In this document: positions 1-31,082 of the stretch, piece after piece
How the letters are laid out: each line of letters starts with the position of its first letter
Position numbering within the stretch: position 1 is the stretch's first letter
From: a virus
Lineage: Duplodnaviria; Caudoviricetes
DNA length: 31,082 nt
Reading direction: 5' to 3' (one strand)
IMG/VR virus record: IMGVR_UViG_3300037634_000692
Coordinates: 1 to 31,082 of that record
Position numbers and translations under genes: made by a program
Notes under the pieces: model-generated
Seen by the model: only the letters and a program-made list of their open reading frames with translations
Told to the model about the DNA's origin: nothing
Databases searched by the model: none

Positions 1-3000
1 TGTTTCTCCAGCTTTTTTATTTAATTTTTTACTAACTTTAGGAAATTGCTTTTTTAAATTACTGTAGTCATTTGCAGACGTTTGTCTAGATGTATTTAAT
101 TCATTTATACCTTTAGCGAAAGGGTCTACTAAGGCTTTCTTAAAAAACTCCATAGCCTCATCACCCTTTTTACCTCTTGGTATAAAGTTATATATCAACC
201 CCATAAAGTCTTGAGCTGAAGCAGGTATAATGCCTCTAAACTTCTTTTTACCACCTCTCATTCTAGCTTGTGCTTCTGAGAATATTTTTTTAGCCTCAAC
301 GCTAGTTGCTTGTTCCAATATATCGTTAAACTCCCCACTAATATCTTTACTAAACCGTATTCTACTACCACCAGCTACTTTTCTAGGTAATCCTTTAGCT
401 TCAGGATCTATTTCTAAAACCTTTTTTAAATCTATTCTTACTTTACCATCTACAGTTTGCGTAACGTTTTTTAAGTCAGAATTTTTTACTGGCATTCTCC
501 ATCCTATTTCTGTTATAGGATGAGTATTTCTATCTCTTACGATACCTTGGGCATCTAAATTAACCCCAGCGAACATATAAGCATATCCATCTTCCTCGTA
601 TTGACGCTCTATCATATCTCCTTTTTCCATAATTATGTCAGAGGCTGTAACACCTAATCCTGCAAACGCATTAATACCAGTCATATTACCATCCACCGCA
701 AAGTCATACGTAGCGATAGTCTCACCGTTTTTATTAAATTCTACTATTCTAAAAACGCTCCCATCTTTTCTAAATTCAGTCTTTTTAACTGTTTTACCAT
801 TAACTCTTTCTTCTACCATTGAATGTATTTCCGCCCAAGGTTTTCTAGACGGATATGTGGTTGTAACCGTGTTACCATCTTGACTAACAGTACGTACTTC
901 AACAAGGGTCTCGGATAAATCTTCGTTTATTTCTATTGATTTTGTAACCTTACCTTTTTTAATTATTATAACAGGACCCGCTGTATCATTATCCATTCTA
1001 TCCCAATACCGTCCATTAGCGAAAAAAGCTAATAGTTTTCCGTCTTGAAAGATTATTCTTTTTTGAGTTTCTCCATAACTTGTCCAACTTATTTTAGAAT
1101 CATCTGTTAATTTACCATCTTTAGATTGTGTTATACACCAAGGATTAGAATTTTTTCCCCAATGTGAATCTATAATATCTCTAACTGCCTGTTGGCCTTC
1201 TGGCGTGTTTTCTACATTATAAGTCGTAATTCCCCTTTTTTTATAAGACGCAGAGGGTGAAAATTCTTTAACATCATTTGGATCAAGAACTTTCTTTTCA
1301 ACCTTACCAGCGTAAGTTTCTATTATTTCATTAGGATTATTGTAAGAGAATAAATCTAACTTAAATCTTTCTGCCAAGTTAATAGCGTCTGTTATTTTAA
1401 ATCTATCTTCAATTAACTTTACGTTACTTGTAGCTAACCATTTAGTAGTTATTCTTTCGTATTTTCTTTTCTTATCGTTAGGAATATTTAAACTGTCTAT
1501 AAAAGTAAACATACCATCTACAGTTTGAGACACTTTTCCCTCTCTAACTAAATCAGGACGATGTTTAGATATTGTGTTTTCGTATTCTCCTCTATGTTTT
1601 TTTGAAAATTGGATTCTGCTATACACGCCCGGAGACGATAAAGATTCTACACTCTTAACACTATTAATATCACGTGCTTCTTTTATATTAGCAAGAGCAG
1701 GATTCACCAACATTCCATCCATTGTATGATCGATAGACTTACTGAACTTGATCTTAGCTTGAATAACCTTAGACTTAATATCTAATTGATCTAAAACACG
1801 CTTAACGGCTTCGACGTTTTGCATCGCATCATCTGCGAAGAACATATCATTATATCCCTCTGAAAATTTTTCTAACATCCATTCAGCTTTCGCTTCTCCA
1901 GTACTATTTCCTAACCCAGTTATATTTTCTATAGGAATATCTAATCCTTGAGACTTCAAAAACTCATGAATAGGTATTACAGCTTCGGATGGTCTAGCAG
2001 TCAATATATACGTGTCTTTCGTACCAAATTTCCCAGCTCTATCCATAGCTGTTTTAAACATAGGTCCTTGAGCTCCTTCTGTAACTACGTCAAATTCTGT
2101 AAAGTCAAACTCTCCACCTTGTTCTAATATTTTAGCTCCTTGAGTAGCAAATTCCTCAGCATCTAATCTAACTTTTTTATATCCACTAACAAAATCGTTC
2201 ATTTTATCCACTAGCTTAGAAGGCATAGCGTCTTCTTGTTTGAGCTTATCAGTGTTAACTTCCATGAATCTTTCACCAAACATTTCTTTAAATCCATTTT
2301 TATTTCCTTGAACTGCCTCGTGATTTTTTATAACAATTTTATCTAATAGAGATCTTTCTGCTCTAGCTTTATTTCTAGCTAAAGCTACATCTAAAGAAGT
2401 TTCAACGAAAGTCATACCAACATCATATCCTTTATCTTTAAATTCATTAACCAACGTTTCCATAGCTTTGATAGAACCACCAGTGCCATCTACAACAACA
2501 CCATCAGCGCTACCTTGATACTTCGTCATCTTTCTTTTAGCTATACCTCTAGCTTGATGCTGTAGCGTACCAAGTTTACTTCTTTGTTCTTTGGTAAAGT
2601 CGTTCATATTCTCTGGTAATCCAGAGTTCTTTTTTAACCACTCTAAAGATATATCAGAGTTAACTACTTTAAATCCTTGTCCTTCTAAATTTAGTTTTTT
2701 AATAACATTTCCTTTTCCGCTTCCAGCTCCACCAGCTAAGAATATAACTTTTCTATTAGGTTGTGGAGTTCCATCTGGATTAGGTATCCTAGCTCTTACT
2801 CCAGATTTAGTAGTAGCTAAAGTATCATCAAAATCCCAAGCGCTCATACCTCTTGAAGGTGTTTTGTGATTTATTAACCTAGCATTATCAACAGCTTTAC
2901 TAAACCTAAAAGCGTTGTTGATTTCGGATTTAGACGGGGTAACTTCTGCAATTTTAGAAAACTCAGTAACATATCTAGCATCAACTTCTCCTGTTAATTG

Positions 3001-6000
3001 TTTTATAATTAAATCATTAGCGGTTTCGACTGGCATTCCTTCAACACCAAAAAACTCTGCTATCGTTTGTCCTCCTTCTACTAATTTATAACTATTTAAA
3101 TCTATTCCAGCGACAGCTAATCTAACAACAGAAGACATACCATCTGGTAATTTTAATTCACCACTTAAAAGTCTAGGAACGATTTTATCAAAATAAATGT
3201 CTGGCATAGTATTCCCTAACCCAGCGGCTGCCAACATTTTATCGTGTGTTTCTAATAAAGAACCTTGCATATAAGACTTACCAACCACCCTCCAAACTGT
3301 ATCCACATTGGAAAAAGCAGCTGCAGCAAGCATAGCCTTACCAATTTGATTTTGAGGATCAGTATGTTCTTCTACAACACTCTTATTGTACACAGCGTTT
3401 CCATTTTTATCTACAGCATAAAAACTAAAAGGAGCTAAAATTCTTGTAAAAGTATTTTGATGTTTACCGGTGTCTAATAACATTTCTTCAAACATCCAAA
3501 CGTCTTGTGGAAAGTTTTGTAAATGTCCTTCCACCGCCTGAAAAAACTCAAGCAAAGTAGGTAATCTTTCTGATTGATCTTGTTTGAACTCGCTTGTATT
3601 TATTTTATCAACCGCACTTGGTTGAAGTCTTTTTCCTTTATTGTATTTTACTTGCTTTAGTTCTACTTCTCTAACACTTGTTTTATCTATTCTTGAATTA
3701 AAGTTTTTAACTGTTTTGTAAAAACCACCTTTTTCTCCACCTGTCATGGTGCTACGTATAAAAGGTCTAAATCTAGGTGCTCCTTCTAAAAATCTATTAA
3801 TAACACCATCGCCTTCTTCTCCATAGGTTCTTCCAGTTTCTTTACCATGAATCTTAAACGGAGCATTTAAATCTCTAGTAGAATATGTTTCAATAGTACC
3901 GTCAGATTTTTTTCTTTGGACTTGTTTATTTGGAACACGATCAATACCGTGTATCCAACCTAACGCTCCTAGTTTAAATATGTAAGTATCTTTAAAATTC
4001 TCTACATTATTTAACGCTAGATCTAAAGATTTTTTCTTCGTTCGACCTTCTTCACTAAACATTATTCTCGATTTACCATCAGCTATTCTTTGTATAGTCT
4101 CTATAGATTCTTGTCGTTCCATTAAGTGTTCTCTGACAGCTTGATTAGTAAGCATTTTACCTGTTTGAGATACTAATGCTTTTATTCTCGCACTAGTATT
4201 ACTATCTTTCTTATAAGTATTTTCTTTTCCTCTTTCTGTTATACCAAAAACTTCTAAAAATTCTTGGATTGAAATACCTTTGTTTTTTACTTGAATAGCT
4301 AAACCAGCCTTACTACCTGTTTTAGCAGATGTAACTCTACCAGTTTTAGTATAAAAAGCATCTAATAAAACTTTTTGAACGCCGGTAGACGTACCACCAA
4401 TTGTAGACCCTTCAGGTAGCATCTGCACCAGGGTCGCAGCATGTTTATTTATAAACATTTGGGCGTTCTTAATATCTTGTTTTGTTAAATTACCGACCTT
4501 AGGAACTATTCCAAACATTTGTTGTGTTAACTCTGGTGTTAAATCTTTTAATGTTTTGAAGTTAAGATTAGAAACGTCCATACCAGAAACTATTGCTTTA
4601 ACTTCTTTATTTATTTCAATAGCATCTGAACCTAATCTTTCTGATAGTTTTATTTTTTTACCCGTTGCTTCTTCTGTAATAGTAACGGTTTCTTCTGCGG
4701 CTATATCGCCTCTTTCAGATATATCTTCTGTAAATTCCTCACCTAATACTCTATTAGAAGCTTCTATAGCTCTTGACGGTAAGTATTTGTTTATATAAGC
4801 AGCTAATGGAACTCCTGACTCTGGTTTATACTCTTGTATTAAATCAAAAATACCTCTTGATCCTGTTTCTATTTCATCTGTTAATAGCTGTTTATCAAAT
4901 CCAGGTGCTTGCCTACGTCTCTCAACTATTTTATTAGTAATAGGCTTGAACTGTTCTATAATATCCATAGCCCCAGCAACTCCCTGTTCCTTATATATTG
5001 ATTGGACCTTATCAGAAGCTTCTTTAGAGAACATTGGAAATCTACCATCTGTATCCTGTTTAAGACCCATTTTTCTTAACGTCTTAGCCCATTGAATACT
5101 ACCGTATTTTATTGTACCACCTACTCTAGCTCCCTTCTTCATGGTTCTTTTCATCCCCTTACTCATTCTACTTTTGTCCATACTTCTATTATAGTCTCTA
5201 ACGAAGTTCATTACATCTCTACCAGTATTAAATGTAACTCTTTTACCACCTAGAGAAAACGCTCTTCTAAACATGTCCCCTATTTTAGTAAACACAGTTT
5301 CGTTAAACTTGATTTCACCAGATGCTAAAGCGTCTGAGAATAAAGTTAAAGTTTCTTCAGCTGAATTAATTTTATCTCCAGCTTGATAATCTTCAAGTCT
5401 TCTTTTGAAATTAGTGTTTTGTACACCTCTAGGATTCATATTCATTAACTGTTGCTCTAAGGCTTTTCCTACAGCTAACTTAGTGTGAGGGTTTTGATTA
5501 AAGGTTTTATTTAAAAATCTATGTAAAAATTCATGAACTGCTACGTTTGCGTTTCCGCCATCTACTTTAAGAGCAGCTTCCTTATTGATTATTATATCAG
5601 ACTCGCCGTCAATTTCTGGCGTAATAAATCCATGTACACTACCAAAATCTTGTGACATTTTATCAACATCTTCATTTAATTTATCTATATCAATACCTCT
5701 TTCATTTAAATCTTTTTTAGATAAAGTATAGTTATTCTTTTTATCTACATATACTTGTCTACCAGTTTTAGCGTCTTTAATTGTTTCAATACCGTATTGG
5801 TCTAATATGTCGTTTGTTGCTTTTTCTTTATAAACCTCAGCAGCTTCTTGTGAGCTTTCGTTTTCTATAATATTCAAACCTGGATCTACTTCCTTAGCGT
5901 GTTTTTTAACGTTTTCTAGATTCTTTTTATAAGCTTCAGTGTTTTTATCTTGATTTATAGATTCTATTACAGGACTTATTATTTCTTGTCTATCGTTTTC

Positions 6001-9000
6001 TAGTAAGTCTAATTCTCTTTGTAACTCGTCTAATTCTTTTAAAGCTTTTTGTTTATTTTTACTAGGATTTTTCTTTTTGTTTTTTATTTTTGTTTCTAAG
6101 TTCTCTATGTTTTCAGTTATTTTCTCTACTTCTTTAACTGACTCAGTATCTAAAGAGTTAATAGCCTCTACTTCCATTTCTGTCTTAATATCTTTTGCTA
6201 TCTCAACTAAATTCTTAGACGTTAAATTGTTTTCAAACTCAGTGCCTTTGAGAATATTATAAATCTCATCAAACGCATAGTAATCATTACTTATTTCTAT
6301 ATTAAGACCTTCTAGCTGACCATTATCTTTAGCAAACTGAACAGCCTCCGCGGCGTCTTTAGGGTTACTGTAACTATCCATACCTACAATATAAACTGGA
6401 TTATCACCCTTGTCTGTTGCAAATTCCCAAACCCTACTTCCCGCCCCAAACATCATCTGCATCGCGCTTATCTGAATAGTCATTTCTTCAAAAAACTTTC
6501 TATCCATACCGTCGTTCCATCTTTTTCCATCAATCCAGTTGTGAGCAGGTTGACCTATCATTTCCTCAAACATCTCCGGTAATATTCCATTCCAACTACC
6601 GGCTTCTATAAATTTTTGAAGGAACGTTGGATCAGCTGGATTTAAACCACTTTTTCTAGCCCAATTACCTAAAAACATTCTTTTTGCCCACTTTGGATTG
6701 TTTTTCAATTTTGTCCTTAAAAACTTTTGTCCAGTAGGTAAGAGTTCTCCAAATCTTTCTGTTGCAAATTCAATAAAATTATGTTTATAAGAATCCCAAA
6801 AAGCTTCCCAACCATCTTTGGTCTCATCGTATGTAGGTGTCCATTTTTTATCTCCCGGCATGTTACCATCTGCGTCTGGTACTGGAAATCCTAAATTATC
6901 AATATCAATAATCATACCGTCAGCACCCTCTGTTAACGACCAAGACATTTCTGGCGTTAAGTTTTGCTCATACCCTTTGTATATATTAGCGGCCCCACCA
7001 ACGGTAGCCATCGTAGCTGTTGTCATCAAATACTCAACAATTGTAGCTGCTCCATCTTGTATCTTAAATCCAGACGATGGCATGCCTTTCATCTTTATAT
7101 ATCTATCTAATGTTTTTTGAGACGTAAAAGCTAACCTTCCCTTTCCTCTTACTAAAAGATTACTACTTCTTCCAACTACTTTACTTAATCCTCTTGTAGC
7201 AACCATTTCAACCATAAACTTCAGGGAGCTGACAGCGCCTCCTCCTGCGTTATAAGAAGAAGAGCCCTCACTTAATCTATGTTTCATGTTCCCATCTTCA
7301 ACGTAAAACAACAAAACTTGTCTTTCGTCTATAGTCAATTCTGGATTATTATCCGGATCGTCAGTATGGAGTTTTTCTTTCTTTAATAAATCGTTTATAT
7401 AACTCTGGTGTCTACCAGCTTGAGCATCAGCAATAAGAGGCATCCATTCTCCTCTAGAAAAAGCATCCCCCATCCCATCAAAAAACTGACCAACAGCAGT
7501 ACTTTTCATAAACTCAGGACTCTTCATTATACTTCTAGCGTAATACAACTGTTTTTGTTGTGCTTCGGTTAAATCATCTTCGCCATCTAACATATCTATT
7601 ACTTCATCTGCCCACATTTTCATCGCTGTGTTAGTAGGACGTCCTTTTTTATCCAAAGAAATATGACTATAAGCTTTGTAGTAAAACTCTTCTCTTCTAG
7701 CATCGACATCTTCTTTAGACATGCCATTAGCATCATATATTTGTTCTTGAGCTGCCCAAGCTAGATTTATAGATGCCACCTGTCCTTTCCAACCTAAGGT
7801 ATGAAATTTAAATTTTTCGTTCTGAGTAAGACCACCGAAAATTTCTTTATAAGTGGCTTCTGGAATTAATTGAGTCTGCCCTTTTTTAGTTTCGTAAGCG
7901 TTTTCTACAAAGTCATCTTGAAAATCTATTGATATTTCTTCGAATTCCTTAAGTTTCTTCTCTTTCCAATCACCTAAAATTTTATCTTCTTCCTCTAAAA
8001 ATCTCTTTTGATACAACGCATTGAAGTCTGTGTATATTGCATCTAATTCTTTTTGTCTGCTTGTCTTTTGAGAGTTTTGCCATTGGCTATATTTTTTGTC
8101 AGATCTACTTTTCCATTCGTCTTTAAAATCTTGATCTGATTGAGGATCAAAAGTACCTTCTTCTATTTCTTTAAGAAGTTGTTGTTCTACCTCGTCTACT
8201 ATTTCACTTCCTTTTGATTCGTCTTGTTTTATAAACTTATTATTTACACCATCTGCTTTCAAATTCAATTCATCGACTTGATCTTTGAATTCAGTTTCTA
8301 AAGTTGTTTTAATGGTTTCTATGTGGGGTTTTATTTTGATGTCGTATTCAAGATGGTAATCTTCTTCTAATTTATCCTGTTTTACCTTCCATTCTTTTTC
8401 CATTTCTGGAAGAACTTTATTGTTAAACCAATCCGTCTCTTGTTTTTGTTTATACTCTATTATATCCATATAAAGAAGACCTTCTTCTTTAACTTCTACA
8501 GTTTCAGGAAGAGCTGCTTCTTGCTTCTCTAATTCCTCTAGATATTCCTCATAATCACTTTCGCTTTTCTTTTCTAACTCGATCGCTTGGGACCCAGCCG
8601 CTATCTCTCCACCACCTGTAACGATTTTATGTTCCTTCCCGTTTACTATAACGGTAGTGGTATTCATTCCTTCTTCATAAAGTCTATTATACTCTCTATC
8701 TAAAACATCTTCTAATATATGTTCTTTACGCATCCAGTCATTGTGTAGCGTTTTCATCTTCAGCCATTCGTCCATATGTACTTCGGGATCAAAACCAGTC
8801 GCTGGATCATATCTATATGTGTGGTTTTTACCAGCTACTTTTTTTGTAAATGTTAGTAAACCAAATTTATCAACACCTTCAATTGGAGCTTCAGAGTCAT
8901 CTTTTTTCGTGAAATCTGGATGATCTGACATTAAAACAAACACAGGTGGGGCTTTCTCAAATCCCGAATGTAAAGTACGTTGACCTCTGCTATTCTTTTT

Positions 9001-11091
9001 TCTAACTATGTAAGAGTTAGTTTGCATTTCTATGCTACCTCTTCTATCTCCTTTCTCGACATACGGTTTAAGAGAGCCAAATGAAGACGCTTGTTTTCCA
9101 GGAAGATAGATTCTTTCTCTATTAGTAGCTATATGCTCTATATACGCCGTCACGTCAACTCTCCCATGCTCATCGATAAACTTATCTCCATACTCTAGAG
9201 CGTCATCAGTTACATCTCCCGCGTAAGAGTTCCACCCACCAGCAACAACATCGAGAATCGCATCACTATCTTTGTTACTAAATCTTAAATCTGATTTATT
9301 CAAAAAAGAAACGTATCGCGCATAAACATCTGCCCACATTGCGTCAGGATCTTTATTATAAGAAGTAGCTAAATCTATAACTATCTGTCCACGATCTCCA
9401 AATCCAAAATCCATCTTATCTCCTGAATATCTAGTTCCCCCCGCCCCTCTTCTAGTAATAACTAACTCATCAGCTCCACTTAAATTATTATAATCAAAAT
9501 CATAATAATATTGTCCTTTAGCGTTTTGAGCTTCCATACTAGAATTGTAATCTACTTTATCGTTAAAGTGATTATGATATTCTTGTAATCTTTCGGATAT
9601 AAATTCTTCCATATCAGATTCACCAGAAATTTCTTCTGTTAACTGCATAAAGGTTTCGTAATCAACAGTACCACTAGTCATTCTTTTATCGTAACTAACC
9701 TCTATCTCATTGTCTTCGTCAGTATAACCTTCGTAAGGTACTTGCTTTAACCTTCTTTTCTCTTCGTTTCTTTTATATATTTCTTCTCTTTGATCTTTAT
9801 ATGGATCTTCCCAATCTTCTCGTGATTTTACTATTTCTTCTTTGGTAGGATCAACCCCCTCTTGTTCCCAAGCAAATTGAGGTGCTGTATCTCCATAACC
9901 GGATGTTACGCCGGCCTTAGCAAGACTATGTTCCATCACGTCATAATATTCCCCATTTCGTACCAAATTATTGTATTCTATTTGTGATATTTCTTCGTTT
10001 TCTAATTGTTCTTCGTATTTTGGTAATTTTTCAGCCTTACGTTTTTCTGTTTCTTTCTTACTTTTAACTTTTTCTAATTCTGTCTTTAACTGATCAACAG
10101 ATGCTTGGCTAACTCCTAATATTAATTTTTGAGAATCTCTTAATACATAAGCGTCAGGATCTACAGCTTCTATTTCATCAAACAATTCTTGTCTTTCATG
10201 TATAAGATCTAGTGTTGCTTGCAATCTCTTAGGATCTTGTATATCCGCCCAAGCACGACCCTCACGACCATCATTGAAATCGTAATCATAAATATATTTC
10301 TTAATCAACTCCTTATCCTCATCAGATATGTCAACTTTTTCAACAAACTTTTTGTCGTTTACCCAATCGTCCCACTCCTCTTCTCCGTTAATCCTACTTA
10401 AAAACAGATCATAAGTATTATCACTATGTTCCTTCTTCTTTTTTTCTAATTCTGTCTTTAACTGATCAACAGATTCTTCTTTCTCTTCTTTTAAACGTAC
10501 CGCTTTCTCTTCTTTTAAACGTACCGCTTTAGCCACGTCGTCATTCACTTCCCATGTTCCAATACCATTTCTTCCAAAATTTGCATCCCATTCTTTCGGA
10601 ATAATAGGATTTCCATTTTCGTCTAGTTTAACCTCTACATCCTCGTAGTCCTGCAACCCGTTGTTATAAATGTTAATTACTGGAACATAACCTTCTGTAT
10701 CTTTATTTTTATTGTGATTCTTTTTCCAATTCGATAAAAAATCTAGTTTTGCTCCCTCTCGCTCTAAATCCCACCATTCCCAATCATCCAAAGCTTTTAC
10801 GTTGTATTTTTCTTCAAATTCTAATTTTTCTAATTCGAGTGTAACCTTATCAATATCTTCTTTAGATCCGTCTCCTTCAAATAAATCTTCTAATTCAGTT
10901 TCTTTATCTAAAATTTGGTTTTTTATTTTAAAGTTGGCTTTTTTTTCTTCTTTATCTTCAACTTCTTCAACTTCTTCTTCAAAACCAGGATTAGCCGCGT
11001 GCCAACCAGCCTCTGTTTTCCATTGCGTACCTACTTCATGCGCTAAGGCATTGCCTTCTTTATGTTTTAAAGGTGATTTAGTTTTATTCAT
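1..11091 (-). CDS. Giant (>3697 aa, 3'-truncated) polyvalent virion/ejection protein with zincin, sigma-like, HNH-like, HAD phosphatase, P-loop kinase and WC-motif modules
   Basis: ATG at 11091-11089, one base after the TAA of the upstream gene. It reads MNKTKSPLKHKEGNALAHEVG... to ...FPKVSKKLNKKAGET at base 1. I saw no in-frame stop in manual translation, and its absence from the ORF track fits a frame with no stop in the window. Motifs: HEFLH 5521-5535, DFDDT 2821-2835, GGAGSGKG 2710-2733, ILTAR 1993-2007, FADD 1828-1839. Its position after the tail genes is typical of ejected internal proteins. Confidence 0.9.
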   Translation of the reverse strand, partial: MNKTKSPLKHKEGNALAHEVGTQWKTEAGWHAANPGFEEEVEEVEDKEEKKANFKIKNQILDKETELEDLFEGDGSKEDIDKVTLELEKLEFEEKYNVKALDDWEWWDLEREGAKLDFLSNWKKNHNKNKDTEGYVPVINIYNNGLQDYEDVEVKLDENGNPIIPKEWDANFGRNGIGTWEVNDDVAKAVRLKEEKAVRLKEEKEESVDQLKTELEKKKKEHSDNTYDLFLSRINGEEEWDDWVNDKKFVEKVDISDEDKELIKKYIYDYDFNDGREGRAWADIQDPKRLQATLDLIHERQELFDEIEAVDPDAYVLRDSQKLILGVSQASVDQLKTELEKVKSKKETEKRKAEKLPKYEEQLENEEISQIEYNNLVRNGEYYDVMEHSLAKAGVTSGYGDTAPQFAWEQEGVDPTKEEIVKSREDWEDPYKDQREEIYKRNEEKRRLKQVPYEGYTDEDNEIEVSYDKRMTSGTVDYETFMQLTEEISGESDMEEFISERLQEYHNHFNDKVDYNSSMEAQNAKGQYYYDFDYNNLSGADELVITRRGAGGTRYSGDKMDFGFGDRGQIVIDLATSYNKDPDAMWADVYARYVSFLNKSDLRFSNKDSDAILDVVAGGWNSYAGDVTDDALEYGDKFIDEHGRVDVTAYIEHIATNRERIYLPGKQASSFGSLKPYVEKGDRRGSIEMQTNSYIVRKKNSRGQRTLHSGFEKAPPVFVLMSDHPDFTKKDDSEAPIEGVDKFGLLTFTKKVAGKNHTYRYDPATGFDPEVHMDEWLKMKTLHNDWMRKEHILEDVLDREYNRLYEEGMNTTTVIVNGKEHKIVTGGGEIAAGSQAIELEKKSESDYEEYLEELEKQEAALPETVEVKEEGLLYMDIIEYKQKQETDWFNNKVLPEMEKEWKVKQDKLEEDYHLEYDIKIKPHIETIKTTLETEFKDQVDELNLKADGVNNKFIKQDESKGSEIVDEVEQQLLKEIEEGTFDPQSDQDFKDEWKSRSDKKYSQWQNSQKTSRQKELDAIYTDFNALYQKRFLEEEDKILGDWKEKKLKEFEEISIDFQDDFVENAYETKKGQTQLIPEATYKEIFGGLTQNEKFKFHTLGWKGQVASINLAWAAQEQIYDANGMSKEDVDARREEFYYKAYSHISLDKKGRPTNTAMKMWADEVIDMLDGEDDLTEAQQKQLYYARSIMKSPEFMKSTAVGQFFDGMGDAFSRGEWMPLIADAQAGRHQSYINDLLKKEKLHTDDPDNNPELTIDERQVLLFYVEDGNMKHRLSEGSSSYNAGGGAVSSLKFMVEMVATRGLSKVVGRSSNLLVRGKGRLAFTSQKTLDRYIKMKGMPSSGFKIQDGAATIVEYLMTTATMATVGGAANIYKGYEQNLTPEMSWSLTEGADGMIIDIDNLGFPVPDADGNMPGDKKWTPTYDETKDGWEAFWDSYKHNFIEFATERFGELLPTGQKFLRTKLKNNPKWAKRMFLGNWARKSGLNPADPTFLQKFIEAGSWNGILPEMFEEMIGQPAHNWIDGKRWNDGMDRKFFEEMTIQISAMQMMFGAGSRVWEFATDKGDNPVYIVGMDSYSNPKDAAEAVQFAKDNGQLEGLNIEISNDYYAFDEIYNILKGTEFENNLTSKNLVEIAKDIKTEMEVEAINSLDTESVKEVEKITENIENLETKIKNKKKNPSKNKQKALKELDELQRELDLLENDRQEIISPVIESINQDKNTEAYKKNLENVKKHAKEVDPGLNIIENESSQEAAEVYKEKATNDILDQYGIETIKDAKTGRQVYVDKKNNYTLSKKDLNERGIDIDKLNEDVDKMSQDFGSVHGFITPEIDGESDIIINKEAALKVDGGNANVAVHEFLHRFLNKTFNQNPHTKLAVGKALEQQLMNMNPRGVQNTNFKRRLEDYQAGDKINSAEETLTLFSDALASGEIKFNETVFTKIGDMFRRAFSLGGKRVTFNTGRDVMNFVRDYNRSMDKSRMSKGMKRTMKKGARVGGTIKYGSIQWAKTLRKMGLKQDTDGRFPMFSKEASDKVQSIYKEQGVAGAMDIIEQFKPITNKIVERRRQAPGFDKQLLTDEIETGSRGIFDLIQEYKPESGVPLAAYINKYLPSRAIEASNRVLGEEFTEDISERGDIAAEETVTITEEATGKKIKLSERLGSDAIEINKEVKAIVSGMDVSNLNFKTLKDLTPELTQQMFGIVPKVGNLTKQDIKNAQMFINKHAATLVQMLPEGSTIGGTSTGVQKVLLDAFYTKTGRVTSAKTGSKAGLAIQVKNKGISIQEFLEVFGITERGKENTYKKDSNTSARIKALVSQTGKMLTNQAVREHLMERQESIETIQRIADGKSRIMFSEEGRTKKKSLDLALNNVENFKDTYIFKLGALGWIHGIDRVPNKQVQRKKSDGTIETYSTRDLNAPFKIHGKETGRTYGEEGDGVINRFLEGAPRFRPFIRSTMTGGEKGGFYKTVKNFNSRIDKTSVREVELKQVKYNKGKRLQPSAVDKINTSEFKQDQSERLPTLLEFFQAVEGHLQNFPQDVWMFEEMLLDTGKHQNTFTRILAPFSFYAVDKNGNAVYNKSVVEEHTDPQNQIGKAMLAAAAFSNVDTVWRVVGKSYMQGSLLETHDKMLAAAGLGNTMPDIYFDKIVPRLLSGELKLPDGMSSVVRLAVAGIDLNSYKLVEGGQTIAEFFGVEGMPVETANDLIIKQLTGEVDARYVTEFSKIAEVTPSKSEINNAFRFSKAVDNARLINHKTPSRGMSAWDFDDTLATTKSGVRARIPNPDGTPQPNRKVIFLAGGAGSGKGNVIKKLNLEGQGFKVVNSDISLEWLKKNSGLPENMNDFTKEQRSKLGTLQHQARGIAKRKMTKYQGSADGVVVDGTGGSIKAMETLVNEFKDKGYDVGMTFVETSLDVALARNKARAERSLLDKIVIKNHEAVQGNKNGFKEMFGERFMEVNTDKLKQEDAMPSKLVDKMNDFVSGYKKVRLDAEEFATQGAKILEQGGEFDFTEFDVVTEGAQGPMFKTAMDRAGKFGTKDTYILTARPSEAVIPIHEFLKSQGLDIPIENITGLGNSTGEAKAEWMLEKFSEGYNDMFFADDAMQNVEAVKRVLDQLDIKSKVIQAKIKFSKSIDHTMDGMLVNPALANIKEARDINSVKSVESLSSPGVYSRIQFSKKHRGEYENTISKHRPDLVREGKVSQTVDGMFTFIDSLNIPNDKKRKYERITTKWLATSNVKLIEDRFKITDAINLAERFKLDLFSYNNPNEIIETYAGKVEKKVLDPNDVKEFSPSASYKKRGITTYNVENTPEGQQAVRDIIDSHWGKNSNPWCITQSKDGKLTDDSKISWTSYGETQKRIIFQDGKLLAFFANGRYWDRMDNDTAGPVIIIKKGKVTKSIEINEDLSETLVEVRTVSQDGNTVTTTYPSRKPWAEIHSMVEERVNGKTVKKTEFRKDGSVFRIVEFNKNGETIATYDFAVDGNMTGINAFAGLGVTASDIIMEKGDMIERQYEEDGYAYMFAGVNLDAQGIVRDRNTHPITEIGWRMPVKNSDLKNVTQTVDGKVRIDLKKVLEIDPEAKGLPRKVAGGSRIRFSKDISGEFNDILEQATSVEAKKIFSEAQARMRGGKKKFRGIIPASAQDFMGLIYNFIPRGKKGDEAMEFFKKALVDPFAKGINELNTSRQTSANDYSNLKKQFPKVSKKLNKKAGET
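1753..2850 (-). other. HAD-superfamily phosphatase domain, interrupted by a P-loop kinase
   Basis: All four HAD motifs occur in order: I AWDFDDTL, II YILTARP, III K in GEAKAEW, IV MFFADDAMQN. Confidence 0.85.
2180..2770 (-). other. P-loop kinase domain (zeta-toxin/AAA_33/polynucleotide-kinase-like)
   Basis: KVIFLAGGAGSGKG (Walker A), VVNSD, GVVVDGTG, GYDVGMTFVETSLDVALARNKARAER (RxxxR lid). Boundaries are approximate. Confidence 0.85.
5340..5640 (-). other. Zincin-like metallopeptidase domain within the giant ORF
   Basis: HGFITPEIDGESDIIINKEAALKVDGGNANVAVHEFLH: GF strand, IIIN strand, then the HExxH helix. A downstream EE (SAEETLT, 5353-5358) about 55 aa later is the candidate third Zn ligand. 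Confidence 0.75.
10069..10474. repeat. 34-bp exact direct repeat pair (10069-10102 and 10441-10474) encoding SVDQLKTELEK
   Basis: tttttctaattctgtctttaactgatcaacagat occurs twice, 372 bp apart and in the same frame. Confidence 0.9.
10480..10530. repeat. 24-bp tandem duplication (KAVRLKEE x2)
   Basis: tttctcttcttttaaacgtaccgc at 10480-10503 and 10504-10527. Confidence 0.9.
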
Positions 11092-11092
11092 A

Positions 11093-12124
11093 TTAAATTA
11101 CTGCTTCTGTTTGATTTGGTGCTTCTGTTTGACTTGGCGTGCTTCTTTTTTGACTTGCCACTTCTCTTTGATTTGGAGCAATTCCCTGTTGTTGCATTTT
11201 TTGATCTAAACTTAATTTCGACCTTCCTCCTACGTTGGAACTAGATGCCACTTCTCTTTGATTTGGAGCAATTCCCTGTTGTTGCATTTTTTGATCTAAA
11301 CTTAATTTCGACCTTCCTCCCACATTGGAACTAGATGCATTACCATCTCTTATAGTTTTGTAATCTGAATCAAAGGCAACTCTAAGCCTATTAGCATAAT
11401 AAACATGTAACCTAGTGTCGTTATTAGGATCAAAAGAATCTGGATGCAACAGATCATCTGTTATTTCACCAGATGTCAATGCTTCTTGATTTTCTTTCAT
11501 CCATTCTTGTAAAAAATATACCCCACCTATTTTATCAGAAACAAATATTTTCCAAGCATCCATATTAATGAGTAATTTATCAACCGCCCAATCAATATCA
11601 AAATTAGGGTGTTTAACAGCTGTTTGTCCTTGTTTTACTAAGTCTTGATGGTATTTCATATAATCAGCCTCTTCAGTACCCTTAATAACCCAGTTCTCTG
11701 TAATATCCTCAATACGTTTGACTATTGGGTTACCAGCTGGGTCGATAGCGGTAAGTAAAAGATCAAAGTTTCCATCAAAAGAAATAGTACCTCCTTCTCC
11801 AAAAAAAGCTCTTTCCCAATTAAGATCAGTATAGTTCGAGAAAAGATTTTTCCCTCCAGTTCCTCCCCCATAATTCATAGCGAATTCCTCTTTAATAGCT
11901 TTTAAATTATCCAACTTTCTAGCTATACTTTTTATGAGATCAGATATAGTCTGAGATCCTTCTTTATCTCCACTAGCAAATAACGCATCGAATTGTTTAA
12001 CTAAATTAGATATTAGTTTATTAATAACCCGCTGGTTAGCCTTACCATGTATTTCTGATGACTTAGAGTCATTGCCATAAGGTATATTTTCAAAATACTT
12101 CTTTATATTTTTATCGTCTGACAT
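11093..12124 (-). CDS. Hypothetical protein, probable internal virion/ejection protein (343 aa) with a repetitive C-terminus
   Basis: ORF track. It lies between the pilot-like gene and the giant ORF and is coupled to the latter (TAA-T-ATG). Function is inferred from position only. Confidence 0.6.
   Translation of the reverse strand: MSDDKNIKKYFENIPYGNDSKSSEIHGKANQRVINKLISNLVKQFDALFASGDKEGSQTISDLIKSIARKLDNLKAIKEEFAMNYGGGTGGKNLFSNYTDLNWERAFFGEGGTISFDGNFDLLLTAIDPAGNPIVKRIEDITENWVIKGTEEADYMKYHQDLVKQGQTAVKHPNFDIDWAVDKLLINMDAWKIFVSDKIGGVYFLQEWMKENQEALTSGEITDDLLHPDSFDPNNDTRLHVYYANRLRVAFDSDYKTIRDGNASSSNVGGRSKLSLDQKMQQQGIAPNQREVASSSNVGGRSKLSLDQKMQQQGIAPNQREVASQKRSTPSQTEAPNQTEAVI
11156..11338. repeat. 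90-bp tandem duplication (ASSSNVGGRSKLSLDQKMQQQGIAPNQREV x2)
   Basis: Units 11156-11245 and 11246-11335 are 88/90 identical, and both differences are synonymous. Confidence 0.95.
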
Positions 12125-12136
12125 ATTGTTTTATTT

Positions 12137-12775
12137 TTATCCTGGAATAAATGATGATATCCCACTACTAACTGCTCCAGATACAAATTGATCTACCGTA
12201 GCTTGAGCATCAGCAATAGCTTGATCAGACGCATTCTTTCTTTGCATTGCGTAATCTAACATTTGCTCTTCTTTCTTTATATCATGAGCTTCTACCATTC
12301 TTTTACCTTCTCTAACCATTAAATCTCTTTTTTGCTCGCCTTCTACCTTCATTTGCTGTAACCTTCCAGATTCAGCTATCATTTTTTGTTCGTTAGCTTG
12401 TTCTTGAGCTCCAATGGATACAGATGCTTGTTGTGCTTGTTTCACACCTTGATTAGCTAATACTTGCGCTAATCCTGCTACGCCACTTCCTCCAGTTGAT
12501 CCCTGCATACTTTGCATTATATTTGCCATAGATTGTTGGGATTGTTCCTTCTCAAACTCAGCTTGTTTTAAGTTTACAGTTGCGTCTTCGTAAACATTTT
12601 CTAAGTTCTCGTAAGGATTTTTCACTCCCGCATAGGGATTCTCCATTTTTCTTTCTTCCCAATCTGCATATTTTTGTCCAAAATCTTCGTTAGCTGATCG
12701 CTGCTCGTCTCTTCTTGCGGCTCCTCCAAATAAAGCGTTTATGAATTTTGTTGGTGCTGCTTTTTTATTTGCCAT
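12137..12775 (-). CDS. Probable small ejection/pilot-type internal virion protein (212 aa)
   Basis: Gln/Ala-rich helical sequence with Gly-rich hydrophobic patches (ALFGGAA, GGSGVAGLAQVLA, FVSGAVSSGISSFIPG). It sits directly after the tail genes, like T7 gp14 or P22 gp7-type proteins. Confidence 0.6.
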   Translation of the reverse strand: MANKKAAPTKFINALFGGAARRDEQRSANEDFGQKYADWEERKMENPYAGVKNPYENLENVYEDATVNLKQAEFEKEQSQQSMANIMQSMQGSTGGSGVAGLAQVLANQGVKQAQQASVSIGAQEQANEQKMIAESGRLQQMKVEGEQKRDLMVREGKRMVEAHDIKKEEQMLDYAMQRKNASDQAIADAQATVDQFVSGAVSSGISSFIPG

Positions 12776-12813
12776 AATTATATTGTTTTATTTATTATTA
12801 CAGTTTTTATGTG

Positions 12814-13206
12814 TTATTTACTACTAGGAGTTGTTTCAGAAGCTATAGAGAACATTTCAGCTTTTTCAGTTGAATTGTTTTTAATATACACTTCTGCGTA
12901 ATACCCCACTAATCCAGATAAGTTTATCCTACTATCTTTAGCGAACATGATGAAGTCGCCAGAGTTATCAAAAGTCGTCATCGGTATAACATTATCAACC
13001 TGGATACTAAACATCGGGGGATTCCACTCTGGTTGAGAAACACTAGTTCCATTAACATCAAAGAAATCTATAACTGGACCTATAAAAATAGGTGTAGCGT
13101 TCAATTGTTGAAAACCACCTAAAAGCGTTGGAGTTATAGAATAAGCCATATCTCCTATTTGTAAAGAATCATTATTTATACCTCCTGTAAAGTTTATTGT
13201 TATCAT
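12814..13206 (-). CDS. Conserved-looking tail-associated protein (130 aa)
   Basis: ORF track. C-terminal SGLVGYYAEVYIKNNSTEKAEMFSIASE resembles termini of stabilization/nozzle-type proteins (recollection, not searched). Confidence 0.55.
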   Translation of the reverse strand: MITINFTGGINNDSLQIGDMAYSITPTLLGGFQQLNATPIFIGPVIDFFDVNGTSVSQPEWNPPMFSIQVDNVIPMTTFDNSGDFIMFAKDSRINLSGLVGYYAEVYIKNNSTEKAEMFSIASETTPSSK

Positions 13207-13215
13207 ATTCTATTT

Positions 13216-14460
13216 TTAACTAGCCGTTCCTATTGTGAATATCTTACTTGTATCAATATATATATTTTGATCTACGCTTGGATATTTACTTATATGTATA
13301 GTTCCACTTAAGTAAATTACATTGCTACTTCCATCTATATAGACTATCGTCGCTGTGTTTATATCACTTTTACTAGCGTCAAACCTTCCGTTTTCAATTT
13401 CAATCTGTCCATCGCCATCATCAACAGTTGCTGGATTCATGCCAGACACCTTGCAAGCATTTGTATCAGTACTTTTATTGATAAATCTACATCTAACAGT
13501 AGCTCCAACACTTATACCAGTCGTACCGTTAACCTGCAAAACCGTCGCTGTTCCAGATGTTATAGCCGTACGAACTGTAGTAGACGTTTGTCCCAATTTA
13601 CAAGTTGGATTAGTTAAACTTAATCCAATACCAATAGCATTTTGAATAAGTCTCGGTCCGTAAGCTCTAAAAGTCATAGTATGACCATCTGTTATTGCTT
13701 GATTTCTGGATAACGTTAGTGTTTTTGTATCTGTGTTTACAGCTGTTATTGTAGTGGCAGATCCAGGCGCTGTTGTACCTGTTATATAGGTTAATTCCAT
13801 TCCTATTACTAAACCTGTTACATCAGCAACCACAACTTGATCACTATCAGCAGCGGTACCTCCAGAATTATTTTCCGTAGTACTCCAATACAAAGCGTTT
13901 TCGCCCCATGATCCGTTATTGCTAGTGTCGTCTGCGTTTGTTATAAAAACTCCATAATCTCCTGTAGCATCTGGAACAGTTAATTGTAAATTAGCCATAG
14001 TAACCGTGGGACTCCCCACGCTTGTAAAACTATCTATTATAGATCCAGTAGAAGTATCTATAGCAGTAGCAGAAATTGTAGAAATAGAAGTGTCCGTGGT
14101 AAATGTTATCGTAGTATTAGCAACTTGTGTTATGGTTGTAGCGTAACGTATTCCATTACCTATAGAAAGTCTTGTATCATAATGCGGTTCGGCCATAATT
14201 ATTATGGTATAGGTATCTCCATTCTCAGCAGCTGGAATAGCTATGCTAAAGGTCCCTGGTCTTTGATTTTTTAATCTACTTTGAGAGGTGGTAGCAGCTG
14301 CGAACGCTTTAGTAGTAAAATTATAAAATTGGCCATCCGAAGATCTAGTAACCTGCACGCTAAAAACAGCGCTACTATCTCCAACAACTTGTATTGGTAG
14401 ACTGGTAGCCTCAGCTTTTAATCTTGTATTATTTATATTTACCGCTGTAATTAGTGCCAT
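13216..14460 (-). CDS. Thr-rich all-beta virion structural protein (tail appendage candidate, 414 aa)
   Basis: High T/S/G/A content, beta-strand patterning and GLVIGMEL/GISVGATV small-barrel-like segments. It is coupled to the upstream gene (TAA-T-ATG). Confidence 0.6.
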   Translation of the reverse strand: MALITAVNINNTRLKAEATSLPIQVVGDSSAVFSVQVTRSSDGQFYNFTTKAFAAATTSQSRLKNQRPGTFSIAIPAAENGDTYTIIIMAEPHYDTRLSIGNGIRYATTITQVANTTITFTTDTSISTISATAIDTSTGSIIDSFTSVGSPTVTMANLQLTVPDATGDYGVFITNADDTSNNGSWGENALYWSTTENNSGGTAADSDQVVVADVTGLVIGMELTYITGTTAPGSATTITAVNTDTKTLTLSRNQAITDGHTMTFRAYGPRLIQNAIGIGLSLTNPTCKLGQTSTTVRTAITSGTATVLQVNGTTGISVGATVRCRFINKSTDTNACKVSGMNPATVDDGDGQIEIENGRFDASKSDINTATIVYIDGSSNVIYLSGTIHISKYPSVDQNIYIDTSKIFTIGTAS

Positions 14461-14461
14461 A

Positions 14462-17400
14462 TTAATCTATTGTTTCTACTATTCCTAATCCTTGGAAATT
14501 AAAGGCCGCTGTGTCTATTTCACTTGGTTTTCCTTTAATATAATTAAACCATTTGCCTTCTTTTTCTATAAACTCATTTAGCGTTCCCTCTTGTTTATCT
14601 GTGCGTATGTTTGAAACATACCATCCGTCTTCTGATTGCAAGTTGTAATACTCTCCATCAGTAAGACCAGTCGTTGGATCTGTTGTAAATTGGTCTATTT
14701 TAGATTGGCTACCTTCGTAATTCAAGGTATTAAAATTCTTAACAACCGCCGGGTGCATATTTAATATTGGAGTTATAGATGATTCTTCATGCGTTCCGTA
14801 AAAAGTATTTCTATTTATTTCTATACCTGATGAGCTAAACTGTTCTACATGATGTTTCCATAACTGGCCAAAACTCATAGTATAATACTGATTAACACAA
14901 CTAAGCCCAAACTCAGGAACAAAAGATTTGAAACTAGTCCAGCCTTTTGACCGTTCGTTAAAAGTCAGGGTTGACCCTTGTCCTGAATTTATAATTAAAG
15001 AAACGTCATCTAGTTGAAATTTGTAAGGATAATTATCACTTACTCTGAATCCAAAAACTCCACTCGTACCTAAATTCCAACCAGAAGGGGACGATGCTCC
15101 TCCAGCTGTAGTATTATATACTTGAGTAGTTATAGTATCTGAAACCGTACCCTGAACAACGTAATTATTGTCCTGGTTAAAGGTATACTCAAACCCATTA
15201 CCAGCAGAGTTATACATATACATAGTTATCTCCGCTTGATAAGCGGGATTTAAGTTTGTTATATTAAACGATACCGTGAAAGAAGTTCCAATCGGATAAT
15301 CTACAGATAAAAACTGCTCAATACCACTGTCAACCGAAGCGTCATCGAATTCTATGTATCCAGGTCCGGTAGGAGATGTATTACTAACAGGCAAGAAATA
15401 AACCTCACTTGTAGGATTTGGAAATATACTCCAATCTGCTATTCCCCCTCCTGTGTAACTTATTTCTTTTAGGGAAACATCCTTAATTAAGACTTGATCT
15501 CCCATTTGTTGGTAAATAGTAACAGGAAATCCTCCAGTAACTATATCAAAAATTGTACTATAAGTGTCTCCGCTCTCAAAAGTGTAATCATGGAGAGCAA
15601 AGTTGTCACCAAAAGTTTGAACAACCCCTGTTAAAGATTGGTTTGAAGACTTGTTGAAAGAGGCTTTATATTTTTTACCTGCTTGTAAGTTATACGTATC
15701 ATGTATTAGCATTGGCTCTGGCTCTGGATTTGTATCTTCGTGAAAAGCAAAAGCGTTAGAACTGGTTACGGTGGCGCTATATGTGTTAAACTCAAATCCT
15801 TGATAAGTCCAATCGTCAATACTTTGACCCGTAACAACTGTTGTTGATGGGCGTGTAAATTCAAAACCTGGTACCCAAGGTATTCTCCATTGCCACTCAG
15901 GTAATGTATTACCAGGGAAAGTTGCATTTAAGTTAGCTGGCGCTGGATCATAATATGGATTACCCGTCTGTCCACCAGAAGGATGTGTTAACTGAGTCAT
16001 GTTTAAAGGTGGAATTACATCAATAGTTACTTGTATTGTTCCTGGATAACTACTAGGTTCCCAAACACCGTTTACGCTTCCTAAAATTGGTGGATTGTTA
16101 AAACCCTGTGGTCCTGGAGTTTTAACTTCATCTCCAATGTGAATATGAGGATCTGTTAGTTCTACCCATCTAATAGTAACTGTAGCAATAACACTAGATT
16201 GATTAGTTGTACTACCTGTCGTGCTCCAACCCACTAATCTAGCGTCTTTATCTTGATATCTATCAGTTTTAGCATAATTTGAAGGATAAGTAGTTGTAAT
16301 ATCTGTAGTTGCTGAAAAATCCCAATTAGTTAAAAGCTCAGGACCATAAATTTCCGTAGGAGTTCCCCCTTGATTAAACCCAGGGTTTACGAGTAGATTC
16401 TCTCCAGTTGACAGAAATATAGATAAGTTATAATCTCCTTTGTGAGCATCATAACTACCATATAATCTTTCACCGTCTCTTAAATTATCTCTGAAGTAAT
16501 CGTGCATTCCAGCGTCTGATATTGGAGTTAATCCGTCCATAGATAATCTTATTACAGCCCCTCTTTGTTTATCTGTGAAGTAAGATCTAAATGATTCCGC
16601 TGCGAATGACTCTGGATTTTTAGATATACCAAAGTTACCTCTAAAAGGCTCTGCTGTTCCTAATACTCTGTTCGTAGCTAATAATTGTGTGTTTCCATCT
16701 GCATTATAAAGTATATCTTTATCTACATACACTCTAATAATTTTATCTTCACATAGAGTTATAAGATCTTTATCTCTCGCGTATAGCTTTTGTATACTAC
16801 CATATGATGGCATTAAATCTTTTGTTATCTTTTCTGCTTGTATAAACTGATTTAAATTATTAACCCCACTTGTAGAGTTATATAAACCAGAATATATTAA
16901 TCCGTGTTTTCTTCTTTCTTCCTCGTATGGCTCTTCTAATACTGTAGATGCTTTAACTCCATTTAAGATATATGACTCGTTAAAATCATCTCTAATTCTA
17001 TTAGATTCAACTCCGTTACCAAAACTAAAGCAATTGAAAAATGGTAGTCCCGTGTATTTATTGTGAACATTGTTACTAATAACAAGCTTGGTTACGTAGT
17101 ACTGCCCGTTATTAGGACCTGTTATCCCGTCACTTGGTATATTGAATATTCGTGCAGAAGTATAGCTCCCGTTTTCTTTCCAAAACTTTAAGGTTCTATT
17201 GTAGAATTCTCCAGTTTGACCACTCGGTGTTGGAGGTTCATTCGGAGACACTTTTAATCCAGGTCCGTTTAGCTCAACTATATTTCCGTCCCACGCTTTT
17301 ACTCTTACCCAAAAATCTTCTCCCCACTCAGCGTTTTGATCCGAGTAGTCCAATACAGATCCTGGTAAACTACATGTAACTCTACTTCCTACAGGTGCTA

Positions 17401-20400
17401 ACAAGTATCCCTTTAAAGAATCCGGATCGTAACTCGCGAATCCATCTAACGTGATGGGCATAGCGTCACTAGCTTCGTAATATACATTTAAGTCAACATC
17501 TTCCTTGGCCTCTGTTTCGAATATAGCTGGGGAAACAGGAACTACGTTTTCTTCAGGCTCTATATAATTATCTACAAACCTAATATATTGAAAAGAACTA
17601 GCATCAGCTGTCAACGGAAACTGTACATTATTTATAAAAACCCCCCTAGGATCCTCGTCTAACATAACGGTATATAGAGTTCTTCTATTATTTGTTCTTC
17701 CAAAATTAACGATAGCAGCCTTCATATCGATCCACTCCTGCACTAGATCTAACGCGGTTTGATTAACCGGTATTCCATTGTCATTTATATACTTTAAAAA
17801 ATCTCTAACTCTTTTAGCTACGCATATTTCTCCAATCCCATATGGTTTTGGTACCCCATCTTCTCTGATTTGTGGCGTTATGTTCCAAGCCGTATGATTA
17901 TATAAATGTTTTTTGTATACTTGGGTTATCCTATACATAACTGAGGAATCTCCTTCTATAAAAAATCTTGAATCTAAAACTAAATTATCAATTACAGCTT
18001 GTACGGCTGCGGGATTAGGCGCTCCATGCGTAGGTTCGAAAGCATTATCAGCATCAAGTTGTTCTGCAGGAGTAAGGAAATTATAAGCAAAGAAAAAAGT
18101 ACTTTCTCTATATGTAGGTAACATACCTCCACTATAACCATAGTTTGAAGGTTGAGTATACCACTCGCCATTCCAAGGATTTGAAGTTCCATTAGTGTTT
18201 TGCGCTGGCGTTGATTCGTATTGTAATCCATCCACCTTTATTTTATCAACACCGTATCTAAGTATGCTAGTTAAGTATTCTTCATCCATAGTAAAACCAG
18301 ACCAAGCAGTCAATATTTGTGATGATAAACTGGAGAAATCTCCATCGTGCAAATCTACACCTGGGCAAGCAAAGGAAAGGTGCAATACACATTCTTTATT
18401 GCTGCTTAACGTTTTTCTGTTATAATCATTTGTCCAACCTGTGAAACTACCACTAGGATAGTAAAAACTTTGGATATGATTACCCGATACATGTGGATGT
18501 GCATAACTTATTTCATCTGTCCAAGCTCTTCTACCGTTATAAGTTTGGACAGATGAAGTAGGAGGGGTGTAGTAGTTACTTCCCCAAACAGAAACAGACG
18601 CAGTAGTTGCCAAACCAGTATCACCATTAGGATCTCCAAGCCACGCTATTTTTTCCATACCATTTATAAGTCTGCTTGGGTTTCCAAACCCTCCAGCTGG
18701 TTTTCCATAATGTCGTATCCCAGATTTGTAAGCGTTTGTTGTTGAATTGTGTTGTACTGACGCGAAACCAGCACCATCTATAAACCAACCCTTACTAGAA
18801 GTACTATTAGGATCACCGTTTAGATTAGTTGTTATAGTATCCCATTCTAATTCTGTATCTGAAATTTCATAACTAGTAGTGTTTATAATAGATGAAGAAA
18901 GGTTGTGTATACCGGGAATATTATAACCAAAATCCCCTTGACTATCTGTTAAATTATACATCTTCATTCTTGACAAGACTTGCCAATTGTTTATATTGTT
19001 AAGAGAATGAGTTAAATATGTCTGTGTTATTATATTAGACAAAACTTTAACAAAAAACCTACCCTCAAACTCAAAAGCGTCTTTTTCTTCTATTAGTAGT
19101 ATGCTGATTTTCAACGTGCTCTCTAGTATACCCGTAACGCTTGGTGAACTTGGAGTCGACTCGACCCAACTATCTTGTTCTTTTATTTTCTTTTTTAACT
19201 TAAATTCATAAATATCAGCACTAACATCATAAGCAGCAACCTCGTATTGAAGAGACTTTGTGGTAGTTAAACCATCAGATATCTCAAACTGCAACGCTAT
19301 CTTATCGCTCGGAGTTAAAGCTTCAGATAACTCGATACCATCACATCCAACACCCTGGGAACTTATCCCTGTCCATCCATCTTTCCTTATTTCTATTTTA
19401 GTTCTACCTTCAGAGGGATGTGTTTCTGTGCTAGGAAATATAACTTCTAAATTAGTTTCATTATAATAAGTTGCGGATGAGGACGTTATACTAAGGTCAA
19501 AAATATCAGATCCACCACCAACCCCTAGGGACTTATACTCTTGCTTAACGTGCTCTGGCGCTTCGTTTTTTATATCAATTATCTTTATCTTATTGTCAAC
19601 AGGAACTTGCTGATCTATATCCACTTGCTTTTTAATGCTAAAGTAATCTCCTTCTTGTACCTTGTTTCTATCTGAAGACGGGAATGACAACCACAAACTG
19701 GAGTCTTCTTGAGAGCGGTAAACTCTATCCATAGTAAGGTTATAATACTCCCCTGTAGTTTGTTTTATAAACCACTTATAATAATATGCCCATTCAGGTT
19801 GGTTTCCAAGTAGCTTTGCTTTTAATCTAAGAGACTTGCTAGCCGCACCGTCAAACAATTCGGTTTCATCAAAATCGTATGGCACGTTTATAGAGGCGTT
19901 TTTACTTGTAAAAACAGGAGTTTCTCTTCCGTGCTCGTCTCCATAAACAACTCCTAAATAATAAGTTCTATCTGACTTGATAGACTTCTCACCTAAACCA
20001 GTGTCGAAATTAATCGAATTGTTTTTCCAAGTTTTTCTTTCTTCAGTTTCTACACTTATGTTTGGTGCCACTAAGTTTCCAATCACGTCTCTGAAGTTGT
20101 AATTTTGCAAATAGTTTCCATAAATAATCCTATTAGCCGTAACTTCTTGTGACAAGGCTTTTCTAGGAACATTGTCCCAAGGTCTTAGCATCTGATTATT
20201 CGGTAGTGCAGCGTATATGTTCTCTGTTGTTATCTCATATTCACCATGGTTATCGTAAACATGAAAGTCGTGATGAGCATTAGAAATGTCAGGAGGGGAA
20301 GTGTCCTCAAAAGAACTTCCGATAACAGCTTTATTTCCCCATGAATTAGCGTCCCAATATGCGTTACTTGAGTCGCTTTGTTTAATGCTATCTATAGAGT

Positions 20401-21604
20401 ATACTGTTGTAGATCTTTCTTTTTTAAACAACACATCTAGTTGAACTACGTCTCTAGGGGTGTTTATGTCAATAAGTTCTTGTAGTTTAATGTTAACGCT
20501 TTTGTTCTCCATTGCTAAGTTGTAAGGATCTTTAGTAGGGTGAAAGCCGAAAACACCTGCTAGAAATACAGGTTGAGTAAAGGGTGAAAAAGCAGAATAC
20601 TCCCCATCTTGATACTTGTATCTAAAAGCAAATCTAATAAATTCTTTTTCAAATATAGGTTTGTTTTCTTGAACTTTTACACAATTATAATCTCTTATTT
20701 GAGAATCTATATATCCTTTTATTTCCGTTATCTCAAACTCGTACTCGTAACCTTGAGATACTGAGACCGGGAGTTGAGTTACACGTACTTTAATTTGGTA
20801 GTTTTGAGGTAAATTTCCAAGAGCGTTCTGATCACTAAGTAAAATCTCGTCATTTAAAGAATACGGAGGTGAAGCCGAGTCAGTTAACAGCAATGGAGAT
20901 GGGTGGACACCGTTAGGGTCTGGAAAAATATCCCCTACACTATATTCGGAACTAGGTATAACTAAAGTTGGAATCGTAAATATTGGTAGGATAGCTGTTT
21001 CAGTAAAGGTAACAACCGGTGCTTTTTGAGGTCTTTTACGTATTACCGTAATATGATCTTCAGTAACGTCACCAATTGGAGTTTCGTTAACAAACATTTG
21101 ACTATGTGTGTTTAAATCAGTATAATTATTAACGGTGAAGTTTAATTTAAACGTGTCGATGTTTATTTTCTTCGGTTCATTAACATCATCTGTCCAAAAA
21201 AGTAAATTATCAATTATGTTTATACCGGTAATTATATTACTCGGATCGAACTTTAAAACATCTTTATTGGTGTCAACTAAAATAGGTATGCAAGTGTTAG
21301 TAGATTGATTACTAGGATCGTTGTGATATTCCACGATAGCGTCAACAGTAGGAGAGGTAATAAACCAATATAAAACATCGTTCTTTTCATCCGCTATTGC
21401 TCCAACACATTTAAATTGTTCTCCTAAAACAATATCTTCAACTCGAATATTACCCAGTATATTTTGTACCGTTCCAACATCTGAATCTTCAGAAGTAGAA
21501 ACTTGCACATTCATCGCGTTTCTATATTGTCCATTAGGTACTAATCTTTCATCCAGGTCTTTATTCATTACACCCTTCTGAAACATGTTTTTAATTTCCG
21601 GCAT
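14462..21604 (-). CDS. Tail stabilization/nozzle protein (P22 gp10/crAss muzzle-like), 2380 aa with large insertions
   Basis: N-terminus F.KG.MNKDLDERLVPNGQYRNAMN; LLFWTD..NEPKKIN; FAFRYKYQDGEYSAFSPF; GNGVESNRIRDDFN; FGISKNPESFA; YFTDKQRGAVIRLSMDGLTPIS; KGWTSFKSF; EKEGKWFNYI. These motifs are typical of this family in Bacteroidota podophages. Confidence 0.75.
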   Translation of the reverse strand: MPEIKNMFQKGVMNKDLDERLVPNGQYRNAMNVQVSTSEDSDVGTVQNILGNIRVEDIVLGEQFKCVGAIADEKNDVLYWFITSPTVDAIVEYHNDPSNQSTNTCIPILVDTNKDVLKFDPSNIITGINIIDNLLFWTDDVNEPKKINIDTFKLNFTVNNYTDLNTHSQMFVNETPIGDVTEDHITVIRKRPQKAPVVTFTETAILPIFTIPTLVIPSSEYSVGDIFPDPNGVHPSPLLLTDSASPPYSLNDEILLSDQNALGNLPQNYQIKVRVTQLPVSVSQGYEYEFEITEIKGYIDSQIRDYNCVKVQENKPIFEKEFIRFAFRYKYQDGEYSAFSPFTQPVFLAGVFGFHPTKDPYNLAMENKSVNIKLQELIDINTPRDVVQLDVLFKKERSTTVYSIDSIKQSDSSNAYWDANSWGNKAVIGSSFEDTSPPDISNAHHDFHVYDNHGEYEITTENIYAALPNNQMLRPWDNVPRKALSQEVTANRIIYGNYLQNYNFRDVIGNLVAPNISVETEERKTWKNNSINFDTGLGEKSIKSDRTYYLGVVYGDEHGRETPVFTSKNASINVPYDFDETELFDGAASKSLRLKAKLLGNQPEWAYYYKWFIKQTTGEYYNLTMDRVYRSQEDSSLWLSFPSSDRNKVQEGDYFSIKKQVDIDQQVPVDNKIKIIDIKNEAPEHVKQEYKSLGVGGGSDIFDLSITSSSATYYNETNLEVIFPSTETHPSEGRTKIEIRKDGWTGISSQGVGCDGIELSEALTPSDKIALQFEISDGLTTTKSLQYEVAAYDVSADIYEFKLKKKIKEQDSWVESTPSSPSVTGILESTLKISILLIEEKDAFEFEGRFFVKVLSNIITQTYLTHSLNNINNWQVLSRMKMYNLTDSQGDFGYNIPGIHNLSSSIINTTSYEISDTELEWDTITTNLNGDPNSTSSKGWFIDGAGFASVQHNSTTNAYKSGIRHYGKPAGGFGNPSRLINGMEKIAWLGDPNGDTGLATTASVSVWGSNYYTPPTSSVQTYNGRRAWTDEISYAHPHVSGNHIQSFYYPSGSFTGWTNDYNRKTLSSNKECVLHLSFACPGVDLHDGDFSSLSSQILTAWSGFTMDEEYLTSILRYGVDKIKVDGLQYESTPAQNTNGTSNPWNGEWYTQPSNYGYSGGMLPTYRESTFFFAYNFLTPAEQLDADNAFEPTHGAPNPAAVQAVIDNLVLDSRFFIEGDSSVMYRITQVYKKHLYNHTAWNITPQIREDGVPKPYGIGEICVAKRVRDFLKYINDNGIPVNQTALDLVQEWIDMKAAIVNFGRTNNRRTLYTVMLDEDPRGVFINNVQFPLTADASSFQYIRFVDNYIEPEENVVPVSPAIFETEAKEDVDLNVYYEASDAMPITLDGFASYDPDSLKGYLLAPVGSRVTCSLPGSVLDYSDQNAEWGEDFWVRVKAWDGNIVELNGPGLKVSPNEPPTPSGQTGEFYNRTLKFWKENGSYTSARIFNIPSDGITGPNNGQYYVTKLVISNNVHNKYTGLPFFNCFSFGNGVESNRIRDDFNESYILNGVKASTVLEEPYEEERRKHGLIYSGLYNSTSGVNNLNQFIQAEKITKDLMPSYGSIQKLYARDKDLITLCEDKIIRVYVDKDILYNADGNTQLLATNRVLGTAEPFRGNFGISKNPESFAAESFRSYFTDKQRGAVIRLSMDGLTPISDAGMHDYFRDNLRDGERLYGSYDAHKGDYNLSIFLSTGENLLVNPGFNQGGTPTEIYGPELLTNWDFSATTDITTTYPSNYAKTDRYQDKDARLVGWSTTGSTTNQSSVIATVTIRWVELTDPHIHIGDEVKTPGPQGFNNPPILGSVNGVWEPSSYPGTIQVTIDVIPPLNMTQLTHPSGGQTGNPYYDPAPANLNATFPGNTLPEWQWRIPWVPGFEFTRPSTTVVTGQSIDDWTYQGFEFNTYSATVTSSNAFAFHEDTNPEPEPMLIHDTYNLQAGKKYKASFNKSSNQSLTGVVQTFGDNFALHDYTFESGDTYSTIFDIVTGGFPVTIYQQMGDQVLIKDVSLKEISYTGGGIADWSIFPNPTSEVYFLPVSNTSPTGPGYIEFDDASVDSGIEQFLSVDYPIGTSFTVSFNITNLNPAYQAEITMYMYNSAGNGFEYTFNQDNNYVVQGTVSDTITTQVYNTTAGGASSPSGWNLGTSGVFGFRVSDNYPYKFQLDDVSLIINSGQGSTLTFNERSKGWTSFKSFVPEFGLSCVNQYYTMSFGQLWKHHVEQFSSSGIEINRNTFYGTHEESSITPILNMHPAVVKNFNTLNYEGSQSKIDQFTTDPTTGLTDGEYYNLQSEDGWYVSNIRTDKQEGTLNEFIEKEGKWFNYIKGKPSEIDTAAFNFQGLGIVETID

Positions 21605-21607
21605 ATT

Positions 21608-22966
21608 TTAACTTTTTATCCACTTAGATTTACCTCTCATTATTTGAGCAAGTTCTTCTATTTTTAAATTTGATAATCTTAATTTTGCTTGTCTTATTGC
21701 GGCGAACTTCTCTTTTTTAAATCTTGGCACAAGTTGTTGCCCAGCTATAGTAGTAGAAAATATTGCATAAGCAATAGATTTATACATAGCTTCTTCTGCA
21801 AACTTATGAACTATCATCTCTTCATCCGTACCAAGCCCGTCACTTATATAATCTAAAACTATAGTTCTTCCTGTAAGATTAGAACTAAAATGAATTAATC
21901 CTCTTATAGTATCTATAAAATAAGTTCCATTCGATTGAGCAATAGATGGTTCTAACCCATATCTTTGCCCTAGATTTAAATCATAAATATCAGTATCATA
22001 ATTATACGCGTTAGCATCGCTAGTACTATTAGAGGTACCAGAACTATAAGAATCCCAAGTTGTAGAGTCTCCAGGTGTTGATATAAAAGTTACGTCGTCC
22101 GCGAAACTATTAGTTATTACTAAATCTTCTTGTCCCGAAATGGTTATAACAGCTCCGTTAACATCAATTACCGTTGTTCCCAGATCAAATGACCCATGAG
22201 ATACCAACATTCCAACTTTTATATTAGATACATCAGTGTTTGGTGCTTGTGTCAGTTTTACAGGATCACCAGCCGCAGCGTTTTGCCACGTAAGATTTTC
22301 TAACACAAAAGAAGATTCTTCCTCTGATATTATAGAGCCATCAATATTTTCAAATGTTAAAGTTTCTGTCGCGGTATATATAGCTTCAGCGGTGGCACTA
22401 ATACCATTTGCACCAACTAAACCAAGGGTTGTAATACCTCCAGAGTGATCTATAGTACTTACAAAAGAATTTAAAGGTATACTAGGAGCTACAACTCTCA
22501 TACCTTTTATTATATTCTTATATTCACTATCTAGTACTATAGTACTACTGTTTATCGTTAGCGTACCTGTGGCTGTTAAAGTATATTCACCGTCTGAATT
22601 CTGTAAAATTGGGGTTGGATTTGAAGTGTGTCTAGTTGGATATAAAGGATGTTTAATACCAGAACCATCAGTCCATAATACTCTTGTGTAGTTAACATAG
22701 TCTTGAGGAAGCATCATCGTGTTCGATGGTGGAAGTGTGATTTCTTGCGACTTGATAGATTTGAAAGTATCGAATGATAACTCTTGAATAGCTCTTTGCG
22801 CATGAAAAGCTATATCTGTTCTTTTTGCTTTAGGTATTATTTTGTTTTCTCCTACGTAGGATATAATAAAGTTATTTATAATATCATCTAAAGAAATAAA
22901 TTGGTAACTACCAAAATCATTTCCCGAGTAATAATCTTGTTGTGTTTGATTGTCTAATAATCCCAT
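21608..22966 (-). CDS. Tail ring/adaptor-like structural protein (452 aa) with a central beta-rich insertion
   Basis: N-terminus RAIQELSFD...LPQDYVNY and C-terminus IVLDYISDG...VHKFAEEAMY resemble podovirus head-tail adaptor/ring proteins. Position supports this. Confidence 0.6.
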   Translation of the reverse strand: MGLLDNQTQQDYYSGNDFGSYQFISLDDIINNFIISYVGENKIIPKAKRTDIAFHAQRAIQELSFDTFKSIKSQEITLPPSNTMMLPQDYVNYTRVLWTDGSGIKHPLYPTRHTSNPTPILQNSDGEYTLTATGTLTINSSTIVLDSEYKNIIKGMRVVAPSIPLNSFVSTIDHSGGITTLGLVGANGISATAEAIYTATETLTFENIDGSIISEEESSFVLENLTWQNAAAGDPVKLTQAPNTDVSNIKVGMLVSHGSFDLGTTVIDVNGAVITISGQEDLVITNSFADDVTFISTPGDSTTWDSYSSGTSNSTSDANAYNYDTDIYDLNLGQRYGLEPSIAQSNGTYFIDTIRGLIHFSSNLTGRTIVLDYISDGLGTDEEMIVHKFAEEAMYKSIAYAIFSTTIAGQQLVPRFKKEKFAAIRQAKLRLSNLKIEELAQIMRGKSKWIKS

Positions 22967-22970
22967 TTAT

Positions 22971-23675
22971 TTATTGTTTTTCTTGTTGAATATTCTTCGT
23001 GTCTTCTCCTGCGGCTACTTGATATAAATTTGGATCTTTTAGTGTGACTCCTGCTAAAGTTAATATTTTCAATACTAATTCTGTTTCTTCAGATGGATGT
23101 AAATCAAAATCTTGAGCATCATTAGCCGTTGCGTTATACAATGCTTTCTCTCCAACAACTACATATGTCCAATTTACGGGTCTAGGTGATTGGATGTAAT
23201 CTATATCTAAACTCCCAAAATTTCTACCAGCAACTTGAATAGTATTGTCTACTGTGTCTACCATGTATATAGGTCTCGTGGCTGTAGGTGCTGCTAATGG
23301 ACTGTTAGGGAACATTCTATAATCTTTTCTATTAACGCTTTCTAATATCAAATTTCTTCTTCTAACATTAGATAATCTATAAAATCTATCTAAAGTATTT
23401 AAGTTACCAGTACTATTTCCGCCAATCGGTCCTTGTAATTGATCTGTTACTTCAAACGCACTTATCTTTTCTTCTAATATATCCACCATATCAGCGTGCA
23501 TAGTATCATTACCAGGCATTCTTCTAAATTGATTTAAATCGTAGAAATATTGTTCGAATATATCCATTTGAGCTTGATTAGCAAAAATGTTAAATTCTTG
23601 AGGAGTAATATATCCTCGTTGCTCTTTATTTGCGAGAGTTAGAACTCTTTGATATATTCTATCTACGTTTATCAT
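22971..23675 (-). CDS. Tail ring/head-tail adaptor-like structural protein (234 aa)
   Basis: NKEQRGYITPQEFN.FANQAQ...DYI..P..V.W...DFDLHPSEETELV.KIL pattern, and position between capsid and nozzle genes. Confidence 0.6.
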   Translation of the reverse strand: MINVDRIYQRVLTLANKEQRGYITPQEFNIFANQAQMDIFEQYFYDLNQFRRMPGNDTMHADMVDILEEKISAFEVTDQLQGPIGGNSTGNLNTLDRFYRLSNVRRRNLILESVNRKDYRMFPNSPLAAPTATRPIYMVDTVDNTIQVAGRNFGSLDIDYIQSPRPVNWTYVVVGEKALYNATANDAQDFDLHPSEETELVLKILTLAGVTLKDPNLYQVAAGEDTKNIQQEKQ

Positions 23676-23684
23676 AATATTTTT

Positions 23685-23840
23685 TTATTTTTTATAAGGA
23701 AAAGCTTTATTTAAAGCTTTTTTTCTTTTGTCACAACCACAACCTTTTTTGCTTATATGATTAAACAAAGTTCTTATTCCAGTTATTTTTGTAATTTTTT
23801 CTATTGAATCTCCTAAGCCTTTTGATTTATTTGATTTCAT
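23685..23840 (-). CDS. Small basic 51-aa protein with GLGD and CGC motifs (not in ORF track)
   Basis: MKSNKSKGLGDSIEKITKITGIRTLFNHISKKGCGCDKRKKALNKAFPYKK*, ATG 23840, TAA 23687-23685. It fills the gap between co-oriented genes. Confidence 0.75.
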   Translation of the reverse strand: MKSNKSKGLGDSIEKITKITGIRTLFNHISKKGCGCDKRKKALNKAFPYKK

Positions 23841-23848
23841 ATAATTAT

Positions 23849-23886
23849 TGTAGTTTACGATCGCCCCGTAGGGCGACCGCTCTACA
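23849..23886 (-). other. GC-rich RNA hairpin with a c(UACG)g tetraloop
   Basis: Minus strand UGUAG-A-GCGGUCGCCC-UACG-GGGCGAUCGU-AAA-CUACA: a 10-bp stem with two G-U pairs plus a 5-bp outer stem, and no U-tract. Confidence 0.7.
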
Positions 23887-23892
23887 GTTTGA

Positions 23893-24735
23893 TTAATTAT
23901 TTAATCTTTTTTCTATATTTGAAAATATTTCCATACCTTCATCGGTTTTAAACCAATGCGCTAAAGCCGTATATGGATGCTCGTCAAATGGTATTGTCAT
24001 TATCTTTCTACCATTACTTCCCCATAGGAAGTTTCTTTGATCTGAAGACAATCTTAATATACCATTTTCAACAGCTTTGATACCAAAGTTTCTTAGCATT
24101 ACGTTTTCATCATCCGCAAGTTCTAAGAACAATTTAGGATTATTCCTTGCAAATACTAATAAATCTCTTTTAAGTTCCTTAGAACTCAACTTAGATACTT
24201 CAGAACCTTTTTCAACACGCATGATAGCTTCAGCCATATCAATATCGATATTTCTAGCCGCAACTAAGGCATCAACTTGCATGTTTAACACATCAATTTC
24301 ATCAGCTGCAAGACCTTCTGGTTTATATTCTTCATAAATACTATCTTTATGTGGATGATATAAACTTAATAGTTTTTGTAAAGTCGTTTTTTCTTTTTCT
24401 ACAAATAAAGTACCAGATCTAAATATAATGTGTTCTAATCTTTGATCACCTTTCATTTCATCTACAAATGGTGTTTTTTGATTTTGACAATACTTAAGTT
24501 CTCTTTCATAACCTTTTTCGTTATCAAAATAATAAATATTTGCAGATTTAATTGATCTTGATAATGGTTTTTTACCACCTTTCAAGGTGTATAATCTATC
24601 TTTTATTTCCCATTCATCTTTTGGTTTTATTCTTTCTCTTACTTTTGGTTGTTCTACAACCGGAGCAGTTTCTACAACTGTCTCTTCAATTTGAGGTTCT
24701 TCTACCTCTACTTTTGTTTCTTGTTTTTTTGCCAT
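23893..24735 (-). CDS. Conserved hypothetical protein downstream of MCP (280 aa)
   Basis: ORF track. It has an acidic N-terminal tail and a globular body, and its function is not recognised. Confidence 0.7.
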   Translation of the reverse strand: MAKKQETKVEVEEPQIEETVVETAPVVEQPKVRERIKPKDEWEIKDRLYTLKGGKKPLSRSIKSANIYYFDNEKGYERELKYCQNQKTPFVDEMKGDQRLEHIIFRSGTLFVEKEKTTLQKLLSLYHPHKDSIYEEYKPEGLAADEIDVLNMQVDALVAARNIDIDMAEAIMRVEKGSEVSKLSSKELKRDLLVFARNNPKLFLELADDENVMLRNFGIKAVENGILRLSSDQRNFLWGSNGRKIMTIPFDEHPYTALAHWFKTDEGMEIFSNIEKRLNN

Positions 24736-24759
24736 AATATAATATATAATAAAATTAAT

Positions 24760-24795
24760 AAAAATAAAGGGGTTGGGGAATTACCCCCAACCTCT
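24760..24795 (-). terminator. Rho-independent terminator after the major capsid gene
   Basis: Minus strand AGAGGTTGGGG-GTAATT-CCCCAACCCCT followed by TTATTTTT, 16 nt after the MCP stop. Confidence 0.8.
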
Positions 24796-24811
24796 CTAAT
24801 ATAATAAATGC

Positions 24812-26320
24812 TTATTTCATTAACATGAAATTGTTAGCACCTTGTGTAACTAAACATCTTTCAGAAAGCATGTGGATTTGCATCGCATCAAGCGCAGATG
24901 TAGCAGCGCCAACCGACCCAGTAACCCATGATTTCATTCTTCTGTCATCAGTTTGAGAAGCTCTATAACGAACATGTAAGAAAGGTCTCTTAAGATTCTT
25001 TCCTAATTGTTGGTCATAAACAGTAGATGTACCAGCGGGAACCATAACCCCACGAATAGCTTGACTAGTAGCAGCAGAGTTAATACCACCTCTAGTAGCT
25101 TTGTCATTTAAGTATCTAAAGTCAGATTTATAGAAGTCATAAGAACCTCTTCTGAAACCAGAGAAACCTAAGTTTAATGCCATATCCTCAGAATTGTTAA
25201 ATACCCCATAAGAAGTACCACCAGCCCCATAAGAATTCATAGAAGCTAGCATGTCATCCACCGCTAGAGACGTAGCTCTATTAACAAACATCATGTTTTC
25301 TTCAATAGCACCTTGATTATCAAACTCAGCTAAGATAGCGTCGAATTCAGCTAAATCAGTAGCAGCATTAACACCAGTAACACCAGAAGTAATATTACCT
25401 CTATCTTCGATAGCAGCAAATAAACCTTCAGTACCAGCGCCGTTAGCACCCGCGTCAGCAGATCCTCTAACTTGACTATTAGCACCAAAACCAATGATAG
25501 ATGCAGCAGCTGTTTTTTCAGCTTCTAGCATACTCATTTCTAAGTAATCATTGAAACGCGCTCTTGTATCAGCCTCAGCCTTTAGGTACCACATATATCC
25601 AGAAGCACCTCCTTCAGAAGCAACTTCAACCCAACCGATTCTAGAAACATCAGAACCTGATACTTCGTAGTAATCTTTTAAGATAATTGGTTTATTGTGG
25701 AATGATTTGAACGTAGGTTCGTTAGCACCTCTTGAATCAGTTTTGTATGTACCAGTTTCATCAGCGTAAGACGCTCCTTTACCGTACTCAGAGCCGATAA
25801 CTAATAAAGTAGCTGCACTAGCCGTTTCAGAATGACTAGTTAAAACAGCTTCACTATAAGATTCAAGTGAAACAACATTATTATCTGGAGTTTCTACTAC
25901 CAAACATTTAGAAACCACACCAGCGGTAGCTAATAACACCATGTCATTAACTCTAATACCGTGAGCTCTAGCCGATGTACCACCTACTGTTGTGTCTCCA
26001 TCAATGTCAGCAACAACAGAAAACGTACCGTTTGTGTCGCCATCTAAATCTATAGTACCCGTGTAAGATAAGTGTAGACGTGATTGTTCAGACCATACAA
26101 CTTGATCAGCTTGCATAGCCTCTTCAGCTCCAACTTGTGAAAGAAAACCAGATATAGTCCTAGGACCAAATACCTCTGCTTCTTTCTCCATTAGATCTGG
26201 TAAATATTGTTGCGCCCAACCTTGATTAGCGGTTGACGCAAGGTCTAGATAATTTGAAGATAATGTTTGCTTTTGTGAAGCTGGAACACTATTCAAATTA
26301 TTACCTGCAGTAATTGCCAT
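24812..26320 (-). CDS. Major capsid protein (502 aa)
   Basis: Follows the portal and scaffold-like genes and is followed by a terminator. Motifs W.EQSRLH, N.P.I.KD.Y.VSGSD, GTEGLFAAIEDRG, LGFSGFRRGSYDFYK and LSERCL...GANNF are consistent with crAss-like/flavobacterial phage HK97-fold MCPs. Confidence 0.85.
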   Translation of the reverse strand: MAITAGNNLNSVPASQKQTLSSNYLDLASTANQGWAQQYLPDLMEKEAEVFGPRTISGFLSQVGAEEAMQADQVVWSEQSRLHLSYTGTIDLDGDTNGTFSVVADIDGDTTVGGTSARAHGIRVNDMVLLATAGVVSKCLVVETPDNNVVSLESYSEAVLTSHSETASAATLLVIGSEYGKGASYADETGTYKTDSRGANEPTFKSFHNKPIILKDYYEVSGSDVSRIGWVEVASEGGASGYMWYLKAEADTRARFNDYLEMSMLEAEKTAAASIIGFGANSQVRGSADAGANGAGTEGLFAAIEDRGNITSGVTGVNAATDLAEFDAILAEFDNQGAIEENMMFVNRATSLAVDDMLASMNSYGAGGTSYGVFNNSEDMALNLGFSGFRRGSYDFYKSDFRYLNDKATRGGINSAATSQAIRGVMVPAGTSTVYDQQLGKNLKRPFLHVRYRASQTDDRRMKSWVTGSVGAATSALDAMQIHMLSERCLVTQGANNFMLMK

Positions 26321-26340
26321 AATTTTGTAATTTTAAATTG

Positions 26341-27495
26341 TTATTTGTTTTTAATTTTGAACTTAAAATCAGGTCCATCGTCGTTTAGAACTCTCGCGCT
26401 AAAACCACTGGTATTCACGTTCTCGACGTGTGCTTGTCTAGGATCCATGTTAACATTTTTAGATTTAGCAATGCTGTCTTTTAACGCGTCAGCTTTACCT
26501 TGTTCGTAAAAATGGTTAGCAACTTGATCTGGATTCATAGCTGTAAAAAGCCCTTTGTGATAACCTCTAGCGTCATCTATCATATTATCTTCAGTCAAAA
26601 ACTTTTTGATGAAGTTATTAATATCGCCTTGAGTTTCTCTAACGTTCTGCTTGTCTTTTATATTGAATCTAAATCTTTTATCTCCGACATTATATTCAAA
26701 ACCTTTGAAATTATCGCCAAAAACTTGATCAGATTTCATTCTAAAGACTTCAGATTGTTTTTCGCCTATTACACGATTTCGTTCTGATTCCTCGTTGTGT
26801 TTATTGAAGAATTCAATTGCGTTCTGTTGCTCACTTGTGAGTTTTGAACCCATTTTGATATCTTCATAATATTTGGATTTTACACTTTCCAAGTGTAGCT
26901 TTGCTTGAGCAACTTGCTCCTTCATTGCTAATTTTTTTCTTTTTATTTGTTTATCTTCATCTACATCTTCGTCATACGCAAACTCATCTTCCATAACGAA
27001 ATCTATTTCCTCCTCTGATAAATGGGGTTTAGTAGTTTTATAATATTCTTTTAATAGAGTATGGTTGTCTAATTCTGAATAATCTTGATTGAGTGTTATA
27101 TAGTCGTTTAAATCTCCACCGGTTTCATCCATAAAATTCACTAATTTCTGAATGTTTTCTGGTAATTCAACTCCGGTTTCTATTGATTTAGTTATAACTT
27201 CTTCAACTGTTTCTTCAACCTGTTCTTCGTTTGTTATTTCCTCAACGATAGGTACATCTTCGTCTTGGGCAGTATCTTGTTCCGGTAGTACCTCTTCAAC
27301 TACTTCTTGCTCTGTGTCGGTATTTTCTTCCGTTTTTAATGATTCGTCTAAATTAACTTTAGTTACAGTCTGTTCTTCGACTATAGGTTTCATTTTCATT
27401 TTTTCTTGTACTTCTGTAACGTCACCCTTAGGTTCGTTGACTTTTGTTTCTTGAGTAGTTTCTTCAACTACTTTCTCTTTTTTCTTTTTTGCCAT
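26341..27495 (-). CDS. Probable capsid scaffolding/assembly protein (384 aa)
   Basis: Very acidic disordered N-terminal third, then helical. It lies between portal and MCP. Confidence 0.6.
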   Translation of the reverse strand: MAKKKKEKVVEETTQETKVNEPKGDVTEVQEKMKMKPIVEEQTVTKVNLDESLKTEENTDTEQEVVEEVLPEQDTAQDEDVPIVEEITNEEQVEETVEEVITKSIETGVELPENIQKLVNFMDETGGDLNDYITLNQDYSELDNHTLLKEYYKTTKPHLSEEEIDFVMEDEFAYDEDVDEDKQIKRKKLAMKEQVAQAKLHLESVKSKYYEDIKMGSKLTSEQQNAIEFFNKHNEESERNRVIGEKQSEVFRMKSDQVFGDNFKGFEYNVGDKRFRFNIKDKQNVRETQGDINNFIKKFLTEDNMIDDARGYHKGLFTAMNPDQVANHFYEQGKADALKDSIAKSKNVNMDPRQAHVENVNTSGFSARVLNDDGPDFKFKIKNK

Positions 27496-27525
27496 AATAT
27501 AATATAATAATAATTAATAATTTGT

Positions 27526-29892
27526 TTATCTAGGACCGAATCTTGACATATCTATACCTTTCCCTAATACATCGTTACCTTTAGATTCAAAAGCTTGATT
27601 CTTATCTCCATCTGTTTTTGCAGCAGTTTGTATTCGCGTTCTTGTGTCAGCATGTCGTTCTTTTTCTCTTTCTAGTTTAGATCTCTCTTCAAGTTCCATT
27701 TTCTTCATTTGCATATTCATATCGAATTCTAGTTTCATCAGTTGTTTTTTAGTCTCTGCTTCGGCAAACATTCTGTCTGTTTCAAAGTCTGATTTAGCTT
27801 GTTCAATAGATATCGCTGTGTTTGCTATAGTTTGTTGTTTCATTTCCTCGAATTTAGCAGATGCTTCTTGCTGCTTAATATTTGCATCAGCTTGAGCCTG
27901 CATGTTCTCTTGTTGTATTTGTTGATCTCTAGCTATTTTTTTCTTTCTTCTAATTTTTAATAATTGATTAGCTAGTTTTACATTTTTAATTTCCCTAAGA
28001 TCAATAGCATCTTCAAGTTCTATGTTCTTCTGTCCTATTGCCACTTGAATATTCTGTTCTAATATAGCTTTTTCTTCTTCATCAGGTTGTAACTCCAAGA
28101 ATATACCAAAATCATAAAGATGTATTTCTGATACTTCAGCTAAAGTAGCCACGTTGTGTCCTCCTATTTGCTGCATAAAAGCATCTCTAGTTGGTGAATA
28201 TTCTATAATATCAGATATTCTGAGCGTTAAACGCTCGCAAACTTCTTGTGTTAAAAACAAGCCACTCTGAAGGATATGTCTTGTCGCTGTGTTTGAGTTA
28301 GCAGCTGCTAATTTCTGCACTCCTACTAATGATCTTTCTGCCGGCATACTTCCATCTCTAGCTTCGTTAAGACCAGTGACATCTCTTATCATCTGTAAAT
28401 AATAATTGTAATTACCAATAAGTGATTGTAATTTTTGACCACCACTTCCAGATTGTATTTCTTGAATAGGTACTTTACCAGGATTCATATCACCTTCACT
28501 AGTAAACGATCTCCCGATTACGGATCCAGTTTGAAAGAACATATTTAATGCTTCTTGTGGATTATAAGTTGTTCCATTTCCTAAATCTACTTCTGCTAAA
28601 CCATCAGCATCTAAATAAACTCCATCAGGCGTCATTCTAGATAATACTTGTTGAAGTTTGAGATGTGTTAATTGAATCATATCTGCAAAACCAGTAATTC
28701 TACCTACTAAAGATTCTATTCTGCCTTCGTACATTCTTGGAGCGCATATAGCGTAATTCATTTTGACTTTAGTGAAATCACTTTTAGGACGCATCATATT
28801 TTTTGACATCTCCCATTTTAGCAGTTTTTTAGTTCCTAAAACTAAGGCCCCGTCATATAAACATTCTATTTTTCTAGTTTCTCTACTAAAGTTCTCACTC
28901 TCTTCTGGATTAAAAGAATCATCTTTTTCTATAGCTTTCTCTGCACCGCTAGCCGTTTGTTTTAATTTATAAACTTCACTCATGTAAGTTTTATAGTTAA
29001 AGTACAATACTTTAATTCTATTACTATCATTCTCCTCTATAGTTCTGTATCTAGAGGAGTGACCTCCATTTATATCTGTTATTTCTTTTAAGTCTTCTTG
29101 AGTAAGATGTGGAAATTCTTTTATTAACTCGTTTACTGGGATTGATTTAACTTCTCCTACGTAATACACATCTTCAAAGTAAGGGGAATCCGTATGAGAA
29201 TAAACTAAACAAGATGGATTTACATAGTTAATCGTAACTCCCTCTGATGTATTAAAGGATGTTTTAACCGCTCCTATACCTAAAACGGTAAGATCGTAAT
29301 AAAATCGTTTTTTTATAAGATCATACTTATTACCTTCTAACAAAGTAGTTAAAGCTTGTTCTTCCGCTATTTCAACGGCTTGCTTATAATTTAATTGCAT
29401 ATGTAAATCTAATTCTTCTTGGGAATCAGGTAGTAATTCTGGTGGTCCACTAAATAGATCCATTCCAAATTCTTCTTTTACAAAGTTCTTAAGCTCTTTG
29501 CTTCTCATGTCTTCCATGATTTGATCCATGTATTGGGTTCTTTTGCTCACTCCGAATGGATCTTGAGAATATGCTTTAATGTCATATAGTCTTTCAGCAA
29601 TACCATTAACAACTATATCCACGAATTTAGGTATAATAGGTACGGGTTTCCAGTCTAAATTTAAATAAGACAAATCACCATTAATAGATAATTCGTCTTT
29701 ATATTTTTGAATTGACTGCTCTCCGCGAGCATAAAGTCTTAAGTTGTGAAAGTTGTTTTTGTTATAAATATATCTATTAGAATTATTGTCTTTATCAAAC
29801 CATTCACCCTCAATAGCTTGCGCCACCTTGAGTCCATACTCATAACTTATTTTCTCTGTATCGCTAACAACCTGACTTGGAAATTGTCTCAT
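27526..29892 (-). CDS. Portal protein (788 aa)
   Basis: Directly downstream of terminase. LDWKPVPIIPKFVDIVVNG, IRDVTGLNEARDG and a long Gln/Glu-rich C-terminal coiled coil (podoviral barrel). Confidence 0.85.
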   Translation of the reverse strand: MRQFPSQVVSDTEKISYEYGLKVAQAIEGEWFDKDNNSNRYIYNKNNFHNLRLYARGEQSIQKYKDELSINGDLSYLNLDWKPVPIIPKFVDIVVNGIAERLYDIKAYSQDPFGVSKRTQYMDQIMEDMRSKELKNFVKEEFGMDLFSGPPELLPDSQEELDLHMQLNYKQAVEIAEEQALTTLLEGNKYDLIKKRFYYDLTVLGIGAVKTSFNTSEGVTINYVNPSCLVYSHTDSPYFEDVYYVGEVKSIPVNELIKEFPHLTQEDLKEITDINGGHSSRYRTIEENDSNRIKVLYFNYKTYMSEVYKLKQTASGAEKAIEKDDSFNPEESENFSRETRKIECLYDGALVLGTKKLLKWEMSKNMMRPKSDFTKVKMNYAICAPRMYEGRIESLVGRITGFADMIQLTHLKLQQVLSRMTPDGVYLDADGLAEVDLGNGTTYNPQEALNMFFQTGSVIGRSFTSEGDMNPGKVPIQEIQSGSGGQKLQSLIGNYNYYLQMIRDVTGLNEARDGSMPAERSLVGVQKLAAANSNTATRHILQSGLFLTQEVCERLTLRISDIIEYSPTRDAFMQQIGGHNVATLAEVSEIHLYDFGIFLELQPDEEEKAILEQNIQVAIGQKNIELEDAIDLREIKNVKLANQLLKIRRKKKIARDQQIQQENMQAQADANIKQQEASAKFEEMKQQTIANTAISIEQAKSDFETDRMFAEAETKKQLMKLEFDMNMQMKKMELEERSKLEREKERHADTRTRIQTAAKTDGDKNQAFESKGNDVLGKGIDMSRFGPR

Positions 29893-29893
29893 A

Positions 29894-31082
29894 TTAATTC
29901 TTTATTATCTTTGAAGCATCACCTTTATTAGAATATTTAGCAATACTTATGTTTAGTTTTGGTTTTTCAATCTTCGCGTTTGGCCTATATAAATGTCTAT
30001 TACAAGCCATAATCGCTAATCCAGAACTAATCGTAGCGTCAAATTTAGTTCTTTTATTTATATCAAATCTACTCCAATCGTTTAGCGTTTCGTTGAAATA
30101 TATGTTTCCATAATTTCCATCACCTAAATGACCTACGTGACTTTGTATATACATCTCAATAGCGGCCGCGTGCGCTTGCTTAATGTCTTCACTTGAGTTA
30201 GGTATTCCACCTATTTCTTTTTCTGTTACAGATAATTTATTCCATAATTTATCCGGTCTATTCATAGAGTAACCTCTATATCCTCTTCTTCTTAAATGAT
30301 ATAACAATCTAGGTTTGTTGTTCTCACAAAGAAGTGGCATCCCATAAAATACTAAAGCCATCAACACATCTTCAAAGAATATCTCAGCCGTCTGTGGTCT
30401 TGCTACATATTCCAAAAATATATGGTTAGGTGGACAATCTTCCATGCTGAACTTTGTTAGTCCGTGTAAAGCTCCATTAGATCCCTTCCCATCTACTGTT
30501 CCTGATATATCGTAACTATCACAACCAAAAGCTCCCATGTGTTCATTTGCAGGGTATTTAATTCCGTTCTTTTGAATAATTTTATTCTGCATATGACTCG
30601 GTGGAAACCAACTCACCTTAAATCTACCTTTTGGATCTGGATAAAATATAACTTGCGTATCTTTTATACCATTCACCCATTGGAAATTACCCGTTGATAT
30701 AATTGATGAATTTCCTACTCCTTCATTATAATCTATTTGCTCATATATTTTAACAAGGTTGAAGATACTATTTAAAGCCTCGTCTCTAAACGCGTGTTCC
30801 GTAGTTCTTGGAAACTGTCTATAAAACTCGTTTAAAGCATCGTGATCAGATTTTAATCCCTCAACTTCATTTTGCCAATGCTCTATAATTCCATAGTCTA
30901 TTAATTCACCATCTGGGTCGAGCACATTCCCGTTTGGATTATCAAATACTGGAAATCCGTACTCATCAATAAATCCTTCGTAGTTCCATTCCATTGGGAT
31001 AAACAAAGAGTATAAACCAGATTTTGTCTGGCCATTTTTATTTCTTGAAGTGACATCTGATGCGTTATATAATTTTTTGAAG
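29894..31082 (-). CDS. terL: Terminase large subunit, C-terminal part including the RNase H-like nuclease domain (5'-truncated)
   Basis: The frame stays open past 31006 to the window edge (FKKLYNASDVTSRNKNGQTKSGLYSLFIPMEW). Motifs RQFPRT.EHAF, GAFGCDSYD, LCENNKP and TKFDATISSGLA; it lies upstream of the portal. Confidence 0.88.
   Translation of the reverse strand, partial: FKKLYNASDVTSRNKNGQTKSGLYSLFIPMEWNYEGFIDEYGFPVFDNPNGNVLDPDGELIDYGIIEHWQNEVEGLKSDHDALNEFYRQFPRTTEHAFRDEALNSIFNLVKIYEQIDYNEGVGNSSIISTGNFQWVNGIKDTQVIFYPDPKGRFKVSWFPPSHMQNKIIQKNGIKYPANEHMGAFGCDSYDISGTVDGKGSNGALHGLTKFSMEDCPPNHIFLEYVARPQTAEIFFEDVLMALVFYGMPLLCENNKPRLLYHLRRRGYRGYSMNRPDKLWNKLSVTEKEIGGIPNSSEDIKQAHAAAIEMYIQSHVGHLGDGNYGNIYFNETLNDWSRFDINKRTKFDATISSGLAIMACNRHLYRPNAKIEKPKLNISIAKYSNKGDASKIIKN

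What the first reader, a model, noticed from the sequence alone, without database searches (positions are those of the whole stretch)
1..11091. Hidden >3.7k-aa polyvalent virion protein: candidate injected multi-effector polyprotein
Seen: a single open frame over more than a third of the window, missed by the ORF track, with zincin, sigma-like, EHxxP, HAD, P-loop kinase and WC-motif modules in series after a hydrophobic segment. Established: podoviruses place ejected proteins after tail genes; Crassvirales eject giant cargo including RNA polymerase; polyvalent proteins of phages and conjugative elements combine zincin peptidases with variable effector domains. Inference: this phage injects a host-takeover/anti-defence toolkit instead of (or as well as) an RNAP. 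I do not recognise this domain combination as described.
Basis: partly seen in the sequence, partly recalled or inferred. Interest (0 to 1): 0.9.

Follow-up and report, generated by a model that had tools for sequence, protein, structure and literature searches.

The report
Giant phage protein carrying sigma domain
A marine phage encodes a modular protein of more than 3,697 residues that is likely packed in its particle and injected with the DNA; it contains a zinc-protease motif, a domain predicted to fold like the RNA-polymerase-binding part of a bacterial sigma factor, and a phosphatase with a kinase inserted in it, and it would let the phage start its first genes from its own non-host promoters without carrying a polymerase.

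Summary
The ORF is real: 3,697 codons, no stop, cut by the contig end; relatives suggest 4,250-4,410 aa. It lies last in the virion block of a Pervagoviridae/Pachyviridae-like podovirus, in the slot whose genes are MS-detected virion proteins in phi18:3. About 920 IMG/VR stretches hold the family. Core: zincin (HExxH 87/89), sigma domain 2 (fold matches 25 of top 25 rows; 99/113 relatives), unassigned 'mid' and EHxxP domains, HAD phosphatase (84/89), helical C-terminus. The kinase (nested in the HAD) and the WC cassette are optional; FS[KRE] linkers mark module borders. No RNA polymerase motif. Near-complete relatives carry a repeated non-host promoter-like motif (TACA-N5-AATACG-N10-GATAAT; 23/26, and 18/18 motif-bearing contigs encode the giant) upstream of their separate sigma gene. 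Best reading: a polyvalent ejection protein, likely self-cut, that delivers a sigma-2 module for early transcription. Main rival: the separate sigma reads the motif and the virion domain is a decoy. Nothing is shown biochemically; EHxxP and WC remain unassigned; no transmembrane-strength segment. The scan reported this family and the injected-sigma idea before on other DNA.

The parts
1..11091 (-). Giant ORF, 3,697 aa, 3'-truncated; estimated full length 4,253-4,410 aa
   Evidence: estimate from 13 complete relatives of the same architecture
7522..11091 (-). Variable acidic, coiled N-terminal region (res 1-1190); function unassigned
   Evidence: matches in only 2 of 89 relatives for res 400-1190, none for 1-400; no Pfam hit
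6292..7524 (-). Relatively apolar helical region (res 1190-1600); relatives' copy gives sub-cut-off LPD14 hits
   Evidence: hydropathy; 11 of 89 relatives; LPD14 E 9.8e-6 and 2.8e-4 in L073, L041, none in the window's own copy
5062..5664 (-). Zincin-like metallopeptidase: H1853, E1854, H1857 and downstream E1913
   Evidence: invariant in 50 of 50 rows; HExxH in 87 of 89 giants; pattern as defined in PMC5512222 section 8
4717..5034 (-). Sigma-70 domain 2-like module (res 2020-2125)
   Evidence: VIA-align top 25 of 25 rows are sigma domain-2 chains, best Z 8.2, rmsd 2.7, 86 aligned; Z 8.8 to E. coli sigma70; profile vs PDB E 0.003; 99 of 113 giants, 0 reversed controls
4057..4659 (-). 'Mid' alpha/beta domain (res 2145-2345), basic; unassigned, candidate upstream-element-binding partner of sigma-2 (inference)
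   Evidence: 50 of 89 giants; folded with confidence; no family hit
2917..4044 (-). EHxxP domain (res 2350-2725; invariant H2576, near-invariant E2575, R2657); topology resembles a His-Me finger nuclease by eye, unassigned
   Evidence: 58 of 89 giants; conservation; secondary structure; no Pfam or PDB match
1756..2910 (-). HAD-superfamily phosphatase (res 2728-2775 plus 2966-3112), all four motifs intact
   Evidence: 84 of 89 giants; motifs in 90 of 90 and 91 of 91 domain hits; DUF2608 hit in 13 of 15 uninterrupted copies, 4 above cut-off
2197..2766 (-). P-loop kinase (zeta/AAA_33 type) inserted in the HAD loop; optional cassette
   Evidence: Pfam above cut-off; 11 of 89 giants; stand-alone homologues in T4-like and jumbo phages
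922..1620 (-). Helical domain plus WC domain (NPWC, W-x-x-Y, WDR-x-D); mobile cassette, unassigned
   Evidence: 28 loci; after the HAD in 14, elsewhere in 14; model pLDDT 89; no fold match for the WC core
610..972 (-). Single-layer beta-meander (res 3374-3494), MORN/DUF2963-like
   Evidence: Pfam DUF2963; TarM/GtfA sheet Z 9.5, rmsd 2.4, 94 aligned
1..366 (-). First 122 aa of the conserved helical C-terminal domain (666-825 aa where complete), the family's most conserved part; likely ejection/channel part (inference)
   Evidence: no detectable homology to T7 gp16 or cultured giants
346..5031 (-). Six FS[KE] linkers at module borders (F2021 at 5031, F2345 at 4059, F2730 at 2904, F3116 at 1746, F3162 at 1608, F3580 at 354); candidate cleavage tags
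   Evidence: 5 by regex vs 1.4 shuffled, 36 of 2000 shuffles reach 5; the sixth seen by eye
12137..12775 (-). 212-aa gene, first of the small-medium-giant trio; homologue of MS-detected virion protein gp120 of phi18:3
   Evidence: family profile iE 9e-10 to phi18:3 gp120, 1e-9 to phi38:1 gp099; MS note in record
11093..12124 (-). 343-aa gene, middle of the trio
   Evidence: position only; no homology to cultured counterparts

Best explanation
This is a modular giant protein at the end of a podovirus virion gene block that is likely packaged and injected with the DNA, is probably cut by its own zincin domain at the FS[KE] linkers, and would then release a sigma-domain-2 module that likely redirects host RNA polymerase to the phage's own early promoters. 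Shown: the ORF, the module order, intact catalytic motifs of zincin, HAD and kinase, the sigma-2 fold of the model, cassette gain and loss among relatives, absence of an RNAP motif, and a clade-specific promoter-like motif upstream of the separate sigma gene in relatives. Inferred: packaging and ejection (synteny), self-cleavage (motif position), that sigma-2 (perhaps with the 'mid' domain reading the TAC repeats one helical turn apart, in place of sigma-4) fires the motif, and that the HAD/kinase pair heals nucleic-acid ends like T4 Pnkp while EHxxP, WC and other swappable cassettes act in conflict with the host.
For: Slot: portal, terminase, capsid and muzzle-like genes match Pervagoviridae/Pachyviridae; in phi18:3 the small, medium and giant genes of this slot are annotated as MS/MS-detected virion proteins and the small one is homologous to the window's 212-aa gene. 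Sigma-2: (5 of 66 members hit Sigma70_r2, best E 0.004); region 2.3-2.4 keeps an aromatic in 89, Asn in 63 and Arg/Lys in 88 of 99 copies; with Flavobacterium beta' 120-360 the complex scored 0.50 against best control 0.00, contact agreement at least 82%, partner pLDDT at least 81, rated weak (at 0.60 or under only 18 of 157 solved pairs and both passing mismatches; sigma-clamp complexes are solved, so likeness may explain it). Promoters: motif TACA-N5-AATACG-N10-GATAAT in 23 of 26 giant-bearing contigs at least 90% complete, nearly all copies on one strand, 1 hit for the reversed control, 0 of 4 cultured relatives; 18 of 18 long motif-bearing contigs encode the giant's C-terminus; about 290 stretches in 596 Gb of prokaryote genomes, near my equal-base chance estimate of about 280; unlike the Bacteroidetes TTTG/TAnnTTTG consensus; in 4 of 4 genomes read, copies lie upstream of and on the strand of the separate 250-aa sigma gene. 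Linkers: 278 vs 95 expected in 89 giants, 147 within 30 aa of a border; inserted cassettes are flanked by them.
Against: No experiment shows packaging, cleavage or activity. The giant itself has no detectable homology to the MS-detected giants of phi18:3 or phi38:1. No sigma-4 was found. Sigma-2 is very divergent (mean column identity 20%) while the motif and the separate sigma are highly conserved, which suits the separate sigma as reader. 14 of 113 giants have no detectable sigma-2. Motif and giant co-occur as marks of one clade, so the counts are not independent. The window lacks the early region (54% complete), so its own promoters are unseen; the host is inferred from relatives. One full host-type promoter lies on the motif strand 3.5 kb upstream in G002. 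131 of 278 linker matches are away from borders, 24 of 89 C-domain borders lack the strict tag, and of the 2 giants without HExxH one keeps border tags.
Confidence: 0.5

Rival explanations
1. The protein is an injected polyvalent protein, but its sigma-2 domain is a decoy that occupies the beta' clamp and shuts off host transcription (or binds another partner); the motif is read by the separately encoded full sigma in a positive-feedback loop primed by host holoenzyme.
For: Separate sigma-70 gene in 6 of 8 relatives at least 90% complete, highly conserved; virion sigma-2 divergent and without sigma-4; motif has -10-like and -35-like parts.
Against: The separate sigma gene lies downstream of the motif copies in 4 of 4 genomes; no full host-type promoter lies inside the motif clusters of the five genomes read; surface residues of region 2.3-2.4 are conserved.
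Confidence: 0.28
2. The protein is ejected whole as a T7-gp16-like channel/cargo protein; the zincin serves encapsidation or attacks host proteins and FS[KE] is a recombination or structural linker, not a cut site.
For: N4 vRNAP carries an MPTase yet is packaged unprocessed (PMC5512222 section 8); the kinase and ART-like inserts inside the HAD loop have no tags; L081 lacks HExxH but keeps tags.
Against: Tags are enriched about threefold and sit at borders, often doubled, on both sides of mobile cassettes.
Confidence: 0.15
3. The protein is not a virion component but a late non-structural or surface fibre protein, and the motifs are relics.
For: No direct homology to a known ejection protein; large charged coiled regions.
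Against: Slot conserved and MS-detected in phi18:3; catalytic residues invariant across 50-90 divergent copies.
Confidence: 0.07

Closest known systems
Phage-type polyvalent proteins with a zincin-like MPTase (Iyer et al. 2017, PMC5512222)
   Same: Disparate domains in one chain, MPTase hub, portal-terminase context, cassette swapping; relatives give weak ART-PolyVal and LPD14 hits.
   Different: The word 'sigma' and 'Cellulophaga' do not occur in the main text (its FTP supplements were not seen); no sigma-2, nested kinase-HAD, EHxxP or WC module in the sections read.
Crassvirales cargo proteins incl. virion RNA polymerase (crAss001 gp45-gp50; PMC10172136)
   Same: Bacteroidetes podovirus with a muzzle-type protein (crAss_MUZ_C hit) and giant cargo encoded after tail genes.
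   Different: No RNAP motif here; a sigma-2 domain and a separate sigma gene point to use of host polymerase.
Sigma-70 family domain 2 (SigB 8x6g, sigma70 6ca0, SigE 8b3z; minimal phage sigmas such as T4 gp55, recalled)
   Same: Fold and region 2.2-2.4 pattern.
   Different: Embedded in a 4,000-residue virion-type protein, 7-19% identity, no sigma-4 found.
T4 polynucleotide kinase-phosphatase (PKN-HAD, described in PMC7824862 passages)
   Same: P-loop kinase plus HAD phosphatase with intact motifs.
   Different: Kinase is nested in a HAD loop, present in only 11 of 89 giants, and replaced by an ART-like insert in two; no PDB sequence match to Pnkp.
Cellulophaga phi18:3 gp120/121/123 and phi38:1 gp099/100/101
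   Same: Same slot and small-medium-giant pattern; first gene homologous.
   Different: Their giants (1,935 and 1,691 aa) lack HExxH and every module tested; their genomes lack the promoter motif.

Membership tests
Polyvalent proteins (Iyer 2017) | Two or more biochemically unrelated domains in one polypeptide | tested here: met
   zincin, sigma-2, HAD, kinase
Polyvalent proteins (Iyer 2017) | Zincin-like MPTase with HExxH and a downstream Glu | tested here: met
   H1853/E1854/H1857/E1913 invariant in 50 of 50 rows; by motif, the fold searches did not list a zincin
Polyvalent proteins (Iyer 2017) | Encoded by a phage with portal-terminase packaging | tested here: met
Polyvalent proteins (Iyer 2017) | Shares named domains with described members (ART-PolyVal, LPDs) | tested here: inconclusive
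   only sub-cut-off hits, in relatives
Polyvalent proteins (Iyer 2017) | Packaged and delivered with the DNA | not testable with these tools
   synteny proxy only
Sigma-70 factor | Domain 2 fold | tested here: met
Sigma-70 factor | Domain 4 helix-turn-helix | tested here: inconclusive
   all sigma matches end near model residue 312-328; the 'mid' domain was not searched alone
Sigma-70 factor | Binds the beta' clamp helices of core RNA polymerase | tested here: inconclusive
   weak support, 0.50 vs best control 0.00
Sigma-70 factor | Directs promoter-specific initiation | not testable with these tools
   candidate promoter motif in relatives
Virion RNA polymerase proteins (Crassvirales, N4) | RNA polymerase catalytic module | tested here: not met
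   DxDGD-type motif in 4 of 131 ORFs at unconserved places, none in the window; no RNAP family hit in the window or 17 related giants; single-subunit type tested only through these Pfam scans
T4 Pnkp | Kinase and HAD domains with catalytic motifs | tested here: met
T4 Pnkp | N-terminal kinase followed by C-terminal phosphatase | tested here: not met
   kinase is inserted inside the HAD
T4 Pnkp | Activity on RNA/DNA ends | not testable with these tools
   needs assay
HNH / His-Me finger nucleases (EHxxP domain) | beta-beta-alpha metal site | tested here: inconclusive
   strand-EH, strand, helix with Asp in the model; no family or fold hit
Pervagoviridae / Pachyviridae | Shared portal and structural protein clusters | tested here: met
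   portal 38-51%, capsid 25-47% identity
Pervagoviridae / Pachyviridae | Full core gene set and genome-level clustering | not tested
   window is about half a genome

The most novel reading that the evidence does not exclude
A widespread clade of marine podoviruses starts infection by injecting a self-processing polyprotein that releases a stand-alone sigma-2 module (with a partner domain reading tandem TAC repeats in place of sigma-4), converting host RNA polymerase to a phage-specific TACA-N5-AATACG-N10-GATAAT promoter before any phage gene is expressed: a third route to early transcription besides host sigma and virion RNA polymerase, bundled with an RNA-end-healing enzyme and swappable effectors.
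Probability: 0.45. Interest if true: 0.9.

Novelty: new variant of a known kind. Interest (0 to 1): 0.72.

Why it matters
Lytic phages are known to begin transcription with the host's sigma or with a packaged RNA polymerase. A packaged sigma module with its own promoter class would be another solution, used by an abundant uncultured clade (about 920 IMG/VR stretches). The promoter motif, the 106-residue domain and the separate sigma give a direct in vitro test, and the tag-bounded cassettes offer a way to watch polyvalent-protein processing, which is so far mostly predicted.

Tried and rejected
Pfam, PHROGs and NCBIfam on the whole protein and pieces: only kinase and DUF2963. Foldseek of the 916-aa model vs PDB: no match at E<=0.001; vs BFVD only homologues and weak sigma rows; VIA lists were filled by sigma-2, so zincin, 'mid' and EHxxP folds are untested. 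C-terminal domain vs PDB sequences, PHROGs, T7 gp16 and cultured giants: nothing, so a T7 gp16 link is not claimed; it was not folded. WC module: ESM Atlas 0.76 unnamed, 10 unnamed homologues, no PcfJ hit (the PcfJ resemblance is recalled only). EHxxP: 6 unnamed homologues; GmrSD_C no match. HAD vs PDB sequences and cultured phages: none. Protease-tag covariation: only 2 of 89 giants lack HExxH, one with and one without border tags, inconclusive. No RNA holder listed among sequencing runs. Literature searches for a virion-delivered sigma or this family gave nothing relevant (2 unrelated listings; 116, 130, 139, 140: 0 papers); subscription journals are not covered.

Full report
Observation. 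The minus strand holds one frame from ATG 11091 to the contig end, 3,697 aa without a stop. Contigs of the best-holding run touch all 30 bins, include a 6,627-base exact match and run past position 1; no single piece spans the ORF, and listed indels are compensating pairs. The record is rated 54% complete.

Context. Upstream lie terminase, portal, scaffold-like, capsid, ring and muzzle-like genes (PHROGs, crAss_MUZ_C). Nearest annotated relatives are flavobacterial podoviruses: MW202828, Maribacter phage Panino, elemo phages, Cellulophaga phi38:1 (Pervagoviridae) and phi18:3 (Pachyviridae). All four records opened end the block with a small, a medium and a giant gene; in phi18:3 the three are annotated from MS/MS of virions. 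A family profile of the window's 212-aa gene hits phi18:3 gp120 at iE 9e-10. The giant itself shows no homology to those giants or to T7 gp16, so virion location is inferred from the slot. crAss001 cargo proteins are the described parallel (PMC10172136, passages).

Family. One C-terminal pattern matches about 920 IMG/VR stretches (80 kept). Among 89 ORFs over 1,900 aa with the C-terminal domain (one duplicate contig dropped): zincin profile 79, sigma-like 64, 'mid' 50, EHxxP 58, HAD 84, kinase 11, WC cassette 3; 8 of the other 10 still have HExxH. A more sensitive profile finds sigma-2 in 99 of 113 HExxH-bearing giants and in none reversed. A targeted scan gave 28 WC loci, 4 of them contigs seen before; in 14 the cassette lies between HAD and C-domain as in the window (best 57% identity, L110), in 14 elsewhere. 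Thirteen complete ones put the window's protein at 4,253-4,410 aa. The HAD loop that holds the kinase holds an ART-PolyVal-like insert in L092/L093, and L012/L027 carry a DUF6934-like cassette after the HAD; LPD14 and GH108 hits occur in N-terminal parts; all are under Pfam's cut-offs. This is the behaviour described for polyvalent proteins (PMC5512222: abstract, passages, sections 6 and 8; supplements not seen).

Modules. Zincin: H1853, E1854, H1857, E1913 invariant in 50 rows. Sigma-2: the model of residues 1810-2725 (pLDDT 77) matches sigma domain 2 in the top 25 of 25 VIA rows (Z 8.2, rmsd 2.7, 86 aligned) and Z 8.8 to E. coli sigma70; such Z values are middling for helical domains, but sequence profiles agree. 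All matches stop at the end of domain 2. The complex with Flavobacterium beta' 120-360 scored 0.50 against 0.00, rated weak and possibly from likeness to solved complexes. HAD: motifs intact in every hit, DUF2608 in 13 of 15 copies scanned. Kinase: Pfam above cut-off; a stand-alone homologue in pelagiphage HTVC008M sits beside a DUF6267 protein with a KWDG motif and a cytidylyltransferase-like protein, compatible with nucleic-acid end processing (inference; PKN-HAD role from PMC7824862 passages). EHxxP and WC fold confidently but match nothing beyond a generic beta-meander. No RNA polymerase motif.

Linkers. FS[KE] occurs six times in the window's protein, each at a border defined by gain or loss of modules. 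Five fit the regex (36 of 2,000 local shuffles reach five); in 89 giants 278 vs 95 expected, 147 within 30 aa of a border, 131 elsewhere, many of those inside the conserved HAD and C domains. Self-cleavage is likely, not shown.

Promoters. Six of eight relatives at least 90% complete encode a separate 250-aa sigma-70. In five genomes read in full, small-ORF clusters (taken as early region, inference) carry 5-7 copies of TACA-N5-AATACG-N10-GATAAT shortly before start codons. It is found in 23 of 26 giant-bearing contigs, almost only on one strand, against 1 hit for the reversed pattern and 0 of 4 cultured relatives; 18 of 18 long contigs picked by the motif encode the giant. It marks about 970 viral stretches but about 290 in 596 Gb of prokaryote genomes, close to my rough chance figure of 280. 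The Bacteroidetes consensus is TTTG/TAnnTTTG (PMC6847099, passages). In G002, G006, G007 and G010 the copies lie upstream of the separate sigma gene on its strand, so that sigma cannot easily start its own first round; an injected factor would. Against this: clade-wide co-occurrence is not independent, the virion sigma-2 is far more variable than the motif, one host-type promoter lies 3.5 kb upstream in G002, and the window itself has no copy because it lacks that region.

Verdict. A real, widespread polyvalent ejection-type protein; member of that class on all testable features, not a virion RNA polymerase, sigma-like but not shown to be a sigma factor. I put the full mechanism at 0.5 and the decoy reading at 0.28. 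I found no paper on a virion-delivered sigma or this family; PMC8776804 (passages) defines the families without it and PMC13288928 (passages) added nothing. The scan's own notes describe the nested kinase, the tags and the injected-sigma idea on other genomes; they are unchecked repeats, not support.

Noticed in passing
G001, G002, G006, G007, G010 and 18 more handles: Repeated promoter-like motif TACA-N5-AATACG-N10-GATAAT, up to 10 copies per genome on one strand, TAC repeats 11 bp apart; absent from the window.
   Followed up: yes
G002:48420-49175, G006:59571-60329, G007:3695-4447 and 64909-65661, G010:25033-25791: Separate, well conserved 250-aa sigma-70 gene downstream of the motif cluster; G007 has two copies.
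   Followed up: partly
L092:9170-9568, L093:9170-9580: ART-PolyVal-like insert at the same HAD loop that holds the kinase in the window.
   Followed up: partly
L012:9467-10000 and L027: DUF6934-like cassette between HAD and C-domain, with the end of the HAD and its FSK tag duplicated behind it.
   Followed up: partly
L071:1934-2300: Glycosyl hydrolase 108-like (lysozyme-type) hit at the very N-terminus of one giant, just under cut-off.
   Followed up: no
L015:5827-12022, L050:4719-11614, G013: Giant split into two ORFs or holding one TAA; may be natural splits or assembly errors.
   Followed up: no
C-terminal ends of L006, L007, L010, L012, L013, L021: One or two Cys/His zinc-knuckle-like repeats after a Lys-rich tail (DUF5763 hit in L007).
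   Followed up: no
L133:1158-6402 (HTVC008M): Stand-alone homologue of the kinase in a cluster with a KWDG-motif DUF6267 protein and a cytidylyltransferase-like protein; several begin with L/I-x-E motifs like T4 internal head proteins (recalled).
   Followed up: partly
window 23676-23892 (-): About 50-codon ORF with a CGC motif below the 60-aa limit, preceded by a G+C hairpin; another hairpin with a T-run at 24736-24811 after the capsid gene.
   Followed up: no
window 11093-12124 and residues 188-205, 208/331 of the giant: Exact 30-aa tandem duplication near the C-terminus of the 343-aa protein; short duplications in the giant's N-terminus.
   Followed up: no
window 2803: Loose contig ends at the kinase insertion point in two runs, as expected from co-occurring kinase-less HAD variants.
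   Followed up: no
window 14462-21604: 2,380-aa muzzle-like protein (crAss_MUZ_C); the same slot holds 3,396 aa in G006 and about 950 aa in Panino.
   Followed up: no

Follow-up and report, generated by a model that had tools for sequence, protein, structure and literature searches.

A short FS[K/R] tag marks module seams in a giant phage protein and is a candidate self-cutting site for its zincin-like domain

We analysed a 31,082-nucleotide stretch of a tailed phage record (IMGVR_UViG_3300037634_000692, Caudoviricetes), hereafter the window, and found that a short tag, FS[K/R], is placed at the seams between the modules of one giant polyvalent-type protein, is conserved at the peptide level, is lost together with the zincin-like domain of the same protein, and changes in concert at several seams within lineages. 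The tag is likely a self-cut site, because relatives without the zincin are also without the tag. As judged from sequence comparison, the zincin probably cuts at these tags, and the sigma-like module, the polynucleotide kinase (PNK)/phosphatase, and other cargo would thereby be released. An earlier note on this DNA had proposed a viral-polyprotein-like strategy, and the comparisons below support that interpretation in part.

The features of the protein are collected in Table 1. Its ORF is the last gene of a flavobacterial podophage virion block, where the neighbouring genes encode terminase, portal, and virion proteins, together with a muzzle domain of the crAss type. A syntenic, N-terminal homologue, gp123 of phage phi18:3, is a virion protein by MS/MS annotation. 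Synteny with virion proteins confirmed by MS/MS, and homology to them, make it likely that the giant protein is packed into the virion, from which it would be ejected. Domains of unrelated biochemistry (zincin-like, sigma-2-like, HAD, P-loop kinase, and swappable modules) share one chain of variable architecture; this mixture, together with the late/virion gene context, is that of the polyvalent proteins defined in 2017 by Iyer et al. None of the named LPD, MPTase, or ART-PolyVal Pfam domains was found in the giant protein; an LPD14 match below cut-off was present in the relative P0002, and the Atlas neighbours of the zincin carry LPD23, LPD1, ART-PolyVal, or MuF_C, with LPD23 on 13-20% of the members. 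No Pfam or PHROG match to an RNA polymerase domain was obtained within the 3,697 aa lying in the window, the C-terminal part being outside it. No cultured member of the family was found, and neither the zincin nor the C-terminal domain, each used singly as a query, gave a match among viral contigs and cultured phages.

Table 1. Features of the giant protein, in the order of its chain (positions in the window)
Feature	Position	Strand	Remarks
Giant polyvalent-type protein	1..11091	-	Single ORF, at least 3,697 aa; 3' end open, C-terminus beyond the window
Zincin-like (MPTase-type) domain	5137..5649	-	About aa 1815-1985
HEFLH	5521-5535	-	Starts at aa 1853
Third-ligand candidate E1913	5353-5355	-	Glu on helix after the HExxH helix
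Tag J1, RFPMFSK (F2021)	5023..5043	-	Between zincin and sigma-like domain
Module 1 (aa 2022-2344)	4060..5028	-	Sigma region-2-like fold at aa 2022-2119
Tag J2, SRIMFSE (F2345)	4051..4071	-	End of module 1
Module 2 (aa 2348-2708)	2968..4050	-	Swappable cargo
TEFSK (F2711)	2953-2967	-	Doubtful secondary copy; kept in 1/8 and 3/12 mappable homologues
Tag J3, FRFSK (F2730)	2896..2910	-	Ahead of HAD domain
HAD phosphatase with inserted P-loop kinase, T4 PNK/phosphatase-like	1756..2859	-	Kinase about 2212-2769
EKFSE	1858-1872	-	Inside HAD helix; kept in 1/48 homologues
Tag J4, AKIKFSK (F3116)	1738..1758	-	Directly after last HAD strand; kept 44/48
Tag J4b, SRIQFSK (F3162)	1600..1620	-	Closes 46-aa spacer
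Optional inserted cargo (aa 3165-3575)	367..1599	-	Helical part, alpha/beta part, beta-repeats (DUF2963-like)
Tag J5, SRIRFSK (F3580)	346..366	-	Ahead of conserved C-terminal helical domain
Start of conserved C-terminal domain	1..345	-	About 650 aa in complete relatives
KIFSE	274-288	-	Inside C-terminal domain

The seven copies of the motif listed in the earlier note were all recovered at their positions and in frame within this ORF, and all of them lie downstream of HEFLH, as it had observed: FS[KE] occurs nine times after HEFLH and never before it. Nine downstream copies exceed anything reached in 3,000 shuffled sequences (mean 0.99, maximum 6), and the longer word SRI.FS[KE] is present three times against 0.0003 expected; in a look-elsewhere control, any gapped five-letter word attained three copies in just 2 of 2,000 shuffles. 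The other 12 ORFs of the window contain no FS[KE] in 6,514 aa, where 2.6 would be expected. The motif Ser is encoded by both TCN and AGY codons, in agreement with the remark that the copies differ in codons, and the copies are therefore not one DNA repeat. In contrast, the S-R-I part of the proposed motif is absent from the family consensus, which reads hydrophobic-[K/Q/M/R]-[F/Y/M/L]-S-[K/R]. Placement at module boundaries was borne out for six seam tags (J1, J2, J3, J4, J4b, and J5) and is doubtful for TEFSK. Two further FS[KE] copies had been missed, EKFSE and KIFSE, both domain-internal; the K[RI]FS[DA] pattern in the C-terminal domain, where the latter lies, belongs to that domain's own conservation.

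At J1, Ser was conserved in 121/121 cases and Lys in 112/121, the residue before being mostly M, F, or L; this tag lies in predicted coil (pLDDT about 55-64), immediately ahead of the first sigma helix. The fold at aa 2022-2119 matched SigB in VIA with 86 aligned residues, rmsd 2.7, and a Z of 7.9 that, being under 8, is middling; most of the top VIA rows were sigma factors, and the Foldseek sigma matches for module 1 were weak. J2 showed F in 117, S in 116, and K/R in 108 of 121 cases, and homology to most relatives stops next to it, at aa 2346-2350; F2345 falls near the end of the first structural model, so that low pLDDT there is weak evidence. Module 2, swapped for unrelated sequence in most homologues, gave neither a Pfam match nor a usable Atlas match. 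At J3, FS[KRE] was present in 10 of 24 mappable homologues, and alignments resume at aa 2720-2731; low pLDDT at F2711 and F2730 was discounted, because alignment A2 is misaligned over its first 45 residues. The HAD/kinase module matched T4 PNKP in Foldseek (E 3e-6) and Pfam AAA_33 and Zeta_toxin. Its kinase is missing in most homologues; the breakpoints are separated from the nearest tag by 28-36 and 140-178 aa, and no tag was found at the kinase insertion points within the HAD domain. J4 opens a stretch of pLDDT below 50 (aa 3114-3162), and J4b is kept in 4/4 homologues with the insert; relatives of the P0009 type have lost J4 and kept J4b. The insert itself is missing in most homologues, where J4 runs straight into the C-terminal domain, which aligns to nearly all of them. 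Finally, J5, within a second stretch of pLDDT below 50 (aa 3555-3583), is kept in 49/50 right-anchored and 4/4 left-anchored homologues.

The pattern extends to the family. Among 52 dereplicated proteins, [IVM].FS[KR] was counted 103 times downstream of the zincin against 6.0 expected and once upstream against 1.4 expected, and scrambled control motifs were not enriched. Swap breakpoints lay within 15 aa of an FS[KR] in 79 of 259 cases (null mean 16.6, maximum 29, in 301 draws); the remaining 180, the seam of the C-terminal extension among them, had no tag nearby. An insertion inside a folded domain, as the kinase in HAD, is untagged, whereas insertions between domains are tagged, and J1, J4, J4b, and J5 all fall in low-confidence coil of the predicted models. 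It had been reasoned in the earlier note that tags inside folded domains, or not conserved at boundaries, would speak against processing. In neither respect was the idea refuted: the main copies are situated in predicted linkers, and they are preserved at the seams where modules are exchanged. A short consensus recurs at domain boundaries, as is expected of a polyprotein. A junction profile was discarded, as it had captured the HAD domain's own KSKV strand.

In the predicted model of the candidate protease, two short strands precede the HExxH helix, and a Glu helix follows it; the zincin-like MPTase signature, an HExxH helix with a conserved Glu on a later helix, is present. Across 70 diverse copies, H1857 and E1913 are invariant and H1853 and E1854 at least 90% conserved, and of 495 zincins, 494 retain the candidate general-base (catalytic) Glu. 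The zincins are very divergent, with a mean column identity of 20%. Active-site variants among the 495 comprised 10 EExxH, 2 QExxH, 1 HDxxH, and 1 HExxxH (L149 being counted as the latter); the variant proteins keep their tags, 7/12 of them at J5. Matches to Peptidase_M78 were weak and limited to 6/70 copies, those to DUF6782 and DUF3267 were also weak, and sequence comparison of the zincin with the PDB gave no meaningful match. A zincin fold would be a three-stranded sheet with helices on its flanks; the Foldseek and VIA searches, whose results were filled by the sigma domain, listed no zincin, which is no evidence of absence.

Relatives that have lost the zincin were compared with those that carry HExxH. 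The pattern [FY]S[KR] at J5 was present in 0 of 21 zincin-less proteins versus 169 of 263 with HExxH, and the broader [KMQR][FY]S[KR] was counted 0 times in the former (2.3 expected) versus 385 times in the latter (26.9 expected); proteins shorter than 1,400 aa, the 5' truncated L111, and the split ORFs L097, L104, and L119 were left out of these counts. The zincin-less relatives still exchange modules at the same seams. On the other hand, 94 of the 263 canonical HExxH proteins are without [FY]S[KR] at J5, 53 of them without even the broad form. The zincin-less set probably represents only two independent losses, and an independent-pairs sign test for co-loss, with 4 pairs, was not significant (median p 0.25). 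Fisher p-values, which take no account of kinship, were given no weight.

Non-homologous seams also shift together, in an ASKR/ESKK clade, an SK[LI]E subclade, and an S[KQ]G clade, and L034 carries ESK at four seams. A Gly two residues after the Ser was found at 57% of 30 sites accompanying one zincin lineage and at 8% of 745 sites elsewhere, a pattern found post hoc. L028 combines a zincin of this G type with a backbone that shares 82% identity with P0059, and J1, J2, and J4 carry G in L028 and T in P0059; L140, L150, and L151 have a G-type zincin yet no G at J5. The ASK-type zincins looked split in a 134-row tree, which would count against coupling; that objection was dropped, as a focused 27-row tree kept all 12 together on the same side of a branch with support 89, and neither tree proves a single origin. 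The link between tag and zincin drawn in the earlier note thus gains comparative support from zincin-less relatives without the tag and from a variant that tracks one zincin lineage across backbones. As to whether the consensus depends on, or co-varies with, the cis-encoded protease, the sequences point in the predicted direction, with few independent events behind them and with tags kept beside variant active sites.

In the explanation that we prefer, the giant protein would be packed in the virion and then ejected into the cell, where its own zincin-like domain would recognise the FS[K/R] seam tags and cut there, releasing the sigma-like module, the PNK/phosphatase, and optional cargo as separate enzymes. 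We infer both catalysis by the zincin and a cut that follows ejection; the N-terminal 1,800 aa, which have no tags, would remain in one piece as an ejection or anchor part. The predicted pieces would measure 324, 385, 386, 46, and 418 aa, with the C-terminal domain as a further one. Cleavage between F and S is favoured, as it is the Ser that is invariant and the sigma-like domain begins at S2022; the bond ahead of F would be equally possible for a zincin.

Other readings of the tag were weighed against this one. The zincin might bind the tags without cutting, and such binding would fold or latch the cargo string and serve packaging, self-inhibition, or ejection in an orderly way; co-loss and co-variation would be explained equally well, the EExxH, QExxH, and HDxxH variants retain tags, and the MPTase region of N4 is required for encapsidation though the protein is uncut, according to the available text of PMC5512222. 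Nevertheless, the near-constant candidate catalytic Glu and the invariant H1857 and E1913 argue against it, as does the inability of a single domain to hold five or six tags simultaneously, and we regard it as unlikely. Less probable again is that another factor (a host protease, another phage protease, or a chaperone) cuts or reads the tags, with the zincin directed at a host protein, peptidoglycan, or the like. Other roles are proposed for such zincins in the literature, as far as it was accessible, and zincins diverge strongly while FS[KR] is stable; this idea, however, predicts neither tag loss in zincin-less proteins nor a variant that follows a swapped zincin, and the window's other 12 ORFs are without the tag.

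A structural, zincin-independent function of the tag, as a helix N-cap, a hydrophobic staple, or an unfolding/threading signal for ejection, seems a shade more improbable still. J1, J4b, and J5 do stand immediately ahead of predicted helices, but J2 and J4 are conserved though unrelated or disordered sequence comes next, and zincin-less relatives begin the same sigma and C-terminal helices without any tag. The packaging or ejection signal that the earlier note had offered as an alternative would likewise be less likely if zincin-independent, because zincin-less proteins of the same family manage without it. Lastly, the tags could be relics or hot spots of cassette-shuffling DNA recombination with no peptide role, an idea now largely refuted and to be given very little weight. 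The tags do lie at swap breakpoints, and the Ser codons are all AGY at three seams in the ASK clade and all TCN in the SKG clade, so that copying between seams may have occurred; but synonymous identity between copies within one gene (219/380, 0.58) does not exceed that between genes (3,988/5,962, 0.67), tag Phe and Lys codon use is near the gene average, Ser codon families differ among seams in the main clade, and shuffling at these seams also takes place in zincin-less proteins, which have no tags. A DNA quasi-palindrome, TTTAGTAAA, was rejected as a by-product of Phe-x-Lys codons.

At somewhat under an even chance, tailed DNA phages may handle the cargo that they inject by a genuine polyprotein strategy, with a cis-encoded zincin reading drifting seam tags. 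Tag and protease would then drift together by lineage (FSK, ASKR/ESK, S[KQ]G, and RxQK in elemo phages), a new effector gene landing between two tags would be delivered as a free enzyme, an injected sigma-like factor included, and seam tags would be a general code from which the mature products of polyvalent proteins could be read. The present family also predicts which enzymes a widespread uncultured group of flavobacterial-type phages would deliver at infection. No domain is more common than the zincin in the polyvalent proteins of phages and plasmids, and a processing role has only been proposed since 2017. This family offers exact candidate sites, natural zincin-less controls, and, in L028 and P0059, a natural pair that differs by a protease swap, and the elemo phages are a cultured system with a homologous zincin, which makes the question directly testable.

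In picornaviruses and potyviruses, a cis-encoded protease (3C and NIa, respectively) cuts the viral polyprotein at a short consensus. The present family resembles them in having one protease, a short tag per seam, and a consensus that drifts by lineage, with processing here putative; it differs in being a DNA phage virion protein with a metalloprotease instead of a chymotrypsin-like fold and with swappable cargo. Among phage proteins, release of the domains of polyvalent proteins by MPTase autoproteolysis was proposed in 2017, and P1 DdrB was reported as processed (Iyer et al., PMC5512222). As described in the available text of that work, those proteins are likewise giant, lie in a late virion-gene context, and combine unrelated enzyme modules with an HExxH plus downstream Glu domain; unlike them, the present family has no Pfam MPTase match. 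The text searched yielded no recurring cleavage-site motif and no mention of sigma-like/PNK cargo or of tag-zincin co-loss, and the literature searched gave no site motif for polyvalent-protein self-processing and, among the matches listed, no named FSK, RFS, or RYS motif.

The Crassvirales phage phi14:2 encodes an RNAP cargo block of gp65 (a zincin), gp66, and gp67, and fused forms of this block are described as likely cleaved, possibly by the zincin (bioRxiv 10.1101/2020.03.07.982082). In the accessible part of that source, where no site motif was found, these too are virion-packed giant proteins of Bacteroidota podophages, but in our case no RNAP domain was detected in the window's part of the protein. 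The vRNAP gp50 of coliphage N4 is likewise an ejected beads-on-a-string protein of about 3,500 aa with an HExxH domain between modules; in contrast, it is packaged unprocessed and purifies intact, with a C-terminal part that acts in cis to regulate the polymerase, according to the portions available of PMC13434306. By analogy, this intactness in spite of an HExxH domain would speak against self-cutting. Among cultured flavobacterial podophages, the last virion proteins of Elemovirus, Pervagoviridae phi38:1 (gp101), Pachyviridae phi18:3 (gp123), and Panino occupy the same gene position and share a homologous N-terminal part; no sigma-like or C-terminal domain was found in them at the thresholds used, and those of phi38:1, phi18:3, and Panino are without the zincin. 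The last virion protein of the elemo phages, in contrast, has a homologous zincin (E 6.6e-12), followed downstream by three R-x-Q-[KA] words, a pattern chosen after looking, the first of them 139 aa past HExxH.

All seven copies of the S-R-I-x-F-S-[K/E] motif that an earlier note had placed at module boundaries of the giant protein were found, each in frame, and they are confined, as it had claimed, to the region downstream of the zincin-like HEFLH: FS[KE] occurs nine times after this site and never before it, compared with 0.99 expected downstream (maximum 6 in 3,000 shuffles), and is absent from the other 12 ORFs of the window (0 in 6,514 aa vs. 2.6 expected). When each site was mapped onto 51 dereplicated homologues, the Ser of J1 (seam tag at F2021) was kept in 49/51, and FS[KRE] was present at J2 (F2345) in 41/51, at J3 (F2730) in 10/24, at J4 (F3116) in 44/48, at J4b (F3162) in 4/4, and at J5 (F3580) in 49/50; relatives without J4 retain J4b, and the TEFSK copy is weakly kept. 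The family consensus is hydrophobic-[KQMR]-[FYML]-S-[KR], without S-R-I, which is peculiar to the window genome. Two other words were rejected as seam tags: EKFSE, a chance copy within the HAD (1/48 homologues, in a helix in AlphaFold2), and KIFSE, part of the C-terminal domain.

Placement was analyzed on 52 dereplicated proteins (the window protein and 51 of the 120 matches listed, of 853 found), where the downstream side of the zincin held 103 copies of [IVM].FS[KR] (6.0 expected) and the upstream side a single one (1.4 expected). The boundary position holds in homologues too: FS[KR] was no more than 15 aa away at 79 of 259 swap-breakpoint clusters, whereas 301 null draws averaged 16.6 and never exceeded 29. 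These clusters are not independent and represent four or five types of seam. J1, J4, J4b, and J5 fall in low-confidence coil (AlphaFold2) rather than inside folded domains. Both ends of the 464-aa insert F3116–F3580 are exactly at tags, and the kinase inserted within the HAD fold has none.

Zincin-less relatives were sought by a zincin-independent search, with the zincin-less L162 first and then its relatives. The C-terminal domain was present in 506 proteins, of which 448 had HExxH, 45 were scored as zincin-less, and 13 had variant sites; L111 was dropped and L149 relabelled after this scoring. After dereplication, [FY]S[KR] was present at J5 in 169/263 canonical, 7/12 variant, and 0/21 zincin-less proteins, about a third of the canonical ones lacking the strict tag there, and [KMQR][FY]S[KR] was counted 385, 18, and 0 times, respectively (26.9, 1.3, and 2.3 expected). 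At the same seams, exchange of the middle module continues in zincin-less proteins. Zincin losses were probably two (L162 group; P0447/P0448), and a sign test on four pairs for tag loss with zincin loss gave p = 0.25. No FS[KR]-type tag was seen in three cultured relatives without zincin (phi38:1, phi18:3, and Panino); in elemo, a homologous zincin is followed by three R-x-Q-[KA] words, though this pattern was picked post hoc. The seam tag is real and probably linked to the zincin.

In addition, the tag changes in concert at non-homologous seams. One clade shows ESKK/ASKR at J1, J2, and J4, and its subclade SK[LI]E; ESK is found at four seams of the relative L034, and S[KQ]G tags mark a separate clade. 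The ASK and SKG groups each occupy one side of a branch in the module-1 tree, and ASK zincins do so in a focused tree (support 89), being split in a larger one. This concerted change is confounded by shared ancestry, save where the zincin moved. The L028 protein combines an SKG-type zincin with a backbone that shares 82% identity with P0059 and 38% with L029; its tags are LSKG, FSLG, and FSKG vs. MSKT, FSKT, and FSKT in P0059. G at J5 was found in 6/8 proteins with SKG-type zincin vs. 9/119 others, L140, L150, and L151 being exceptions to this pairing. Swapping of the zincin is frequent, and its sequence diverges far more rapidly than those of neighbouring modules; P0009, P0014, P0016, and P0033 carry three zincin lineages on near-identical module-1 backbones.

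The 31-kb window, a phage contig of about 35% GC, has every long ORF on the minus strand; they comprise genes for terminase, portal, virion proteins, and a crAss muzzle-domain protein (2,380 aa) and, last, the 3,697-aa ORF, which extends past the contig end. Its portal and capsid-type proteins share 25–51% identity, among the matches listed, with those of flavobacterial podophages (elemo, Panino, Pervagoviridae, Pachyviridae), where a giant gene holds the equivalent position. Since the phi18:3 product carries a virion-protein annotation based on MS/MS and shows homology to this family in its N-terminal part, the window protein is probably packaged too.

Features of the window and of related loci
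Locus	Coordinates	Strand	Feature	Remarks
Window	11093-12124	-	343-aa protein	A long segment, ASSSNVGG...PNQREV, occurs twice near C-terminus
Window	7453-7473	-	MGDAFSR (F1211)	May be a weak upstream tag; DGMFS[RK] only in closest relatives P0001-P0003
Window	4735-5028	-	Domain resembling sigma region 2, immediately following J1	VIA Z 7.9, rmsd 2.7, 86 aligned (middling); highly conserved, even in zincin-less relatives; possibly an injected RNAP-binding factor
Window	2968-4050	-	Module 2	EH-x-x-P word conserved in many relatives; may resemble His-Me finger nucleases
Window	1756-2859	-	T4-PNKP-like kinase/phosphatase	E 3e-6; P-loop kinase inserted in HAD phosphatase; homologous kinase directly after zincin in P0180, P0227
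Window			Remaining tagged pieces	46-aa spacer, optional cargo, conserved C-terminal domain
L162	6287-11968	+	Zincin-less protein	Nuclease-like middle module (PD-(D/E)xK-looking by eye), swapped among relatives
L003 (elemo)	17014-28098	-	Giant protein	Repeated AVQKQ word upstream of zincin, possibly a second kind of seam word
L001 (Manatee)	741-12320	-	Giant protein	As L003

The zincin is a candidate assignment from motif, helix order, and weak profile matches; fold searches, dominated by the sigma-like domain, listed no zincin. It would probably cleave at or beside F-S-[KR] and so free the cargo modules, probably after ejection, because tags are missing from the N-terminal 1,800 aa. EExxH, QExxH, and HDxxH variants keep tags, which counts against cleavage and would suit tags bound non-catalytically, an explanation we consider unlikely, as the candidate catalytic Glu is retained in 494/495 zincins despite the variant sites. 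These variants are L096, L100, L101, L103, L107, L110, L142, P0421, P0427, and P0463; L109 and L160; and L034 and L063, respectively. The EExxH group is akin to the PxHELxH lineage, and the third Glu is kept in the copies inspected.

That another protease acts on the tags seems quite improbable beside their link to the zincin, and a purely structural signal marginally more so. Least probable is a relic of recombination. The Ser codon is TCN at J1 in 58/74 loci and AGY at J2 in 38/51 and at J4 in 41/50, and synonymous identity of tag copies is 0.58 within genes, not above the 0.67 between genes, with Phe and Lys codon usage near the gene average (41 loci, 107 sites in both cases); the copies thus differ in codons and are conserved at the peptide level, in agreement with the earlier note. 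In two clades every seam draws on a single Ser codon family, which may reflect occasional copying of tags from seam to seam.

Regarding known systems, autoproteolysis of MPTases was proposed in passages of Iyer et al. 2017 (PMC5512222), which cite processing of P1 DdrB; parts of the phi14:2 preprint suggest it likewise for crAss-like fusions, and those of the phi24B preprint suggest peptidoglycan as target instead. A site motif for such zincins was not found in these main-text passages or in a wider literature search. Against cleavage counts N4 vRNAP, which has an HExxH domain and yet stays whole.

Follow-up and report, generated by a model that had tools for sequence, protein, structure and literature searches.

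A P-loop kinase nested in a hairpin of a HAD phosphatase within a giant phage protein

T4 Pnkp (PseT; 1ltq, 1ly1, 5uj0) joins a P-loop kinase and a DxDxT HAD phosphatase in one chain, with the kinase N-terminal and the two domains in tandem. The catalytic set of its phosphatase consists of Asp165, Asp167, Ser211, Lys258 and Asp278 (PMC3592404), and phage PNK-HADs have an N-terminal kinase fused to the HAD, according to the passage on them in PMC7824862. In the sections of PMC3902929 and PMC2831316 that deal with the motif, RNA-repair Pnks all share Asp-X-X-Arg (DxxR; Asp35 and Arg38 in T4); in both T4 and Cth Pnk this arginine, which binds the first phosphodiester, is essential, and CthPnk Ser22 is an essential Mg-binding residue (same sections of PMC3902929). 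For zeta kinases, the corresponding passages of PMC6362051 and PMC3062530 give GTxR as the UNAG-binding motif. Polyvalent phage proteins are known to include zeta-like kinases and ARTs (passages of PMC5512222 and PMC9503650), and crAss001 virions contain cargo proteins, which they eject (passages of PMC10172136). The locus described here likewise has a P-loop kinase and a DxDxT HAD in one chain, but the kinase lies inside a hairpin of the HAD. Since the parts are known enzyme types, the surprise is in their layout and context.

The window, that is, the whole stretch of DNA analyzed (31,082 nucleotides), is a 31-kb viral record and a fragment, on which every long ORF is on the minus strand (Table 1). 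Its gene block runs from terminase through portal, a capsid-like gene, virion structural genes, a crAss-type muzzle and two to three small genes to a giant ORF; two likely small cargo genes lie within the block. The portal is 38–51% identical to those of elemo phages, Maribacter phage Panino and MW202828, and the 87 matching records include Cellulophaga phages phi38:1 and phi13:2. In phi38:1, gp101 (annotated "structural protein") is the last and largest gene of the equivalent block, and the giant ORF occupies the same slot. The crassvirus cargo proteins, phi38:1 gp101 and phi13:2 gp127 share with the window a large gene that closes the block after the muzzle and two smaller genes; unlike the crassvirus cargo proteins, the window gave no RNA polymerase family match in Pfam and PHROGs searches. 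Sequence similarity was not detected between the giant protein and gp101, gp127 or Panino CDS0069, nor was homology to any proteomically shown virion protein, so the term "virion cargo" derives from gene position. The sequence-only reading had called this a virion protein, a label that its slot in the structural block bears out in part: the giant protein is likely to be packed in the virion and injected.

The giant protein also resembles polyvalent proteins in combining, within a single long chain, a zincin-like peptidase with multiple enzyme modules that vary (HExxH region, kinase, HAD and sigma-like region), and the distribution of modules across giant proteins is patchy. As in the polyvalent phage proteins that the passages of PMC5512222 describe, the build is giant and multi-domain with a varying set of domains, among them ART-like modules, a zeta-like kinase and a zincin-like motif. 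The HEFLH zincin-like region is common to 120 of 210 long homologues and is also found in the MW202828 giant ORF (E 2.8e-7); a search of the cultured-phage collection with the zincin/sigma region gave no match. A sigma-like region was seen in the same giant protein as the HAD in one relative (P0184).

Table 1. Positions of the features in the window.
Feature	Position	Strand	Basis or remark
Structural gene block	11093..31081	-	Pfam crAss_MUZ_C; PHROGs portal, terminase, virion structural families
Terminase	29894-31081	-	PHROGs
Portal	27526-29892	-	PHROGs
Capsid-like gene	24812-26320	-	
Muzzle gene	14462-21604	-	Pfam crAss_MUZ_C
Giant ORF, 3697 aa, last in structural block, 3' end open (runs off contig)	1..11091	-	Likely virion cargo (polyvalent) protein
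Zincin-like metallopeptidase motif HEFLH, within giant protein	5521..5535	-	Sequence
Nested module	1753-2850	-	Residues 2748-3113 of the 3697+ aa ORF
HAD N-terminal part: strand 1, motif I, first hairpin strand	2770..2850	-	Sequence, model
HAD motif I DFDDT	2821-2835	-	
First hairpin strand	2782-2799	-	Model
Inserted P-loop kinase, about 193 aa	2185..2763	-	Pfam AAA_33/Zeta_toxin; structure closest to CthPnk 4gp6
Kinase Walker A GGAGSGKG	2710-2733	-	
Kinase VVNSD with general-base Asp	2653-2667	-	
Kinase VVVDGTG	2479-2499	-	
Kinase lid RNKARAERSL	2347-2376	-	
Second hairpin strand and native small cap element	2092..2181	-	Strand at 2164-2181
Cap motif FDFTEF	2092-2109	-	
HAD C-terminal core	1753..2091	-	Best fold match T4 Pnkp phosphatase
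HAD motif II ILTAR	1993-2007	-	
HAD motif III Lys within AKAEW	1879-1893	-	
HAD motif IV FADD	1828-1839	-	
Conserved downstream domain of giant protein, cut by contig end	1..360	-	Independent family handle

All HAD and kinase motifs of the nested module were found in a single frame of its translation, bearing out the series from DFDDT to FADD that had been read from the letters. Homologues with and without the insert were compared: the kinase is nested at a hairpin in one set, and the hairpin is empty in the other. In the insert-free relatives, motif I is followed by a short hairpin with a PDG turn and then by AEEFA...FDFSEF. The sequence across this point reads ...VITTSPDG/VPGKLTAEEFA (the slash marks the junction), so the insertion lies at the turn of the hairpin. 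The insert is 197–205 aa long, and 199 aa in 229 of 244 cases, including that of the window. The AlphaFold model of the nested module (85 sequences) had a pLDDT of 89 and a pTM of 0.73, and strands 18–23 and 224–229 were paired around the kinase; the model of an insert-free relative had the same hairpin, formed by strands 17–21 and 27–31. Solved HADs aligned over residues 1..366 of the nested model with the kinase skipped (5uj0: Z 12.8, rmsd 2.5, 123 residues). The models predict that both HAD halves form a single continuous fold around the kinase, and the proposal of one Rossmannoid HAD fold stands. The kinase had also been said to occupy the C1 cap position. It does lie within the C1 region, but the native cap (a helix plus FDFxEF) is present with and without the kinase, both in the relatives and in the two models, so the kinase is an addition to this region and not a replacement cap. 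In the models, this cap is small and the HAD site open. A HAD with a complete kinase at the tip of its hairpin is thus a real layout.

A total of 369 distinct modules were compared (226 nested, 137 insert-free and 6 other), from which fragments lacking a full HAD had been excluded. The HAD catalytic motifs were invariant or nearly so over the nested and insert-free modules. Both motif I aspartates, the motif II threonine and arginine and the second motif IV aspartate were found in 226/226 nested modules, and the motif III lysine and the first motif IV aspartate in 225/226. The motif set of the HAD superfamily is present (DFDDT, the T of ILTAR, the K of AKA and the DD of FADD), and equivalents of T4 Asp165, Asp167, Ser211, Lys258 and Asp278 occur in at least 225 of the 226. 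The kinase retains the P-loop lysine, the general-base aspartate, DGTG and the lid arginines. Mean pairwise identity was 65% for the kinase and 64% for the HAD (127 nested modules). Judged by these residues, both active sites look functional. It is most improbable that the kinase, the HAD or both serve as inactive scaffolds, or that the nesting is an artefact of sequencing or gene calling: a decayed kinase copy in the loop of one relative (P0186) and a P-loop GKG without the Mg-binding hydroxyl would fit this, but the catalytic residues are near-invariant over hundreds of sequences, and the number of distinct nested and insert-free modules, with an insert of near-constant length, excludes chance and mis-assembly. 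(No nested module was found in the cultured phages of the collection.)

By sequence, the HAD belongs to no named family: it fell below every Pfam cut-off and had no NCBIfam match. A PDB sequence search with the HAD profile gave nothing useful, hhalign against T4 Pnkp matched at motif I only (probability 22%), and Foldseek returned weak generic HAD matches, none with E ≤ 0.001, with Pnkp absent among the matches listed. When the insert-free model was ranked against solved folds, the T4 Pnkp phosphatase 5uj0 came first (Z 13.0, rmsd 2.5, 123 aligned), followed by the Capnocytophaga Pnkp1 HAD 4xrp (Z 12.6) and 1ltq (Z 12.3), at 11–15% identity; the next HAD had a Z of 11.0. The fold is predicted to be nearest to the Pnkp phosphatases. 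Like T4 Pnkp, the module keeps the HAD catalytic set and equivalents of Asp35, Thr86 and the lid arginines of the kinase. It differs in the arrangement of the two domains (rmsd 21.7 for a two-domain alignment to 1ltq), in the absence of an Arg38 equivalent and of a detected Rnl1 partner, in the optional nature of the kinase, and in being part of a 3700-aa structural-block protein.

The kinase scored above the Pfam cut-offs for both AAA_33 (37.9 bits) and Zeta_toxin (35.3 bits; cut-off 22.3). In the fold ranking, CthPnk (4gp6) came first with a Z of 17.0 (rmsd 2.9, 166 aligned), ahead of a putative kinase (16.2) and PSTK (16.1), the three being near-tied within 1 Z; T4 Pnk and zeta both had a Z of 14.7, Kti12 13.8, AvrRxo1 13.0, and NMP kinases 13.6 or lower. 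CthPnk was also first in the profile search (E 7e-5), and hhalign matched the kinase to T4 Pnk with a probability of 90%. CthPnk is 20% identical to the kinase of the window, and their lids are close (RNxxRxER and RNKNRTDR); the window has no equivalent of its Arg41, has Gly at the Ser22 position, and does not show the Hen1/Rnl context of the Cth and Capnocytophaga Pnks. The DxxR arginine was in fact found in 0/234 kinases aligned to T4: the aspartate is kept, and position +3 is Leu in 224, Ile in 8, Thr in 1 and Met in 1. The helix that precedes DGTG carries invariant basic residues (K2854 and K2857), which may take the place of the Pnk arginine.

The sequence-only reading had taken the GKG at the end of Walker A as a likeness to NMP kinases. 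NMP kinases of the adenylate kinase type have a fixed GKGT P-loop. Here, the residue after the P-loop lysine is Ser in 112, Gly in 106 (including the window, GKGN) and Thr in 16 of the 234 kinases, with about nine switches between GKS, GKG and GKT on the kinase tree; such a labile position is no sign of NMP-kinase specificity, and that likeness does not hold. The score against the NMP-kinase model TIGR01360 was 17.8 bits (cut-off 284). In the GKG forms the usual Mg-binding hydroxyl, contributed by Ser22 in CthPnk, is missing.

Kinship with zeta kinases had been suggested too, and it holds in part: the Zeta_toxin cut-off was passed about as well as that of AAA_33, and the zeta and PezT toxins and AvrRxo1 (PF06414; 1gvn, 2p5t, 4z8q) share with the window the kinase fold, the catalytic aspartate and the GT of GTxR, but the UNAG-binding arginine is absent. 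GTxR is replaced by GTG(G/A), with DGTGGS and DGTGAS the commonest variants and GT always followed by G in 41 aligned kinases, and, unlike zeta/PezT, the kinase is nested in a phosphatase. (The automatic UniProt label of one family member is "UDP-N-acetylglucosamine kinase".) Among free-standing relatives, those of HTVC008M, Melnitz and Atu_ph07 are nearest, and the Atlas neighbors are viral Zeta/AAA_33 clusters. With DxxR absent, GKG labile and GTxR absent, the kinase forms, by its sequence, a separate family in the Pnk/zeta/PSTK group. These data bear on the alternative that the two domains act independently of each other as effectors, on small molecules, and that their nesting is incidental. 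The kinase would then, like zeta-family kinases, phosphorylate a nucleotide-type metabolite (a nucleotide sugar, an NAD-related compound or a defense signal), and the HAD would be a nucleotidase. The Zeta_toxin match, the Atlas neighbors, the missing DxxR, the fold scores of zeta and AvrRxo1, the ART-like domains in the same loop (see below) and the zeta-like kinases in the polyvalent proteins of PMC5512222, as its passages describe them, are consistent with this alternative. The loss of the UNAG motif argues against it, as does the ranking of three Pnkp phosphatases as the best folds of the HAD, more than 1 Z above other HADs.

How closely the two enzymes belong together was addressed with relatives chosen by the downstream domain, and not by either enzyme, using a query from a nested locus. 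The best 80 of 107 loci were taken; two had too little upstream DNA, leaving 78 to be scored. Among these, the HAD was present in 78/78, insert-free in 71, with the kinase in 6 and with another insert in 1. (Ten of the 71 insert-free HADs were missed by the motif pattern but gave an unbroken profile match.) Searches aimed at the insert yielded 405 distinct pattern-parsed HADs, a set that is not a frequency estimate, of which 206 had the kinase, 176 had no insert and 23 had another insert. The latter comprised two ART-looking clusters of 13 and 3, five short helical inserts and two singletons. Matches to ART-PolyVal fell below the cut-off (L156, E 0.001; P0257, E 0.025), and the second ART-looking cluster had no ART match. 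The kinase also occurs outside the HAD, about 1000 residues upstream of it in four relatives (P0176, P0177, P0178 and P0181) and directly downstream in P0184, where the order of the two is the reverse of that in T4 Pnkp. Within the giant protein, the HAD is nearly constant, and the kinase is optional and mobile.

On a quick HAD tree, the nested state required eight changes, at least five of them forced by starred branches, and the nested label required at least three on a quick kinase tree. A single fixed origin of the nesting is unsupported by the HAD tree, although within-gene recombination could mimic this pattern. No insert-free HAD was more than 81% identical to any of the 206 kinase-bearing HADs, which argues that the kinase insert is old and kept, and against pure chance; 13 of the 23 other inserts had an empty relative at 85% identity or more. 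The description of the locus as a rearranged PNKP-like module therefore needs qualification. The nested topology, the intact catalytic residues and the Pnkp domains as best structural matches agree with it. The unit that it implies is weakened, because the HAD is the core and is usually kinase-free, the loop takes other enzymes, and the kinase also occurs elsewhere. Most likely, the nesting exploits a surface loop that tolerates insertions, with no need for the two sites to be coupled; the locus is best described as a Pnkp-type phosphatase core in whose tolerant loop interchangeable enzymes are carried.

A description of the nested kinase-in-HAD layout was not found in the literature searched, in which subscription journals were scarcely covered. 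The main text of PMC5512222 has no occurrence of "phosphatase" and no passage on a HAD domain (its online supplements may list this HAD), and its passages on domains do not include nesting of one enzyme in another at one hairpin. The HAD is a near-constant, unnamed part of a giant structural-block protein in a widespread marine phage group, outside the Pfam families. The series of empty loop, kinase, ART-like inserts and kinase elsewhere offers a natural test of how enzymes nest and of whether nesting couples their activities.

Healing of tRNA requires an RNA ligase, and a host ligase can seal healed DNA nicks. In 30 related genomes, 18 of them at least 90% complete, neither Rnl1 (for which the T4 control was positive) nor RtcB was found. 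PF09414 ligase-like matches occurred in 5 of the 30, and the two looked at were ATP-dependent DNA ligases. A partner RNA ligase may be host-encoded or divergent. From the failure to find Rnl1 and RtcB in these genomes, we infer that DNA ends are favored over tRNA. It is most likely that the module works like Pnkp, yet two features of membership in that group are missing. Tentatively, we favor a reading in which the module consists of end-healing enzymes in an injected protein, which likely act on nicks in DNA without being obligately coupled. The giant protein would be packed in the virion and injected with the phage DNA; where a nucleic-acid strand is broken, the HAD would remove 3'-phosphates and the kinase would phosphorylate 5'-OH ends. 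The breaks treated would most likely be nicks in the phage DNA as it enters, and a host or phage DNA ligase would seal the healed nicks. Should the HAD indeed heal DNA ends immediately after injection, it would act as a counter-defense against nucleases that is packed in advance. The earlier proposal of an injected end-healing enzyme agrees with Pnkp domains being the best matches of both HAD and kinase, but the missing DxxR arginine, the Gly at the Mg-binding Ser22 position, the near-tied kinase folds, the low identity of the HAD to Pnkp phosphatases and the ligase-like matches in just 5 of the 30 genomes count against it.

The missing DxxR arginine and the failure to find Rnl1 or RtcB in the 30 related genomes argue against repair of tRNA in the manner of T4. 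It is quite unlikely that the pair is a coupled Pnkp that uses the kinase as a substrate-presenting cap and, like PseT of T4 in its response to PrrC, heals anticodon-nuclease cuts in tRNA: besides the Pnkp matches of both parts, this reading would draw on the age and retention of the insert in the main lineage and on the third place by structure of PSTK, a tRNA-acting kinase, but most relatives with the sequence covered have the HAD without the kinase, and the kinase is also found outside the HAD. A more elaborate form of the DNA-end reading, which we consider unlikely, is that the HAD hairpin would be a display socket for exchangeable enzymes (the kinase, at least two ART-like types and others) beside a Pnkp-type phosphatase, the kinase-loaded form being a ligase-free end-healing head that would read 5' ends in a new way, without the Pnk arginine, and mend nicks in incoming phage DNA before expression.

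The neighbors of the free-standing relatives fit nucleic-acid ends and small nucleotides about equally. One free-standing HAD (L026) adjoins HD, Nudix and CCA-adding-type genes, and another (L176) a weak Rnl1-like gene (E 1e-5, below the cut-off). One HAD relative (L168) is fused to Nudix and others to cytidyltransferase-like domains, and in L177-L179 and L181 a free-standing HAD follows DUF6267/HIGH genes. The free kinase of HTVC008M lies between DUF6267 and a HIGH nucleotidyltransferase, directly upstream of the latter. The CCA-adding-type and Rnl1-like neighbors would suit nucleic-acid ends, the position of this kinase and the Nudix and cytidyltransferase-like fusions would suit small-molecule targets, and since the neighbors fit both substrate types, we keep such targets as possible, if rather doubtful.

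By eye, DUF6267 has ligase-like motifs. A ligase identity was not borne out when its profile was searched against the PDB and compared with four ligases, one weak NCBIfam RNA ligase match (E 0.019) aside; DUF6267 is absent from the 30 related genomes, and no literature match was found for it. It was set aside as ligase evidence.

Finally, the targets might be proteins or aminoacyl-tRNA, with the HAD dephosphorylating host proteins and the kinase acting on the translation or transcription machinery as PSTK or Kti12 does. This is very unlikely, since the HAD protein phosphatases rank under the Pnkp domains (MDP-1, Z 10.0; Lem4, Z 9.7). The small cap and open site of the models and the PSTK and Kti12 folds are consistent with it, as are the best NCBIfam score of the HTVC008M relative, which was with PSTK (E 2.5e-10, far below the cut-off), and the sigma-like region in P0184.

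The FSK motif recurs at the module borders of the giant ORF, at residues 2021, 2711, 2730, 3116, 3162 and 3580. A motif of the form [FYM]S[KRQE] lies at most 14 residues after the HAD in 119 of 228 relatives, compared to 3.5% of random windows. These FSK-type motifs may be cleavage sites of the HExxH peptidase of the same protein.

The block that follows the HAD is common to about 62 of the 210 long homologues, and contains a match to DUF2963/MORN-like repeats. The ART-PolyVal-like inserts at the HAD hairpin have empty relatives (lacking any insert) at 85–93% identity, which suggests that these inserts were gained or lost recently. The Sigma70_r2 match in the giant-protein homologue P0184 was weak (E 0.012).

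Features of the giant protein, its neighbor and related loci
Feature	Location	Residues	Strand
Sigma-70 region-2-like stretch	window about 4760-5031	about 2021-2110 of giant protein	(-)
~450-aa block, HAD to conserved downstream domain	window about 380-1745	about 3120-3570 of giant protein	(-)
~30-aa tandem duplication ASSSNVGGRSKLSLDQKMQQQGIAPNQREV	343-aa gene, window 11093-12124	about 263-325 of 343-aa gene	(-)
ART-PolyVal-like domains, same HAD hairpin tip as kinase	L150:9431-10009; L156:9587-10009; P0236; P0257		
Free-standing HAD of same family, then HD, Nudix and CCA-adding-type genes	L026:6274-9276		
DUF6267 (PF19782)	L165:2209-3438; also L177-L179, L181		
Small DNA ligases, ATP-dependent, from related genomes	L184:1855-2688; L186:1588-2439		

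Ligase-like matches were found in 5 of the 30 related genomes, and the two that were inspected (L184 and L186) are small ATP-dependent DNA ligases. The DUF6267 motifs KxDG, GDLL, EGYV and VKIV occur in the same order as in the motif set of ATP-dependent ligases; profile searches against the PDB and four ligases did not confirm the likeness, and no paper found by literature search named the family.

The locus with the free-standing HAD is a large-phage contig. The tandem duplication sits close to the C-terminus of the 343-aa protein, and the giant ORF also carries short repeats towards its N-terminal end.
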